This document shows, in pieces, positions 1-64,000 of a stretch of DNA of 64,000 bases; the first letter of the stretch is position 1, and every line of letters begins with the position of its first letter. The DNA is taken from the IMG/VR virus record IMGVR_UViG_3300027744_000008; one strand, given 5' to 3'. A program made the translations under genes and the position numbers. The stretch comes from a virus (taxonomy: Duplodnaviria > Heunggongvirae > Uroviricota > Caudoviricetes). The notes beneath the pieces are model-generated. The model saw nothing but the letters and a program-made list of their open reading frames with translations, had not been told where the DNA came from and searched no databases.

Positions 1-285
1 ATAAGTGGGCAAACTGAACTTTTTAAAATATCAGAAGATGTTATACTACTAGAGTTATCTAAGATAATTGAGAATTATAAATTGCACATTAAGAAAGTAG
101 AGTTAGATTATCCATATTCTGCATGTAACAGCGGAGAATGTCCACTTAATATTCCGTCTGAAGCAAATTCATATTCCTTTTTAAGAGATAAAATTATTAA
201 AACTTGGGGTGTTTGTTCTAATACAGTTTCTAAAAAAATGTCTAGAGCAGATTTATATTTTAACTTACTATTTGAACCAACATGA
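1..285 (+). CDS. Hypothetical protein, 5'-truncated by the window edge
   Basis: Frame 1 is open from base 1 (ISGQTELFKISEDV...) to TGA at 283-285, which overlaps the next ATG (ATGA coupling). Confidence 0.6.
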   Translation: MSGQTELFKISEDVILLELSKIIENYKLHIKKVELDYPYSACNSGECPLNIPSEANSYSFLRDKIIKTWGVCSNTVSKKMSRADLYFNLLFEPT

Positions 286-671
286 TTATTAGACAAGACC
301 AACGACCTAACAAAATGATTTGGGTTACCTTTCGCAAAGAAGGTATTCATCGTTATCCAGCAGCCGCTACAGATCCTGCACTGGCAACAGGTGACGAGTA
401 TGATGTATCATTTCTAGCAAATGAACATCGTCATATTTTTCACTTCCGTGTTTGGATCGGTGTAACACATAATGATCGTGATATTGAGTTTATTCAATTC
501 AAACGTTGGTTGGAAAATCTATACAAAGATAGTATACTAACACTTGATCATAAAAGTTGCGAAATGATGTCAGACGACCTATATGACATGATTTCACAAA
601 AGTATCCAGACCGTGAAGTCTGGATTGAAGTCTCCGAAGACGGAGAAAATGGTTCATTTATCAAATATTAA
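282..671 (+). CDS. queD: QueD-like / 6-pyruvoyl-tetrahydropterin synthase-like T-fold protein (7-deazaguanine pathway)
   Basis: His cluster EGIH...EHRHIFHF, DIEF, SCEM and C-terminal VSEDGEN resemble phage QueD-like proteins; folE and queE lie nearby. Confidence 0.65.
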   Translation: MIIRQDQRPNKMIWVTFRKEGIHRYPAAATDPALATGDEYDVSFLANEHRHIFHFRVWIGVTHNDRDIEFIQFKRWLENLYKDSILTLDHKSCEMMSDDLYDMISQKYPDREVWIEVSEDGENGSFIKY

Positions 672-688
672 TATTAAGGAAATCTATA

Positions 689-919
689 ATGATTAAAAGT
701 TACAAAGGCTACGCTTACTTTGACAACCATCCAGAGATTGTAAAGATCTTTGAGGACTTGGAGGCGTTTCACGATTTTTGTCGCTTTGAATTAATGCCGT
801 TTAACGAGGCAGATCTTTATAATGGACGTAGCTACATTTGGCGTGCATTTAGTGATCGCAATGGTCGACGCTATCCAGCAAAGAAACGTCAGTTTGATAA
901 GAAACCGTTTAGGACTTAA
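689..919 (+). CDS. Hypothetical phage protein
   Basis: 76-aa ORF with an AAGGA Shine-Dalgarno, tightly packed in the operon. Confidence 0.7.
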   Translation: MIKSYKGYAYFDNHPEIVKIFEDLEAFHDFCRFELMPFNEADLYNGRSYIWRAFSDRNGRRYPAKKRQFDKKPFRT

Positions 920-921
920 CA

Positions 922-2019
922 ATGGCAAAGATATGGCTTATTGATTTAGAAGCCGTTGAAACAAGGTACACAGGTCAGTGGAAGACTCATGTGCCTAACC
1001 TCTTAGAAAAGGAAGGTCACAATGTCAACATTATATCAGGTCCTACGGACATTCCTAGTGCTACCACTCCTGGGGCATTTCTCAACTTTGGCGGCACTAA
1101 TATCTATAAGGCTAGTCAAGTTGAACAAATGGGCCGTTTATTTTGTAATGGATCCGTTCATCCTGGCGACCACTTTATTTTTACTGATGCTTGGCATCCG
1201 GGCATTATAAATCTAAAGTACATGAGTGAGCTACTGGGTATTCCAGTAACAACACATGGCCTATGGCATGCTGGCAGTTATGATCCTCAAGACTTTTTAG
1301 GACGACTAGTTGGAAATAAACCTTGGGTTAGACATGCTGAAAAAAGTTTTTATCATGCGTTCGATCATAACTATTTTGCCACAGAGTTTCATGTACATCT
1401 ATTCATGAAAAAATTACTCAACGACGGGTATACTATCGAAAATCCATGGTGGCACGAAGATTGGCAAGAACGTTACGACAGTGGCAAAATTGTTAGGACT
1501 GGTTGGCCCATGGAATATATGCAGGATACTCTTGCGCCTTATAAAGGCTTGAAGAAACGAGATCTAATTTTGTTTCCGCACCGTATTGCGCCAGAAAAAC
1601 AAGTTGAGATCTTTAGAGACTTGGCTACACATCTGCCGCAATATGAGTTTGTTGTTTGCCAAGATCAACAACTTACTAAGCATGAGTATCACACACTGCT
1701 AGGTGAAAGTAAAATGGTGTTCAGTGCTAATTTACAAGAAACATTGGGTATCAGTTGGTATGAAGGTGCCATTGTAGATGCTATACCATTAGTTCCGGAT
1801 AGACTTAGCTACAGTGAAATGGCTTTTGATACATTTAAGTATCCTAGTCAGTGGACTGAAAACTATGATGCATATGAAGTGTATCGTCCAAACTTGTGTC
1901 GTTTGATTACAGAACACATGGCTAATTACCATACAAGAACACTTGCAATTCAAAAACAAGCAGAAGCATTACATATATATTTCTTTTCAGCAACTGGATT
2001 ATTAGAAAGACTAAAATGA
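922..2019 (+). CDS. GT-B fold (GT4-like) glycosyltransferase
   Basis: 365 aa; FPHRIAPEKQ and C-terminal QETLGISWYEG...PLVPDRLSYSEM match the E-X7-E nucleotide-sugar-binding motif of GT4-type enzymes. Confidence 0.75.
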   Translation: MAKIWLIDLEAVETRYTGQWKTHVPNLLEKEGHNVNIISGPTDIPSATTPGAFLNFGGTNIYKASQVEQMGRLFCNGSVHPGDHFIFTDAWHPGIINLKYMSELLGIPVTTHGLWHAGSYDPQDFLGRLVGNKPWVRHAEKSFYHAFDHNYFATEFHVHLFMKKLLNDGYTIENPWWHEDWQERYDSGKIVRTGWPMEYMQDTLAPYKGLKKRDLILFPHRIAPEKQVEIFRDLATHLPQYEFVVCQDQQLTKHEYHTLLGESKMVFSANLQETLGISWYEGAIVDAIPLVPDRLSYSEMAFDTFKYPSQWTENYDAYEVYRPNLCRLITEHMANYHTRTLAIQKQAEALHIYFFSATGLLERLK

Positions 2020-2468
2020 TACTGAAACTGTTAGAACGGTGTGAACGCAAACGTATCATTATGGATAGGCAGCATAACGAGCCATTGTTGACTCGTTACT
2101 ACTTATTTTTAAAAGAACGTAAGACTTTTCCGTTCAATATATTTTTACACAAGTTCCATAAAGGCGACCCCGGCGATGTACACGACCACCCGTGGCCGTA
2201 TTTTACACTGATATTAAAGGGTGGCTATTATGAATGGACGCCACGGATATGGAACGGCTGCAAGGCAGGATATGAAAGGCACTGGCGAGGACCTGGACAC
2301 TTTAGATTTTGTAGTGCTACAAGTTACCATCGTATTGAATTAAAAGAAGGGGTAACACCTTGGACTTTGTTTATACCGGGTCCACATAAACGAGAATGGG
2401 GATTCCTCGTTAAAAATAAATGGATACACAATGAGCTATACTTACACAATAGACAACACCATACTTAA
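2016..2468 (+). CDS. Cupin-fold protein
   Basis: HDHPW...LILKGGYYE motif 1 and a HRIEL motif 2, typical of metal-binding cupins. Confidence 0.65.
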   Translation: MILKLLERCERKRIIMDRQHNEPLLTRYYLFLKERKTFPFNIFLHKFHKGDPGDVHDHPWPYFTLILKGGYYEWTPRIWNGCKAGYERHWRGPGHFRFCSATSYHRIELKEGVTPWTLFIPGPHKREWGFLVKNKWIHNELYLHNRQHHT

Positions 2469-2856
2469 TGGATCAATGGCCGGTGGCAGTAGTGCAGGAG
2501 TTATATATGATTCTTCTTCTGGCACTTATACCATTGCAAACGGAGGAAGTGGTGGATCAATTTACACTACAACCGGTACTAGTGGCTCGTGGATCAATAC
2601 AACTACTACTCCCTACGACAGTGTATTAACTTTCAAACCAGACCCTGCTAGCTTAGAAGTTAAAGGTCGAATGGTTATTAACGGTGTCGACTTAGAAGAA
2701 CGGCTAAACACAATCGAAAAAGTCTTGCAAATTCCAGAACGTGATGTTAAACTAGAGACTAAGCACCCAAAGCTAAAAGAATTGTACGATGCATACATTC
2801 ATGCTTTGGGAAAATATAGAACTTGGGACGCCATTAAAGGCGAAGACAATGACTGA
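2431..2856 (+). CDS. Hypothetical phage protein (G/S/T-rich N-terminus, helical C-terminus)
   Basis: 141-aa ORF in the operon, coupled to its neighbours. Confidence 0.65.
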   Translation: MSYTYTIDNTILNGSMAGGSSAGVIYDSSSGTYTIANGGSGGSIYTTTGTSGSWINTTTTPYDSVLTFKPDPASLEVKGRMVINGVDLEERLNTIEKVLQIPERDVKLETKHPKLKELYDAYIHALGKYRTWDAIKGEDND

Positions 2857-3103
2857 AGAAAAGAAACTTAAAGTAGAGTTTGCGCCCGGTGCGTTTGACT
2901 CTTTTGACGGCACACAAGAAGAACTTGATGAGATGATTGCTGAAATAACAACTATGTTTGCAGAACTAACTCCAGAAGAATTAGAATCTCGCAGTCGTAC
3001 AATCGATATCACAGACATTCTCAACGATGATAGTCTTAGTGTAGATGAATATACTCAAATTATGAAGTCATTGTTGGACGACAACGACAGGACTTTACAA
3101 TGA
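2849..3103 (+). CDS. Hypothetical acidic protein
   Basis: Probable start ATG 2849 (MTEEKKLKVEFAPGAFD), overlapping the upstream stop. Confidence 0.6.
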   Translation: MTEEKKLKVEFAPGAFDSFDGTQEELDEMIAEITTMFAELTPEELESRSRTIDITDILNDDSLSVDEYTQIMKSLLDDNDRTLQ

Positions 3104-3282
3104 AAGAAGTTGGACAACGAATGTCAGAATTAATGGCGCCTGTTGATCAACAATTAATGATGTGCGACGACACAAACGAATTGTTAATGATGGCCTGTGC
3201 CATGCTACAACGATCATCTGAAATTTTTGATCAGGTAATAGGTCCAGACGGACGCAAAGCAATGTTTAAGGAAAAATCATGA
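3100..3282 (+). CDS. Hypothetical protein
   Basis: 60 aa with ATGA overlaps at both ends. Confidence 0.6.
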   Translation: MKEVGQRMSELMAPVDQQLMMCDDTNELLMMACAMLQRSSEIFDQVIGPDGRKAMFKEKS

Positions 3283-3491
3283 AAGAGTTTATAGTAACAG
3301 AAAATAACGCATATAGACTGCGTATTAAAAGCTGGAAGTGTTTAAATCCAAATAATTTAAATAGTTTAGAATTTATTCAAGAAACCAAAAATAAGGAAGG
3401 CAACATAAATGACAAATCAATATACAATTTTTTCCTCACTGACAGCGAAATTAAAGAGCTTGTTAACGGTCTCCAAGACATCACAGGCTAA
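3279..3491 (+). CDS. Hypothetical protein
   Basis: 70 aa, AAGGA Shine-Dalgarno, ATGA coupling. Confidence 0.6.
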   Translation: MKEFIVTENNAYRLRIKSWKCLNPNNLNSLEFIQETKNKEGNINDKSIYNFFLTDSEIKELVNGLQDITG

Positions 3492-4047
3492 AATTTCTAA
3501 TGCAGAATATACTAGGCTAGTTGAGAGCATCTGCAAACAGATCAGAAAAAGTAACTGGCGGCCTAGTTGTGTCGTAGGTATTACTAGAGGCGGTCTAATG
3601 CCCGCTGTCATGATTAGTCATTACTTCGATGTAAAAATGTATTCTTTAGATATAAGTTTACGTGACGATGGAGAATGCACTAGTAATTTATGGCTGGCCG
3701 AAGAAGCCTATGGATATACTCCCAAAGAAGAACGTGACGAGCAATTACATTTCGAAGTAAGTGGTATTCCAGCATCATCGTTAAGAGCTAGAAAAGACAT
3801 CCTAATTGTTGACGACATCAACGATCAAGGAGCCACACTTAACTGGCTAATGGAAGATTGGGCTAGTGGATGTTTCCCTGATGATTCTTCTTGGAAATCT
3901 GTTTGGAATAACAATGTTAAATTTGCTGTAGTGGTTAATAATGCCGCTAGTAAATGTAATGTTAAAATGGATTTTGTTGGCAAAGAAATTGACAAAAGCA
4001 AAGATGATTCTTGGATTGTATTTCCTTATGAAGAGTGGTGGAAATGA
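3409..4047 (+). CDS. Type I purine phosphoribosyltransferase (Gpt/Hpt-like); true start probably further downstream
   Basis: VVGITRGGL, PRPP-binding loop ILIVDDINDQGATL and C-terminal WIVFPYE. Confidence 0.8.
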   Translation: MTNQYTIFSSLTAKLKSLLTVSKTSQAKISNAEYTRLVESICKQIRKSNWRPSCVVGITRGGLMPAVMISHYFDVKMYSLDISLRDDGECTSNLWLAEEAYGYTPKEERDEQLHFEVSGIPASSLRARKDILIVDDINDQGATLNWLMEDWASGCFPDDSSWKSVWNNNVKFAVVVNNAASKCNVKMDFVGKEIDKSKDDSWIVFPYEEWWK

Positions 4048-4223
4048 TTAAACGATTTTTAAGTATACTACATTTTATTTTAATTCCGGTCTTGGGAATT
4101 TGGGCCTTCAACACTTTATGGCCCAGCGTTAGTATTCCATTCTCTATAGAGACTTGGATTGCTGGTGCAGTATTGTTTAATAGACATTCTATAGAACGCC
4201 TTATTAAATTTAAAAATGACTGA
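4044..4223 (+). CDS. Small membrane protein
   Basis: ATG 4044 overlaps the PRTase stop; two hydrophobic segments. Confidence 0.55.
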   Translation: MIKRFLSILHFILIPVLGIWAFNTLWPSVSIPFSIETWIAGAVLFNRHSIERLIKFKND

Positions 4224-4584
4224 TTTAGAAAAAGCCCTTAGTCAAGGAAGAGCTCCTTGGAAATCTATTGAATATAGAACTAAGGACTATTGGGTCTTTT
4301 TAGACGCATACCCTGTGACTCACGGACATTTATTATTTGTTCCGACCTATGAAAAGTTTGAGAATGTTATAGAATGTTGTAAGGCTGCATATAAGTTTGG
4401 GTATATAGGAGTAGAATCTGAAAAATGGGATGGATTCAATGTCGGACAAAACTGTGGCGAGGCTGCTGGGCAAACTGTAGAATATCCACATGTACATATG
4501 ATTCCTCGCCGCAAGGGAGACATGGAAGATCCACGTGGCGGGGTTCGTCATGTTATACCTAAAAAGGGAAATTATAAAAAATGA
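4216..4584 (+). CDS. HIT-family nucleotide hydrolase
   Basis: DAYPVTHGHLLFVP and GFNVGQNCGEAAGQTVEYPHVHMIPRR; the first His of the triad is substituted. Confidence 0.85.
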   Translation: MTDLEKALSQGRAPWKSIEYRTKDYWVFLDAYPVTHGHLLFVPTYEKFENVIECCKAAYKFGYIGVESEKWDGFNVGQNCGEAAGQTVEYPHVHMIPRRKGDMEDPRGGVRHVIPKKGNYKK

Positions 4585-4736
4585 GTACATTAAAAATCAC
4601 AATAGCAGTACTGGTAGTAATATTGTCTGCTATCAACATATATCTATATTGGGGCACTCCAGCAGTATACGGGTGGGTTGTTGCAATTACTGGATGGGTT
4701 GATCATTGTTTTCCAAAAACTTCTAAAGATGTCTGA
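4581..4736 (+). CDS. Small membrane protein (51 aa, not in the ORF track)
   Basis: ATG 4581 overlaps the HIT stop: MSTLKITIAVLVVILSAINIYLYWGTPAVYGWVVAITGWVDHCFPKTSKDV*. Confidence 0.55.
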   Translation: MSTLKITIAVLVVILSAINIYLYWGTPAVYGWVVAITGWVDHCFPKTSKDV

Positions 4737-4929
4737 CAATACTATTACGGTGGTGTGGGATAATCAGAATGGATTCTGGTGGAAAGAAACCTGTGCTATG
4801 GTAGTAGAAGTATTTGGATTGCCTGGCAATCGTTATGACTCAAGACCAGAACACGATGCTATGTTTTTTGATTTTAAAAATAAAAAAGATGCAGACCTAT
4901 GTCGTATACTACTAAGTGAAAGATTATAA
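4729..4929 (+). CDS. Hypothetical phage protein
   Basis: Probable start ATG 4729 (MSDNTITVVWDNQ...), overlapping the previous ORF end. Confidence 0.6.
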   Translation: MSDNTITVVWDNQNGFWWKETCAMVVEVFGLPGNRYDSRPEHDAMFFDFKNKKDADLCRILLSERL

Positions 4930-4943
4930 TTTTTCACTAAAGG

Positions 4944-4973
4944 TTGACAACGACCTAAATAATCATGTACAAT
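4944..4973 (+). promoter_or_regulatory. Sigma70-type promoter for folE
   Basis: TTGACA (4944-4949), 18 nt, TACAAT (4968-4973); GGAG SD before ATG 5020. Confidence 0.65.
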
Positions 4974-5019
4974 AGTACAAATAATAGACATCCACGTCAT
5001 TAACTCGGAGAATAATAAT

Positions 5020-5760
5020 ATGGTGTATAATAAAGCATACGAAAGCAACGACGAAGAAGTTGTTGATACAAGTAAAAATCTATCGCAGGTCATTCGCAGT
5101 AAAATGCGTCAAGAAGGCAGACGATTCTGGGCAGGAGATAATATTAGTGAATATATGTCTCCTGCAATTAAATCTGCACTAATTGACGAGGCTACAGAAG
5201 CATTTGAAAAAGTATTGGACACTTTACTAATTGATCGAGAAACTGATCCTAACAGCAAGGGCACAGCACGTAGACTTGCTAAAATGTACTACAACGAAAT
5301 AATGGCAGGAAGATATGAACCAGCACCAGATTGCACAGCATTTCCAAATGATTCTGCAGACCGTTACGAAGGCATGCTTGTGGTTCGCAGTGAGTTACGT
5401 TCCATGTGTTCTCATCATCACCAGCCTGTATCTGGGGTTGCCTACATCGGTATCATTGCCGCTAATAAACTTATTGGCTTGTCTAAATATACCAGAATAG
5501 CACAGTGGTGTGCCCGCAGAGGAACCTTGCAAGAAGAACTATGTATAGATATCACTAACGAAATTATGGCTGCAACTGGCAGCGAGAACGTTGGTGTGTA
5601 TATTCAGGCAGTTCACGGATGCTGTGAGAATCGAGGTATCATGGCACATAGTTCATTGACGCAGACCACTGTGTTGCGGGGTGCATTCAAAGAAGATGAC
5701 AGTGTAAAGAAAGAGTTCATGGATAATATTAAGTTACAACAAGAATTTGCATCAAGATGA
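5020..5760 (+). CDS. folE: GTP cyclohydrolase I
   Basis: T..RLAKMY, SMCSHH, IGLSKYTR, QEEL and HGCCENRG zinc/active-site motifs. Confidence 0.95.
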   Translation: MVYNKAYESNDEEVVDTSKNLSQVIRSKMRQEGRRFWAGDNISEYMSPAIKSALIDEATEAFEKVLDTLLIDRETDPNSKGTARRLAKMYYNEIMAGRYEPAPDCTAFPNDSADRYEGMLVVRSELRSMCSHHHQPVSGVAYIGIIAANKLIGLSKYTRIAQWCARRGTLQEELCIDITNEIMAATGSENVGVYIQAVHGCCENRGIMAHSSLTQTTVLRGAFKEDDSVKKEFMDNIKLQQEFASR

Positions 5761-5873
5761 TTTACATTACAAACATAACAGGCGAAATAAAATTGCCCTG
5801 GGAACCAGGGTTATTAGAGTGCTTGCAGGAACAATATCCTGCAAGCAAATATAGAGTAGTAGAATTAACTTAA
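5757..5873 (+). CDS. Possible 38-aa protein overlapping two hairpins
   Basis: ATGA-coupled to the folE stop; MIYITNITGEIKLPWEPGLLECLQEQYPASKYRVVELT*. Confidence 0.4.
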   Translation: MIYITNITGEIKLPWEPGLLECLQEQYPASKYRVVELT

Positions 5874-5884
5874 AGGAAAACAAA

Positions 5885-6076
5885 ATGGCAAAACTAAGAA
5901 AACTAACAAAAGTAAACGAGTCAATTACACTTAATCGTTACGACAACGGTTGGATGGTAGAAGTTGGCGGACGTGATCAAGAAAATGATTGGAAGAACGC
6001 TAAAATCATGTGTAGCACAGAAGCAGAAGTTATTGAAGTAGTCCAAGAGTGGAACTCAATGGACCTTGATAATTAA
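5885..6076 (+). CDS. Hypothetical phage protein
   Basis: 63 aa, AAGGA SD. Confidence 0.7.
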   Translation: MAKLRKLTKVNESITLNRYDNGWMVEVGGRDQENDWKNAKIMCSTEAEVIEVVQEWNSMDLDN

Positions 6077-6085
6077 GGAGATATT

Positions 6086-6784
6086 ATGTTTGGCGCAAAC
6101 TACAATGACAATGGTGTTATTAACTATCGTTCAGCAGAAGAAATTAATTCGGCTATGGGTCGTGTGTATGGACACATGAGTGTGGCTGTGCTGGTCAGTA
6201 TGCTGATCAGTTACTGGGTTGGTACCACTCCGGAACTGTTGCAATTTTTCTTCACCGGCGTGTTGAAATGGATTATAATTTTTGCACCATTAGCAGCCAT
6301 ATTTGGTGTGAGTTATGTGTTGGCCAATAATCCCACAAAATCTGTGGCACAGTTGTGTCTACATGGGTTTGCGGCCTTAATGGGTTTGAGCTTTTCAATG
6401 ATCTTTGCTGTATTCACCATGGGATCTATTGTTAGTGCATTCATGGGTGCCGCCATCTTGTTTGGCGTAATGAGTGGCTACGGTTACTTTACTAAACAGA
6501 GCCTTGACAGTCTTGGCAAGTTTATGTTTGTGGGCTTGATTGCCATTGTGATTGCCAGCATTGTGAACATCTTTATTGGTTCAACTGTGATGCAGATGGT
6601 TATCAGTGCCCTGGCTATCATAATCTTCCTAGGACTCACTGCCTACGACACACAAAAGATTCGTGAAGAACTCAGTGCAGAGACTAGTGATAGTGCAGAA
6701 GTACGTGGTGCATTAACATTGTACATGGATTTCATCAACTTGTTCTTGAATCTGTTGCAGTTGTTTGGCGGTAGAAAGGAATAA
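6086..6784 (+). CDS. Bax inhibitor-1/YccA family membrane protein
   Basis: About seven hydrophobic helices; MGRVYGHM, FLGLTAYDTQKI and ALTLYMDFINLFLNLL family motifs; AAGGAG SD. Confidence 0.9.
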   Translation: MFGANYNDNGVINYRSAEEINSAMGRVYGHMSVAVLVSMLISYWVGTTPELLQFFFTGVLKWIIIFAPLAAIFGVSYVLANNPTKSVAQLCLHGFAALMGLSFSMIFAVFTMGSIVSAFMGAAILFGVMSGYGYFTKQSLDSLGKFMFVGLIAIVIASIVNIFIGSTVMQMVISALAIIIFLGLTAYDTQKIREELSAETSDSAEVRGALTLYMDFINLFLNLLQLFGGRKE

Positions 6785-6785
6785 T

Positions 6786-7202
6786 ATGGCAACTTGGAAA
6801 CTCAGTCCCCAATACAAAAAGTCCGCTGTTGAAAGGTCTATCTGGACCAAAGACGGGGTCAATGTTGTACGCGAAGAGGGCTATCGCTGGGGTACATTCT
6901 ATTGCGAAAGCGACGAACAGCCTGATGTTGATTTAAAAAATCTCGACGGTTACGAAATTGGTGGCGACTATGACTGGGAACTTGAAAGCCTAGATGATGG
7001 TTGCTGGGCTGATTGGGAGTTTCCAGATGACATGAATGATGAAGATCGCAAGGCGATTGAAGCAGCCTGGGACGAAGACTTCTATGACGGTATGGAATCC
7101 CTAGGCTGGAGCAATGACGACACCGAATATCATTTCCATGGTCCATTACGCTTGGAAAATGAAGACACCGGTGAGGTATTTGAAGGAGAACCCGAAGCAT
7201 GA
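6786..7202 (+). CDS. Hypothetical acidic phage protein
   Basis: Start ATG 6786 with AAGGA SD; D/E/W-rich. Confidence 0.7.
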   Translation: MATWKLSPQYKKSAVERSIWTKDGVNVVREEGYRWGTFYCESDEQPDVDLKNLDGYEIGGDYDWELESLDDGCWADWEFPDDMNDEDRKAIEAAWDEDFYDGMESLGWSNDDTEYHFHGPLRLENEDTGEVFEGEPEA

Positions 7203-7429
7203 AAAATTCTGTAGAACAAGCAAATAATTTAATCTTTCGAGCTAGAAATTTGAAGGAGTTTACTGTTACTACTGAATTACCTGAGAATTTTTCATTTAAT
7301 GGCACTATCCCATTTGATTTAAAAATTAAAGATAACGTAATAGAAGCTACCGTGTGGGCTGTAGATTTTGACGAAGCCGCAGTTAGATTAAACGAATATT
7401 TAGAGAGTTGTAATAATGATGATGACTGA
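7199..7429 (+). CDS. Hypothetical protein
   Basis: 76 aa, ATGA coupling. Confidence 0.6.
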   Translation: MKNSVEQANNLIFRARNLKEFTVTTELPENFSFNGTIPFDLKIKDNVIEATVWAVDFDEAAVRLNEYLESCNNDDD

Positions 7430-7772
7430 AATTCCTGCAGAAGGCATAATGAAAACACACGATTGGGGCAACTCAAAAGTCTATCGTGTTGCCTGTAGTT
7501 GTGGCTGTGAAGAACACGATCATAATATGTGGGTTGAAGCAGACGATCACGACATTACTGTTACCGTATTCACTACAACTAAAACTAATTTTTGGTCTAA
7601 GACACGTTGGTATCATATTTGGACATTGTTGACTAAAGGTTATATTGATACCGAATCAACAATTTGTATGACACAACAACAGTCAAAAAACTATGCAGAA
7701 ACACTAAAGTCTGCTATAATAGACGTAGATGAATTTAGAAAGATAAAAAATGAGCAAACTAAAAATAGCTGA
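7416..7772 (+). CDS. Hypothetical protein with a CxCxC/His cluster
   Basis: ACSCGCEEHDH motif; overlaps the queE start. Confidence 0.6.
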   Translation: MMMTEIPAEGIMKTHDWGNSKVYRVACSCGCEEHDHNMWVEADDHDITVTVFTTTKTNFWSKTRWYHIWTLLTKGYIDTESTICMTQQQSKNYAETLKSAIIDVDEFRKIKNEQTKNS

Positions 7773-8598
7773 ACTATTTTACAGTATACAAGGTGAAGGA
7801 AGGTACATGGGTGTACCTTCTGTCTTCTTACGTACATTTGGATGCAATTTTACCTGTGATGGGTTTGGAATGAGCAGGGGAGAGAAATCAAATGAAAGAA
7901 ACATTATTGCAGAAAATGCAGAAAGTTTTAAATCTTATCAACTTCTACCACTTGTATCTACTGGATGCGATAGCTATGCAAGTTGGGATCCACGTTTCAA
8001 ACATCTTAGCCCTCTTCTCGACACTGATACTATTGCCAATACTATTTGTGATATACTGCCTCATGGGCATTGGCAAGATGAGCATTTGGTTATCACAGGC
8101 GGCGAACCGTTGTTAGGTTGGCAACGTGCTTATCCAGAGTTACTGTCACATCCTAAAATGTCTGAACTAAAGGAAATCACATTTGAAACAAATGGTACTC
8201 AAACATTAAGTTCAGAATTTAAAGAATACTTAACAGACTGGGCATTTGGAAGTGATGAACGAGAAATTACATTTTCAGTAAGTGCTAAACTGCCGTGTAG
8301 TGGCGAGAAGTGGGAAGAAGCCATCCTTCCAGAAGTAGTATGCGAGTATGAAAAACGTGGTACAGCATACTTAAAGTTTGTCATTGCCACTGAACAAGAT
8401 TTTGAAGATGCCCAACGTGCTACTGAAGAATATCGTAAGGCAGGGTTTAAAGGACATGTTTATCTAATGCCAGTGGGTGGCGTAGAAAGTGTCTACGCAA
8501 TGAACAATAAAAATGTAGCAATATTGGCTATGAAAAACGGCTTACGATATAGTGACAGATTGCAAGTACCGTTGTTTAAAAATGAGTGGGGAACGTAA
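7750..8598 (+). CDS. queE: 7-carboxy-7-deazaguanine synthase (radical SAM)
   Basis: ELFYSIQGEG, FLRTFGCNFTC...GCDS, ITGGEPLL, FETNGT, LKFVI, YLMP and RLQVPL motifs. Confidence 0.9.
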   Translation: MSKLKIAELFYSIQGEGRYMGVPSVFLRTFGCNFTCDGFGMSRGEKSNERNIIAENAESFKSYQLLPLVSTGCDSYASWDPRFKHLSPLLDTDTIANTICDILPHGHWQDEHLVITGGEPLLGWQRAYPELLSHPKMSELKEITFETNGTQTLSSEFKEYLTDWAFGSDEREITFSVSAKLPCSGEKWEEAILPEVVCEYEKRGTAYLKFVIATEQDFEDAQRATEEYRKAGFKGHVYLMPVGGVESVYAMNNKNVAILAMKNGLRYSDRLQVPLFKNEWGT

Positions 8599-9071
8599 TG
8601 ATAAAACAATTTTTGAAGAAAATTACAGGCATTCAATTAATTGAGGATGTCAAATTAAAAGCTCAAGCAGAAGCAGAGGCTGCTGTAAAAATTGCAGAAG
8701 ATGCTGCCACTGCTGCCAAAGTTGCCTTAGAGGCTGCAGAACGAGCTAATAAAGAAGCTGAGATAGCTAAAATGACTCCAAAGGATCGAGCTAATGCCAA
8801 AGGTGAACCTTGGGTAAGTGTGCTAGATACTAAGGTCAATCCAGATAATCCAAGAAATGGCTTTTTTGAACTTGACTGGAACGAACTGTTTGTGTTACAA
8901 TTGAAACAAGCTGGATACGGTTTTGACGGTGATCCAGATGAAGAAATCGTTGATCGTTGGTTTAGAGATCTAGCAAGAAATATGCTAGGCGAAGAAGGTA
9001 TGGACCAATCACGTGGATCTGGATTTATTAATGTTAACAAATTAGCGGACGGTAAAGCCGAAGTAAAATGA
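8598..9071 (+). CDS. Hypothetical phage protein (coiled-coil N-terminus)
   Basis: Start ATG 8598 coupled to the queE stop; C-terminal GFFELDWN...IVDRWF. Confidence 0.7.
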   Translation: MIKQFLKKITGIQLIEDVKLKAQAEAEAAVKIAEDAATAAKVALEAAERANKEAEIAKMTPKDRANAKGEPWVSVLDTKVNPDNPRNGFFELDWNELFVLQLKQAGYGFDGDPDEEIVDRWFRDLARNMLGEEGMDQSRGSGFINVNKLADGKAEVK

Positions 9072-10051
9072 GTTATATCTTAGTCGACACTGCTAACACG
9101 TTTTTTCGTGCAAGGCATGTAGTTCGAGGTGATGCCGATATCAAACTTGGTATGGCGTTGCACATTACATTTAACAGTATTAAGAAGGCCTGGCAAGACT
9201 TTGGAGGCAAGCATGTTGTCTTCTGCCTCGAAGGTCGCTCGTGGCGTAAAGATTTTTATGCACCCTACAAACGTAATAGACAAGACACTCGTGATGCAAT
9301 GAGTGCTAAAGAGCAAGAAGAAGATAAATTGTTCTGGGAAACGTTTGATGCATTCAAAGATTTTGTTAAAGATAAAACAAATTGTACAGTATTACAACAT
9401 CCGCGACTAGAAGCTGATGATTTGATTGCAGGCTTCATTCAAGCGCACCCCAATGACAATCATGTTATTATTAGCACAGACACAGATTTTCATCAGTTGA
9501 TTGCACCAAATGTTCGACAATACAACGGTGTAGCAGATACACTTACTACGCACGAAGGTATCTTTGATAAAAAAGGTAAATCGATAATTGATAAGAAAAC
9601 TAAAGAGGCTGTTCCTGCACCGAACCCAAAATGGATTTTATTTGAGAAATGTATGAGAGGTGACACTAGCGATAATGTCTTCTCAGCATATCCCGGCGTT
9701 CGTACTAAGGGTAGTAAAAATAAAGTTGGTCTTACAGAAGCATTTGAAGATCGCAACTCTAAAGGGTACTCGTGGAACAATCTCATGCTTCAGCGTTGGG
9801 TTGACCATAATGGCGAAGAACATCGTGTATTAGATGACTATCAACGCAATGTTATTCTTGTTGATCTTACTGCACAGCCTGCAGACATTAAACAAATTAT
9901 TCAAGATACAATTAAAGAAAATGCTATGCCTAAGTCAGTAGACCAGGTTGGTGTTCGTATGTTAAAATTTTGCAATCTATATGACATGCAAAAAATAGCC
10001 GATAACATACAGCAATATGCGGCTCCTTTTCAAGCAAAGTACACACTATGA
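9068..10051 (+). CDS. rnh: T4-type RNase H / 5'-3' flap exonuclease
   Basis: ILVDT, SWRKDFYAPYKRNR, EADDLIA, IISTDTDFHQL and GDTSDNV FEN-family motifs. Confidence 0.9.
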   Translation: MSYILVDTANTFFRARHVVRGDADIKLGMALHITFNSIKKAWQDFGGKHVVFCLEGRSWRKDFYAPYKRNRQDTRDAMSAKEQEEDKLFWETFDAFKDFVKDKTNCTVLQHPRLEADDLIAGFIQAHPNDNHVIISTDTDFHQLIAPNVRQYNGVADTLTTHEGIFDKKGKSIIDKKTKEAVPAPNPKWILFEKCMRGDTSDNVFSAYPGVRTKGSKNKVGLTEAFEDRNSKGYSWNNLMLQRWVDHNGEEHRVLDDYQRNVILVDLTAQPADIKQIIQDTIKENAMPKSVDQVGVRMLKFCNLYDMQKIADNIQQYAAPFQAKYTL

Positions 10052-10521
10052 CAGAATTACACGCTAAACCAATTGTAGATGGAAAATTTTGGATCGTTGA
10101 ACAAAACGGTGAAAAAATTGCCACGTTACATAAAAAAGAAAACAACAAATTTATGTTAAGTAATAAAGATGGAGAGATTTATTTTAGTAAAAAAGAAGAA
10201 CTAACCAAGCAGTTCGGTAAGAATTTCTTTTTGCCTAAAGTTAAAACTACAATTACATCTGCTGAGCCTAACGAGTGTCATGGATATCCGACTAGTTGTA
10301 CACCGTACAATAGTATGTTTGATGTAAGACAAAAACTACCACTGTTTACAAAAAGCTCTGCAAGTAAGAGTCTATATTGTGCAGGATATTACATAATTAA
10401 ATTTGACAAAGGATGGGTCAAAAGTTTCTGTCCTAAGCTAATTACTATTGAAAGATATCCTTTTAAAGGACCATTTATGGACGAATTAGAGATGAAACAG
10501 GTGCTATCAAATGTCAAGTGA
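10048..10521 (+). CDS. Hypothetical phage protein
   Basis: 157 aa, coupled to rnh. Confidence 0.7.
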   Translation: MTELHAKPIVDGKFWIVEQNGEKIATLHKKENNKFMLSNKDGEIYFSKKEELTKQFGKNFFLPKVKTTITSAEPNECHGYPTSCTPYNSMFDVRQKLPLFTKSSASKSLYCAGYYIIKFDKGWVKSFCPKLITIERYPFKGPFMDELEMKQVLSNVK

Positions 10522-10759
10522 TCCAATTAACACCATTGCTATACAACAATTTATACAACAGGTAAAAATTGCCGATGCTAGTCAACAAAAAGAAATCCGT
10601 ATGGATATAAAAAATGCCAAGGCTCTTAGCTTTGCTCTTACAGAAGTGTTGGCAAAACTAACACAGGACTATGAGATTTTATTAAAAGAATTGCTCAAAG
10701 CCAGTGGTAATGACACCATTACAGTGGCCATGGACGGTGGCGGATTTTCAAACAAATAG
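10511..10759 (+). CDS. Hypothetical phage protein
   Basis: 82 aa, overlapping start. Confidence 0.65.
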   Translation: MSSDPINTIAIQQFIQQVKIADASQQKEIRMDIKNAKALSFALTEVLAKLTQDYEILLKELLKASGNDTITVAMDGGGFSNK

Positions 10760-10761
10760 AG

Positions 10762-10797
10762 GATAAATATATGCGTAGTTATCGAGGACGCATATAT
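10762..10797 (+). promoter_or_regulatory. Late-promoter-like GATAAATA overlapping a hairpin that sequesters the start codon
   Basis: GATAAATA 10762-10769; perfect inverted repeat ATATATGCGT (10767-10776) / ACGCATATAT (10788-10797) with the GAGG SD in the loop and ATG 10796 starting in the stem. Confidence 0.7.
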
Positions 10798-11080
10798 GTC
10801 AAGGCCCAAGCCAAACGTGCTTTTAGAGCATATTAATAAAAAAACTTATAAGAGTGAGCAGATCTTAGAAGCCGATGCCATTTGGGCTGTATTTTATAAG
10901 GGCGAGCCTTTTAACTTAAAAAGCTCAAACAGTCTTACCAGTTATCCAGGTCCTAAATATAAAAAAGTAAGTTTTTCAAATCCGGGTCACGCCCACAATC
11001 TTGCTAAAAAACTAAATTTAACTTTTGGCACACAGGATTTTCAAGTTGTTAAACTTACCCAAGGTGAAATTATAAAATGA
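10796..11080 (+). CDS. Hypothetical basic phage protein
   Basis: 94 aa (MSRPKP...YKKVSFSNPGHAHNLAKKLN), GAGG SD. Confidence 0.75.
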   Translation: MSRPKPNVLLEHINKKTYKSEQILEADAIWAVFYKGEPFNLKSSNSLTSYPGPKYKKVSFSNPGHAHNLAKKLNLTFGTQDFQVVKLTQGEIIK

Positions 11081-11466
11081 TAAGCAAAGAAACATACACT
11101 ATTATGTTTCTAAAAGAATGGGGCAAAAGTACAGATGCTGCCAATCTAAAATTATATACTAGAAATTGGTGGCAAAATAATAGATCCAAAGAGTCCGGCG
11201 GACTACGCTTAACCGACGAAGGTTATGAATTTTTGGTTGGAGAATTGCATCTTAAAGAGTACGAGGTTCCATTTACCGAACCAATTGAACTAAGTCCACA
11301 AACTATAATCTTTTTGGATAGATATATCGATTGCCCATATTATCTTACAAACAATAGTATTACAGTATTTTCTGAGCGCAAGAGTTTTGAACTGTACATG
11401 TTTTCAGACGATATCCGAAAATTTGGAATTATCAAAGCCCTTAATAATTTAAAACAAGAAGAATAA
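11077..11466 (+). CDS. Hypothetical phage protein
   Basis: 129 aa, ATGA coupling, GGLRLTDEG motif. Confidence 0.7.
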   Translation: MISKETYTIMFLKEWGKSTDAANLKLYTRNWWQNNRSKESGGLRLTDEGYEFLVGELHLKEYEVPFTEPIELSPQTIIFLDRYIDCPYYLTNNSITVFSERKSFELYMFSDDIRKFGIIKALNNLKQEE

Positions 11467-11486
11467 CTACTTTGGCTAACAAGGTG

Positions 11487-11515
11487 TTGACAAAGTCTAA
11501 GTATTGTCATATAAT
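11487..11515 (+). promoter_or_regulatory. Consensus sigma70 promoter overlapped by an 11-bp inverted repeat
   Basis: TTGACA 11487-11492, 17 nt, TATAAT 11510-11515; inverted repeat GTCTAAGTATT / AATACTTAGAC at 11495-11523. Confidence 0.85.
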
Positions 11516-11558
11516 ACTTAGACAGTGACAGCAAACTTTTAACCAAGATAGGAATTTT

Positions 11559-12662
11559 ATGAGCGAAATCATTTCTCGTACAGTTGGCCCAAAAGGTGCC
11601 ATGAAAGGTCTACGCAAAGCCTTTAAAAACAAGCGTCCATTGTTCCTGTGGGGTCCTCCGGGCATTGGTAAATCAGACATTATCAAACAACTAGGTGCAG
11701 AACTTGACGCCTATGTAATTGACGTTCGTTTGAGTCTTTGGGAACCTACAGACATCAAAGGTATCCCATATTTTGATAGTAATACTAGCAAAATGGTTTG
11801 GGCACCTCCTAGCGAATTGCCAGATGAAGAATTGGCAAAAAAACATAAAAACATTGTCTTGTTTTTAGATGAAATGAACTCGGCGGCTCCGAGTGTACAG
11901 GCAGCGGCTTATCAATTAGTTTTGAACCGTCGTGTTGGTACTTACAAACTTCCCGATAATGTTGTATTGGTTGCGGCAGGCAATCGTGAAACTGACAAGG
12001 GTGTAACTTATCGTATGCCTGCACCGTTGGCCAATCGTTTTGTTCACTTGGAAATGCAAGTTGACTTTGACGATTGGGCTATGTGGGCCACTGACAATCG
12101 TATCCATAAGGATGTAGTTGGATTCTTAACCTTCTCTAAAAAGGACTTGTACGACTTTGATCCTAAGTCTGGATCACGTGCATTTGCTACACCTCGTAGT
12201 TGGTCGTTTGTAAGTGAATTGCTCATGGATGACGACTGCGAAGATGATACATTAGCTGATTTGATTGCTGGTTCAGTTGGTGAAGGTTTAGCTATTAAGT
12301 TTATGGCACACCGTAAAGTAGCAAGCAAAATGCCTAATCCTACAGACATCTTGAATGGCAAAATTAAAGAGATGAAATCCAAAGAGATCTCAGCTCAATA
12401 TAGTTTAGTAACTAGTTTGTGTTACGAACTCAAAGATGCCGCTGATAAAAAAGCCAAAGATTGGAACAGCCAAGTTAATAACTTTTTCACATTCATGATG
12501 AATAACTTCGAAACAGAGTTAGTTGTTATGGGTACTAAGTTATCGCTTACTCAATATAAACTGCCATTGGATCCAGACGAAATTGCATGTTTCGACGAGT
12601 TTCATGGTAAATTTGGTAAGTACATTTCTGCCGCAACTGACAAAGACGAGAAACGTAAATAA
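11559..12662 (+). CDS. MoxR-like AAA+ ATPase
   Basis: Walker A GPPGIGKS, Walker B LFLDEMN, AAGNR, arginine finger LANRF and TPRSW sensor. Confidence 0.9.
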   Translation: MSEIISRTVGPKGAMKGLRKAFKNKRPLFLWGPPGIGKSDIIKQLGAELDAYVIDVRLSLWEPTDIKGIPYFDSNTSKMVWAPPSELPDEELAKKHKNIVLFLDEMNSAAPSVQAAAYQLVLNRRVGTYKLPDNVVLVAAGNRETDKGVTYRMPAPLANRFVHLEMQVDFDDWAMWATDNRIHKDVVGFLTFSKKDLYDFDPKSGSRAFATPRSWSFVSELLMDDDCEDDTLADLIAGSVGEGLAIKFMAHRKVASKMPNPTDILNGKIKEMKSKEISAQYSLVTSLCYELKDAADKKAKDWNSQVNNFFTFMMNNFETELVVMGTKLSLTQYKLPLDPDEIACFDEFHGKFGKYISAATDKDEKRK

Positions 12663-12678
12663 TATGATTTAGTATCAT

Positions 12679-12707
12679 TTGACACCTCCTTCGGGAGGTG
12701 TTATAAT
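12679..12707 (+). promoter_or_regulatory. Consensus sigma70 promoter whose spacer is a C(UUCG)G hairpin
   Basis: TTGACA 12679-12684, 17 nt, extended TG-T-TATAAT 12699-12707; GACACCTCC-TTCG-GGAGGTGTT at 12681-12702. Confidence 0.8.
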
Positions 12708-12736
12708 ATATACATATAGCAAATTTAGGAGCAAAA

Positions 12737-13927
12737 ATGTCACACGTAGATCCGGTTGTTGATAAGATTATTGTAGCAAGAGTAGGACTGTTGTTACGTC
12801 ATCCATTTTTTGGAAATATGGCTACCCGATTAAAAATTCAAGACGGCAGTGATTGGTGCTCTACAGCGGCCACTGATGGACGCCACATGTTTTACAATCG
12901 AGAATTTTTTGAAAAACTAACTCCAAAAGAAGTTGAGTTTGTACTAGCACACGAAATTCTACATAATGTATTCGATCATATGAATCGAAACGAAGGCCGT
13001 AACAGACGCATCTGGAATGCCGCTGTTGACTACACTGTTAACGGCCAATTGATTCGCGACCGTATTGGTGACCAACCTAAAGGTATTGATATCTTTCATG
13101 ATCCTAAACACTATGGGAAGCCTGCAGAACAAATCTACGACGAATTATTTGAAAAGTACGACGAAGAAGAATTGGCTGCATTAGGCCAATTACTTGACGA
13201 ACATTTAGATAACGAGGGTGACGGCAAAAATGGAAATGGACCTCCTCAGTATTCTAAAGAAGAATTAAAACAAATCCGCGACGAAATTCGTGAAGCCACT
13301 ATCCAAGCGGCCAATGCGGCAGGTGCGGGTAATGTACCTGCCAATATTCAACGAATGATCAAGGAACTTACAGAGCCTAAGATGAATTGGCGTGAAATTT
13401 TGCGCCAACAAATACAAAGCACTATCAAGAATGACTACACTTTTATGCGCCCGAACCGTAAGGGCTGGCACATGAACGCTATTTTGCCTGGTACTAACTT
13501 TGACGAAACTATTGATATCTGTATTGGTATTGATATGAGCGGTAGTATTAGCGATAGCCAAGCAAAAGATTTTATCGGTGAAATCAAAGGTATTATGGAC
13601 CAATATCAAGACTACAAAATTAAACTGTGGTGTTTTGATACGCAGGTGTATAATGAAGCAGATTTTGACGGAACCGGCGGTGACGACATTATGGAGTATG
13701 AAGTTATTGGCGGCGGCGGAACTGAATTCGATGTCAACTGGAGTTACATGAAAGAACATGATATTAACCCTAAAAAGTTTATCATGTTCACAGATGGTTA
13801 TCCATGGGGTAGCTGGGGTGATGAAAACTACTGCGATACGGTATTCATTATTCACGGAAACAACAGTATTGTACCACCTTGGGGCAATTACGCATATTAT
13901 GAACAAGACGGTGCAACTAGAAACTGA
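12737..13927 (+). CDS. Putative metallopeptidase + vWA domain protein (DUF2201-like), MoxR partner
   Basis: TAATDG and HEILH (HEXXH); MIDAS motif IDMSGS, GGGGTEF and MFTDGY. Confidence 0.85.
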   Translation: MSHVDPVVDKIIVARVGLLLRHPFFGNMATRLKIQDGSDWCSTAATDGRHMFYNREFFEKLTPKEVEFVLAHEILHNVFDHMNRNEGRNRRIWNAAVDYTVNGQLIRDRIGDQPKGIDIFHDPKHYGKPAEQIYDELFEKYDEEELAALGQLLDEHLDNEGDGKNGNGPPQYSKEELKQIRDEIREATIQAANAAGAGNVPANIQRMIKELTEPKMNWREILRQQIQSTIKNDYTFMRPNRKGWHMNAILPGTNFDETIDICIGIDMSGSISDSQAKDFIGEIKGIMDQYQDYKIKLWCFDTQVYNEADFDGTGGDDIMEYEVIGGGGTEFDVNWSYMKEHDINPKKFIMFTDGYPWGSWGDENYCDTVFIIHGNNSIVPPWGNYAYYEQDGATRN

Positions 13928-14465
13928 TGCGTTCAGCGCTGGTCAGATTGAAAGTAAAATTTGGGCAGCAGAAGAATTAGAAAGAGTAGCGGCTCATACT
14001 CACAACCTCAGGATCACAATCCTAGGCGGATGGTATGGGCTTCTTCACTTTATTCTCAAGGCTCGAGGACAACAAATGATCGAATGGTGCCGTAGCTACG
14101 ACCTTGATCCTATGGCGTGTTCTACTGCCAATGTTGTTAATAACACTTGGGAATCTAAGGAGTGGGCTTTTAAAAGTTATCCCAAGGATGCTAATACCGT
14201 TAAGTACGATGATGAAACTAATTGTGTAATTAATACTTCAACAGAACATTTTGACAGTCAAGAATGGTTTAACAATATTAGCAAAGGTATGCTATGCGTA
14301 CTTCAAGGTAATAACTTAATTATAGAAGATCATGTTAATCGTCCAGAAAGTTTAGAGCACTTTAAATCAATGTTTCCTTTAGAAACTATACTGTTTACAG
14401 GTGAGAAATATTTTGATTTTAAGGAAAATTCATATACACGGTATATGATAATTGGACACAAATAA
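13899..14465 (+). CDS. Class I SAM-dependent methyltransferase-like protein
   Basis: Probable start ATG 13899; ITILGGWYG glycine loop, SYDLDP acidic motif and VINTSTEHF. Confidence 0.55.
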   Translation: MNKTVQLETDAFSAGQIESKIWAAEELERVAAHTHNLRITILGGWYGLLHFILKARGQQMIEWCRSYDLDPMACSTANVVNNTWESKEWAFKSYPKDANTVKYDDETNCVINTSTEHFDSQEWFNNISKGMLCVLQGNNLIIEDHVNRPESLEHFKSMFPLETILFTGEKYFDFKENSYTRYMIIGHK

Positions 14466-14746
14466 TGGCAATTAAAAACGGCAAACCAAATTCATTAAAC
14501 TATTTTGATTTACGCAGAGTTGAATTTCCTGCATTTCATTTTTATTTTACTAATTTGTTAAAAAACACCCCTAACTATGTAAAGCAAATTGATCAGTGGA
14601 TCTATAATAATTTAAACAGTAGATATTACGTAGGTCAAGCCCTAGAACTTGATGCAAACAATAATTTAGTTTATGTTACTAGGGTAGGATTTGAAGCAGA
14701 AAAAGAACTTAGTTTCTTCAGAATTGCCTGCCCGATTTTATATTGA
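14465..14746 (+). CDS. Hypothetical phage protein
   Basis: 93 aa, TAATG coupling. Confidence 0.65.
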   Translation: MAIKNGKPNSLNYFDLRRVEFPAFHFYFTNLLKNTPNYVKQIDQWIYNNLNSRYYVGQALELDANNNLVYVTRVGFEAEKELSFFRIACPILY

Positions 14747-14785
14747 TGATAATTAAGTATGTATTTTATTCATTAAGGAGAAACC

Positions 14786-15031
14786 ATGACAGAAGAAGTA
14801 CAAAATCTACCTGAGCAAGCCCCAGCTCAACCAGCACAAGAAAAAGGTGCCGATTTAAACATTAATGATTTAAATGCTCTTAAGCAAATTATTGATGTTG
14901 CTAGTTCGAGAGGCGCATTTAAACCTGGAAACGAAATGGTTGCTGTTGGCCAAGTTTATGAAAAACTGTCTTCATTCTTAGAAGCAGTGGCTAAACAAGC
15001 CGAAGCAACAAAAGAAAAAACTGGAGTATAA
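14786..15031 (+). CDS. Hypothetical phage protein
   Basis: 81 aa, AAGGAG SD; IIDVASSRGAFK motif; GATAATTA at 14748-14755 upstream. Confidence 0.75.
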   Translation: MTEEVQNLPEQAPAQPAQEKGADLNINDLNALKQIIDVASSRGAFKPGNEMVAVGQVYEKLSSFLEAVAKQAEATKEKTGV

Positions 15032-15032
15032 A

Positions 15033-15656
15033 ATGGAACTAAAACATGTAGGTAGAGTTGTCAGTAACGGTCGTAAATGCCTTATAGCATATAGAACCTT
15101 ACCAGGAGATTCAAATAATTGCTTGATTGTTCCCACAGAAAGTCTAACTGATTCACAGCATGATGCAATTATTAACTTAGTTAATAGTACAGCCGGACAA
15201 GATGCTAACGAATTTGCAGAAGTTATGGCTAGAACGAATTTTCCAGATGGTAGTATCATGTTAGCTAACCTACATGTTAACGGAAGATTGATTAAGGTTC
15301 CGACTAATCAAATTGAAATGACTCCAAACACGCAGATGAAAATTTTGCTGTCGGAATTAAATCAAATAATTGCAGAACAACGGGGTGTAACAGTAGATAC
15401 CTTGGCTATCTCAACTAGAGAGGATAAAAAATCCGAAGTAAGAGAAATTGCATCGGCTCATGACATTAGTCCCAAAGCCGGTGAAGATGTCACTAAAACT
15501 GTTGCTGAACGTCATGAAGAAGCTGAATCATTATCGTTAGATCCAGAACAACAAGCTTCTAAACTACGTAGCGAAGCAGATCGTCTATACAAACAGGCTG
15601 CTATTTTAAGAAAAGAAGCCGAAGATTTAAGTCCAACAAAGAAAAAAGAAAAGTGA
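15033..15656 (+). CDS. Hypothetical phage protein
   Basis: 207 aa, GGAG SD. Confidence 0.75.
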   Translation: MELKHVGRVVSNGRKCLIAYRTLPGDSNNCLIVPTESLTDSQHDAIINLVNSTAGQDANEFAEVMARTNFPDGSIMLANLHVNGRLIKVPTNQIEMTPNTQMKILLSELNQIIAEQRGVTVDTLAISTREDKKSEVREIASAHDISPKAGEDVTKTVAERHEEAESLSLDPEQQASKLRSEADRLYKQAAILRKEAEDLSPTKKKEK

Positions 15657-15973
15657 CTCTAAAAGGAAAAAACTTTCCTAAAGACGTTATTGCACATTGG
15701 CCAGAAGTATTTGGTGAGATCAATCTCAACGTAGTACCTCTCAAGTATTTACATACTATCAACGTGACTTTTAAAGATGGTAAAATCTGGGAAATAGATG
15801 TTAATAAGAATGGTAAAAACAATAATTGGGATTCTTTTGAAAAAGAAATCCAAGAAATATTTCTTACCTATGAAGATAATATTGACAACATAGATTTTCA
15901 AATAAACACAGAAAAAGTAAAAAACGATATTATGAAAATTACAAACAAATTTTTAAAGAAAAAGAAACTATAA
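15653..15973 (+). CDS. Hypothetical phage protein
   Basis: GTG start overlapping the upstream stop; 106 aa. Confidence 0.65.
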   Translation: MTLKGKNFPKDVIAHWPEVFGEINLNVVPLKYLHTINVTFKDGKIWEIDVNKNGKNNNWDSFEKEIQEIFLTYEDNIDNIDFQINTEKVKNDIMKITNKFLKKKKL

Positions 15974-16659
15974 TGAACGTTAGATTGCTGTCCTATTCTC
16001 AACCTACAGCAGAATTTTTTGATCAAGGAATTTTGAATGCACAAGAGCTAATTGCCTATTGTGCCCGTGTATCAAATCCTAGTAATCAATTTAATACAGA
16101 TACAAGTGAAAAACTTATTCGATACTTAATAAAACATCAGCACTGGTCGCCGCTTGAAATGGTCAGTGCATGTATTGAAATCACAACAACCCGAGATATT
16201 GCCCGACAAATTCTTAGACATAGAAGTTTTAGCTTCCAAGAATTCAGTCAACGATATGCTGATCCTACTAAAGACTTGTCGTTTGTTCTTAGAGAGACTC
16301 GACTACAAGACCCTAAAAATAGACAAAATAGCATAGAGGTTGTGCAAGACAATCCTGAGGCACGGGTCTTGGCCCAAGGTTGGGAACGTGCTCAAACTCG
16401 TGTTAAACTTGCCGCTATTGAAGCATATAACTGGGCCATAGAAAACGGCATTGCCAAAGAACAGGCACGTGCCGTTCTTCCCGAAGGTATGATGGAAAGC
16501 CGTTTATATATGAACGGAACACTACGTAGCTGGATTCACTTTATTGAATTGCGTAGCGCAAATGGTACACAAAAAGAACATCAAGAAGTAGCCAAGGCGT
16601 GTGCTTCAGTTATTGCGTCTGTTTTTCCGCTAGCTTCAGACTTAATAAGTATTGATTAA
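15973..16659 (+). CDS. thyX: Flavin-dependent thymidylate synthase
   Basis: ARVS, HWSPLE, signature RHRSFSFQEFSQRY, EQARAVLP and QKEH. Confidence 0.95.
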   Translation: MNVRLLSYSQPTAEFFDQGILNAQELIAYCARVSNPSNQFNTDTSEKLIRYLIKHQHWSPLEMVSACIEITTTRDIARQILRHRSFSFQEFSQRYADPTKDLSFVLRETRLQDPKNRQNSIEVVQDNPEARVLAQGWERAQTRVKLAAIEAYNWAIENGIAKEQARAVLPEGMMESRLYMNGTLRSWIHFIELRSANGTQKEHQEVAKACASVIASVFPLASDLISID

Positions 16660-17695
16660 ACCTACTTTCTAACCAAGCCCAGTCGTTAATTTTTCGAAGA
16701 CCGTCTGGGTTTTGTCTATTATCTAATCCAAATTTTCTACCAGCGATTGCTCCTGCTACTACATATTGTCCATATGTAGTTTTTTTGCCTCTTGTACACC
16801 AGGCAGCAAGTCTTTTATCAGTTTCTAATTGTACTTGACGATCAATTACCGCACTGGCTAATTTAGCACATTCTCTAAATGCAGCTCTCCAAGTAGAGAA
16901 GGGGCTTGTATCAAAGTTATTGTAATTACTAACTTGTTCCATAATTTTAATATTAGCACCAATACTAGTAGTAATATCAACACTATCTCTATTGGCTTGT
17001 AAAATTAAATGTCTTGGAATTAGTTTAACTCCACCGTTTCCATAAACTAGATCATTTACTTTATTTTTACTCTGCCAAATATGTACTACATCAAAATCCC
17101 AACTTGGAACTTCATAATCAAAGTTAAAATCTTCCGCAATTTCTGCATCAGCATCTACTACCCAGAAAAAATCAGTTGAACTAGCAACTGCCGCACAAAA
17201 GTGAGCATTAAAAATTCCTTTGATATTTTGTATGCGTTTAGCGTGTGGATATTTTGTCAGTAAATGTTGAAAATTGTTATCTGCATTTTTTTCTTTATAT
17301 GACAAAAAGAATACATCATATAGCTTAGTATAAAAAATGCCAAAGTCTATAAACTTCACATTATTAAAAAAATTCTTTTCAAACTCATCATCAGTAAATG
17401 TGTAGTCTTTAGGAATTAAAAACAAATTAGAATATTTTAACAATTGGTGATGCACATAAGATTCGTCCCAATTTGGAATCGAAAAATGCTGCATATCAGT
17501 TGTCATGCCTATGTCTGCTGGGATTAACCAAAACATTTTAGTGTTAACTTGATTCATTAATCGTTTAGCATAAATGACATAATTAAATTCTTTGTCAACC
17601 TGAATTGTTTTAGACTTAGGATACTTGGCTTTTAACCAATTAAGTTTATACTCAGGAAACTCTTTTTCGTGATAAAATACAATATCGTAAAACAT
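16610..17695 (-). CDS. Glycosyltransferase-like (GT-A, DxD) protein
   Basis: DVFFLSY...NA..NF, AH..A, FWVVDAD and YGNGGVKL; paralog of the adjacent gene. Confidence 0.6.
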   Translation of the reverse strand: MFYDIVFYHEKEFPEYKLNWLKAKYPKSKTIQVDKEFNYVIYAKRLMNQVNTKMFWLIPADIGMTTDMQHFSIPNWDESYVHHQLLKYSNLFLIPKDYTFTDDEFEKNFFNNVKFIDFGIFYTKLYDVFFLSYKEKNADNNFQHLLTKYPHAKRIQNIKGIFNAHFCAAVASSTDFFWVVDADAEIAEDFNFDYEVPSWDFDVVHIWQSKNKVNDLVYGNGGVKLIPRHLILQANRDSVDITTSIGANIKIMEQVSNYNNFDTSPFSTWRAAFRECAKLASAVIDRQVQLETDKRLAAWCTRGKKTTYGQYVVAGAIAGRKFGLDNRQNPDGLRKINDWAWLESRFNQYLLSLKLAEKQTQ

Positions 17696-18615
17696 TATTC
17701 TTTGTCCAATACATTAAATTCTATTCTAGTATAGTCAACGTGTACCATTTTAAAAAATTTACTAGCTTCTACATCTAACACACTTATAGGTAAGGTTAAT
17801 CGAGATTTAAGCTCTGTTCCTAATCTTTCAGCTTCTTGCAAGGCTTCATCTTCTGTTTTAACAGTTAACGAATCCCAGATTGAATCTAAATGATCAAAAT
17901 CACGCACATTGACATAATTCCACGATTTATCAAAATTTGTCATATAGCAACCTTGGCGTGCTCCAAGTATTGCCCATACACCATTCGGCACATCCATGCC
18001 AACATTCATCCATGTTATAAGTCTATGTAAATTTTTCCAGTGAATATGTTTAGTAAAGTCTTCTGCTTCAACAGTGACTCCTCTGTCTAAACTCATTTTT
18101 ACACCTTCACGGAATCCTGCTCGCCATGCTTGATATGGACTAGCATTATTATGGACGTTGCTGTAACAGGCATTCATCTGAATATACTCGGCATCCCAAC
18201 AAAAATCTACTTGTGCGTTAGGGTCGTCTGCCGGTGCATTTTCGTGTGTCTTCATATTAAGCACATATTCTTTGGGCCACAACTTCAATCCGCCGTTGCC
18301 ATACATTAACCCGTTAATGGCATTGTATCCTGCCCAAGAAATAACACATTTAGATAAATCTCTATATGCATCAAAGTCAACTTCTTGATTAAAAAACTCT
18401 TCGCGCACAATATTGTCGCCGTCAACTGTGATAAACCTGTCAGTATCGCTTAACCTAGCGCAGGCTTTGTGTGCTTCGTCACTACCTTTTACTCCGTGTA
18501 CCCGTTTTGCCCAGGGTGCTTTATTACATAAATCTGAATAATTTTTTTCGGCATTAGGCTCGTCATAGCTAAGATAGATAATGTCAAAGTCTATAATTTT
18601 AAATTTTTGACTCAT
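17695..18615 (-). CDS. Glycosyltransferase-like (GT-A, DxD) protein
   Basis: DIIYLSYDEPNA, AHKACA, FITVDGD, YGNGGLKLW and WRAGFREG. Confidence 0.6.
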   Translation of the reverse strand: MSQKFKIIDFDIIYLSYDEPNAEKNYSDLCNKAPWAKRVHGVKGSDEAHKACARLSDTDRFITVDGDNIVREEFFNQEVDFDAYRDLSKCVISWAGYNAINGLMYGNGGLKLWPKEYVLNMKTHENAPADDPNAQVDFCWDAEYIQMNACYSNVHNNASPYQAWRAGFREGVKMSLDRGVTVEAEDFTKHIHWKNLHRLITWMNVGMDVPNGVWAILGARQGCYMTNFDKSWNYVNVRDFDHLDSIWDSLTVKTEDEALQEAERLGTELKSRLTLPISVLDVEASKFFKMVHVDYTRIEFNVLDKE

Positions 18616-19247
18616 AGAGTGTCCTTTAATGCATACGAATCAAAAAATTTAATTGTAAATAGTCTAACTTTTGATGTAATAGATTCTACTATCATTTCAT
18701 GAGGTACTGTCACAGATCCGTTTGCAATTAACGAATTTAAATTAACATCAAATACTCGATACAGTATATTTTTATTTTCGTGTGCAGTTATGTAAATTTG
18801 TTTAGTATAACTAGCCACCGAGTTATGCAATCGTTGTCGTTCATCCTCATCAAGTGTTATTATCCAATTTTTATTTTCTATATCGTTAAAAACTGTAACA
18901 GTAGCATGATCAGTAGTTTGACTGATAGCCGTTAATGTTGAAGATTTAGAGTTTAGATTAATAATCTTAGGAACAATACTAAATTTATTGTTAATATCGG
19001 TTACTACTTTAAAATTTGCAATATTTTCATTGTTAGGAACCATACTATGCAATGCATCAGCAAATATTTCAAAATATGTAGTATCGGTTTCAGCAACTTT
19101 TTGATCTGTAGTCCCGCTAATGTCCCCAGTTATTTTGTCAAAATAAACATATCGAATGTTACTAAAATTAAGAGACTCGTCAATCTCAGCAAGTCGTTCA
19201 GAAGTTAAATCAAATTCAATCTCTAAATCTTCATATTCCTCACTCAT
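18612..19247 (-). CDS. Hypothetical protein in the glycosyltransferase cluster
   Basis: 211 aa, overlapping its neighbours. Confidence 0.65.
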   Translation of the reverse strand: MSEEYEDLEIEFDLTSERLAEIDESLNFSNIRYVYFDKITGDISGTTDQKVAETDTTYFEIFADALHSMVPNNENIANFKVVTDINNKFSIVPKIINLNSKSSTLTAISQTTDHATVTVFNDIENKNWIITLDEDERQRLHNSVASYTKQIYITAHENKNILYRVFDVNLNSLIANGSVTVPHEMIVESITSKVRLFTIKFFDSYALKDTL

Positions 19248-20076
19248 TAATTTTCTCCAAATATGTTATAACTTCATCTGTTAAAAACTCGTCTTCTACG
19301 TAATGAAGGATACCACGTTGTTTAAATTGATTAATAAAAAATTCAAACTCGTCATTAAAATAATAATCGCAGGCAGGCAACCAACTATCGTAGGGTGATG
19401 GCCATCCTTGTATGTTAGATTTCATATGAGCAAACGTTAAATTTAAATTTGGGTGTACGGCAACATCATCCATGCCTGTAATTTTTAATGCTATGGCTGC
19501 ACTAACATCCATACTTACCCATCGTTGTTTTGCCTTAGGTGTCAATTTAGAATAAGCAGTTTGCCAATTATTAACTATAAACTCCAGCGTTTTATAAAAA
19601 TCAAATGCGTCAGGGGTCTTTTTAAAGTAATGAAATCCAAAATAAATGTTTGGTAAAGAGTTATGTACAAACACCTGTCTGTTTAACTCGTTAGAAACAA
19701 TATTTCCCCTATAGTCTTTTACAGAAGATGCAAAAAATATATCGTGATGACTTAATAAATCCCATTTAGACGCAAGATCGTCTAGTACAATCATGTCTGT
19801 ATCTAAGACAATAGTTTCGTCATAAGGGCTAGCGTGAATAAATTTCCATCTATTTTCAACTTTCCAGACTGATTCTTCTGCATGATCTTTCCATGGTATA
19901 GGAATAATATGATCAAATACAGATAGATATTTTTCTGATACTTGATCATTAGTTATTAAGCTGATAGAAGAATAAGTTGACTGTGTTTTTTTAATTGACA
20001 ATGCAAGCGCATAGGCCTGTCTAACATAGTCAATACCTTCACTGTTTTGTGCTATAACTAAAAAACCTTTATTCAT
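19240..20076 (-). CDS. Nucleotide-diphospho-sugar transferase (GT8-like)
   Basis: KGFLVIAQN, SPYDETIVLDTD (DxD) and ILHY. Confidence 0.65.
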   Translation of the reverse strand: MNKGFLVIAQNSEGIDYVRQAYALALSIKKTQSTYSSISLITNDQVSEKYLSVFDHIIPIPWKDHAEESVWKVENRWKFIHASPYDETIVLDTDMIVLDDLASKWDLLSHHDIFFASSVKDYRGNIVSNELNRQVFVHNSLPNIYFGFHYFKKTPDAFDFYKTLEFIVNNWQTAYSKLTPKAKQRWVSMDVSAAIALKITGMDDVAVHPNLNLTFAHMKSNIQGWPSPYDSWLPACDYYFNDEFEFFINQFKQRGILHYVEDEFLTDEVITYLEKINE

Positions 20077-20908
20077 TTATACATCTCGCTAAACTATATT
20101 TGTTCATAACATGAACATCTAAATTACTAGTCTTCATCAGGGTATACTCACCAATATGCCCTTTCTTCTCAACTAATAAGGTCATTGTTGAGTCTGTGTA
20201 TGACTCTAGTACATCTCTATCTCGAGTATAATATAACTTACCAGGTAAACTGGCAATAGTACTAGTATTAGTATTACCATTTAACAAGTGAATTGCAATA
20301 CTAAAAGCATAATCATTCCTAAAAGATGATGACGAGATTGCATATAACAATCTGTAATAAGGCCAATTGTACCTAATGTGTTGAACTATTTTAAAAAATG
20401 CTTTTGCTGAAGCAGTTTTTTTAAAATAAAAAACTGTAGCCCAATAAAAAGGAATTGTATATTGATTAAAGTACTCAAAACTAGAAGTATCTCGCCATTG
20501 GGCAAGATCATATCCTGTTTTATATATTGCTAGATCGCTTGCAGAATTCCAAACTTTGCTTAAATTATTAGAATTTAAAATATAATCTACATCCATAACT
20601 AGCGTTTCATCATATGGACTAATATCAAAAGCATCTGCCCTAGTAAAATTCTTCCATGGAAGAATCTTAGAAGTTAATGCGCCATCATAGAATTGCTTTT
20701 GTTGTGTAAAAGTAGAATCAACTGCAACAATATTATCAAACACTCTACTTTTATCTGGATATGTTTTTTCAATATAATCTAGATTATCCGTGGCCAATGT
20801 AACAGGAACGTTTAAAAATTTGTTAATTCGTTCAGCGGCAAATATAGCCATCTGTATATAGTCAACTTCATGATTATTTTGAGCAAATAAAAGAACACCC
20901 TTGCTCAT
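20069..20908 (-). CDS. Nucleotide-diphospho-sugar transferase (GT8-like), paralog of the neighbour
   Basis: KGVLLFAQN, SPYDETLVMDVD (DxD), FRNDYAFSIA and HVMNK. Confidence 0.65.
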   Translation of the reverse strand: MSKGVLLFAQNNHEVDYIQMAIFAAERINKFLNVPVTLATDNLDYIEKTYPDKSRVFDNIVAVDSTFTQQKQFYDGALTSKILPWKNFTRADAFDISPYDETLVMDVDYILNSNNLSKVWNSASDLAIYKTGYDLAQWRDTSSFEYFNQYTIPFYWATVFYFKKTASAKAFFKIVQHIRYNWPYYRLLYAISSSSFRNDYAFSIAIHLLNGNTNTSTIASLPGKLYYTRDRDVLESYTDSTMTLLVEKKGHIGEYTLMKTSNLDVHVMNKYSLARCINE

Positions 20909-21252
20909 ACTGAAATTAAATCCTGTATTTTACGTTTTGATTTAAGTTCAGAATATTTAGAAAAATATTCATTAGATGCTTTGAAATATTGTGCAGAGAT
21001 TTCATCGTAGAAACTTTTTAGATTTTCAATATTAACTGGAATTTGATTAACATCAATTAATATACAATTTAGACTGCCTAAATCTATAAGAGATTTTACA
21101 AACGACATTAATTCTAATGAAATTTGAAAACTAGATCCGTTAGTGTAATATATTAAACTTTGTTGAAATTCTTCAAATGCAACATTACGTTGATTGGTTA
21201 GAGTAGCCATATAATTGGCTGTTTGAAATGCTTTTTCTATTTGCTCGTCCAT
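20905..21252 (-). CDS. Hypothetical phage protein (possible fibre-assembly factor)
   Basis: 115 aa with a GGGAG SD located in a hairpin arm. Confidence 0.65.
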   Translation of the reverse strand: MDEQIEKAFQTANYMATLTNQRNVAFEEFQQSLIYYTNGSSFQISLELMSFVKSLIDLGSLNCILIDVNQIPVNIENLKSFYDEISAQYFKASNEYFSKYSELKSKRKIQDLISV

Positions 21253-21255
21253 GAG

Positions 21256-21293
21256 ATCTCCCGCTGTATAATGTAATTATCTCAGCGGGAGAT
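21256..21293 (-). promoter_or_regulatory. 11-bp hairpin sequestering an SD, with a late-promoter-like GATAATTA in the loop
   Basis: ATCTCCCGCTG (21256-21266) / CAGCGGGAGAT (21283-21293); the minus-strand loop contains GATAATTA (21274-21281). Confidence 0.6.
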
Positions 21294-21311
21294 ATAGTTA
21301 ATTAATTCTGG

Positions 21312-22268
21312 TTATAGAGTTAATTGATTAGCAATACTCGGTGTAATTGAAAAAGCACCTGTGATCGGTGTTATTGTGCCTGTACTTGTCAATGTTCCGT
21401 CAACAACTTCATCAATCGCTGCTCCTATACCAGTTGCAGCTTGCGGAGCAGCATCTGTTAATACTACAGTAATTTCAATTACTGCCAGTGAAGAAATATA
21501 TTTTGCATTAACTGTTACAGTGTTATTAGCATAAGGGCTTGCTTGTGTATTAGTATAAATTGTTTGATCAACAGCAGATAGTGTACGACCAGTTACTGTG
21601 CCGCTTGCGCCAGATTTTGTAACAGTGAATGTACCAAATGATGTAGCACTTGAACTAACTGCCATTGTCAATGTACCTAATCCAGATAGCGAATTGACCC
21701 AAGCATTATATTTGGTTAAGTTTGATGTTACACCGCCGCCTGTTAAACTGGCTGCATATTTAATTGTACCACCAGAATTAAAATAGTATCTTGCTTGGGT
21801 AGCGTCACTAAAAGTAACTCTAAAAGAATGAGTAATAGTTGGAACACCTGTTCCCCAGCTAGTACTTCTAGTAGAAGTAGTAGTTGCGCTGCCTAGTTGC
21901 GTATTAAAAGCTGTTAATTTGTTAGTTACACAGGCATCTGCTACACCTTGCATTTGTGTTACAATAGCATTACTAATAACTGATCCTGCAGCAATAGTTC
22001 TTAAGTTTGCCCATGCTGAGCCGCCACCGGTTCCTGTACCAACTGCTCCAATTTGATGAGTCCTTGCTTTTACTAAGTCAGTTCTTAAATTAACCCAGGT
22101 CGAAGCTCTAGTAACAGTACCTGCAAGAACTTGACTGCTAACTACAGATTGTCCATACCCAAATTTTGAATCTGCTGCATTCGTGCTTGGATTAGTGCCG
22201 CCTGCACCAAGAACTGCTGCTACTTTTTTTTGAATAGCATTGAATGTTGCTGCTGAAATTGTTGCCAT
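21312..22268 (-). CDS. Putative virion structural / fibre-associated protein
   Basis: 318 aa, T/S/G/A-rich; GYGQ and ARYYFNSGG motifs; lies in the late structural operon. Confidence 0.6.
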   Translation of the reverse strand: MATISAATFNAIQKKVAAVLGAGGTNPSTNAADSKFGYGQSVVSSQVLAGTVTRASTWVNLRTDLVKARTHQIGAVGTGTGGGSAWANLRTIAAGSVISNAIVTQMQGVADACVTNKLTAFNTQLGSATTTSTRSTSWGTGVPTITHSFRVTFSDATQARYYFNSGGTIKYAASLTGGGVTSNLTKYNAWVNSLSGLGTLTMAVSSSATSFGTFTVTKSGASGTVTGRTLSAVDQTIYTNTQASPYANNTVTVNAKYISSLAVIEITVVLTDAAPQAATGIGAAIDEVVDGTLTSTGTITPITGAFSITPSIANQLTL

Positions 22269-22280
22269 TTTGTTTATTCC

Positions 22281-23813
22281 TTATAAAATGATTGATTCTA
22301 TTAACTTAATACCAGCATCATCACTAGACTCTAATGCTATTGCAAAAGTATCAGGGAAGTTACTGGCTCTTACCGGTGTGCCTACTAATAATAACCGAGC
22401 AACACCTGCACAGCCATTACTAGAAGCAACTAATTTATCACCTTTTGTAACAGGTCCTAGAACCTTAATTGGCACTCGACCTTTAAGGGCCAGCGGAGTT
22501 CCGCCTACTAGACCGCTATTCATTAAGTATGCTGGTGCACCGCTTACAGCACCAAATGCTCTATGTCCAGGCTGGCAAGCAGTAACTTCTTGCTCGCCGC
22601 CGACCATTAAGACTGTGCCTACTTCGTATTCTTCATCTGCTAGATATTTCTCAGCTAAGTCAGCGCCTTCGGCAAAGATTGCATCACCCCTGAATGTAGT
22701 TGCGTAGATATCTCCTGCTGAATCTCGAGCAGCCACGGTGTTCGGAGTATCAGCAGTGTCAGCTAGTCTATATGCGCTACCATCAACCTGTAACCTGTCA
22801 GATTGTGTAACTGTACCGTAGAAATTTGTTGACCATACTTCTTTAAATTTGTAACTGGTATTACCCAATGTACTAACATTATCTGCTAATGGCAATAAAT
22901 CTTTACCAGAAATCTCAACAGCGCCGACCATAATACCTGATAGCTTAGTTTTAAATTGGATTCTAGTGCCATCAATGTTTTGTATTAATGGGATGTCACT
23001 AGTAATTTTAACTTCGAGTTTTGGTGGATTACCAATTTGAAAACCGTCATTGTAAAATCCTATAAGATTGTCAAACGATTGATCAAATCCGTCTGTTCTT
23101 ACAAAGTTAACACCGTCTACAAAATCTCCGGCTATAATCAAGCCATCTGCAGCAGTAGCAGTACCGTGATATCGATATTCTGATGCGTCTTCAGGTATGC
23201 CATTGGAGCCACCGCTATTAATTAGAGTAAGACCCTTGTAAATATGTGTAAACGTATTGCCGTATAATTCTTTATCTGCTGTACTCAATTCAAAATCTTC
23301 ACTAGATATAACATAAACAACAATTCCTGCTACTACAGCTTCGATAATAGTGTATTCAGTTGGGGATGGTAGATCATCAAACACTAGTTTAGTACGCATT
23401 TCGGTAATTCCAAGATTGGCAGAACTTTGAGGGCCTACTAGTGTATATTCGTCTCCGGACCAAACATATAGTTGCTGCTTAATTGAATCCCAATAAAAAT
23501 CCCCGATACCTAATCCAGAAGGTTCTGATGTTGCTACAGTAGATCCGTTAATTGATCTAAAACTAGTACCGTCCCAGAATCTTAATTTTCCCGGAGAAGC
23601 TGAGCTATCATACCAAATTTGCCCAGTAATTTTTTTGCTTGGTTGCGTGATATCGGCAAAATTTTCCAGTAAACGAACAAAATTTTCGTTCTGAATCTCG
23701 CCGTAACCAGCATAATTTTTACCAACTAGTTTTAAACTAGTTGTTTGATCTATTGTTCCATCTGCTACCGTAGCAAGCAAATCACCGTTTGTTTTATTAA
23801 TGCTGTAAGGCAT
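22281..23813 (-). CDS. Tail fibre/baseplate appendage protein (paralog 3)
   Basis: Shared N-terminal LVGKNYAGYGE..NENF..LLENFA...GQIWYD domain; C-terminal ADLAEKY...ALKGRVP chaperone-like domain. Confidence 0.7.
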   Translation of the reverse strand: MPYSINKTNGDLLATVADGTIDQTTSLKLVGKNYAGYGEIQNENFVRLLENFADITQPSKKITGQIWYDSSASPGKLRFWDGTSFRSINGSTVATSEPSGLGIGDFYWDSIKQQLYVWSGDEYTLVGPQSSANLGITEMRTKLVFDDLPSPTEYTIIEAVVAGIVVYVISSEDFELSTADKELYGNTFTHIYKGLTLINSGGSNGIPEDASEYRYHGTATAADGLIIAGDFVDGVNFVRTDGFDQSFDNLIGFYNDGFQIGNPPKLEVKITSDIPLIQNIDGTRIQFKTKLSGIMVGAVEISGKDLLPLADNVSTLGNTSYKFKEVWSTNFYGTVTQSDRLQVDGSAYRLADTADTPNTVAARDSAGDIYATTFRGDAIFAEGADLAEKYLADEEYEVGTVLMVGGEQEVTACQPGHRAFGAVSGAPAYLMNSGLVGGTPLALKGRVPIKVLGPVTKGDKLVASSNGCAGVARLLLVGTPVRASNFPDTFAIALESSDDAGIKLIESIIL

Positions 23814-23831
23814 TGATTGACCCCTTTGTTT

Positions 23832-23839
23832 TATTTATT
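23832..23839 (-). promoter_or_regulatory. T4-type late promoter motif AATAAATA
   Basis: Directly upstream of the AGGGG SD and ATG 23813. Confidence 0.55.
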
Positions 23840-26199
23840 TAAAATGCGTAAGATACGTTCAAACTTGTATTCCAGTACCACTCGTTAGGCGATCCTGAGA
23901 TCAATTGATAAACCCTTAATGTTCTAACAACTAAAGGTGTTACTGCAATTCCGTCAAAATCCATAGTAGTTTTAGTGCATTGTACGTAGATCTTTGCACC
24001 AATAACGTGATTAGCTACTGGAAATGTATCACTTAACAATGTAATAACATCACCATCGGCTAGATCTCCGCCTAGCACATTGGTTAGTTCTAGATTAAAT
24101 CGTAAAGGCAAAGCAGCAATATATGTTTGTAATGTTAAGTTACTGACTGCATCGTCAGTAGTAGAACTTTGAATAGTACCTTGCACACTGGCTGTTGCAC
24201 TATCAGTAAACGCCCCAGAGATAGTGAAAGATCCAGTGATAGCAGTGACCACAGTCCAAGTGCCGTTGTATTGGCCAACTGATCCGCTTGATGCTGTAGT
24301 TCCAGCTATTATGACTGTAGTTCCAGCTGGAAATTTGTCAATGGTTCCTGTTCCATGAACCACTGTTGCAACTGTGGCAGTAGAAGATATACTACTTGTA
24401 GGTATAGAAGTACCATGCACTAGTTGAGAAGGGGAGCTAGAATCGTAGACTGTTTCAGCAAGATTAGTAATTCTTGAACTATTAACAGCGATTGTATTGA
24501 TAGGCAATGTTGATTCTATAACACTGCCGTTTATGTTAATGTCATCTACCTGTAACTGGGCAAGTGTTCCAAATGAAGTTAAACTCGAATTTACCACTCC
24601 GGACCCAAGTGTAGTTGCTGACAGTACAGAAGTTCCTTCAATTCTATATTCTAATGCAGGGCCAAATGCCGAAGGATAGTCAATGTTAATACTATGTGTA
24701 GAAGTCCAATTCAACGGAGTTTCTTTAAATTTCCATTCTGCAAGTACGTTACCTGTTCCCCTGTTAACTTCAAAACCAGATTCAAATCCAGCAGTAACAG
24801 CACTTACTTGTCCGTCATTTAGAGTAATTACATTATCTAAAATCCTAGTATCAGTACTGGTAACAGTGTCTCCTAAAACAGTAAAATCTCCTTCTACTAC
24901 CGTGTTGCCTTTGACTCTTAGATCAGATCTAAATAACCCTCTACCGTTTACATCAAGTTCTACTAAAGGCTCGTCATTTAGAATACCAACTCTAGGTAAA
25001 AACGATTTTCTTAGTTCACCGTTCCATGGATCTCCAAAAAATGTTTCAGCTGGGTCATCATAGGTAGTTAATGTAATTGTACTTGTAACAGTCACCGCGG
25101 TTGTTGTAATAGCTGTAATTACTGCTGTTTCAAAAAGTTGTTTAGAACTAACAATCCCCGGAATAGTGTAATAGTAAATCTCTATCTCGTCGCCTACTTG
25201 ATATGGTTCAACTATTTCTTCAACTGCTCCATTGTCTAAATTTCCAAATGTTATAACTAAATTTGTTCCATCTCCTGTAAACAAATATGCAGGAATGACT
25301 TTAAGACCGGTGTTGTAAATTTTAATACCTTTATAACCTTCTGTTGTATCAGTTACAAATGTTAAACTTTGATTAGTGCCATTACCTTGAATTTTAAATT
25401 CAGCAGATTCAGATATAATTTCTGTATTTTGTGAACTGCCTAATATTAAAGGATTATCACTTTCTATAGTAAGTGTTGCTTCGCTACCTTCATCGTAGGC
25501 AATTAAAGAACTACCCGTTGTTTTTACAAAATTATCAGGAGTGTATATATTATCTTCACTGTCTATCAGTTGGCTAGCACTGGTAACTGGTACGTCAAAT
25601 AGTAATCCTGAGGCATTTCCTAGATTAAATCCTTTAACTATATTCCCAGTAAACCCATTAATTGCAGGCGACGGAGTAAACGCATCCTTACTGAATATAC
25701 CGATTAACAAATCAGCATTATAAAGTATACTGATAGTATGTTCTTTTTCTGCTGTGTCAAAAACAGATACTGTTTGTAGTCCCGATACACCTTGACTAGA
25801 AGTATAGGAAGGGCCTGCTATTATGTGAGTGCTACTGTCAATGTAAAAATGTAACTGTTGATTAGCAGTGTCTATCCAGATGTCGCCGGCAACTGCATTT
25901 GACGGGGCTGTAGCAGATAAAATTGTTCCACCGGTTACCTTAAAACCATCTCCATTATAAATTTTTAGCCTTTCGTCACTAGTATCATACCATATTTGTC
26001 CAACTAGGGGCTGAGGAGGAGACGAACTACTAGCAAAATTTTCCAATAAGCGAACAAAATTTTCGTTAAATGCTTCTCCGTAGTTGACTGCATTTTTTCC
26101 TATCAGAGTAAGATCAGTGGCGGTTGTATCGACTGTGCCGTCTGCTATGTTATCTGTTAGGATAGATCCATCTGTTTTGTTTATTGTGTAGCTGCTCAT
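23839..26199 (-). CDS. Tail fibre/baseplate appendage protein (paralog 2)
   Basis: Same N-terminal GKN..YGE..NENF..LLENFA...GQIWYD domain; beta-rich shaft. Confidence 0.7.
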   Translation of the reverse strand: MSSYTINKTDGSILTDNIADGTVDTTATDLTLIGKNAVNYGEAFNENFVRLLENFASSSSPPQPLVGQIWYDTSDERLKIYNGDGFKVTGGTILSATAPSNAVAGDIWIDTANQQLHFYIDSSTHIIAGPSYTSSQGVSGLQTVSVFDTAEKEHTISILYNADLLIGIFSKDAFTPSPAINGFTGNIVKGFNLGNASGLLFDVPVTSASQLIDSEDNIYTPDNFVKTTGSSLIAYDEGSEATLTIESDNPLILGSSQNTEIISESAEFKIQGNGTNQSLTFVTDTTEGYKGIKIYNTGLKVIPAYLFTGDGTNLVITFGNLDNGAVEEIVEPYQVGDEIEIYYYTIPGIVSSKQLFETAVITAITTTAVTVTSTITLTTYDDPAETFFGDPWNGELRKSFLPRVGILNDEPLVELDVNGRGLFRSDLRVKGNTVVEGDFTVLGDTVTSTDTRILDNVITLNDGQVSAVTAGFESGFEVNRGTGNVLAEWKFKETPLNWTSTHSINIDYPSAFGPALEYRIEGTSVLSATTLGSGVVNSSLTSFGTLAQLQVDDININGSVIESTLPINTIAVNSSRITNLAETVYDSSSPSQLVHGTSIPTSSISSTATVATVVHGTGTIDKFPAGTTVIIAGTTASSGSVGQYNGTWTVVTAITGSFTISGAFTDSATASVQGTIQSSTTDDAVSNLTLQTYIAALPLRFNLELTNVLGGDLADGDVITLLSDTFPVANHVIGAKIYVQCTKTTMDFDGIAVTPLVVRTLRVYQLISGSPNEWYWNTSLNVSYAF

Positions 26200-28370
26200 G
26201 ATGTGGCACCAGTATAAATGATATATGTAATTGTTAAGTATGGATTCATAATGTTGACAGCTGTTCCTAAACTTCCTGAAACAACTTCTACTCCTCCACT
26301 GTTCTTTAGTAGTCTTGCACCGTTGGCGGCACCGCCTAGGCCGTCAGTTAACTCAGTATTAGCATCAGTAAAGGTAGAATCACCGATAGCTCCGTACTGT
26401 CCTCCGGTTGTTCCTTTTAACGTATGTTTATGTTCTGGAAGATTGTTTACAGTCAGTGTTTTTGTAGATGATCCAGACCCAGATCCTATAGATCTAGCAG
26501 ATTCTTCAGCTACCCGTTCTGCTAGGCCGCCGCCGGCGTCAACTGTGATAGGTATTGGACTATCAACAGAATCCTGTGTAGTAATATCCGGTAACGTGGT
26601 ATTATCCATGTTATCTTTACCCAGTGGGAATCTTCCTCTTAAATCTGGCAGCTTAAATGTTCCAGCACCAATTAAACTACCAGCACCTTTATAAAGATCT
26701 CCTATTTTAGAATACAATAAATTATACGTGGCCTTTGACACCTCACTACCGTCACAGAAAAGATAACCGCTTGGTAAGGTTGCCCCGGCATACGGCATAA
26801 TTGCACCTACTGGCACTAGAGCTACCCCGTCAAAAAACTTTTCTTTTGTTGTTTTCTTTAAATCAGTAGTATTAGGACGGTAAACCAACATCTCGTCTGT
26901 GGCTAAAACGACAGTGCTAAGTGTAGTTGGGTCTTCTAATACTGCTTTATTAGTAATAAAATTAGAACTAATAGAAGTACTGAAGTTAACTGCTCCTCCA
27001 TCTGTTTGGCCGTTGAAGCTAAAACCAGTTGAGCTTACATCTCCTGATATTGTAAAATTAGTTGCACTGGTTAGTTTATTTGCTGCGCCAGCTATGGTGC
27101 TGCCGCCTAATGTTCCTGTGAAAGTTCCAATGACGTTACCATAAAAATAATCAGCATATACATTTCTAAATTTGATTGTTTCAGATCCAATATCATATTT
27201 ACTATTAGCTTCTATACTGCCAGGCATTAAGGCTGTGCCGACTATAGGAGCACCTTGAGCATCAATCCTATCCACATATAATATACCATTGATACGGGCG
27301 TTTGCACCAACTTTTAATGACTTATTGATAACTGCGCCACCAAGTGTGTTGATACTCCCCGATGACAACGTTGATGCATCTTGTGTGCCGGTGACTAATA
27401 ATCGGCTGTCTGTTCTGATATTTCCAGATACGTCTAATTGTTCAGTTGGATCAAGTTTATTAATACCAACATTAGCTGTTACACTGTTGATACGGACAGC
27501 TATTTGATCTCCCGTGTCAGTAGTTACTTTAAAATCTATACTGGATCCCGATGTTCTATTCCAAATTGTTGATCTTGCATCATCTACTTTTAACACAAAC
27601 GACAAATCGTTACCTATTTGTAAACCGTCGTTAGATCTAATACTGAATTTAACAGCACTGGGCGTTTCTTTATCGCTGCGTAAAAAATTAGCAGGATCAA
27701 CTGATGTAGTACCAACAACTAATGCGTTTGCCCTCTGTGCTGTACCCCAATATTTAATTGGTGAAGTAGTGCTATTTGCATCAGTCGACGATAAATTGAT
27801 ACCTTTGTTAATTTCCTTAAAACCTACTATTGTTGATTTAGGTATAAAAGTTGTGCTACTTACTATGGCAGTCCGTATGCCGCCAACCCAAAGAGTAATT
27901 ACAACATTAGTACTGTTCGTTAAATCAATTATTGATTCTATTTCAGGCCCGGTTTTGACACCTGCACTAAACTGGGGTCCCACTAAAATCCATGTAGAAC
28001 CATTCCAGAATTTTAATTGTTGGTTGGCAGTGTCGGACCAAAGGTCTCCGCTATTAGGATTTGTCGGCGCACTTGAGGATTTTTTAATACCACCAGTTGA
28101 TGACCAAGTAGTACTATCCCAGACCTTTAATTGATTCTCACCTGCAGAATTATCAAACCATAACTGCCCCTGTACAGGATTAGACGGGGCGGTATTATTA
28201 GCAAAATTCTCCATTAAGTGGAGAAAATTTTCAGCAATATACGATCCATAACCTGGAAAATTTTTCCCTACAAATGTTAACGCAGTTTGCTGATCAAGTG
28301 TTTGATCATCGACAGTAATTATTTGTTTTGCAGGGTTATTAGTTTCAGTAAATTTAACTTGATAACTCAT
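26196..28370 (-). CDS. Tail fibre protein with a phage tail-collar domain (paralog 1)
   Basis: N-terminal domain as above; PVGAIMPYAG..PSGYLFCDGS...FKLPDLRGRFPLG collar; LPEHKH and MNPYLTITYII. Confidence 0.8.
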   Translation of the reverse strand: MSYQVKFTETNNPAKQIITVDDQTLDQQTALTFVGKNFPGYGSYIAENFLHLMENFANNTAPSNPVQGQLWFDNSAGENQLKVWDSTTWSSTGGIKKSSSAPTNPNSGDLWSDTANQQLKFWNGSTWILVGPQFSAGVKTGPEIESIIDLTNSTNVVITLWVGGIRTAIVSSTTFIPKSTIVGFKEINKGINLSSTDANSTTSPIKYWGTAQRANALVVGTTSVDPANFLRSDKETPSAVKFSIRSNDGLQIGNDLSFVLKVDDARSTIWNRTSGSSIDFKVTTDTGDQIAVRINSVTANVGINKLDPTEQLDVSGNIRTDSRLLVTGTQDASTLSSGSINTLGGAVINKSLKVGANARINGILYVDRIDAQGAPIVGTALMPGSIEANSKYDIGSETIKFRNVYADYFYGNVIGTFTGTLGGSTIAGAANKLTSATNFTISGDVSSTGFSFNGQTDGGAVNFSTSISSNFITNKAVLEDPTTLSTVVLATDEMLVYRPNTTDLKKTTKEKFFDGVALVPVGAIMPYAGATLPSGYLFCDGSEVSKATYNLLYSKIGDLYKGAGSLIGAGTFKLPDLRGRFPLGKDNMDNTTLPDITTQDSVDSPIPITVDAGGGLAERVAEESARSIGSGSGSSTKTLTVNNLPEHKHTLKGTTGGQYGAIGDSTFTDANTELTDGLGGAANGARLLKNSGGVEVVSGSLGTAVNIMNPYLTITYIIYTGATS

Positions 28371-28371
28371 A

Positions 28372-28980
28372 TTATACTCCTGCCAAACCAGTTAGTGTTT
28401 GAATACGTACAGTATAATCAATTTGTATTAGTCTGTTTAAACTTTTTTGTACAGGATGAAATATCACGTGTGTTAGTAGCAAACTTTGTCCAGTTGAATT
28501 ATATGAACGTAATCCTAATTCATCAAATACATACTCAGACTCATTATTAGTAGTGTTATCAAATGCTTGTTGATCACTGGGCTCGCCATAGTCTAATAAA
28601 CAAGTTACAAAAATATCTGTGTAATTTGTTCCTGTTACGTGTCTAGATTCAACAAAATTCCTAGTAGGATCAACGTTGGTGCTAGATCTATCATCAACTA
28701 CTTTGTAATAAGTTCTATTATATAAACTAGAATTAGTACCAGTAGTATTTGAACTTAGATATGTAATGATGCCCGTGGGGTCTACCGCAGTTCCTCCATT
28801 ACCAAAGTCCATTTGATATATGAATCCTTGTCCAGAATTAGAAAGACTATCTGCTAGGGCAACACTCATATTTTCGTAATGTATAGCATTACGTTTATTA
28901 ACAAAAATTTCATCAGTAGACGGATCCCATATTTTAATATGACCTGCTACATGAACTCCGGAAAAATCCTTATTTTGCAT
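28372..28980 (-). CDS. Baseplate/fibre-attachment structural protein
   Basis: 202 aa; FDELGL...LLTHVIFHPVQKSLNR..IDYT resembles fibre-collar/baseplate N-terminal domains; late-promoter motif upstream. Confidence 0.55.
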   Translation of the reverse strand: MQNKDFSGVHVAGHIKIWDPSTDEIFVNKRNAIHYENMSVALADSLSNSGQGFIYQMDFGNGGTAVDPTGIITYLSSNTTGTNSSLYNRTYYKVVDDRSSTNVDPTRNFVESRHVTGTNYTDIFVTCLLDYGEPSDQQAFDNTTNNESEYVFDELGLRSYNSTGQSLLLTHVIFHPVQKSLNRLIQIDYTVRIQTLTGLAGV

Positions 28981-29001
28981 TTTAAAACTCTCTTTATATT
29001 G

Positions 29002-29009
29002 TATTTATC
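29002..29009 (-). promoter_or_regulatory. Late promoter motif GATAAATA
   Basis: TATTTATC on the + strand, about 20 nt upstream of ATG 28980. Confidence 0.6.
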
Positions 29010-29026
29010 TATCCAGTTATCTGGTA

Positions 29027-32000
29027 TTATTTGTCTCGTATAAATTTAGCAATAGGATTGTTAGAGTGTGCTAGAGATGCACCCAAATCTGCCCATACTG
29101 CGCCTGTTCGCTTGACTAGTGTAATTTTTGTTCCTTCAGTTAGTCTATTTGTTAGACGCACTGCGCTATTTTCACCATCTACAGAGAATTCAGCTTCAAA
29201 TTGAACATCTCCCTCAGGGCTTTCGTAATGATTTTTTACGTTATGAACTTTATAAGGAACTTTACTTAATCTAATATTTCCTGTAAAATATTCCCAATTG
29301 TCGATATCATCAATAAATGACTCACTGCTAGTGTGTGCTGTAATACAGCTATAATTATAGCTGCCTACAACTACTATATCTCCAATATTGTAACTTAGAC
29401 TAGAAATCCATTCCCCTTGTACGTCATAGCCGCCGACAAACATTTCAATATCGTTTGATTGTCCGTAGGTTCTAGGAACACTTTGATATGTAACAAGATC
29501 CAGTGTACCGGTTCCAGTAGTACCTTTTATCCATTGTGCAGTGCCGTTGGCTTGGCCTGGGCCAGTTGCAGTAAATATTGTTCCTACTTCTGGTTGGCCA
29601 GTTATAGTAGTAGAGACAACTGTTTGGCCAAAGTTAACTGTATATGTACCTTCACCACCGTCACCAGTGTTAAATGCTGTAATATAAGTACCTAAAACTA
29701 TATCGTCACCAGTAATATAAGTCCCCACTGCTAGTTCTCCAGAGGTAACATCAGTAACAGTTAGTGTATTACTTGTAATTGATCCAGTTACTACAGTGGT
29801 GCTGGCTGCACCGATGTCTACCCAGTTAGTTCGACCTATTTTAAAAATTTTATATTGATTACCAACTACAAAACTTCCAGCTGTCACATTGCCAATTCCT
29901 GCACGGAATTTAACACCTACTTGATTTGCAGATGCGCCAGCTGTCCTAAAATCACTTGTTCCAAGTTTAGTAATTACATAATAATTATCGATTTCAACAT
30001 CTTGAGCAGTTGTAGGAACTAATATAGTTTTTCTGTACCAGCTGTTGTTTAGATCAACACTGCTTGTATCTAAGGTTGGTGTAACCTTAAATGAATACTC
30101 TAGATCAGATCCTATTTTTGTCCACTTAATTGATTCAAATGTATTTGCACTGGTATGTGCAACAAGACATTCGTATCTATAACCGTTATATGAAACAATG
30201 TCACCTAATGTGTAATTTAAAGATGACTTCCAGGTTGATAAAGTAGTATGTTGCTCAATGTAGGTATTATCTCTGTAAGGAATAGTTTCAGTTTTACCAA
30301 TGTCTTGCACAAGAGTACCTGCTTCATAGACTGTACGGATGCCTGTTCCCAGTGTACCACGACGTATTTGACTCAACACATTTTTTTCTCGTTTGTAATA
30401 CTCGATACGTTCGCCAAAAATTTCGATAATGCCGGGTAATCTTTTAGCAGGATTTGGATTAGATAATACTGATCCTCTAGCTACCGTTATAGTCATGTCA
30501 TTCCAGTTTAAATCTTCTGCTAACTTAGTTTGTCGGGCTTCAGACAATCTCTTATAGTGTACACGATTTAATATGTCTTTGAACTGCATAAAGGCAAAAC
30601 TGTCAACAACAATATTATTGCTAAATGTCATTATTGCAAATTTATCATCAGTTGCTGGTTGTTGATCAAGATAAACAGATGTTAGATCTAAGTTTAGTTT
30701 ATAGTCTATGTTTGGTTGCAATATTTTACCATTTTTAGTTAACCAAACATAACTACTATCGATTACTGGACGAGGCAGTTTAATATTTTTGCCATACACA
30801 CTTAGATAATCAAACACTTCTAACGATGCTGGATCAAATGATATATTTGAACTAACTGTTCTTGATGTTTGTTTAATGTCTAAAATATCGTGCTTATAAA
30901 AACTGATTACACTAATAGTCTGGCCAGCATCTGGAGTCAAGTCAAAAAGTATAGTTGTTCCATCACAACTGTAACTATTTTCATAGATTACACTAACTGT
31001 TAACTGTTTTCCTACATTAGCAACACGTACAGATTTCTTTAGTGTAACTGACACACCAGCTGGATTGATAGAATAATCAGTTAACTTATCTAATTCAACT
31101 CCATCAATGTAGGCAGATATTCTAAGAACTGTTACACTATATGGTTGTACTTTTGCTTTTGGTATTGTATAAGTTACCTTAGTATCAATAGTAAAATATT
31201 CGTTAATTGGCGGTAGATATATTGTGCCAACATCAGATAACACCAGTATATTTGATGCTAGGGGCGCACTAACTCCTACTTTACTAACTAATTGATAAGA
31301 TTGAGAAATACCATCAGTTTCAAATGTTTCATTTTGCATAACACTGTATGACTGCTCACTTGATGATGTTATAACATAATTTAAAATTGCGCCAGCATCT
31401 AAGTTTAATCCAAATCTAATACCTACAACATTAGCAGATTCGTAGCTACTGCTAGTTTTAAATAGAACATAATCTAACACTTCACCGTTCACATAGACTA
31501 AAGAGGTTAGTGTACTTGACCAAGGTGCTTTAGTGATAAATTCGCTTGTTAGTCCATCAGCTACAAAAGAATCTAAGTCTAATAAGTTAGAGCCATTAAA
31601 TCCTGCACTGATAATGCTGATAGTTTCGCCACCAGTAATTCCAATAATATCAGTATTTAGAACAACTGTTTTATTAGAGTAGTCAACTGTGTAATCATCA
31701 TTAGACGTCAAAATTCTATCAGATGATGATATTTTTACAATTACTGCATCTGGAGAATTTGGTGTTTGACCTATGTTGTAGACAGTTCTTGCTCCGTCAT
31801 AGATGTAATTTTTTACCAACATTTTTGCAGAACCGTCTGTAGGACGAGTATAAACTTTGACTGCTAGAGCATCTGACACCTGCCCCGGTATAAACTCTTC
31901 TGGACCTTCGCTGTTTGTTTGAGAAATAAGATCATCACCGTCAATAATGATATCGTCGGCAGCAATACCAGTAGCAGTATTATAGGTTAAATCTCCACCA

Positions 32001-35000
32001 GCTAACTCTGTATCATAGTCCATATCTTGAGGCCTAACTGATCCATCACTATTTGTTCTTCTAAATATAAAGCTATCACCAGAGGTTACAGTTAAAGTAT
32101 TTGGAATACCAATAGACTTAGCAACTCCGTCACCTTCAAAAGTAGGCATGATTACATCGGGTTTTGTAAAAATAATTTGTCCCACATATTGCTCATCGTC
32201 AATTCTTACGTAACGAATATTGTTCACTGCTCTATAATATATGTTTATCAACTCTGCTTGTTCAGGTACGTAAGGCAGGTCAACTGGGTATGTTTTATTT
32301 TTAACAGTCATTGAGTCAATGTCATTAGATACTGTTAATAATGCACCATTAATTGTACTACTAACTGTTATGGACGGTATTGCTGTAAATGTACCTGCCG
32401 GAAGGATTACGGTGTTTGCCGAAAGCCCAGAACTAGTATAAGTAAATTCATCGCTGTCTGTTATTGTTACAATTATTCCGTTTTCTGTATATTCACTGTA
32501 ATTAGCACCAGCATTTAAATTAATTTTGTTACCAGTTACCAGTCCATGAGAACTTTGGGTTTTCACATACACTGTTGGAACTGCGGCTGAAACAAATCCC
32601 GAAGGTTCAATAATAGTCGGGTCTGATCCAAAAATTCCTGGGTTAGTTGGATATGCTAGACAAACGGTTGACAGTGTTCTAACTGTAGCAACAAATTCCC
32701 CGTTATAATCTTCATTGTCATTGCCACTGACTGTAAATTTATATCCTTGCGCCAACGGAACTCCTAAGACTGCAAAAGAGAATGTTGCAACTGCTGTTGC
32801 ATTTATTGTTTGGCTAGTCACAGCCTGTTGTTGATTTACAGTATAGGTTCCTAGTCCACCTGCGCCAGTTCCTAAAGAAAGAATATATGTACCTTCTAAA
32901 ACGCTGCCGCCGGTAATTAATTGTCCCACAGAAAGTGTTCCAGAAGTAACGCCAGTTACCGTTAAAACATATCCCGGATTAGTTGTTGCTCCATCATTAA
33001 TTGTGCCTACAACTTCAGCTGGCCCGACTGGAGAAGTTGCTAGTGTAACCGTGACAGTTGGCGAGGTTGATACCGTTAACGGAACTTCATCACCCGGATT
33101 TATATATGTAAATTCATAGTCATTTCTAACTGCATAAATTTCAATCCCAACTTGATTAAAGTCTGGAAGGTCAATACCTTCAATATTAATTATTTGACTA
33201 GAAGCTAATCCGTGTGGAATATCAGTTGTTATCACACTAATACCTTCAAGACTTAATCTTCTAAAAGAAGTAATCTTACTAGTACCAACTCGTTTTATAG
33301 AGTATATTGAGACAGGACTTTTAGGCGCAACCGATGCACAATAATAAACACTGTCAGTGGCAATGCCGCCGATCGAATTACCAGTAAATTCAAGTAATCG
33401 ACCTGTTTCAATATTAGTTGTAGAACTTACTTCAATAATATTTCCATAGCTGTATGTTCGAATAGCCGTAGTATTGATCTGTTTACTGTTAGCTCCCACT
33501 GTGACAATGTAGTCATCAAAGTTAGGATCTTGAGAATCCCACCCGTCTGAGAACCAAGGAGTACTTCCCCAACCTTGGGCAATGTTAAATCCAATTCCAG
33601 TAATTTGCACTCCGCCGTAGTCGACGCCGCGCATTAGTTGTCCTAACTGTTTTCCAAATTCATTAGTTCCTGGTTTGTAGTACCAATTGATTCTGTCAGC
33701 TGCTGACAAATAATTAAAATCTTTTAGATATGTAATCTTAATAACAGACCCCTTGGCCGGTGCTGTCAAGAAGGTTAGTAATCCATAGTAACTTGTATAT
33801 CCTCTAGTTGTGGTCTTTTTGCTGGACAGTATATAAGAGTTTCTAAGAGCAGAAACTTCGTCAATTAGTACTTCCGAGTCGACTAGGTTAATACTTGGAC
33901 TCCATCTTAGGATAAATTGAGTTTTACTTCCGGTTCCAACAAATGCAGAATCTGTGTCGCCTGATTCAATTTCTTGTAGTTCAGTTATATAATATTGGCT
34001 AGTAATTCTGTCAAATTTAATTCTTGTATAGTTTGATCTCACAAGACTGTTGCCAATCCTAGCACTTGCACTTGCACTTACTCCATTTGAATCAAGACCA
34101 CCTTCAAATGACACTGACGGAACTGTTAGATAACCGCTACCTTTCTTAATTAAAGATATCCTTGCAACTTTTCCGTTAGTTAAGTAGGCTCGAGCAGTGG
34201 CTCCGGATCCGCTGTCACTTTGTATAATAACCACAGGAGTGCTTATATACCCAGAGCCTCCATCATTAATAATAATTTCTGTAATTTGAAATCCTATATT
34301 ATCAGTCCAGTTCTTCCAAGGATATTCGTTAATAAATGCAGAATCACTGATTATTTCATTATCTATTACCGTTGCTGGAACTGTGGTAAATCTACCATTT
34401 TCATAGATCGGAGGTAAATCAAAATCAGTTACAACTGATCGAGCAACATCTGTTTTAGAATATGAGCTAACAAATTCTCTAATTTTTGTTCTGTAAGGTT
34501 TAACTTCAGAAATGTAAGATTCAAAATCAGTTAAATTGTCATTATTATAGGTAACTGTTTCTTTTAACTCGCCTACGTTATGTTGCGCTTTAATAAAACT
34601 TGTTTTAAATGCCCAGTCAACATACAGTTGTTCATAATGAACATATCGTAAGCAAGCAAAAAATGTATTGAGATACTCTTGTTTTAAATCGTCAGTTAGA
34701 ATATTATTTTTAATTGATTCTAAAATAATTCTTAATTCAGTCTCTGCTGAATTATCATAACCAGTACCATCATAAGAGGGACCATCATAACCAATACCAG
34801 TATTTCTAAAACTGTAAAGTGTATTTAAAAACTGTATAGTCCCCTTTTCTCTACCAACTACTTTATAAGATCGAGTATAGTCTGATGAAGTACTGGTTGC
34901 ATATTTTTCTAATAATAACCAACCACTAGTACCTACGTTTTTAATTTTAACCAGTTGCCCAATTTCTACAGTCACTTGATTAAGTTCATAGATAGAATTT

Positions 35001-38000
35001 AAAGAAAAGTTTGCAGGAGTAAATTGACTGTATCCATTATTATAAAAATCTACATAATCCCAAAATTTTCTAACATCATACCCTTGACTCTTTACTCGTG
35101 TCCAAGTAAGAGAGTCCGGGTCATAAGAATAAATGCTCCATCTTTCAAGGGCCTGCGAATCAAAATGTACAAGTGCAGAAAATGGTCTTAAAGTTAAAAC
35201 AGTATCATCTGTATAACCTTCACCAGAATTTTCTACAATAACTCCACTGATTCCGCCGCTGACATTTAACACTGTTTTAATTTTAGCATCAATTCCAGTT
35301 CCAGAAATTTCTAGATATGGAGCATAGACGTATCCCGATCCAGGATTATTAATAATGATTTCTGTTATCCTACCATCAATAATTATAGGAGTTAAAGAAG
35401 GATATCTAACAGCGGTTACCCCAATGGTTCTTAATTCTATGTCGTAATCTACAACTACATCGTACTGTCCAAGAATTTTATTTGGTTCTAATTCGTAGCT
35501 ATCCAACGCGGTAATATCTTTTTCTTCAACAATAATATGTTGTAGCATTGTTGCGTTTACACGCTCAAAGTATTGTTTTAGTGCTTCAAATCTGTTAACA
35601 AACATGCTCTGGCGGGGTCGATTTTCAATGCCGTAACGTAATTTAGGGGGTAGCTCAACGTCTGGAACTCGTCTACCATTAGCGTCTTTTCCGCAGAGAC
35701 TGTCTATCCATTTAGTTTCAATAGATGTTGGTATGTTAGTGTTAATACTATTGCTGATCAATTTCCATTGATCATGACTATTAATTGTATAATCATCAAC
35801 TACCCAATACTCGACATATAAGTTAATATCAGTGTGTTCTAATAAATTTTCTACATTGACTAAACTAAAGGTATTTGTTCCAGTAAATGCAACATACTTG
35901 TAACCGTATCCTTTAGGATCAGCTATAAGATTAGACACATCTTTTGCAGATAACTTTCGTCCTTTGACTTCCGGAATAAGAACTTTATTTTTTACCCAGA
36001 AGTAATAAGTGTTTCTAAAACTCTTGGAAACATTATCATATGTACGTTTAATACTATATGCAGAATTTCCATATAAACTAGTACCGCTAATACTAGCAGT
36101 GAATCCCTCTTCAGTATCAGCAATAGCATCCCAATCGTCAGGAAGAAGACTTGACGCTACCCATTCGTAGATATCGATACTGGCTGTCTCGTAGAGTGTA
36201 TTCCAGGTAGAGTTTCTATAAACACTGTCACCATTATAACTGTCTAAAAACTTAGCTCTTGTCAAGTTCCACCATAACGTACCAACATTAGCCGTAGTCC
36301 AGGCTTGTCCGTCATCGATGTTTAGTGTTTCAGTTCCAACAGTGTAGATTGCTGGATCATAATATGTTTTAAATTTAATTTCTTGTTCGGCTATGCCTGC
36401 AATTTTTCCTTGTATTGGATCAATTACATCAAGATAAGAAATTAATTTCTGTGTCTTTTTATTGTACAAGAAAATTTGTTTAATTTTACGTAAGTCAATT
36501 TTGTCAGTTTCTGTCCGTGTAGCAGTCCAAGAATAAACATTTGGTACCTTGTTGTAAGAATAAATCTTACCTGAAGTAGTATATGTGGCATCAGTTGCGT
36601 TAGATGCACTAGCAATAATATAATTGTTTGCAGCTACTAATTCAATACCGTAATCATCATTATTAACATTAGTAGTTGTTAAACTTTCAGCAAACACCCA
36701 TTTAGTAGAATATCTATCATAGACGTCAATCCTTCCAGAGTCAGTGACAGTTGAACCATTTTGTATAGTATCACCGTTGGCACTAGAAATTACAAGAGTT
36801 TCATCATTGTTCATGAAGGCAACTTTTGCGCCATATCCTTCAGATCCTTCTGGTAGTCTACTTGTTATAGTTTGATATACGGTATAAGAATCGTTAACCA
36901 GTTTATAGATAGTAACACTTCCTTGATTAGTGCTAGTAGTTTTATTTCCTACAGCAATATATGTTCCGTCGTTTGACACAGTAACGCTATAATCTGCAGA
37001 GGTTGCTAATGATATATCATCAATTAATGTATCATCTGCTGAGTATACAAATATTTTTCCAGTGCCGTTACCGTAGGCTGTGACTGCAATAGTTGATCCA
37101 TCTTTAGATGTAGCAACTGTATTTCCAAAATAATCCGCGGCTGCTGCGGATGACCCGAATGAAACGCCCACAGCAGTCCATTGCAGGATATCATTCTCAA
37201 CAGTATAGTTAAACTCGTAAAGTCTGCCAGCAGCATTGTTTAACTCGGCAGCAACAATTAGTTTATTATCATCTGCAAATTTTACAGTTGATCCAAACTT
37301 TTCGTCGGCAGCTACATTAGGTGATAAGATAACTCTGTATAATGAATATTCATTAGCGATGTTAAGTTTATATAAACAAACTATACCTTGATTATCAAGT
37401 CCACTAGTTTTAGCAACATATTTTAAACAATTATTCCCATGCATTTTATATTCAGTATTATCATAACCAGTAATCAACTCGTGTGATGGGATATGGCCTG
37501 CATCAGAAAATTCACTGTTAACAACCACTGTCATTTTACCAGTGTCGTCTGTCATAGCATATGAACCACCGGGCACAGTAGGAATACCAAAAGTATTCCC
37601 ACCTAAGGTTTCACTAATTGTAATTATTGTGGCACTATAAATGGATTTAATATAATAAGTAGTTGTTGGATCTATTCCACCAAACGAAGATCCAAAAAAT
37701 CGTAATCTCATTCCTACAACCATACCGTTAGTTGTACCAACCGTAATGTATCCTTTATCAATACCGGAAACTTGAGGTGTAGTTGCAGTGGCCACTGTGG
37801 TAAGATTTCCAATGGTGGCAGTTAAAGTAGCAGAAGGTACATCATATTCAGTCCATTCTGCTAAAATAAAATCGCCCTCAGTTGAAGAATTAACTGTGCA
37901 TTTATACAGTACATGGTCATATAAAACTATGTTATTGAGAACATAGGTTTCATTAGTTTGATAGATTCCTTGATATTCGATATCAAATTGAGCAGTTGTT

Positions 38001-41000
38001 AAAGTTAAAGCTGCACCAACACTGTCTTCTACATCAGGATCATTTATATCAGCTGTGGCACTAATAGTAATTTTATATTCGTTAACTAGAGTCTTTACAT
38101 AATACGGACCTACACTTGATACTAAATTGCCAAATGCAGTGCCATTGAGTACTACCGGCATACCTATATGGATGCCGTCTGTGCTAGTAAGAGTTATTTG
38201 ATTTGTGCCGCTGACCGTAGACACCACTGTGGCTGTAACGTGCGGTACTGCTTGATAATAATTTATAACATTACCACCTTGTGGTACTCTAACATATAAA
38301 TTATCGGCGATTGCAGCACCTGTGGCATTAGAGTTAGGATCTGAGTCAAACGATAATGAAGATCTAACTATAGTATATTCAGCTTTGTTTTCACCGTCTT
38401 TTGATAGTATATTTCCCGACTCGGGAGATCCAATGGCTAACCAATTTTTATCATTAGATATTGAGATACTATGTCCAAAGGATCCTAGAGGGGTATCGTG
38501 CCAAAACGCATTAGGTGGATCATATGCTGACACATAATTAAATGTTAAATTAATATTTTGATTTCTTGTCCAAGAGGAACTATAGCCAGCACGATTATAA
38601 ATTACAACACTATTTTTAGCGGTAGATACTGCAAGTGTAGATGCCGCTGGGTCAATAGCTAGAACCTTGCCGAATTCTAACCCGTTAGCAGAATCTTTAT
38701 TTTGTATGTTACTAGCTGCTGAATAAACTAGATCGTACTCATAAACAGCCCATTTGCCTTGTCCATTATTGTCAACCCACAGTAGTTCGTTATCTTTAAT
38801 CTTTTTAGGAATTTCTACATTTATATCATCGATGTTGTCTATCTTTTGACTGTCAAAGTAATATACTTTAATCTTATCATCATAGACTATCACTGTTGGA
38901 AAGTCAGCAATCGTTGCTGTTACATTAATGATGTCGCCAACAATACTATCAATTTTGTAAAATCCTTGTACGTCGGTTATACCAGTTAAACCTAGATAAT
39001 CACCTTCTTCTAAATAATTTACTGAATCTACTGTTATCGATAAAGTAGTATCTGTATACTCTAATAGAGAAACACTACTTTCTGTATCAGTGATCCTATA
39101 GATATTCCAATAGACTGATGGATTTTCAAAAGCTGTCCACACATAATCACCTGGAGAAAACTCAGTGACATCGTATGTTAACAGGTCAGCTAGAGTATCC
39201 ACATTGGCTGCAACTTCGTCTATTCTAATATAACCGGGAGTTCTTAGATAAGGACTGTAATTATTATTAATTGGCCACGGATTTGAATTGTAGCTCATTG
39301 GTTTTAAGTAGACGTCGTTAGGCGTTTGTCTAATTACAAAGTCAACTAGGTTAGAGTCTATGTTATTAACTAGCTCAAACGCCTGCGGTTTGTTTTTAAA
39401 TAGGCTTTCGTCTAATTCAAACTCAATTTGTTCAAACGTATCAATAGCACCATACTGTCCTACACGAACAGCCCATTCTTCAAAGAACGTGAGACTTTCT
39501 TGATTATCAGCACTTAGTACATCAAATAATTTATTAAGAACATTCTGAGTACCTTTTTCAATAATCATCCCTTGATAAAACTTATACTCACTAATATCGT
39601 CTTTAATAATATTTTCAAGATACTGACGTTTCTGATAACCTATCAAATGTTGTGCAATTTTTTGTTGTCCTACATCAAAGTTATCACTGTCTAAACTATA
39701 AAAATCAGTAAATTGTTCTGCTTTATATGACCAGTTAGGCAGTAATCTAGATGTAGGTTTTTTAGATAATTTAACCCAGTCTTCACTTACAAAATCACTT
39801 GTTCCAATCAATTTGCTAGTTGCGCTGTAGTAAAACTCTTTATACTTAACAGTATCACCTATATTATAGGCTATCCAAGATTCCCAATCTTTTATCACTG
39901 CTTGATCATAGATGAAGCCGGGAATATTAAATCCGCCATTCCATCCAGTTGATACATAACTTAGTACTTTTATTTTTTCTTGTCTGTAACCTGTACGTGG
40001 ATCATACAACGTGTCATTAAATAATGTTGAATTATCTAATAATATCACATGTTCTTTTTGCACAAAATAAAATGTTGCTCCGTATATCCCATCGCCGGTT
40101 GTAGTATAAGATGATTGGTTATCATCTCTATAAGAATTTAAAAAATCTTCATCTAATTTAGTGCCGTCTACTTTAAAAAATTCATATACATTAAATTGAT
40201 CTTTAATATCATCAATAACTGATAATTTAGAATTAATAATTATAGTGTTAGCCGATGGGCTTAATGCTAGAACACTTGCACCAACTGTTGATAATCCGTC
40301 TAGTTTAGTCCAATTATTTTCTAAAAATAAATCGCTAGCATCTATGGCCACCTCTGCCTTGTAATAATCGCCATCAAACTTTACAATCTCCCCTGCTTGA
40401 TAACTATCGGTTGGTAACCAATCTTCCCATTTTTCTACGCCGCTTGACCAATTCTGAGTGGTCCAGAATAAAAATTCTTTAGCACTAGTTACCCAATTAC
40501 AAATTTCTCCTATGTTTGCATTAAATTCATCAAATACAAAACCTTGATCTTTTAGATATTCTCCGTACCCTACTAAAAAATCTACAACTTCTTGTATTGT
40601 TCTAAATTTAGTACTGTATGCAGCCGTGATAGGAGTGGTCCGATCCCATGCAGTTCTAATAAGGACTGTTTTGCCGCCGTTAATAGGAAGTGAGGGTAAT
40701 GAGCTATAATTTAAAGGATTAAATGTATCATTTGAAGTATGTGTTAATGATGCCCTATAATAAGTAGTGCCATACTTAACTATTTTTCCGCTGGAGTACA
40801 ATTGATTAGGTGCCCATTCAGTAAAAGATTCACTGATGCCGCCTACGTTTATGCTATATCCGGGCGAGGTCCATCCATAATAGTAGAAGTAGGGACTAGA
40901 TTTGCTATACCCTTTTACTTCAAATCCAGTTGATAATTTTGTTATAATTACACCACTGTAAACTAACTTCTTTATAGGACTAGAAGAATTTAAAAATACT

Positions 41001-44000
41001 GAATAATTTTCTTGAGGAACATAAATTCCACTAACTGCTGTAGGAGATTTTGAATCTAACAGTATATTAAATCTTTCTTTTTCAGTAAATCCTCCAACAC
41101 GATAAGATAACTGCATCTTGCTATAGAGTAAATCATACTTGTACTGATCTAAAGATCGTTGATTGTCGTGTTGAATATAGTCAACAATGTAATTTACAAG
41201 TCCGGCAGTTTGCACTCTTTCAGTGTCGGTGTAGATGCTTGGAATAATAATATCTTCCAAACGAAGTCTTAACTGAGTGTCTTTATAAACTATTTGATTA
41301 GACACATCTCGATAAATTCTTGAACGATCAAACAATACACCCATAACTTTAGCAGGATATGTTAGTAAAAGAGTTGAAATTATACTAAAAGAATAATACG
41401 AACTTCTGCGCCACGCACTTTCTATTGGACTAACATCTCCAAATATAAAATCTTGTCCTGTTATTTCTGTAACAAGGCCGCTGGCTAGATTGTTGTCTGT
41501 AGGGCTAACAATATTCCCGTCTTGATCAACTGGCAAATAGTTAGTCAAATAAGGTTTAACGTATTTTGGATTTCGATACACTGGTTGTCCTGGAACCTTA
41601 ATTATACCTTCGCTAATATCTTGCCACATAACCTTGTTATCCGATGTATAAGGTGCTGGACCATATTGTTCAACCCACCAAGACGGCACAATACTAAATC
41701 CCAACATTTCCCACGGACATATATTGGGTCTATCAGTGTCATATATCCAACGATATATGCCTCTCCAATAACCTGGTAATTCTCTCCCATCTGGAGCAGA
41801 TAATCCTCTATAATTAAAAGTTAAAGGATTATACTGATCGTACGATAAAGGTTTTGAAAAATCTCTATTAATCAAGGTAGTCCATTGATAGAAAGAAGGT
41901 GCTAACACTTTATTAAATTCATCTAAAGAATAATCACCAACTTGACTATAACGTGGTATTAAATCATTAACATCAAAGATATCAGTATTATAATTTACTT
42001 TTATATTGTTAAAAATTCTTTTTTCTAATTCTAAAAGTAGATCATCTCTATAGTCTCCATAAGCCAAGACTATGCTACCGTCATGCCCCTGGATAACTTC
42101 TCTAGGTGTTAAAAGGCTAGTGTCTAAGTATTTTTTAGGCTCAAATTTTGGCCACATTCCTAACTTAGTAGGTGTAGCCGGAACATAACTGCCGTCTGTA
42201 CTTTCATATTCTACAATAGTGATTGTATCATCGTTGGCTACCACTGCGCTGTTAGTTAATACTATAAACCCATCAGAGTGAAATGTGTAGTCTATTCCAT
42301 ACAATAATTGATTACTATTGATATAAACTAGTACAGCTTTAGAAGATAAAGTATCTAAACTATATGTTTCAGTCAATGGATATGTTTTAGTTCTATAGTC
42401 AACTACTGTTATGTTTGTAGTAATAGCTGGTCCAGTTGGAATCATATCACTAAAATAATAAGACGATATCTTAGGTTTATTCTTATTAATTTCGGTTAAA
42501 ATTAAATCAACGAACGGAACGGTATCTGTATCAATTCCTAGATTTTCTGAGATGTTTATAAAATTACGTTTAAATGCACCGTAATCGTTTCTTGCTTGCT
42601 CCAAGGCTTTAAGAATATTATTTGTTTTATTAGTAATATGATAAAGAGCTAGAGGCAAAGCCCCTTCATGTTGTACAAATCTTGTACCATAAGGACTAAC
42701 ATTGCCTAAATCTCTTAGATTGCTTGCGCCAAGATATTCACCGTTAAAATTATCTAGATTATCTATAATCGAATCTACATGATCAATAACTTCACCTAAT
42801 GTAAACTCAACAGGGTTTTCATTCATTGGATTATTTTGAAGATTTATAGGAAGCTCGTAATATCCGTTTGAATTTTTTACTTGTGAGGAAAAAGTTTTTA
42901 ATGTTATAACATCGGTTGCTTGATAATCAATTCCGGCAGCCGTCATAATGTCTACATTAAAATAGACATACTTAAATCTAGTACCGTTTTTAATTTCCCA
43001 ATATTTTTGATCTAATCTTTTTCCATTAATATAAACCCTAACTTCAAGATCAGCAAGGGCAGTTATATTATCGTAAACATCTATATCAAAATTGTTTGTC
43101 TTATCAGGGTCTCTATAAATTCTTACCACTGGTTGATAACGGATAACACTGCTACGTTCCCAACCAGACACATATGATATGTCAGTTAAACTATTAAATT
43201 TCACTAGTTTTCCAACAGCAATGGATTGTGTTGTTACATCAATAACTCTTTTGTAAACAAACGTGTCGCTTAACAGGTTAAAATTAAAAACAATGTCGCC
43301 AATATTATTAATATTCTTGTAAGATAATGGAAATCCTAACTTACTGTCGTTAGTGCCAGTGCCTATTTTATAAGAAAAAAGTTTTGTTCCGATAAAACTG
43401 GTGCTGTCATATACAGTGATATCTCCATAACTATAACCATCCGCATCAACTACGTCAAACAACGGTGCTTGATTAACTCCGGTTTTTTGTTGCCCTTTAG
43501 TCCAAGTTGTGCCGTTATAATAATATGTCAATCCTTGATTATTAACACCAAATTTAACTATTATTGATTGATTTTCTATGGGTATAGCTTCTTCAACTAA
43601 ATGTATCTGACGTTGAAAAGATTCTCCCGGAGGAGTGACTCTAACAAAGTCTACCCTATAAATTTTATTTTTTACAAGTATGTCAGTGTCGGCTAAAAAT
43701 AGTACACGCTGTCCTTGAGTTAGATTAATACCATCAACAATATACCCAGTTTGCCCTTCAATATTTGAAAATACATCTGTAGTAAACGTATCTATGAGAT
43801 CAACGTCAATAGTAGCTTCTAATCCAAAATTATATAATTTTATACCAGCTTCAAACTCGATAATAGGACGAAGCGCCCTAGCATCTTGATCTAAACTTGC
43901 AATTTGTCCATTAACTGTATAACTTGTTTCGATTACACTTTTATGATACCATCGATTGTTACGTGCCCACGGGTTTCTATCTTTACTTCCTCGATTAATA

Positions 44001-45130
44001 ATAACATAGTCTTTAGATGAACTATAGGTTGTAGCAACATCAAATGAGTACTGATCAAAAGGACCATCATCGAATGGTACATCAAAACTATCTGTACTAC
44101 TAGTAATAAGTTCTAGATCGTTTTCAAGAATTAATTGTATTCTTGTACCAACACCTTCTACATAATACTGGCCAGTTTTATAATTTTCAGGAGTAACATT
44201 ACCTTTAAATTGCAATTTCATTCCATTGCTTAACTGAGTACCGTCAGATAATTTGAATGTTTTTTTACCTACTACTTCGTTCTCAACATCAATCGCAGTA
44301 TTTTCTTTAATGTCATATATTTTAAAAATCCCTCCTAGATTAGGATCGTTCTCACTAACATAATAAAGAACATTGGGGGCTTTTTCAGGAATTTTTATTG
44401 TGATCGTGCCGGACTCTACCGCGTATGTAGTATCATTCCCCCAATTGTATCGATCAACCACACCGGCAGTTCGATCAGTTTTGATGCTGAATGGCTCGCC
44501 TGGACTGTCAATTTCAAAGTGATATGTTTGGCCTCTATACAGTTTTAAAGGCGGATTTCTATCTAACCCGTTAGGAGTAAGAAGATATTCTTTATATCCG
44601 CCAGCGTCATCTATCTTTACTGTATAGGTGCTCTCAATTTTTTGTTGTAACCCATAGACATTAATGACCGGAGGTCCGTATGGTAGCCAGTAATATTGTT
44701 GGAAGTTAACAAATTTGTCCCAGTCCACATGAGGATTCCAAGAGTACAGCTCTTGGCGATTTAGACGTTCATGATTATCGATATTTGCGCCGAACACCCC
44801 TAGTTGATTTATATAATCAATATAGTCTTTATAAAATTCTACATTACCCAGTGTATCTGTTGACACTAGGCTTGGCTCTAGCTGATAATTTTTACGCTGT
44901 GTATTAACTGCTTCAACAAAAATATCGTTAGTAGTAGATGATTTAGCATTTCTTCTACCAATAAACCCTGTAACTTTTCTTACGGCGCCTGGCTGAGTAA
45001 GTTGGTCAAGAGTAGCTTGAACAAATTTTTTATTAGAATCAGTTCTATAATATCTTGGCAATAGTTCAGAATTTCTTCTTTTACTATTTTTTGAAATTGG
45101 AACTGGATTTTCAGATTGATCGTTGTTCAT
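29027..45130 (-). CDS. Giant (5367 aa) virion structural protein, probably a gp7-like baseplate wedge scaffold with adhesion modules
   Basis: Uninterrupted 16.1-kb ORF directly after the gp6-like gene; LLPRYY N-terminus and [10 protein letters not shown]; FG-GAP-like and CBM5/12-like repeats. Confidence 0.75.
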
Positions 45131-45141
45131 TTAATCTCCGC

Positions 45142-48100
45142 TTATGCGCTTGTAATATTTTGTTGTAGTAGTGCTGTAGGTGAAATTACAATACTTCCTG
45201 ATGATTTAATAGTGCTGGCTGTAATATTTGTAATAATTTCAATATCGTCAACTGATGCTCCGTTGATAAACAATTGATCAGATTCAGCAGATATTTCAAA
45301 TAAACTGCCAAACGTTAAATTATTCGACTTTGGTACTATGATAAAATTAGTAATCAATGGTGCAAGCCTGTTCATTACATAGGTTGACATTTCTGAAAAG
45401 TAGAACTTGTCTCCAAAGTCCCAATTTTCTAAAGCAAAAAATTCATTTACTGCCGACAACACATTGGCTTTAATTTCGTTATCGCTAGAAACCTGTGCTG
45501 AATTTTTTACTACTTTAAATGTTGCCTGTAGGTCCTGAGATGAATCTGGTCCAAATAGCACTTTGTATCTCACAGGATGATAGATAATTTCATCACTTAT
45601 TGATTTAATTAGATTTAGACTTGGAGCAAGTGTTTGATATAGACTATCGGAGCTAGGTGGCAACGGCTCATACTCTCTGCTACCAGAAATCCACTGCCTA
45701 AATTGTACATCGTATGATTTACTTAATACAAAAATATCAATAATGTTACTCATGCCTGGATCAATTCTTGATTCATAATCTGCACTGTGTACATATTGAA
45801 ATTTAATATTATCTCTGCCTACAAAGGCTTTGTAGTCCAATGATACAACTAACTGTGGTGTTTTTGTTCTATCAAGTTTCTTAACAACATTAGTATCAAT
45901 AAAATAAAAATATTGCCCATTAACAGCTGCCTCAACCGCAGCATTAGCACTTGATTCAGATCTCAAAATTATCACAGTTTCAGAACTATTATCTACATAT
46001 CTATAATCTTCTTGCCCTTCTTCAATTTTATATTTTTCTTGGACAATATATTTTGGTTGTAGTATTGTATCTGTAACTGACGGAGGCGCTACTAATGTTA
46101 GAAACAAATCTGGTCTATCAACAATTCCGTCATCGTTTGAATCAGCAAATACTATTTCAATTTTTTTAGTATCTTTATAACCGTCAAGTCCCTTAAAATC
46201 ATCGTTAATTTCCCAATTTAAATCTAAACTTAACGGCGTAGTGTTATCAGGATTAGTGTTTATATTTAAAATATTAATTTTATCTTTGACTATAAGATTT
46301 GTAGTGCTATCATAAACTTTATCAGTACTATCAAAGTAAAAACGAATCTGTGCCTTGCTTTCAAAAATATAACGTAATAATCTACTAGTTACTGTGTACT
46401 TCTCTGTGTCTGTAGTAAACAGTATCAACCAACTAGAATCTAAATTTTTATTAGAATCATCTCCCTGATTTCCTAGATTGAAATTAGATTTAGAATCTAA
46501 ATTAGTTTCAAAAATAATTTCCCACGAGGCAGTGTCAGCAGCATATCTCAATCCAAATGTTTTATTGGCAAAAATTAAATCAACCATTGTAAAAACTACT
46601 GTCGGATCTATAGTTGCACGCCATTTAGGGATAACTTGAGATAATTGGGCAGCAGAGCCGCCTGGTATTATTTGATTTAAAATCACTGGTCCAAGACCAG
46701 TAGAAGTTACAACACCGTTAGTTGCTTCAGCAGTGCCATCACCTACAACTGATACTACCGAAGCCCATATGGATGTAGAGCCGTTTAGAGGAATTCCAGC
46801 CGCTGGTATATCTGCTAGATCGTTGTTGTTATCTGTTTGAAAATATTTGTTAGCTGGGGCTATAAATTTAATGAGAGATCCGACTTGTATATATTTTAAA
46901 TTACTAGTAGTATAAGAACCTAATTTATACTTTGTTTGATCATCTTTAGATTCAAAATAACCTGTAGATTCATTAGTGTCTTTAGTTATTTGATGCCAAA
47001 CAATATTCAAATTATCATACGGCAATATTGAAAATTTCTCATAGTAAAAGTTTCTTAAATTTTTATTTTTAAGTGTATCAATAATTTTGTTGTATATAAA
47101 TCCCTCAATATCTGTTCTTGAACTATAGGTAAAGTTAATTGAGGTTGTATAATTTTGTTTATATATTACTCCATCATTTGCAAATAAGTTTGTAGAACTA
47201 TATTTGCCAGTGGGATCTTTTAAGTCAAAATATCTACTAATACCACTGCTTGATCTATTAACAGATTTAATTTTTACAACGTCTTGGTTAACAGACAAAG
47301 GACTAATATTATAATCTTCACCTGTAATCATTCTATTCTGAGTATAGTAAGTTGCAGGTGCATTGGCCTTAATATTTTCATTACTTTCCGTAGAAACTGA
47401 ATTATTAATAGTTGTTTGTAAATTTAAAGTAACAGTCAATGTTTCACGCTGACCTACATTAGATACATAAGGAATATCAACAGTGATCCCCTTCATATCT
47501 TTTGGATTAATTGTATAAGTCAATCCATTGCTAGTTCTGTAATAGGTTCTAAATGAACCCAATGGTAAGTTACCAAAAGTGCCGTCGCTGAATACTAGGC
47601 TAATTCTATCACCTGTACGACTAACCACTCCGTAAATATTTTTAATATTCTTCTTTAAACTGTTATAGATAACATTGTTACCTTCAAAACTAGGAACTTT
47701 TGCCCATTCTTCTGATTCTAAACCATTCTTATCTAATCGGTGTAGCCATACATCTGAGTCATTAATATTGATAGCATCAATATCAATTGATTCATTATTA
47801 TTAGGTTGTGTAATTGTAAACGTGCCTTGATTGAGAGTACCTTGACGGAAATGCAGGAAGAAACCAGAATTAGAACTTGCTGCTCCACGACCGTCATCTC
47901 TATACAAAAATGCTAGATGATTGCCTACCCTTGGGGTTTCTTCGTAGATATAATCTTGGCCGGCAAACGCTGTAGACACAAGTTCAAAACTCATTGTTCT
48001 ACCGTCGATTGCTTTGTTAAAAGCATAAACTGGCACATCGGTATTAATACCTTGAATACGATACTGTTCTGACAGAATGCCGTAGATAGTGGCTTTATCT

Positions 48101-48621
48101 TCTGGGCTACCGTATTGATTAGACTGTGATACTGCGGCGTTGATGATCTTAATAAACTGATCATACCAATTTGAATTAGCAGGGTCATTCCATACTACCA
48201 GCTGTCCAGCAATGTTACGACCGTTACTGTCTATAAGTGCTTGGGTAGTTCTTACGCTTCCAAACTTTAATAGACCGTTCGAAGGTTGATTACGTTTAGC
48301 ATTGTAACTTAGTAAACGTGCAAGTCGTAATACCGATTCACGACGCTCTGCTAGCTCTAAGAAGTTTTCACGGGCATTTAAATCAACACGGAAAGCTATG
48401 CTTTGGCCCAAGAATGCAATAAGGTCAATTAGGGCAAGGTATTCTGATGATTCGATATAATCGTTATAATCTTCTGGATAATTTTGACGAATGTAGGAGA
48501 TCATTGTCCTACGTAGATTCTCAAAGTCGTAGCTTTGGAAGTCGGCATTGCGGAAAGACTGGTATACTTTCTTCCAGTCTTCTGCCACTAATAATCTATT
48601 TTGTCTATCGGTTGATGACAT
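45142..48621 (-). CDS. Baseplate wedge subunit, T4 gp6-like
   Basis: DFENLR, ENFLELAERRESVLRLARLLSY and ESNENIKANAP..YYTQNRMITGEDY gp6/gpJ motifs. Confidence 0.8.
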   Translation of the reverse strand: MSSTDRQNRLLVAEDWKKVYQSFRNADFQSYDFENLRRTMISYIRQNYPEDYNDYIESSEYLALIDLIAFLGQSIAFRVDLNARENFLELAERRESVLRLARLLSYNAKRNQPSNGLLKFGSVRTTQALIDSNGRNIAGQLVVWNDPANSNWYDQFIKIINAAVSQSNQYGSPEDKATIYGILSEQYRIQGINTDVPVYAFNKAIDGRTMSFELVSTAFAGQDYIYEETPRVGNHLAFLYRDDGRGAASSNSGFFLHFRQGTLNQGTFTITQPNNNESIDIDAININDSDVWLHRLDKNGLESEEWAKVPSFEGNNVIYNSLKKNIKNIYGVVSRTGDRISLVFSDGTFGNLPLGSFRTYYRTSNGLTYTINPKDMKGITVDIPYVSNVGQRETLTVTLNLQTTINNSVSTESNENIKANAPATYYTQNRMITGEDYNISPLSVNQDVVKIKSVNRSSSGISRYFDLKDPTGKYSSTNLFANDGVIYKQNYTTSINFTYSSRTDIEGFIYNKIIDTLKNKNLRNFYYEKFSILPYDNLNIVWHQITKDTNESTGYFESKDDQTKYKLGSYTTSNLKYIQVGSLIKFIAPANKYFQTDNNNDLADIPAAGIPLNGSTSIWASVVSVVGDGTAEATNGVVTSTGLGPVILNQIIPGGSAAQLSQVIPKWRATIDPTVVFTMVDLIFANKTFGLRYAADTASWEIIFETNLDSKSNFNLGNQGDDSNKNLDSSWLILFTTDTEKYTVTSRLLRYIFESKAQIRFYFDSTDKVYDSTTNLIVKDKINILNINTNPDNTTPLSLDLNWEINDDFKGLDGYKDTKKIEIVFADSNDDGIVDRPDLFLTLVAPPSVTDTILQPKYIVQEKYKIEEGQEDYRYVDNSSETVIILRSESSANAAVEAAVNGQYFYFIDTNVVKKLDRTKTPQLVVSLDYKAFVGRDNIKFQYVHSADYESRIDPGMSNIIDIFVLSKSYDVQFRQWISGSREYEPLPPSSDSLYQTLAPSLNLIKSISDEIIYHPVRYKVLFGPDSSQDLQATFKVVKNSAQVSSDNEIKANVLSAVNEFFALENWDFGDKFYFSEMSTYVMNRLAPLITNFIIVPKSNNLTFGSLFEISAESDQLFINGASVDDIEIITNITASTIKSSGSIVISPTALLQQNITSA

Positions 48622-48639
48622 AGTTGTTCCTGTTTTTAA

Positions 48640-48647
48640 TATTTATC
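48640..48647 (-). promoter_or_regulatory. Late promoter motif GATAAATA
   Basis: Upstream of the AGGA SD and ATG 48621. Confidence 0.6.
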
Positions 48648-48668
48648 GGATTTAAATAACTGCGTATT

Positions 48669-49115
48669 TTACTCTGCTAATAACCCGTTTCTTTGATCAA
48701 ACGATAATCTCATACTTTGACTAATATTGTAGGGCAAATAGGTCAATACACACTCTATCTGTATGCCGCTTTCATAGGCAGTTACAATAACTTGATCGGC
48801 TTTGATGCGGGGATCATAATTAATGATGTCAGTTACATTTTTTGTGATTATTTGTTTAAGTCCTTCAGTCAACGGTTCAAATAATGAATCCCATATCACT
48901 GTTCCAAATGTGGGATTCATTAATCGCTCACCCTGGCGTATATGAAAGTGATTAAGCAAATCTTGTTTGATCAGCTCGAGATCAAACAGAGAAGAATTTT
49001 CACTGGCATTACTGACTGTGCTGAATCCTTTGTAGGTCTGTGTGCCTGGAACTTCTGTGGATTGATACGGCGGGACCAACACAATTTTTTCATATAAGTT
49101 AGCATTAGTAGTCAT
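48669..49115 (-). CDS. Baseplate wedge subunit, T4 gp25-like
   Basis: LIKQDLLNHF..RQGERLMNPTFG...LFEP...YDPRI motif. Confidence 0.85.
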   Translation of the reverse strand: MTTNANLYEKIVLVPPYQSTEVPGTQTYKGFSTVSNASENSSLFDLELIKQDLLNHFHIRQGERLMNPTFGTVIWDSLFEPLTEGLKQIITKNVTDIINYDPRIKADQVIVTAYESGIQIECVLTYLPYNISQSMRLSFDQRNGLLAE

Positions 49116-49117
49116 AA

Positions 49118-50674
49118 TTATCTTCCTTGTCGGTTACCAAATGGGGTTGCATTTCCAGGTGGAGGGTTAGTATCTGGTGGTCTAATTTTTTCAAACGTGT
49201 CAGTTGTAGTGGAGTATTTTTTCCATGCTGTTGGAGTTTCGATAGCCGCGGCATTTTCTCTACTAGTTTTTTCTGCTGTAAATTTAACAGGATCTAGATT
49301 TTCATGATGTGGCCAAGGCTCGTGCGTTGGAATACGTTTCATTATACTAGTATAATTTTGAACATTTGTCTCGTCTGGCAGTTTAAAAGTCGTCATTACT
49401 GTTAGGGTCGCTGCGGTAGCAGCGGTTGGGCCATTCATGTGAACTTGGCTAGCAGTTTCCACATGGTTCCCACCGCTCTTAATATTAGTTGCTCCGCTGG
49501 CAGTAAATTTATTTGCTCCGGTTGTATTGAGATCAAATCCTGCTTTGCAGGTAATTTTTCCATTGGCTCCAACATAAATTTCCGTGTTGGCAGCAGACTC
49601 TGTACAAATTTTTGCACCTGATTTAATATTAATATTTCTGCTGGCTTCTAAATTGATATCTCTATCTGCTCTAAAATTAATATCTTGTTTAGTATGCACA
49701 CTAATACTATCCTCAGCATAGATGTCAATTTTTCCATTACTAGATAATTCTATCCAACTAGTCCCACGAGCGTTACCAATATAAATTAAGTCTTCACTGT
49801 TATGCATCAGTATTTGATGGCCTGTGCGAGTACGAATTCTTAATAACTCGTTGTGGGGAATGTCAGGTTGACCATTAGTTTCACCGTTGGCCACTGTAGC
49901 ATATTCAGGAGGCGCTTCACTTGCAGACTTTTTACGGAGAAATTTATCATCGCCGTCGTCCATGACAAATGTAGTTCCCCCAAGTCTACTAATAAATTTA
50001 TTAACTTGGTTATCTAATTTTCCAACCCGTCCTTTAGGAGCTCCGGATCTTTTATCAACAGGTCCAGGTGTGCTAATGCCAAACACTGAGCTAGGAGTTT
50101 CTCTACGGGCGCTGCTAGTTGTAAGGCCGCGTATGTCATCGTTGATCAACCCCTGCGTTACTAGTCTATCTGTCAGCGGATGTTGAGGTTTTTTAATTTT
50201 AGTTGAATCTAATTCAGCAGCGCCTGCTAATTTTTTATTATATTCTGCTACTGGAGACCTAGCATAGTTGCCTTCAACATTGTATTTTGTTGCAGCAACT
50301 CCGGGTACCATAAAGTTTTGATCATTATCAGCAACGCATCCTATCCAAAAACCACGTTTAGGATCACCGTCAATAAAGATCACCATGACTGTAGATCCTA
50401 CATCTGGCGGAACAAACCACATGCCATAAGATTTCTGTGTTCCGTTATAATCATTATTTTGAGTTATAAAATCAACACTGGTTTGTCCAGCGAACGGACT
50501 CATGTATTTTACTTGAACAAGATTTCCTTCGGCGCCGCCTTCGTTACCAACGGGTCTTAAAATTTCAACTTGTAGGCCACCCATATAATTTGGATCAAGA
50601 TGGCTAATCACCTTGGCAAGGAACGGTCCGGGTTGTGGTGTAGGCTGCTGTGATGATCTAATTTCTTCTGCCAT
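49118..50674 (-). CDS. Baseplate hub/central spike, gp5/VgrG OB-fold type
   Basis: DP.YMGGLQV, YGMWFVPPDVGSTVMVIF..GD...FWIGC, RTRTGHQILM and C-terminal beta-helix repeats. Confidence 0.8.
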   Translation of the reverse strand: MAEEIRSSQQPTPQPGPFLAKVISHLDPNYMGGLQVEILRPVGNEGGAEGNLVQVKYMSPFAGQTSVDFITQNNDYNGTQKSYGMWFVPPDVGSTVMVIFIDGDPKRGFWIGCVADNDQNFMVPGVAATKYNVEGNYARSPVAEYNKKLAGAAELDSTKIKKPQHPLTDRLVTQGLINDDIRGLTTSSARRETPSSVFGISTPGPVDKRSGAPKGRVGKLDNQVNKFISRLGGTTFVMDDGDDKFLRKKSASEAPPEYATVANGETNGQPDIPHNELLRIRTRTGHQILMHNSEDLIYIGNARGTSWIELSSNGKIDIYAEDSISVHTKQDINFRADRDINLEASRNINIKSGAKICTESAANTEIYVGANGKITCKAGFDLNTTGANKFTASGATNIKSGGNHVETASQVHMNGPTAATAATLTVMTTFKLPDETNVQNYTSIMKRIPTHEPWPHHENLDPVKFTAEKTSRENAAAIETPTAWKKYSTTTDTFEKIRPPDTNPPPGNATPFGNRQGR

Positions 50675-53133
50675 TATGCACCGCCTCTTGTTCCACGATC
50701 GCCGCCTGCAACACCTTGAGTAGCTCTATTTGTACTATTATTATTTCCAGTTATTGCACCCAATATGCTGGCATTGATTGTGTTGACTGCTTGTTGTCCT
50801 TCATTAGGCGGAACTGACGTAGAATTAGTATTCTCAGGATCAGCTTGTACTTCAACTCCCGGAAACTTAGTTGCATAATCGGACTTATTCTTTTCAGCAG
50901 CTTCTTGCATGCCTCTTCTATTAAGATGCAGAACCTGTGTGAATTGTCCACGACTAAAAGTATGCGTAACAGTCATAATTTTAAACAATCCAGAATAATT
51001 TAATAATATTTTTGAATCTCCAAAATCATACATACCAGTGCTTTGATTAATATCTATTGGGGTTCTAAAATTAACCACTATATCAACTTCTCCAGTTTGA
51101 TAACTTACCGACCCAGTGTCATTCATATTTGTTAGACCAGTAGTAGTAGGAGCAGAATAATTTCCTAATCCACTGTCACCAATATAATATGGATCTCCGA
51201 TTATTTTTAAATCAACAGTTAACATATCAGCACCTTCAGTAACTGCTTCATAAAACTGTCTTGCTACTCGAGTTTCAACTGTTTCAGCGCCGCCACCGCC
51301 ATGTCTATCCGAGCTAGTCATAGTGCCAACCGGTAATGTTTTAGTTCCAACAGATCCTATTACAGGATTTTTTTGTCCATCTAAGGGCGGAGTTTCAACA
51401 TTATTGCCATCTACATTACTATTACTGGCCTGTGATTTAACGTCTTGGGATTGACTGTTATTTCCAGCTGTAAATTTTGTATAGAAACCAGCTTTTATAT
51501 CAATACTAAAATCTATAACGTCTAAATTTTTACCAGTATAAATATAATTGTATTCTTTAATTGCTTGTTTTTTTAAATTATCAAAACCAGGTGCTGGTGT
51601 ATTTGCTGGCATGAACTTTCCGGAATGCACACGATAGGGCACAACCCTATAGACTATCAGTCTCGGCTTAGTACCAGTCTTAGCATAGTTTTGTTCGTTG
51701 GGTATTTGATAAAATTCAGTGTCAATGCGCCACCAAGGTATCATACCATTTTCATCAATCTGTTCTTTTTTCAATGCTTGTCTAGCATAATCACTTTGTA
51801 TAATAACTTGGTTAATTGCATTGACTACATCACTACTCTGTTTAAACTGTAGATTGCCCACACTAACATCAGGAGATGAAGGAATCCAAGTGTCAGTTTT
51901 TTCATCGTATGATTGTCCTTCTTTAGCATAAGGAGTATCACCTTTTTTCACTGTGCTGTATCCCATGCTTGACAAACCAATGGCGTTACAGTTAGTAGAT
52001 TCTTGCACTAAATTAGTAACTGATCCAATATTTGTTTCAACAACTCCTAACTTTTGGAACAATGTATTTTCGTTTGCGCTTGTACTAGGATTGGCTGTAG
52101 CAGTTGATGAGTTTTCTTTCTGATTCGATCCGGAATTAGAAGTTGATGATGAACTAGCAATATCTGTTGGAAACAAAATAACTATTTGATCTGCTACATT
52201 TACTGCGCCGTCTTTTACCTGCAGTCTTTGATAGTCGTTTAATACTTTTTGAAGTCCGTTTTCACCTGTTTGTAAAACTTCTTGGACTGTTTTTCCTTTA
52301 ATGCCAACATCAGATTTAAGTTTAGTATATCTATCCGAGTGTGCTCCATCGTTCCATGCTATGGCACTAATTTTATAAGTAGAACCTTTACCAGTTACAT
52401 GCATTTCAATAGTCTGTAATTTAATGGGAATATATTTTTTTAATTGAGGTAAATCTATTACTTCATTTTGTTCCGTAAATCCTTTAAATTCAATAACAAA
52501 TAAAAAGGGAGTTTCTACATATCCATTATGGCCTGCACGTTGAGAAGCAACTGCTATTGATTGCATAAACATTCCCATTGAATAAGGCTCGGTTATTTCA
52601 AAATCCATAGTAGTGGCGCTGGTATTCTGCGTGGTCTTATCCCACCCCATGATACTATTCATGGTAAAATTATCAATAAAAAAATCAAACTGACCGTATT
52701 CTGTTTGCACTCGGTTAAAGGGATCACCATTTCCACTTTTACAAATGATAGTCTTGGGACCTGTGGCTCTATAGGTAGTATCAGGAAAATTTATTTCTTC
52801 ATCACTGAGCGCTGCCAGTGTAAAAATGTAATTGTAGCTGGCAAAAATACCCAGTACATTTGGATATGGAGGATTAGTATCCAGTGATGTTGTAGCTGCT
52901 CGCATTGACGGTGCTTTTAACAAACTACTAATGTCAACATTAAAGGCGCCCAGCGGATCTTTTACTAGATTAGAAACTTGTCCTACTACTTTATTTGCTG
53001 CCACTTGCAGTTGGCCAAGTGACTGAGGTAAATTTGCAGATAATTCTTTAGCTAACCCTGTGTTACTAAGTTTGTTTATAGCTGTTGTAACTGCATTAGT
53101 AGCAGTTTCTTTTATATCAAAACCATATGCCAT
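50674..53133 (-). CDS. Baseplate hub / tail protein (gp27-like)
   Basis: 819 aa between gp53- and gp5-like genes; IIGDPY and YSGLFKIMTVTHTFSRGQFTQVL C-terminus typical of hub proteins. Confidence 0.6.
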   Translation of the reverse strand: MAYGFDIKETATNAVTTAINKLSNTGLAKELSANLPQSLGQLQVAANKVVGQVSNLVKDPLGAFNVDISSLLKAPSMRAATTSLDTNPPYPNVLGIFASYNYIFTLAALSDEEINFPDTTYRATGPKTIICKSGNGDPFNRVQTEYGQFDFFIDNFTMNSIMGWDKTTQNTSATTMDFEITEPYSMGMFMQSIAVASQRAGHNGYVETPFLFVIEFKGFTEQNEVIDLPQLKKYIPIKLQTIEMHVTGKGSTYKISAIAWNDGAHSDRYTKLKSDVGIKGKTVQEVLQTGENGLQKVLNDYQRLQVKDGAVNVADQIVILFPTDIASSSSTSNSGSNQKENSSTATANPSTSANENTLFQKLGVVETNIGSVTNLVQESTNCNAIGLSSMGYSTVKKGDTPYAKEGQSYDEKTDTWIPSSPDVSVGNLQFKQSSDVVNAINQVIIQSDYARQALKKEQIDENGMIPWWRIDTEFYQIPNEQNYAKTGTKPRLIVYRVVPYRVHSGKFMPANTPAPGFDNLKKQAIKEYNYIYTGKNLDVIDFSIDIKAGFYTKFTAGNNSQSQDVKSQASNSNVDGNNVETPPLDGQKNPVIGSVGTKTLPVGTMTSSDRHGGGGAETVETRVARQFYEAVTEGADMLTVDLKIIGDPYYIGDSGLGNYSAPTTTGLTNMNDTGSVSYQTGEVDIVVNFRTPIDINQSTGMYDFGDSKILLNYSGLFKIMTVTHTFSRGQFTQVLHLNRRGMQEAAEKNKSDYATKFPGVEVQADPENTNSTSVPPNEGQQAVNTINASILGAITGNNNSTNRATQGVAGGDRGTRGGA

Positions 53134-53136
53134 ATA

Positions 53137-53436
53137 TTATAATCCTAGAATTGTTTTCAAACTATTTCCTTTTGGAATATAAATTTGTGTACCGGGTATA
53201 AAATCAAATACAGGATCTTGTATAACATCTAAATTCCTCTGTGTAAACACCCACCATAGAGCAGCATCTCCGTACAGATCATAGGCTAATAAATCTGGAC
53301 GGTAAGTGTATTGAGCTTCGATGGTGTAGAGAAAATCATCAGGCTCTGCTGACACTGTGCGAATAGATAATACATCTAAGTAATCATCTTTAAGTGTAGT
53401 AGTATACCACGGACTTTTTGCTGTATATTTTGCCAT
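53137..53436 (-). CDS. Baseplate wedge protein, gp53/LysM-like
   Basis: YRPDLLAYDLYGDAALWWVF..RN...GTQIYIP motif. Confidence 0.8.
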   Translation of the reverse strand: MAKYTAKSPWYTTTLKDDYLDVLSIRTVSAEPDDFLYTIEAQYTYRPDLLAYDLYGDAALWWVFTQRNLDVIQDPVFDFIPGTQIYIPKGNSLKTILGL

Positions 53437-54419
53437 TATACGTACCCTGCTCCTGAACTTGTCATATAATCACCATTGACAAATTTTTGTAAGCTAAATG
53501 TTCTAACACTTTCTCTACTATAAGTAGGCTGTAGTGAGATAGTAAAACTACTTTTAGTTGGTACATGGCTACCGCCGGTAGCGCCGCCACTTGACGATAA
53601 TGCCGAATTTAACAGTGATGAGCCAGCGCCGATAGCAGCACCCAAGGCCTGTGCGCCCGGTATTTGACTTACTACATTTCCTAATTGTCCTAATGCACTG
53701 CTGGCGCCACCGGTTGAAATTGTAGAGATATAATCTGAGCCTGCATCTAATGACACTGAAAAATTTGTAACTACTACAGGTACATTTTTAAAAACATATT
53801 CTCCGTAGCCATTTAAACTAAGAATAGGAGGAGGATTGCCCGCCGGACTAGAATCACCACTAAACATTTTTGTTACCGATCTTAAAAAATGCAATGCGGC
53901 AATCCAATATTGTGCTTGTACTGCATCTTCAACATTCATAGGAGCAGTGATTGTTATAGCATCAGGTGCGCTGTTTTGATATGCCTGGAATGGATAGTTA
54001 TTATGCACTGGATCTATAGAGCTGTATTTTGCACTGGATCCTATACTGATTGTAGGTGTATAAGGAAATACTAATCCACCGGCGGCCTTTAAAGGAGCAA
54101 ATATAGAACTTGAATCAAATATTGTGCCGCCGGGCACTGTTAGCCGCACACGCCAATCTGAATTAGCATCGGAGCCGCCGAACATAGCAGATGATCCGGT
54201 TAATTTTCCTATTATGTCGCCGCCAGCAGGAAGATTAACACTTCGAATCTTGCTGATTAGATTAGCAGGATTTGCTAAATTATTAAGTGCCGAACTTAAT
54301 TGCATGCCTACACTAGATGCTGAACCTAATTGTCCAAATGATGCTTGTGCATTAGACCCAACAGATTGCGCTTTACTTATTATAGTACCAATGCTTGCAC
54401 CTAAATCAAAATCTGCCAT
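53436..54419 (-). CDS. Tail-tube initiator / baseplate cap (gp48/gp54-like)
   Basis: VFPYTPTI, GNPPPIL.LNGYG..VFKNVPVVVTNFSV and VPTK tube-fold motifs; first gene of the late minus-strand operon. Confidence 0.6.
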   Translation of the reverse strand: MADFDLGASIGTIISKAQSVGSNAQASFGQLGSASSVGMQLSSALNNLANPANLISKIRSVNLPAGGDIIGKLTGSSAMFGGSDANSDWRVRLTVPGGTIFDSSSIFAPLKAAGGLVFPYTPTISIGSSAKYSSIDPVHNNYPFQAYQNSAPDAITITAPMNVEDAVQAQYWIAALHFLRSVTKMFSGDSSPAGNPPPILSLNGYGEYVFKNVPVVVTNFSVSLDAGSDYISTISTGGASSALGQLGNVVSQIPGAQALGAAIGAGSSLLNSALSSSGGATGGSHVPTKSSFTISLQPTYSRESVRTFSLQKFVNGDYMTSSGAGYV

Positions 54420-54438
54420 TTGAGTATCTCCTATACTC

Positions 54439-54474
54439 TATTTATTTGACAAAATTATCTGAGTAGTTTATAAT
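54439..54474. promoter_or_regulatory. Divergent promoter pair: late AATAAATA (-) and consensus sigma70 (+) for the sigma gene
   Basis: TATTTATT 54439-54446; TTGACA 54446-54451, 17 nt, TATAAT 54469-54474. Confidence 0.8.
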
Positions 54475-54495
54475 ACTACATGAGGATCGCATAGA

Positions 54496-55320
54496 ATGAC
54501 TAAAGTCAATTACCTAAATAATAAAGATATATTAGAAGAAATACACCGCTCAAAAAATACATTTTCGAGCTATACAAAGCCAGAATACAGTCGATACGAC
54601 CTTATACTGCCCAGCGTGGACAAGATTAACATACGTACAATCGCTGAAGCAAAGCGGGCTAAAGCCAAGAGACTCGGGCATCAAGAATACGATCGAAGAA
54701 AGACCGCTGGCGAAAAAGTCAAACAAGCAGATTGCGAGGTTGACTATAAGAAAATTGCCAAAACAGATGTGGTATTTCGTATTATGACCTTTGAGCATAT
54801 ACCGTTAAACACTGTTAGAAAACGTAATCCAAAGACCATAGCTGATGGACGGGATAAAGTAAACTTCCCTCCGTACCAACATTGGAAATACAACGAAACC
54901 GATGAACTAGAGTGTGTGGGTAAAAGTCATTGGAAGGGCGACATGGACACTGGTGCCTTTAATAAAGATCACGGACAGATAACAAACACCTTAGCACGTA
55001 TGTTTATCAAGCTCTGCGAACGATATGCTACACGTGGAAATGTTAGAGGATACACATATAATGACGAAATGCGGGGACAAGCCATTCTACAGCTAACGCA
55101 GATTGGTCTACAATTTGATGAATCGAAGTCAGATAACCCGTTTGCCTATTATACTGCCGCAGTTACCAACAGTTTTGTAAGAATTATTAACATAGAAAAA
55201 CGTAATCAAGGCATTAGAGACGACATATTAGAAATTAATGGTATGAATCCTAGTTACTCTAGAACCAACAGTGGAGAGTACGAGGCTGGATTGAATAGAT
55301 TTAACGAAGGTACTGAATGA
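54496..55320 (+). CDS. Late-transcription sigma factor, T4 gp55-like
   Basis: NYLNNKD N-terminus; RGYTYNDEM...FDESKSDNPFAYYT....SFVRIINIEK; sits upstream of gp47/gp46 as in T4. Confidence 0.8.
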   Translation: MTKVNYLNNKDILEEIHRSKNTFSSYTKPEYSRYDLILPSVDKINIRTIAEAKRAKAKRLGHQEYDRRKTAGEKVKQADCEVDYKKIAKTDVVFRIMTFEHIPLNTVRKRNPKTIADGRDKVNFPPYQHWKYNETDELECVGKSHWKGDMDTGAFNKDHGQITNTLARMFIKLCERYATRGNVRGYTYNDEMRGQAILQLTQIGLQFDESKSDNPFAYYTAAVTNSFVRIINIEKRNQGIRDDILEINGMNPSYSRTNSGEYEAGLNRFNEGTE

Positions 55321-56327
55321 GTTTATTCAAAAAAATTGCCTGTTTCACAGACATACACTTTGGTCTTAAGAGTAATAGTCATACACATAATCAAGATTGT
55401 TTAGATTTTGTAGACTGGTATATCGCCAAGGCTAAAGAACAAGGATGTGATACTGGAATCTTTATGGGAGACTGGCATCATAATCGTAATAGTCTTAATA
55501 TTACTACCATGGACTATAGTCTTAGAGCTTTAGAAAGGCTGGGTCAAGCGTTTGATCAGTTTTATTTCTTTCCAGGTAATCATGATTTGTATTATAAAGA
55601 CAAACGAGACATTCATTCTGTAGAATTTGGCAAGTATATTCCAGGCGTTACTGTTGTTCATGAACCTACAACCGTAGGTGATGTACTACTTTGTCCGTGG
55701 TTAGTAGGTGATGAGTGGCGTAAAGTAGAAAAGTCAAAGGCAAGATATTGCTTTGGGCACTTTGAATTGCCATTGTTCTACATGAATGCCATGGTACAGA
55801 TGCCGGATCACGGTGAGATACAGCTCAAACATTTTAAAAACTTTGAACTAGGCTTTAGTGGACACTTCCACAAACGCCAGCAAAGAGAAAATGTTGTCTA
55901 TATCGGTAATGCTTTCCCCCACAACTATGCAGATGCATGGGACGACGAGCGAGGCATGATGGTGTTAGAATGGGGCGGACAGCCTGAATACTTCACTTGG
56001 GATGATCAACCTAAGTTTAGAACTATTAAACTTAGCGAACTGATCGATGGTGCTGATACCATAATTAAATCTAAAATGCACTTCCGTGTAACATTGGATA
56101 TTGATATTAGCTATGAAGAGGCGAGTTTTATCAAAGAAACTTTCATGAAAGACTACGATATTCGTGAGCTAACCCTAGTTCCCGAGAAGAAAGATGTTGA
56201 AGTTCACACTAACATTGACATACAAGCCTTTGAAAGTGTCGACGAGATTGTCAGTAAACAGATTATTAACATACAAAGTGAACAATTTAAAGCCAATACA
56301 CTGTTGGCAATATACAATAGCCTATGA
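55317..56327 (+). CDS. Recombination endonuclease subunit, gp47/Mre11/SbcD-like
   Basis: Metallophosphoesterase motifs DIHFG, GDWHH, GNHD, FGHFE and SGHFH. Confidence 0.9.
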   Translation: MSLFKKIACFTDIHFGLKSNSHTHNQDCLDFVDWYIAKAKEQGCDTGIFMGDWHHNRNSLNITTMDYSLRALERLGQAFDQFYFFPGNHDLYYKDKRDIHSVEFGKYIPGVTVVHEPTTVGDVLLCPWLVGDEWRKVEKSKARYCFGHFELPLFYMNAMVQMPDHGEIQLKHFKNFELGFSGHFHKRQQRENVVYIGNAFPHNYADAWDDERGMMVLEWGGQPEYFTWDDQPKFRTIKLSELIDGADTIIKSKMHFRVTLDIDISYEEASFIKETFMKDYDIRELTLVPEKKDVEVHTNIDIQAFESVDEIVSKQIINIQSEQFKANTLLAIYNSL

Positions 56328-58108
56328 TTCGCATTAAGGATTTAACAGTTAAAAATTTTATGAGTGTTGGTAACCAGACTCAAGCAGTGAACTTTTGTCG
56401 AGAACAACTAACTCTTGTCTTAGGTGAGAACTTAGATCAAGGAGGAGACGACAGCGGAAGCCGTAACGGCACTGGTAAAACTACAATTATCAACGCATTG
56501 AGCTTTGCACTCTTTGGTCAAGCACTGACTAACATTAAAAAAGACAATTTGATCAACAAGATCAATGTTAAAAACATGTTGGTCACGCTGACATTTGAAA
56601 AAGACGGGCAAGAATATCGCGTTGAACGTGGTCGTAGACCTAATATTTTAAGATTCTTTGTTAACGATCAAGAGCAGGCCAACGAAGAAACAGACGATGC
56701 ACAAGGCGACATGCGTGAAACGCAGAAAGACTTGGATGATATTCTAGGCATGAGCCACGATATGTTTAAACATATTGTTGCGCTTAATACCTATACTGAG
56801 CCGTTTTTATCCATGAAGGCAGGCGAGCAACGTGAAATTATTGAGCAGTTGCTGGGCATTACCTTGCTGTCTGAGAAGGCAGAATCTCTTAAAGAGCTTG
56901 TTAAGACTACTAAAGATGATATTATACAAGAAACTGCACAGATAGAAGCTACAAAAAAAGCAAATGCAAAAATCGAAGAGGGTATAGCAGGTTTAAAACG
57001 TAGACAAGACTTATGGTTAAGGAAACGACAGGAAGACATTGAATCGTTGGCGCTGCAATGGTCTGAATTAAATCAATTAGATATAATAACAGAACTACAG
57101 TCACACAAAGACCTAACTGCGTATAATCAAAAGCGTAAAACAATTGACGAACTTAATAAACTTATTGCTCGGTGCGTTGCCGACGAAGCAAAAGAAACTA
57201 AACAATGTGAAAAACTTAAAAAAGAAATTGTAGATTTAGAAGATCATAAGTGTTATGCTTGTGGACAAGACATGCACGACGAGAAACATGAACAAGTTCT
57301 AGCAGACAAACAAAAGGCATTGCAAGAAGCGGCACTACAGGCACTGTCTACTAACACTCAGTACATAGAAAATACCGATGCGCTTACTGTGTTAGGGGAA
57401 CTTGGTCTTCAACCTACAGTGTTTTATAGTCGAGAAGAAGATGCTATCAATCATAGAAATACAATTCAAAATCTTGAACAGCAGATAACTGCCAGAGAAT
57501 CTGACGAGGATCCCTATCAAGAACAAATTGACGAGCTAAGTGAGACTGCCCTACAAGAAATTCTTTGGGATAAAGTAAATGACTTGAATAATCTTAAAGA
57601 GCATCAAGAATTTCTACTAAAGTTGCTGACCAGTAAAGATAGTTTTATTCGTAAAAAGATTATTGATCAAAACTTAGCCTACTTAAACAATAGACTAACA
57701 TTCTATCTTGACAAGATGGGCTTGCCACATAGTGTAACGTTCTTAAATGATCTCACTGTGGAAATTACGCAGCTTGGACAAGATTTAGACTTTGATAACT
57801 TGTCCAGAGGTGAACGCAACAGACTTATCCTAGGATTAAGCTGGAGTTTCCGTGATGTATGGGAAAGTTTGTATCAGAATATTAACCTGCTGTTCATTGA
57901 CGAGCTCATAGACAACGGGTTAGATGCCAGCGGTGTTGAAAGTGCGCTGGCAGTATTAAAGAAAATGGCACGTGAACGCAACAAAAACATATATTTGATC
58001 AGTCACAAAGATGAATTAATTGGTAGAGTAAACAACGTTCTTAAAGTGATTAAAGAAAACGGCTTTACCAGCTACGAGCATGATCTTGAAGTAACAGATG
58101 AGCAGTAA
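56324..58108 (+). CDS. Recombination ATPase subunit, gp46/Rad50/SbcC-like
   Basis: KNFMS, Walker A NGTGKT, coiled coil with CYAC zinc hook, LSRGE signature, LLFIDE and ISH. Confidence 0.92.
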   Translation: MIRIKDLTVKNFMSVGNQTQAVNFCREQLTLVLGENLDQGGDDSGSRNGTGKTTIINALSFALFGQALTNIKKDNLINKINVKNMLVTLTFEKDGQEYRVERGRRPNILRFFVNDQEQANEETDDAQGDMRETQKDLDDILGMSHDMFKHIVALNTYTEPFLSMKAGEQREIIEQLLGITLLSEKAESLKELVKTTKDDIIQETAQIEATKKANAKIEEGIAGLKRRQDLWLRKRQEDIESLALQWSELNQLDIITELQSHKDLTAYNQKRKTIDELNKLIARCVADEAKETKQCEKLKKEIVDLEDHKCYACGQDMHDEKHEQVLADKQKALQEAALQALSTNTQYIENTDALTVLGELGLQPTVFYSREEDAINHRNTIQNLEQQITARESDEDPYQEQIDELSETALQEILWDKVNDLNNLKEHQEFLLKLLTSKDSFIRKKIIDQNLAYLNNRLTFYLDKMGLPHSVTFLNDLTVEITQLGQDLDFDNLSRGERNRLILGLSWSFRDVWESLYQNINLLFIDELIDNGLDASGVESALAVLKKMARERNKNIYLISHKDELIGRVNNVLKVIKENGFTSYEHDLEVTDEQ

Positions 58109-58352
58109 GCATGACGACATTATGAGTGCGGTTCGAACATACTTCGAAGCAAATCAAAAGTGGGAAGTAGAGAGGACCAAACGGTCTTCTATACAGCTAC
58201 GGCAAAGTCTAAGTAGGATTAGAGAATTATGTTCAGATCAACGTGTAATTGTGCGTGAATGGGCAAGGATTAAAGAGGCAGAACTAGCAGAAAGAGAAGC
58301 AAATCGACAAGCTCAGAAGAGACAGCAAGCAGAGGACAGTGATGATAACTAA
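58098..58352 (+). CDS. Small basic helical protein
   Basis: 84 aa, overlaps the gp46 stop. Confidence 0.6.
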   Translation: MSSKHDDIMSAVRTYFEANQKWEVERTKRSSIQLRQSLSRIRELCSDQRVIVREWARIKEAELAEREANRQAQKRQQAEDSDDN

Positions 58353-58357
58353 TTGCC

Positions 58358-58783
58358 ATGACATGGTATTTCCAAAATGAAATTATTGAATCGCTGCCCG
58401 AAGATTGTGTTGGATTTGTGTATCTGATTACAAATAATATCACAGGCAGAAAATACATAGGCAAAAAATTAGCCAAATTTGCAAAGACCACATATAAAAC
58501 AGTAAAATTAAAAAACGGTAGCAAAAAGAAAAAGAAGATTAGATCTAAGATTGATTCAGATTGGCGCGATTACTACGGGTCAAATCTAGAATTAAGCAAA
58601 GACGTAGACACACTAGGCAGAGAAAATTTCAAACGAGAGATAATGTTTTACTGTAAAAGTAAATCAGAATGTTCTTACATAGAGGCCAGAGAACAATTTA
58701 CACATAAAGTTCTAGAATCACGCGATTACTATAACGGACAAATTTCAGTCCGTGTACATGGCTCACACATATTAAAATCATAG
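58358..58783 (+). CDS. Stand-alone GIY-YIG (Seg-like) endonuclease domain protein
   Basis: GFVYLITN....KYIGKK, YYGS, FKREI, conserved E (YIEAREQ) and YYN; only 141 aa, with a Lys-rich insertion. Confidence 0.85.
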   Translation: MTWYFQNEIIESLPEDCVGFVYLITNNITGRKYIGKKLAKFAKTTYKTVKLKNGSKKKKKIRSKIDSDWRDYYGSNLELSKDVDTLGRENFKREIMFYCKSKSECSYIEAREQFTHKVLESRDYYNGQISVRVHGSHILKS

Positions 58784-59219
58784 GCTCCTAAGCGGTATAA
58801 GCAAGCACAAGCTAAAGTCGTGTGCCCACGCCAACTCGATAATAAGAGGGACGGAAATCTCTAGCCGCCAGAGTACTCAATCACTACCCGAAAGGATGAT
58901 GATAGCAAAGCCCTTGCTGTTTGATTGTTTTAGAAATAACAGGCGAAATGAGGGTGAGAAACCCACGTTTGCTGGCATGTTAGCGTATGCAAGTAGACCG
59001 CCGTCGTAATAAAGACTGAGCTCGAGGTACCGGACGACCGCCTCTGCAATGCTCTAACGCTAGGTGACATAAGTGCAACTCAGATAATGTCCATTTCTTT
59101 GCCCGGTCAGGGCAAAGTGTGACTGAACAATCTAGATAATATCTTAAGTGCTTCGCACAATTACTTCTAGATAAATGCATTGAGCCTAGCGAAATGCATG
59201 TGAGCGTGAGCTCACATTT
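58784..59219 (+). ncRNA. Candidate large structured non-coding RNA (family unidentified)
   Basis: Longest intergenic stretch in the window; about 48% GC by hand count over 58801-59100 in a visibly AT-rich genome; about 10 stem-loops including GNRA-capped helices. Strand is inferred from the GNRA loops, G-U pairs and terminal hairpin. Confidence 0.6.
59198..59219 (+). terminator. GNRA-capped hairpin, possible intrinsic terminator or 3' end of the RNA
   Basis: ATGTGAGC-GTGA-GCTCACAT followed by a short T run. Confidence 0.5.
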
Positions 59220-59227
59220 AATAAATA
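59220..59227 (+). promoter_or_regulatory. Late promoter motif AATAAATA
   Basis: 20 nt upstream of ATG 59248. Confidence 0.55.
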
Positions 59228-59247
59228 AACTATAATCCACTATTCCT

Positions 59248-60249
59248 ATGAAAATTAAAGACATTATCTCTGAAGCAGGACCTACTAGCTATGTGCCAGC
59301 TAGTCCTGGAAGTTCTATTGTTGTCCCTACTTCACTGAGTCCTAATGGGTCTACTATTCCTGTTGCTGCTAGCGGTGGTAGTGCAGCACCTGCTGCTAGC
59401 GGTGGTAGTGCAGCACCTGCTGCTAGCGGTGGTAGTGCAGCACCTCGTCCAAGAGCTCAACGTCAATCAGGTAAACGTGCCAGTGCTCTTAGACAGCAAC
59501 GAATCAAAAATGCAGTTATTAAGATGTCAACTATTGGCAGTGGTCGATACAAGAATATGATAAACATGAAGTATTCGAAGTTTACCGCTACAATGATTAT
59601 TCCTCTTAGACTACTTCAATTTTTAGGCCTTGGAGAGATGATAGTAGATTTTGGTACCACTGTTTCTACTCTGAGAACAATGAAGGAGTTACCAGAAGGT
59701 GATCCTGGCCATATTACTGAACAAGAATATGATGATAATTGGCGACAGGCTTTAGAATTATTGGCCGTACAAATAGCTGCCAGTGCGGCACTTCCTAGAT
59801 TAATACAGGCCTTTACCCTAGGTAAATGGGTCACTAGAATTTTAGGATTTTTAGGTACAACAGCAACATGGGGCGCTACACTTGCAATATTTGTAGCATC
59901 TGAAGTGGCCATGATCGCTTTTCAAAGATGGTTAACTAGTCCAGAAGGTAGAAAACAACTAACGTATCTAATAGTGTATGTTATAGATCCATTGGCTACT
60001 TGGTTATATCCCACATCTTTTGTTGACAAGATAAAAGAGATAGTGGGTATAGAGACTAAAAAGACAGATGATAAGAAAAAAGATCCCAACGCACCTAAAA
60101 CAGATACTGGACAAGCAGCACAGCCTAAACCTCAGGGACAAACAGATACAACTATACCTACTGCTAACGTACCGCCGAGTTATGTAGGTAATCCTAACGA
60201 TCTAATGAAGCGCGATGAGCCAAAAGTTAAATTTGCGATGGACATTTAG
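59248..60249 (+). CDS. Putative internal/ejected virion protein with hydrophobic segments
   Basis: MKIKDIISE leader, low-complexity linker and several hydrophobic helices; late promoter upstream. Confidence 0.55.
   Translation: MKIKDIISEAGPTSYVPASPGSSIVVPTSLSPNGSTIPVAASGGSAAPAASGGSAAPAASGGSAAPRPRAQRQSGKRASALRQQRIKNAVIKMSTIGSGRYKNMINMKYSKFTATMIIPLRLLQFLGLGEMIVDFGTTVSTLRTMKELPEGDPGHITEQEYDDNWRQALELLAVQIAASAALPRLIQAFTLGKWVTRILGFLGTTATWGATLAIFVASEVAMIAFQRWLTSPEGRKQLTYLIVYVIDPLATWLYPTSFVDKIKEIVGIETKKTDDKKKDPNAPKTDTGQAAQPKPQGQTDTTIPTANVPPSYVGNPNDLMKRDEPKVKFAMDI
59365..59445 (+). repeat. 3 x 27-bp perfect tandem repeat encoding AASGGSAAP
   Basis: GCTGCTAGCGGTGGTAGTGCAGCACCT repeated three times, in frame. 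Confidence 0.95.
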
Positions 60250-60470
60250 ATCAAAGGCATCTGAGTTTTTTCTGTAATTTCTATATTTTCTTTAATAATC
60301 TTAGACATTATTTCTCTATCTTCAAATGAATACAGATAGAGTAGATCGTTGATAGTTACACCACCGCGCATGTACCAACTGGTTCTAAACATATTTTCTT
60401 TAAGATTTTTTGCGCTTGCATCGAGGCTGACTAGATATGCTTCTATGTCAGAGTTAGGCATTTCGATCAA
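60246..60470 (-). CDS. gp51-like baseplate hub assembly protein, probably made as a -1 frameshift extension of the upstream gene
   Basis: No visible SD; lies in the -1 frame after T TTT TTC; SWYMRGG...EDRE motif. Confidence 0.6.
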   Translation of the reverse strand: MIEMPNSDIEAYLVSLDASAKNLKENMFRTSWYMRGGVTINDLLYLYSFEDREIMSKIIKENIEITEKTQMPLI

Positions 60471-61291
60471 GCGCCGACGAAAAAATTTGATTGATCCATT
60501 TGTATTGCCACTAAGCTGTCGTGTCCGCAGGACTCACATTTGACCTTCATCTCGGGCACCCTCCATGTCTGATTGTTTTTTTCTATCTGTAATTTAATAG
60601 CATCAAACATACTTTTTTCTGAGTTGATAATCCATTCTGTAATGTATTCTCTCTCGTTGACTACTCCTGCAGGCGCTTGTACACTTTCGATACTTTCAAT
60701 ATAAGATTCATTTTGTATCACAGCTAACTTTTCATAGAGCTCTGCAATTACTTTATTCTTAGCATCTTCATCCTCAACGTCTAAAATTTGACGCAGTTGG
60801 CGTTGTAGCTCAAAGTTTTTTATATTGAACTCGGTCATTTTTTTATAGTTCAACGGTCGAATAAAAATAGTTAGGTCGTCTATAACAACTTTATTGTCAT
60901 ATTTGCAACTATTGAAATGATTAATCAAAGACATTAAGTCTACATCGTATTCATTATCACTTCCGCAGTTTGGACAAATATGTCCGATGTTCATGCCGTT
61001 GCCATAGGTAGCAATGCGTATTGCTACTAAGATTTGATCTAAATCTAGATTACAGACTTCCCAGGCATTTTTAATGTTTGGCATACAACTTTGTAGCACA
61101 CGCACTGTGGCATCACCGTTCATAAGAGCATCGGGTGTCTTTAACAGCAGTTCATCCATACCAGTCATAGACATAACTGGTATTTCTCCAGTGGCATTAT
61201 CCACTGCATCTCCGCTGTAGTATACGCCTTGACTGGGCAACCGTATATAGATTTTTGGCTGGCGGAAATATTTTTGTAGCGGATTGTTCAT
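60467..61291 (-). CDS. Baseplate hub assembly chaperone, T4 gp26-like
   Basis: LPSQG.YY, DELLLK, DLDQILVAIRIATYG, two CxxC pairs (CPNC, CESC) and a C-terminal NFF. Confidence 0.75.
   Translation of the reverse strand: MNNPLQKYFRQPKIYIRLPSQGVYYSGDAVDNATGEIPVMSMTGMDELLLKTPDALMNGDATVRVLQSCMPNIKNAWEVCNLDLDQILVAIRIATYGNGMNIGHICPNCGSDNEYDVDLMSLINHFNSCKYDNKVVIDDLTIFIRPLNYKKMTEFNIKNFELQRQLRQILDVEDEDAKNKVIAELYEKLAVIQNESYIESIESVQAPAGVVNEREYITEWIINSEKSMFDAIKLQIEKNNQTWRVPEMKVKCESCGHDSLVAIQMDQSNFFVGA
60479..60485 (-). other. Putative programmed -1 ribosomal frameshift site T-TTT-TTC
   Basis: Minus strand reads AAT TTT TTC GTC GGC GCT TGA; the -1 frame reads TTT CGT CGG CGC TTG ATC GAA ATG straight into ORF 60246-60470. 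Confidence 0.65.
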
Positions 61292-61303
61292 GTTTTTACC
61301 TTG

Positions 61304-61328
61304 GATAAATATATTAAATGTATTTATA
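61304..61328. promoter_or_regulatory. Facing late promoters: GATAAATA (+) and canonical TATAAATA (-)
   Basis: GATAAATA 61304-61311; TATTTATA 61321-61328 (TATAAATA on the minus strand), between the divergent gp26-like and tape-measure-like genes. Confidence 0.65.
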
Positions 61329-61352
61329 TACCCACTTATTTGATAAAAAATT

Positions 61353-63617
61353 ATGACAATATCTAAACAAGAAATGGAAGACGTCCTACGGGACGCTGCT
61401 AAACGAGGTTACTTTCAAGGAAGTGGTGGCTCAGCACCGAGTGGTAGCCCACCGTCATCTTCTTCCAAATCTGTCACTGACGAAGCAGCTTACAAAGCAG
61501 CAGAGAAAGCTGCTGCTGTTCTCGGAATTACTGCCGAAGAAGCTTATCGCGGATTTAAGAAAGTATCTGATCAAAGTTTTACACTTGCTGACGCTTCAGA
61601 GAGTGCGGGTAAGATATTCCGTGAGATGGGCGGCCCGCTTGGGGAGGCAGCAGCAACGGTTATAGGTGATCTAGGAACTTACGGTCAACAAACAGTAGAT
61701 AAATGGAGAGAAGTCAGCAAGTTTGGTGCTAGCTTTGGCAATGATGCTATAGGATTTAGAGCAGGTGCTGCTCAGACTCGTATGAGTTTTGAGGAATACA
61801 CAAACTTTTTATCCAAGAATAAAGAAAGTTTAATAGGACTTGGCGGTTCAGTAACTGAAAGCGCAAGGTCATTTAACAAGTTCTCAAAAGATTTCATGGA
61901 TACCGATACCGCAGATAAGATGCGATCTATGGGCTATACCACTGAAGAACTTAATAATGTTCTAGCAGGCACTATGGCCTCACAGAGGTTGGTAAACTTA
62001 AACAATAAAGAAGCTAACGGCATTGCTATGAGATCAGCAGCAGATCTAGCAACACAGATGGATGCGGTGGCCAAGATAACTGGTAAAAGTAGACAAGAAC
62101 AAGAAGATGCAATGAAAGTTAGAGCCACTGATGCACAATATCAGGCTATGGAAAAGTTATCATTGATGGGATTATCTGAAAAAGAAAAAGCAGCTAGGGC
62201 TGCTGCCATTGAAAGTATGAAAACCAGCGCAGCTTCTCTTGGTCCTTCCGTTGAAGGTGTAGTAAAAGAAATGGCCACAGGTGGTGTCCGTAGTAAAGAA
62301 GCCGGTGAGATGATGGCAGCACTTGGTCCTGCAGGCAAACAACTACAAGATGCAGTTAATGCCAGTAAAAATGCCAAGACTGAAGACGATAAAATTCGTG
62401 CTGATAGGTTAATGAAAGAGGCCGAAGCCGCAGTTATTGCACAGCAGAATAGTAAAGGTTATTTAGAAGCTCAGATGTTAGGCATAGGTGCATTTAAAAC
62501 TGGTGCTGAAAGTACCATGGGTTATAGCAAGTCCATGGATGGTAATCTTAAAGAGATGAATGAAGCTAGAGCTAAAGCAGGAGAAAAACTATTAGATCTT
62601 GCTAATCCAGCAGACGCTAAAAAAGTAAAAGAGTACATGGATCAACGGGTTAAGAATGAGCAAGCAGGTAAAGATGCAGACGGTGTAAACAAAAACAAAG
62701 GAGCCGAAACTACTGATGCTATAGTTAAATTTGAAAGCCGTGCCAAAGATGCAGGCGCTGCTATTAATGCAAACCTAGTTGCACCGTTGAATGAAGCACT
62801 GGGTAAAAATATTAGAGCATATAACGAAAAAAATGAAGGCAAAGAATTATTCGGAAATGTCAAAGATGGAAAGAGTGCTAGAGCACGTTGGGAAGAACCT
62901 ATTGGCGGATTGACTAAAACATTTCTTGGTGACGGTCAAGCAGCACAGCCTACTAAAATAAAAGATCCTAAAACTGGAAAAGACCTTAGTGTGCCAGATA
63001 GTGTAGGCATGAATCGACAAAAAGCAGGAGTAACGGATTCTCTAGGCAGTTTAGGTCAGATGATGGTTACTGAACTGAATGTAACAGGAAAGTTTAATCC
63101 TGGAGTTGGTAGATCTAAAGGATCACTAGGTGAAACTGGTAACCTATTTGAAAATTTTGGACAAGGTACACTGGCCATGCTACATGGAAAAGAGTCTGTG
63201 GTCACAGAAGATCAAATGAAAAATCTAATGAAAGGTTCTCAAGGAATCAGTTTAGAAAACATTGCCAACAATTTTAAAACATCAATTAGTGCGATGCCAT
63301 CAATGAGTGGCCTAGGCCAAACCAAAGATACTTCACAGTCATCGCCGACAATGAACAATCTAAAGAAATCTAGTAGCGGACTTGCAGGCATGGGAAATGG
63401 TGTCGAAGGTGTTGCCGCTACCGCCACAGCCACTGGAACGGGTAGTAGTGATATGGGTGCCAGCGGCAAAGAAAAATCAATAACTGATTTGGACGACAAG
63501 CTAGATCAATTAAATAAGACTATGATGCAATTGGTTGTAATATCGTCGCAGACTGCCGAAAATAGCGGCAAACAGATCAAAGCCACTAAAGGGTTGGGCG
63601 GAAACTTATTCGCTTAA
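61353..63617 (+). CDS. Tape-measure-like / baseplate hub (gp29-like) helical protein
   Basis: 754 aa, A/K/E/G/M-rich and helical; GTLAMLHGKESVV motif and a LDQLNKTMMQL C-terminus like those of tape-measure proteins. Confidence 0.55.
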   Translation: MTISKQEMEDVLRDAAKRGYFQGSGGSAPSGSPPSSSSKSVTDEAAYKAAEKAAAVLGITAEEAYRGFKKVSDQSFTLADASESAGKIFREMGGPLGEAAATVIGDLGTYGQQTVDKWREVSKFGASFGNDAIGFRAGAAQTRMSFEEYTNFLSKNKESLIGLGGSVTESARSFNKFSKDFMDTDTADKMRSMGYTTEELNNVLAGTMASQRLVNLNNKEANGIAMRSAADLATQMDAVAKITGKSRQEQEDAMKVRATDAQYQAMEKLSLMGLSEKEKAARAAAIESMKTSAASLGPSVEGVVKEMATGGVRSKEAGEMMAALGPAGKQLQDAVNASKNAKTEDDKIRADRLMKEAEAAVIAQQNSKGYLEAQMLGIGAFKTGAESTMGYSKSMDGNLKEMNEARAKAGEKLLDLANPADAKKVKEYMDQRVKNEQAGKDADGVNKNKGAETTDAIVKFESRAKDAGAAINANLVAPLNEALGKNIRAYNEKNEGKELFGNVKDGKSARARWEEPIGGLTKTFLGDGQAAQPTKIKDPKTGKDLSVPDSVGMNRQKAGVTDSLGSLGQMMVTELNVTGKFNPGVGRSKGSLGETGNLFENFGQGTLAMLHGKESVVTEDQMKNLMKGSQGISLENIANNFKTSISAMPSMSGLGQTKDTSQSSPTMNNLKKSSSGLAGMGNGVEGVAATATATGTGSSDMGASGKEKSITDLDDKLDQLNKTMMQLVVISSQTAENSGKQIKATKGLGGNLFA

Positions 63618-63627
63618 ATAATACACT

Positions 63628-64000
63628 ATGTCATGGAAAAAATACTTCTCACCAGTATCAACTGGTAACTCTACCAATAATGTCACTTCAATGAACTCTG
63701 CTAGCAAAGCAGGCCCAGCGAGGACAAACTACAGTTCTTATCTGCCAGATATCTATACAGGCAGTCCAAATCGTGTTGAACGATATATGCAGTATGATAC
63801 CATGGACGGCGATCCAGAAGTTAATGCTGCACTGGATATTCTAGCAGAATTTTGCACACAATTATCAAGAGAAAATAATACACCTTTCACGGTACAGTGG
63901 CGCAGCAAGGCTACTAATAGCGAAATACATATCTTAAAAGAGTACCTACAACAGTGGACTAAGCTACAGAAGTTTGACACTAGAATGTTTCGTATCATTA
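63628..64000 (+). CDS. Portal vertex protein (T4 gp20-like), 3'-truncated
   Basis: ATG 63628, open to the window end: MSWKKYF...RYMQYDTMDGDPEVNAALDILAEF, matching the gp20 Y..M...PEV..A.D.I motif. Confidence 0.8.
   Translation, partial: MSWKKYFSPVSTGNSTNNVTSMNSASKAGPARTNYSSYLPDIYTGSPNRVERYMQYDTMDGDPEVNAALDILAEFCTQLSRENNTPFTVQWRSKATNSEIHILKEYLQQWTKLQKFDTRMFRII

Follow-up and report, generated by a model that had tools for sequence, protein, structure and literature searches.

A knotted RNA with twin words beside a GIY-YIG nuclease gene of a T4-related jumbo phage: a candidate RNA-primed replication origin

A non-coding element that follows a small nuclease gene in the window (the whole 64,000-nt stretch of phage DNA analysed here) specifies a folded RNA on the + strand. 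It carries two identical 7-nt words that are matched in cis, occurs independently of the nuclease, has evenly spaced look-alikes in cultured giant phages, and is carried by bacterial islands behind a late-type promoter. Because its anatomy offers a counterpart to each step of priming at ColE1, at T4 origins and at DNA mini-hairpins, we give about an even chance to the proposition that it is an RNA-primed R-loop origin of phage DNA replication, resembling ColE1 RNA II and ending in a tail of DNA mini-hairpins.

Setting and anatomy of the element

The window belongs to a jumbo phage that is related to T4 and falls in the Rak2/PA5oct group: its late sigma factor shares 48% identity with the PA5oct counterpart and about 41% with that of 121Q; the genomes of its relatives reach up to 345 kb. 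The gene order is sigma factor, gp47, gp46, an 84-aa ORF, the 141-aa GIY-YIG nuclease, a gap of 464 nt (58784-59247), and a 333-aa ORF. The features are as follows:

54496-58108, + strand: upstream operon of late sigma factor (gp55-like), gp47 and gp46 (PHROGs 12791, 100 and 77)
58098-58352, + strand: 84-aa ORF of no recognised family
58358-58783, + strand: stand-alone Seg-type GIY-YIG nuclease (PF19835) with a basic beta-hairpin insert; probable branched-DNA resolvase
58800-58930, + strand: 5' domain of the RNA, Rfam RF01718 Polynucleobacter-1 (subtype B has another 5' domain)
58967-59063, + strand: knotted core, defined by covariation, comprising the G-U-rich helix 58967-58998 and pseudoknots 1 and 2
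59018-59054, + strand: nested helices, likewise from covariation, around the near-invariant GGTACCGG..ACCGCC
59078-59088, + strand: twin word copy 1, ACTC followed by the 7-mer AGATAAT (59082-59088); the putative RNA strand in pairing with the template
59097-59117, + strand: hairpin separating the twin words, a + strand fold (16 internal G-U, 1 A-C)
59130-59140, + strand: twin word copy 2, ATCT followed by the identical AGATAAT (59134-59140); the putative DNA landing site
59148-59217, no strand assigned: tail of short hairpins (59148-59158, 59184-59190, 59198-59217) of the DNA mini-hairpin type
59221-59227, + strand: late-promoter-like ATAAATA ahead of the next gene, read from the sequence; a motif of phage CBB (PMC5259590)
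59248-60249, downstream of the gap: the next gene (333-aa ORF)

The gap had been described as the only long gene-free stretch, with a G+C content of about 48%. It is real and G+C-enriched, at a measured 46.3% (58784-59219) against 36.9% for the whole window. A crude list of gaps holds two longer entries, one of 552 nt (2857-3408) free of ORFs of at least 70 aa (shorter ones being uncounted) and one an artefact that arose when an overlapping ORF was dropped. Within 57900-59400 neither a sigma-70 promoter nor a terminator stands above chance.

Fold, strand and family of the RNA

The gap is conserved among 80 loci found through the nuclease protein and, wherever the following gene runs in the same direction, measures about 410-520 nt. 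The alignment, drawn from 168 loci that contain the core motif and are flanked by sufficient sequence, comprises 84 type-A and 35 type-B rows of less than 95% identity; the counts that follow are Watson-Crick plus G-U pairs in the 84 type-A homologues. The original prediction of a highly structured + strand RNA is borne out: most of the helices and two pseudoknots covary. GCACA/TGTGC pairs in 409 + 5 of 418 instances, ATCA/TGAT in 334 + 1 of 336, GAGC/GCTC in 312 + 5 of 335, and GAGG/CCTC in 333 + 1 of 336. Pseudoknot 1, joining TTAGCGT (58980-58986) to ACGCTAG (59057-59063), pairs in 520 + 23 of 566, and covariation is also seen in GTGC-TTC-GCAC and the terminal hairpins. The long helix 58967-58998 assigns the RNA to the + strand, since its 1092 instances include 770 Watson-Crick and 250 G-U pairs against 3 A-C oppositions.

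Some of the helices proposed at the outset fare less well. The pairing of GGGT/ACCC and of ATAGCAA/TTGCTGT holds in part only; ATGCATT/AATGCAT contributes none of the 95 strongest covariation signals; CGG/CCG is invariant across homologues and so lies beyond the reach of a covariation test. The pseudoknot proposed between GGTCA and TGACT is unsupported, because the GGTCA loop varies freely; another one (pseudoknot 2: GTCGT, 59003-59007, with ACGAC, 59034-59038) is supported. (A technical note: folding of the single sequence beats shuffled sequences modestly, with z -2.2 and 3 of 100 shuffles equally good. In an alignment of the core with 55 rows, pairing is found in 93.4% of cells, against 79.6% after shuffling, with 0 of 500 shuffles as high, and pairing drops to 30-60% in slid controls.)

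The RNA had been thought to match no known family, which is wrong for its 5' domain: RF01718 is matched over its entire model (1-141) at 81.6 bits, the gathering threshold being 37. Weinberg et al. 2010 (PMC2864571) list Polynucleobacter-1 as a probable RNA and give its function as unknown. The model accounts for about 130 of about 420 nt and lacks the knotted core, the twin words and the tail; subtype B and the cultured-phage copies go unmatched by it. Beyond that third, the RNA, its twin words and the cultured-phage copies lie outside every Rfam family, and no description of any of these was found in the open-access literature. Rfam returns no match to group I or group II introns, RNase P, GOLLD or ROOL; a group I intron with a P7-like GACAT/ATGTC was considered separately and rejected, with no Rfam match and weak pairing. 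Blastn of the RNA finds nothing in cultured phages and nothing in plasmids, and a pattern scan of genome contigs yields three matches, all by chance and within genes. Metatranscriptome contigs from four runs cover the junction of nuclease gene and RNA, and the neighbouring genes, at similarly low depth from which strand, ends and level are not readable.

Twin words

Of the signals that pairing leaves unexplained, the strongest joins columns separated by 52 nt, and what these share is identity rather than complementarity. The two 7-mers are identical, by alignment column, in 115 of 119 rows (shuffled mean 22.7, maximum 35); of the four exceptions, three are slips of the alignment, judged by eye, and one is a true 1-nt mismatch. 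On a tree of the RNA with 84 rows the word itself undergoes at least 36 changes, and it differs between the window and a neighbour that is 94% identical. In an independently found set, a shared word of at least 7 nt is present in 41 of 46, against a mean of 5.8 across loci; in the bacterial islands discussed below, the twin words match in 44 of 51. The unit that they bound is 47-59 nt and not of fixed length, and no third or complementary copy occurs at a consistent place between -700 and +400 in 84 loci. The 11-mer that includes the word is near unique within a genome.

Matching is local and in cis, since paralogues of one genome differ from each other yet match internally. Record G003 has two elements, one with AGATGAA/AGATGAA and one with GCATGAA/GCATGAA (the element other than the main copy, at 165.7-166.2 kb, adjoins no recognised nuclease), and the paralogues within G018, G019, XaC1 and G013 have different words, each self-matched at the positions that vary. 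A genome-wide protein-binding site was rejected on this ground; readings of the word as a CsrA-type GGA, a dif-like site or a -10 box are broken by the identical-pair variants ATGAAGA, GACAAAA and GTGTCAAG.

Physically, identity would be explained most simply by pairing of one copy with the template strand at the other. What do the exceptions say? Several mismatches (L060; L511, L529, L546 and L555; by eye also L381) have G in the first copy and A in the second, the direction that rG-dT wobble would allow if copy 1 were the RNA. Others are of a different kind: at position 7, the A of copy 1 faces a G or T of copy 2 in L378, L390, L419, L510 and L537; the words of L527 and L533 match at 5 of 7 positions, and many cultured-phage copies have G against T or C at one position. 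These mismatches, mostly at the last position, do not fit rG-dT wobble.

Identity of two words might also serve the DNA directly, in slipped-strand pairing, recombination or initiation of packaging, with the RNA as a separate scaffold or regulator, for example of packaging or genome organisation. A strand-exchange overlap likewise needs two identical words, the hairpins of the tail are DNA-like, the even spacing of copies described below would suit any cis-acting mark on a genome, and islands could hijack packaging under a late promoter. We nevertheless consider this unlikely: the hairpin between the words folds only on the + strand, by its 16 G-U to 1 A-C, and words, core and tail form one unit that travels together in phages and islands.

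Two further readings keep the words at the level of RNA. Template jumping is a property of telomerase and of defence reverse transcriptases; if the RNA were a polymerase's template, the words could be points of alignment or re-entry for such jumping, generating repeats of the 47-59 nt unit. Exact direct repeats do bound a hairpin unit downstream of a knotted scaffold. The variable length of that unit, the absence of a recognised reverse transcriptase among the scanned neighbours, and the absence of a joined or repeated form in the four RNA contig sets leave this reading a small chance. The near-invariant unpaired core within two pseudoknots, together with a bulged A in copy 1 of the cultured-phage elements, suggests instead a ribozyme or self-processing RNA whose words mark either alternative folds or sites of reaction, and which takes no part in replication. 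This we find equally improbable, for the words have no complementary partner in the RNA, no gene is interrupted, and no Rfam ribozyme or intron is matched up to E 10, nor up to E 1 in seven homologous loci.

Does the RNA belong to the nuclease?

The original prediction was of a ribonucleoprotein, and the RNA does usually adjoin a short GIY-YIG gene. A search from the RNA side scored 104 of 120 motif hits as the element, 61 of them with room upstream: 51 have the GIY-YIG gene adjacent, 6 have it behind an inserted gene and 4 lack it. A second motif gave 77 loci, 65 with the gene adjacent, 5 with it behind an insert, 5 with a PD-(D/E)xK gene and 2 with something else. (The genes between GIY-YIG and RNA in L100, L101, L109, L122, L138, L015, L071 and L417 are unrelated and encode about 250-360 aa.)

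Compact nuclease genes that adjoin a structured omega RNA are familiar from IscB and TnpB, and the likeness is plain. A guided or scaffolded nuclease would perhaps nick copy 2, with copy 1 as its guide and ATCT as an adjacent motif; the frequent adjacency in phage loci, the basic hairpin and retained catalytic residues of the protein, and the near-unique 11-mer all speak for it. The linkage is not obligate. Neither nuclease is present at any of 91 island loci; RNA without GIY-YIG is also found in G003 and G002; PD-(D/E)xK genes take the place of GIY-YIG; PF19835 is above cut-off in 0 of 11 cultured-relative records; and the Kyanoviridae P-SSM2 and Melnitz have homologues of the nuclease and no such gap. 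GIY-YIG proteins that are 90-92% identical adjoin RNA subtypes whose 5' halves do not align, so that nuclease and RNA subtype are discordant, and no nuclease residue tracks the variable 7-mer. Nor do the phage loci compared show a guide with matches elsewhere: their sole variable matched word is the 7-mer, and its partner lies inside the same element. The IscB/TnpB comparison breaks down on obligate linkage, co-evolution, transposon ends and a variable guide matching DNA elsewhere, and we regard a nuclease-RNA ribonucleoprotein as highly improbable.

What, then, is the nuclease? The 141-aa ORF matches Pfam SegE_GIY-YIG (E 1.7e-32) and is, as had been noted, a catalytic domain alone, with no C-terminal module. 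Its basic insert is modelled as a beta-hairpin (strands 40-50 and 56-66, mean pLDDT 96). Y22, Y33, G35, K37, Y72, S75, E109 and N126 are invariant in 80 rows, and a median pN/pS of 0.076 (57 pairs) indicates purifying selection with the catalytic set kept. The catalytic domain and its conserved active-site residues are those of Seg-type homing endonucleases; the C-terminal DNA-binding modules of that class are missing, and the gene sits in a fixed slot rather than being patchy or mobile. A PDB sequence search gives no match below E 0.27 and Foldseek with the model none below E 0.001, the one relevant fold match of the predicted structure being the I-TevI catalytic domain (probability 0.95-0.96, E 0.18).

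The slot is informative. Its PD-(D/E)xK occupant is PF24608 / PHROG 244, 'RusA-like resolvase', and the GIY-YIG and PD-(D/E)xK families exclude each other in five records (one more than 90% complete). The same region holds an Endo VII-annotated gene in 121Q, XaC1 and RaK2 and a PD-(D/E)xK gene in PA5oct and Phosso. The 121Q Endo VII-annotated protein matches XaC1 and finds no match in G007, G003, G008 or PA5oct. P-SSM2 and Melnitz have the short GIY-YIG and neither of the other resolvase families, with T4 and Phosso positive as controls. The complementary distribution looked for in a Holliday junction resolvase is accordingly found in the records tested, among which G007 is the sole freshwater record at least 90% complete. 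The PF02945 profile matches 0 of 12 freshwater records, T4 being positive as control in a separate run. (The 121Q gene annotated endonuclease VII, L212:4518-5009, has no PF02945 match either.)

On balance we lean slightly toward a putative housekeeping branched-DNA nuclease, a reading that agrees with the complementary distribution of resolvases reported for jumbo phages (PMC7824862). The protein would then probably be a junction resolvase; its gene is an exchangeable neighbour of the RNA. It may be compared with structure-selective GIY-YIG nucleases such as Slx1 and with phage resolvases (PMC7824862): its GIY-YIG domain stands alone, and relatives fill its slot with Endo VII-annotated or PD-(D/E)xK genes. 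It differs in its Seg-like sequence. PHROG 447 and many RefSeq records call this family 'NAD synthetase', apparently a mis-annotation; the family has matches in 498 phage records, and if the resolvase reading is true these widespread 'NAD synthetase' proteins would be resolvases.

Look-alikes in cultured giant phages

Relatives of the 836-nt gap of 121Q occur in 73 phage records, at 4-5 places in most of them. There are 4 copies in 121Q, 5 in XaC1 and 3 in RaK2, on one strand in each genome, and 5 in GAP32-, CBB- and Yersinia-phage-sized records and in G018; in 121Q-like genomes they lie at about 90.6, 193.1, 247.8 and 326.9 kb. The core arrangement is the same, and pseudoknot 2 pairs in 35 of 35 distinct cores, in three variants. 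The twin words read AYC-A-N-CGTCAR and AYC-N-CGTCAR around a C/G hairpin, copy 1 having a bulged A. (Another technical note: of 46 cultured-phage copies, six lack the core by pattern, the RaK2 words were read by eye, and the set was chosen partly by motif.) Homology is weak: the freshwater-core covariance model scores 10-17 bits (E 0.09-2.5), and the best profile match to the cultured-phage element is at E 7e-4.

In each of the six genomes tested, the spacing of copies is more even than random (P 0.0002-0.03); the six tests are not independent, since the genomes are related, the copies orthologous and the positions rounded. The G018 spacings are 67, 80, 81, 63 and 75 kb. Co-orientation of the copies is expected in genomes whose genes are mostly on a single strand. 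A resolvase-type gene is absent from the flanks of most copies, and the gap after gp46 in RaK2 lacks the element. G007 (345 kb, 99% complete, freshwater) has one detectable copy; in 15-kb windows its GC skew does not flip there and follows gene direction.

Multiple copies raise the question of whether this might be a selfish non-coding element spreading among jumbo phages and islands. Two RaK2 copies have near-identical 3' halves and HNH-like genes stand beside some copies (by eye); the fixed slot and single copy of the freshwater clade, the orthologous even positions, and the lack of any visible target-site pattern make it very unlikely.

Some details deserve recording. The RaK2 copies in question (L238 and L242, at 280.0 and 191.6 kb) are almost identical over more than 300 nt, which suggests recent duplication or conversion. 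The HNH-like genes are near L240, L246, L247 and L248; adenine-methylase-like genes, also by eye, follow L243, L237 and L238. PA5oct has three paralogous gaps, one of which lies within ncRNA004, described as transcribed by Lood et al. (PMC7318152). Profile HMMs do not link the gaps of PA5oct, Phosso, Xoo-sp13 or RAS14 to the RNA, the likeness in PA5oct being by eye. Xoo-sp13 and RAS14 have another conserved non-coding element (L215:7718-8414, L216:3763-4582), 700-820 nt long and near a baseplate-hub gene, that RNA profiles leave unmatched.

Bacterial islands

Rows of the 2010 RF01718 alignment (PMC2864571) lead to loci with the complete element: a motif taken from it finds 91 metagenome loci (L491-L581), 89 of which match the type-A profile. 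A DUF6641 gene is upstream in 57 of 58 and a tyrosine integrase downstream in 43 of the 45 with room. TAAATA stands 60-140 nt upstream of the RNA in 53 of 53 distinct island regions and in 1 of 252 background windows; for CBB and GAP32, PMC5259590 predicts ATAAATA as the late promoter. These small integrase islands may be jumbo-phage satellites, and the pattern fits satellites that activate the element during helper infection. (Some islands, for example L532:4324-6999 and L529, have an AAA ATPase; short ORFs start like phage late proteins, with MKLDEII or MRMYEIA.)

An RNA-primed origin

The earlier suggestion of a link to replication or recombination is probably right as regards replication. 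How might the element work? In ColE1 a folded RNA of 550 nt primes, and a stretch of it pairs with the template strand in a persistent hybrid (PMC5043065, PMC4412123). By analogy, 1) RNA polymerase would pass word 2, and there the folded transcript, its inter-word hairpin keeping word 1 near, would present word 1 to the template strand; 2) pairing of word 1 with the template would nucleate a persistent R-loop; 3) RNase H or a flap nuclease would trim the RNA to a primer; 4) the displaced strand would expose the mini-hairpins for loading of helicase or primase. Islands would be copied by the same unit of RNA, twin words and tail during helper-phage infection. In homologues the tail loops are for the most part cGNAg and cTTCg, the latter reading cGAAg on the opposite strand, the ten commonest terminal-hairpin loops including cGTAg (46), cGCAg (12) and cGAAg (7). 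Mini-hairpins of the cGNAg type are described as far more stable in DNA than in RNA and as occurring at the G4 and ssiA priming sites (PMC13037366).

In favour of an RNA-primed origin are the identity of the twin words in cis, the G/A mismatches, the evenly spaced look-alikes in several copies, carriage by islands, the DNA-type terminal loops, the ColE1 precedent and an RNase HI gene near the slot (adjoining it in Phosso and, by eye, in L096). Against it stand the single copy of G007 and its lack of a skew flip, the weak homology of the cultured-phage copies, the RaK2 gp46 gap without the element, the mismatches of other kinds and the lack of any plasmid match. T4 R-loop origins, moreover, manage without structured RNA, and 350 nt of knotted RNA seems more than priming requires. 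The strand-skew inflection expected of origins in general is not seen in G007; two T4 origins are likewise placed outside skew shifts in PMC3016281.

The comparison with ColE1 RNA II extends, in our interpretation, to a long folded RNA, downstream template pairing, signals on the displaced strand, and RNase H nearby in some relatives. As in ColE1-type origins, a stretch of the RNA equals a downstream stretch of the non-template strand and is matched in cis; here it is a variable 7-mer 47-59 nt from its twin and not a G run, the element is multicopy, and no antisense RNA I is seen. Neither Rfam nor plasmids offer a match to ColE1 RNA II or RNA I. The element, if the reasoning holds, works like a ColE1-type origin; it is not a homologous member of that class. 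T4 itself has five origins or more, and R-loops have been demonstrated at two of them (PMC3016281). OriF and oriG would share with the element a T4-related phage, several origins and a transcript-primed leading strand; they differ, as PMC3016281 portrays them, in that a promoter and an A+T-rich unwinding element make up each origin, the T4 origins having neither a motif in common nor a structured RNA.

One can take the idea further, to an origin that dispenses with a protein initiator: a ribozyme-like knotted RNA with a reprogrammable 7-nt word would invade its own DNA and make the primer end, Rak2-like phages would space several such elements along their genomes, and satellites would carry one under the helper's late promoter, stealing its replisome. 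As a whole this is rather doubtful. The open-access literature yielded no mapping of Rak2-like jumbo-phage origins and no function for RF01718. An origin here would give a function to a family unexplained since 2010 and point to a family of jumbo-phage satellites. The twin words may bear on the means by which a folded RNA locates its own template, which reviews of ColE1 and T4 leave open, and the copies in 121Q-like phages, which grow on laboratory E. coli, offer exact coordinates for origin tests.

Other features of the region

Irregular tandem repeats of about 27 and about 12 nt, iteron-like, lie between the PD-(D/E)xK gene and the RNA in L353:15550-15690 (G003, 275.55-275.69 kb). In the window, a baseplate-hub chaperone ORF at 60246-61291 (- strand) overlaps a 74-aa ORF; a tail region on the - strand (29027-45130) includes a 5367-aa ORF; and GTP cyclohydrolase and QueE-like genes at 5020-8598 suggest synthesis of 7-deazaguanine.
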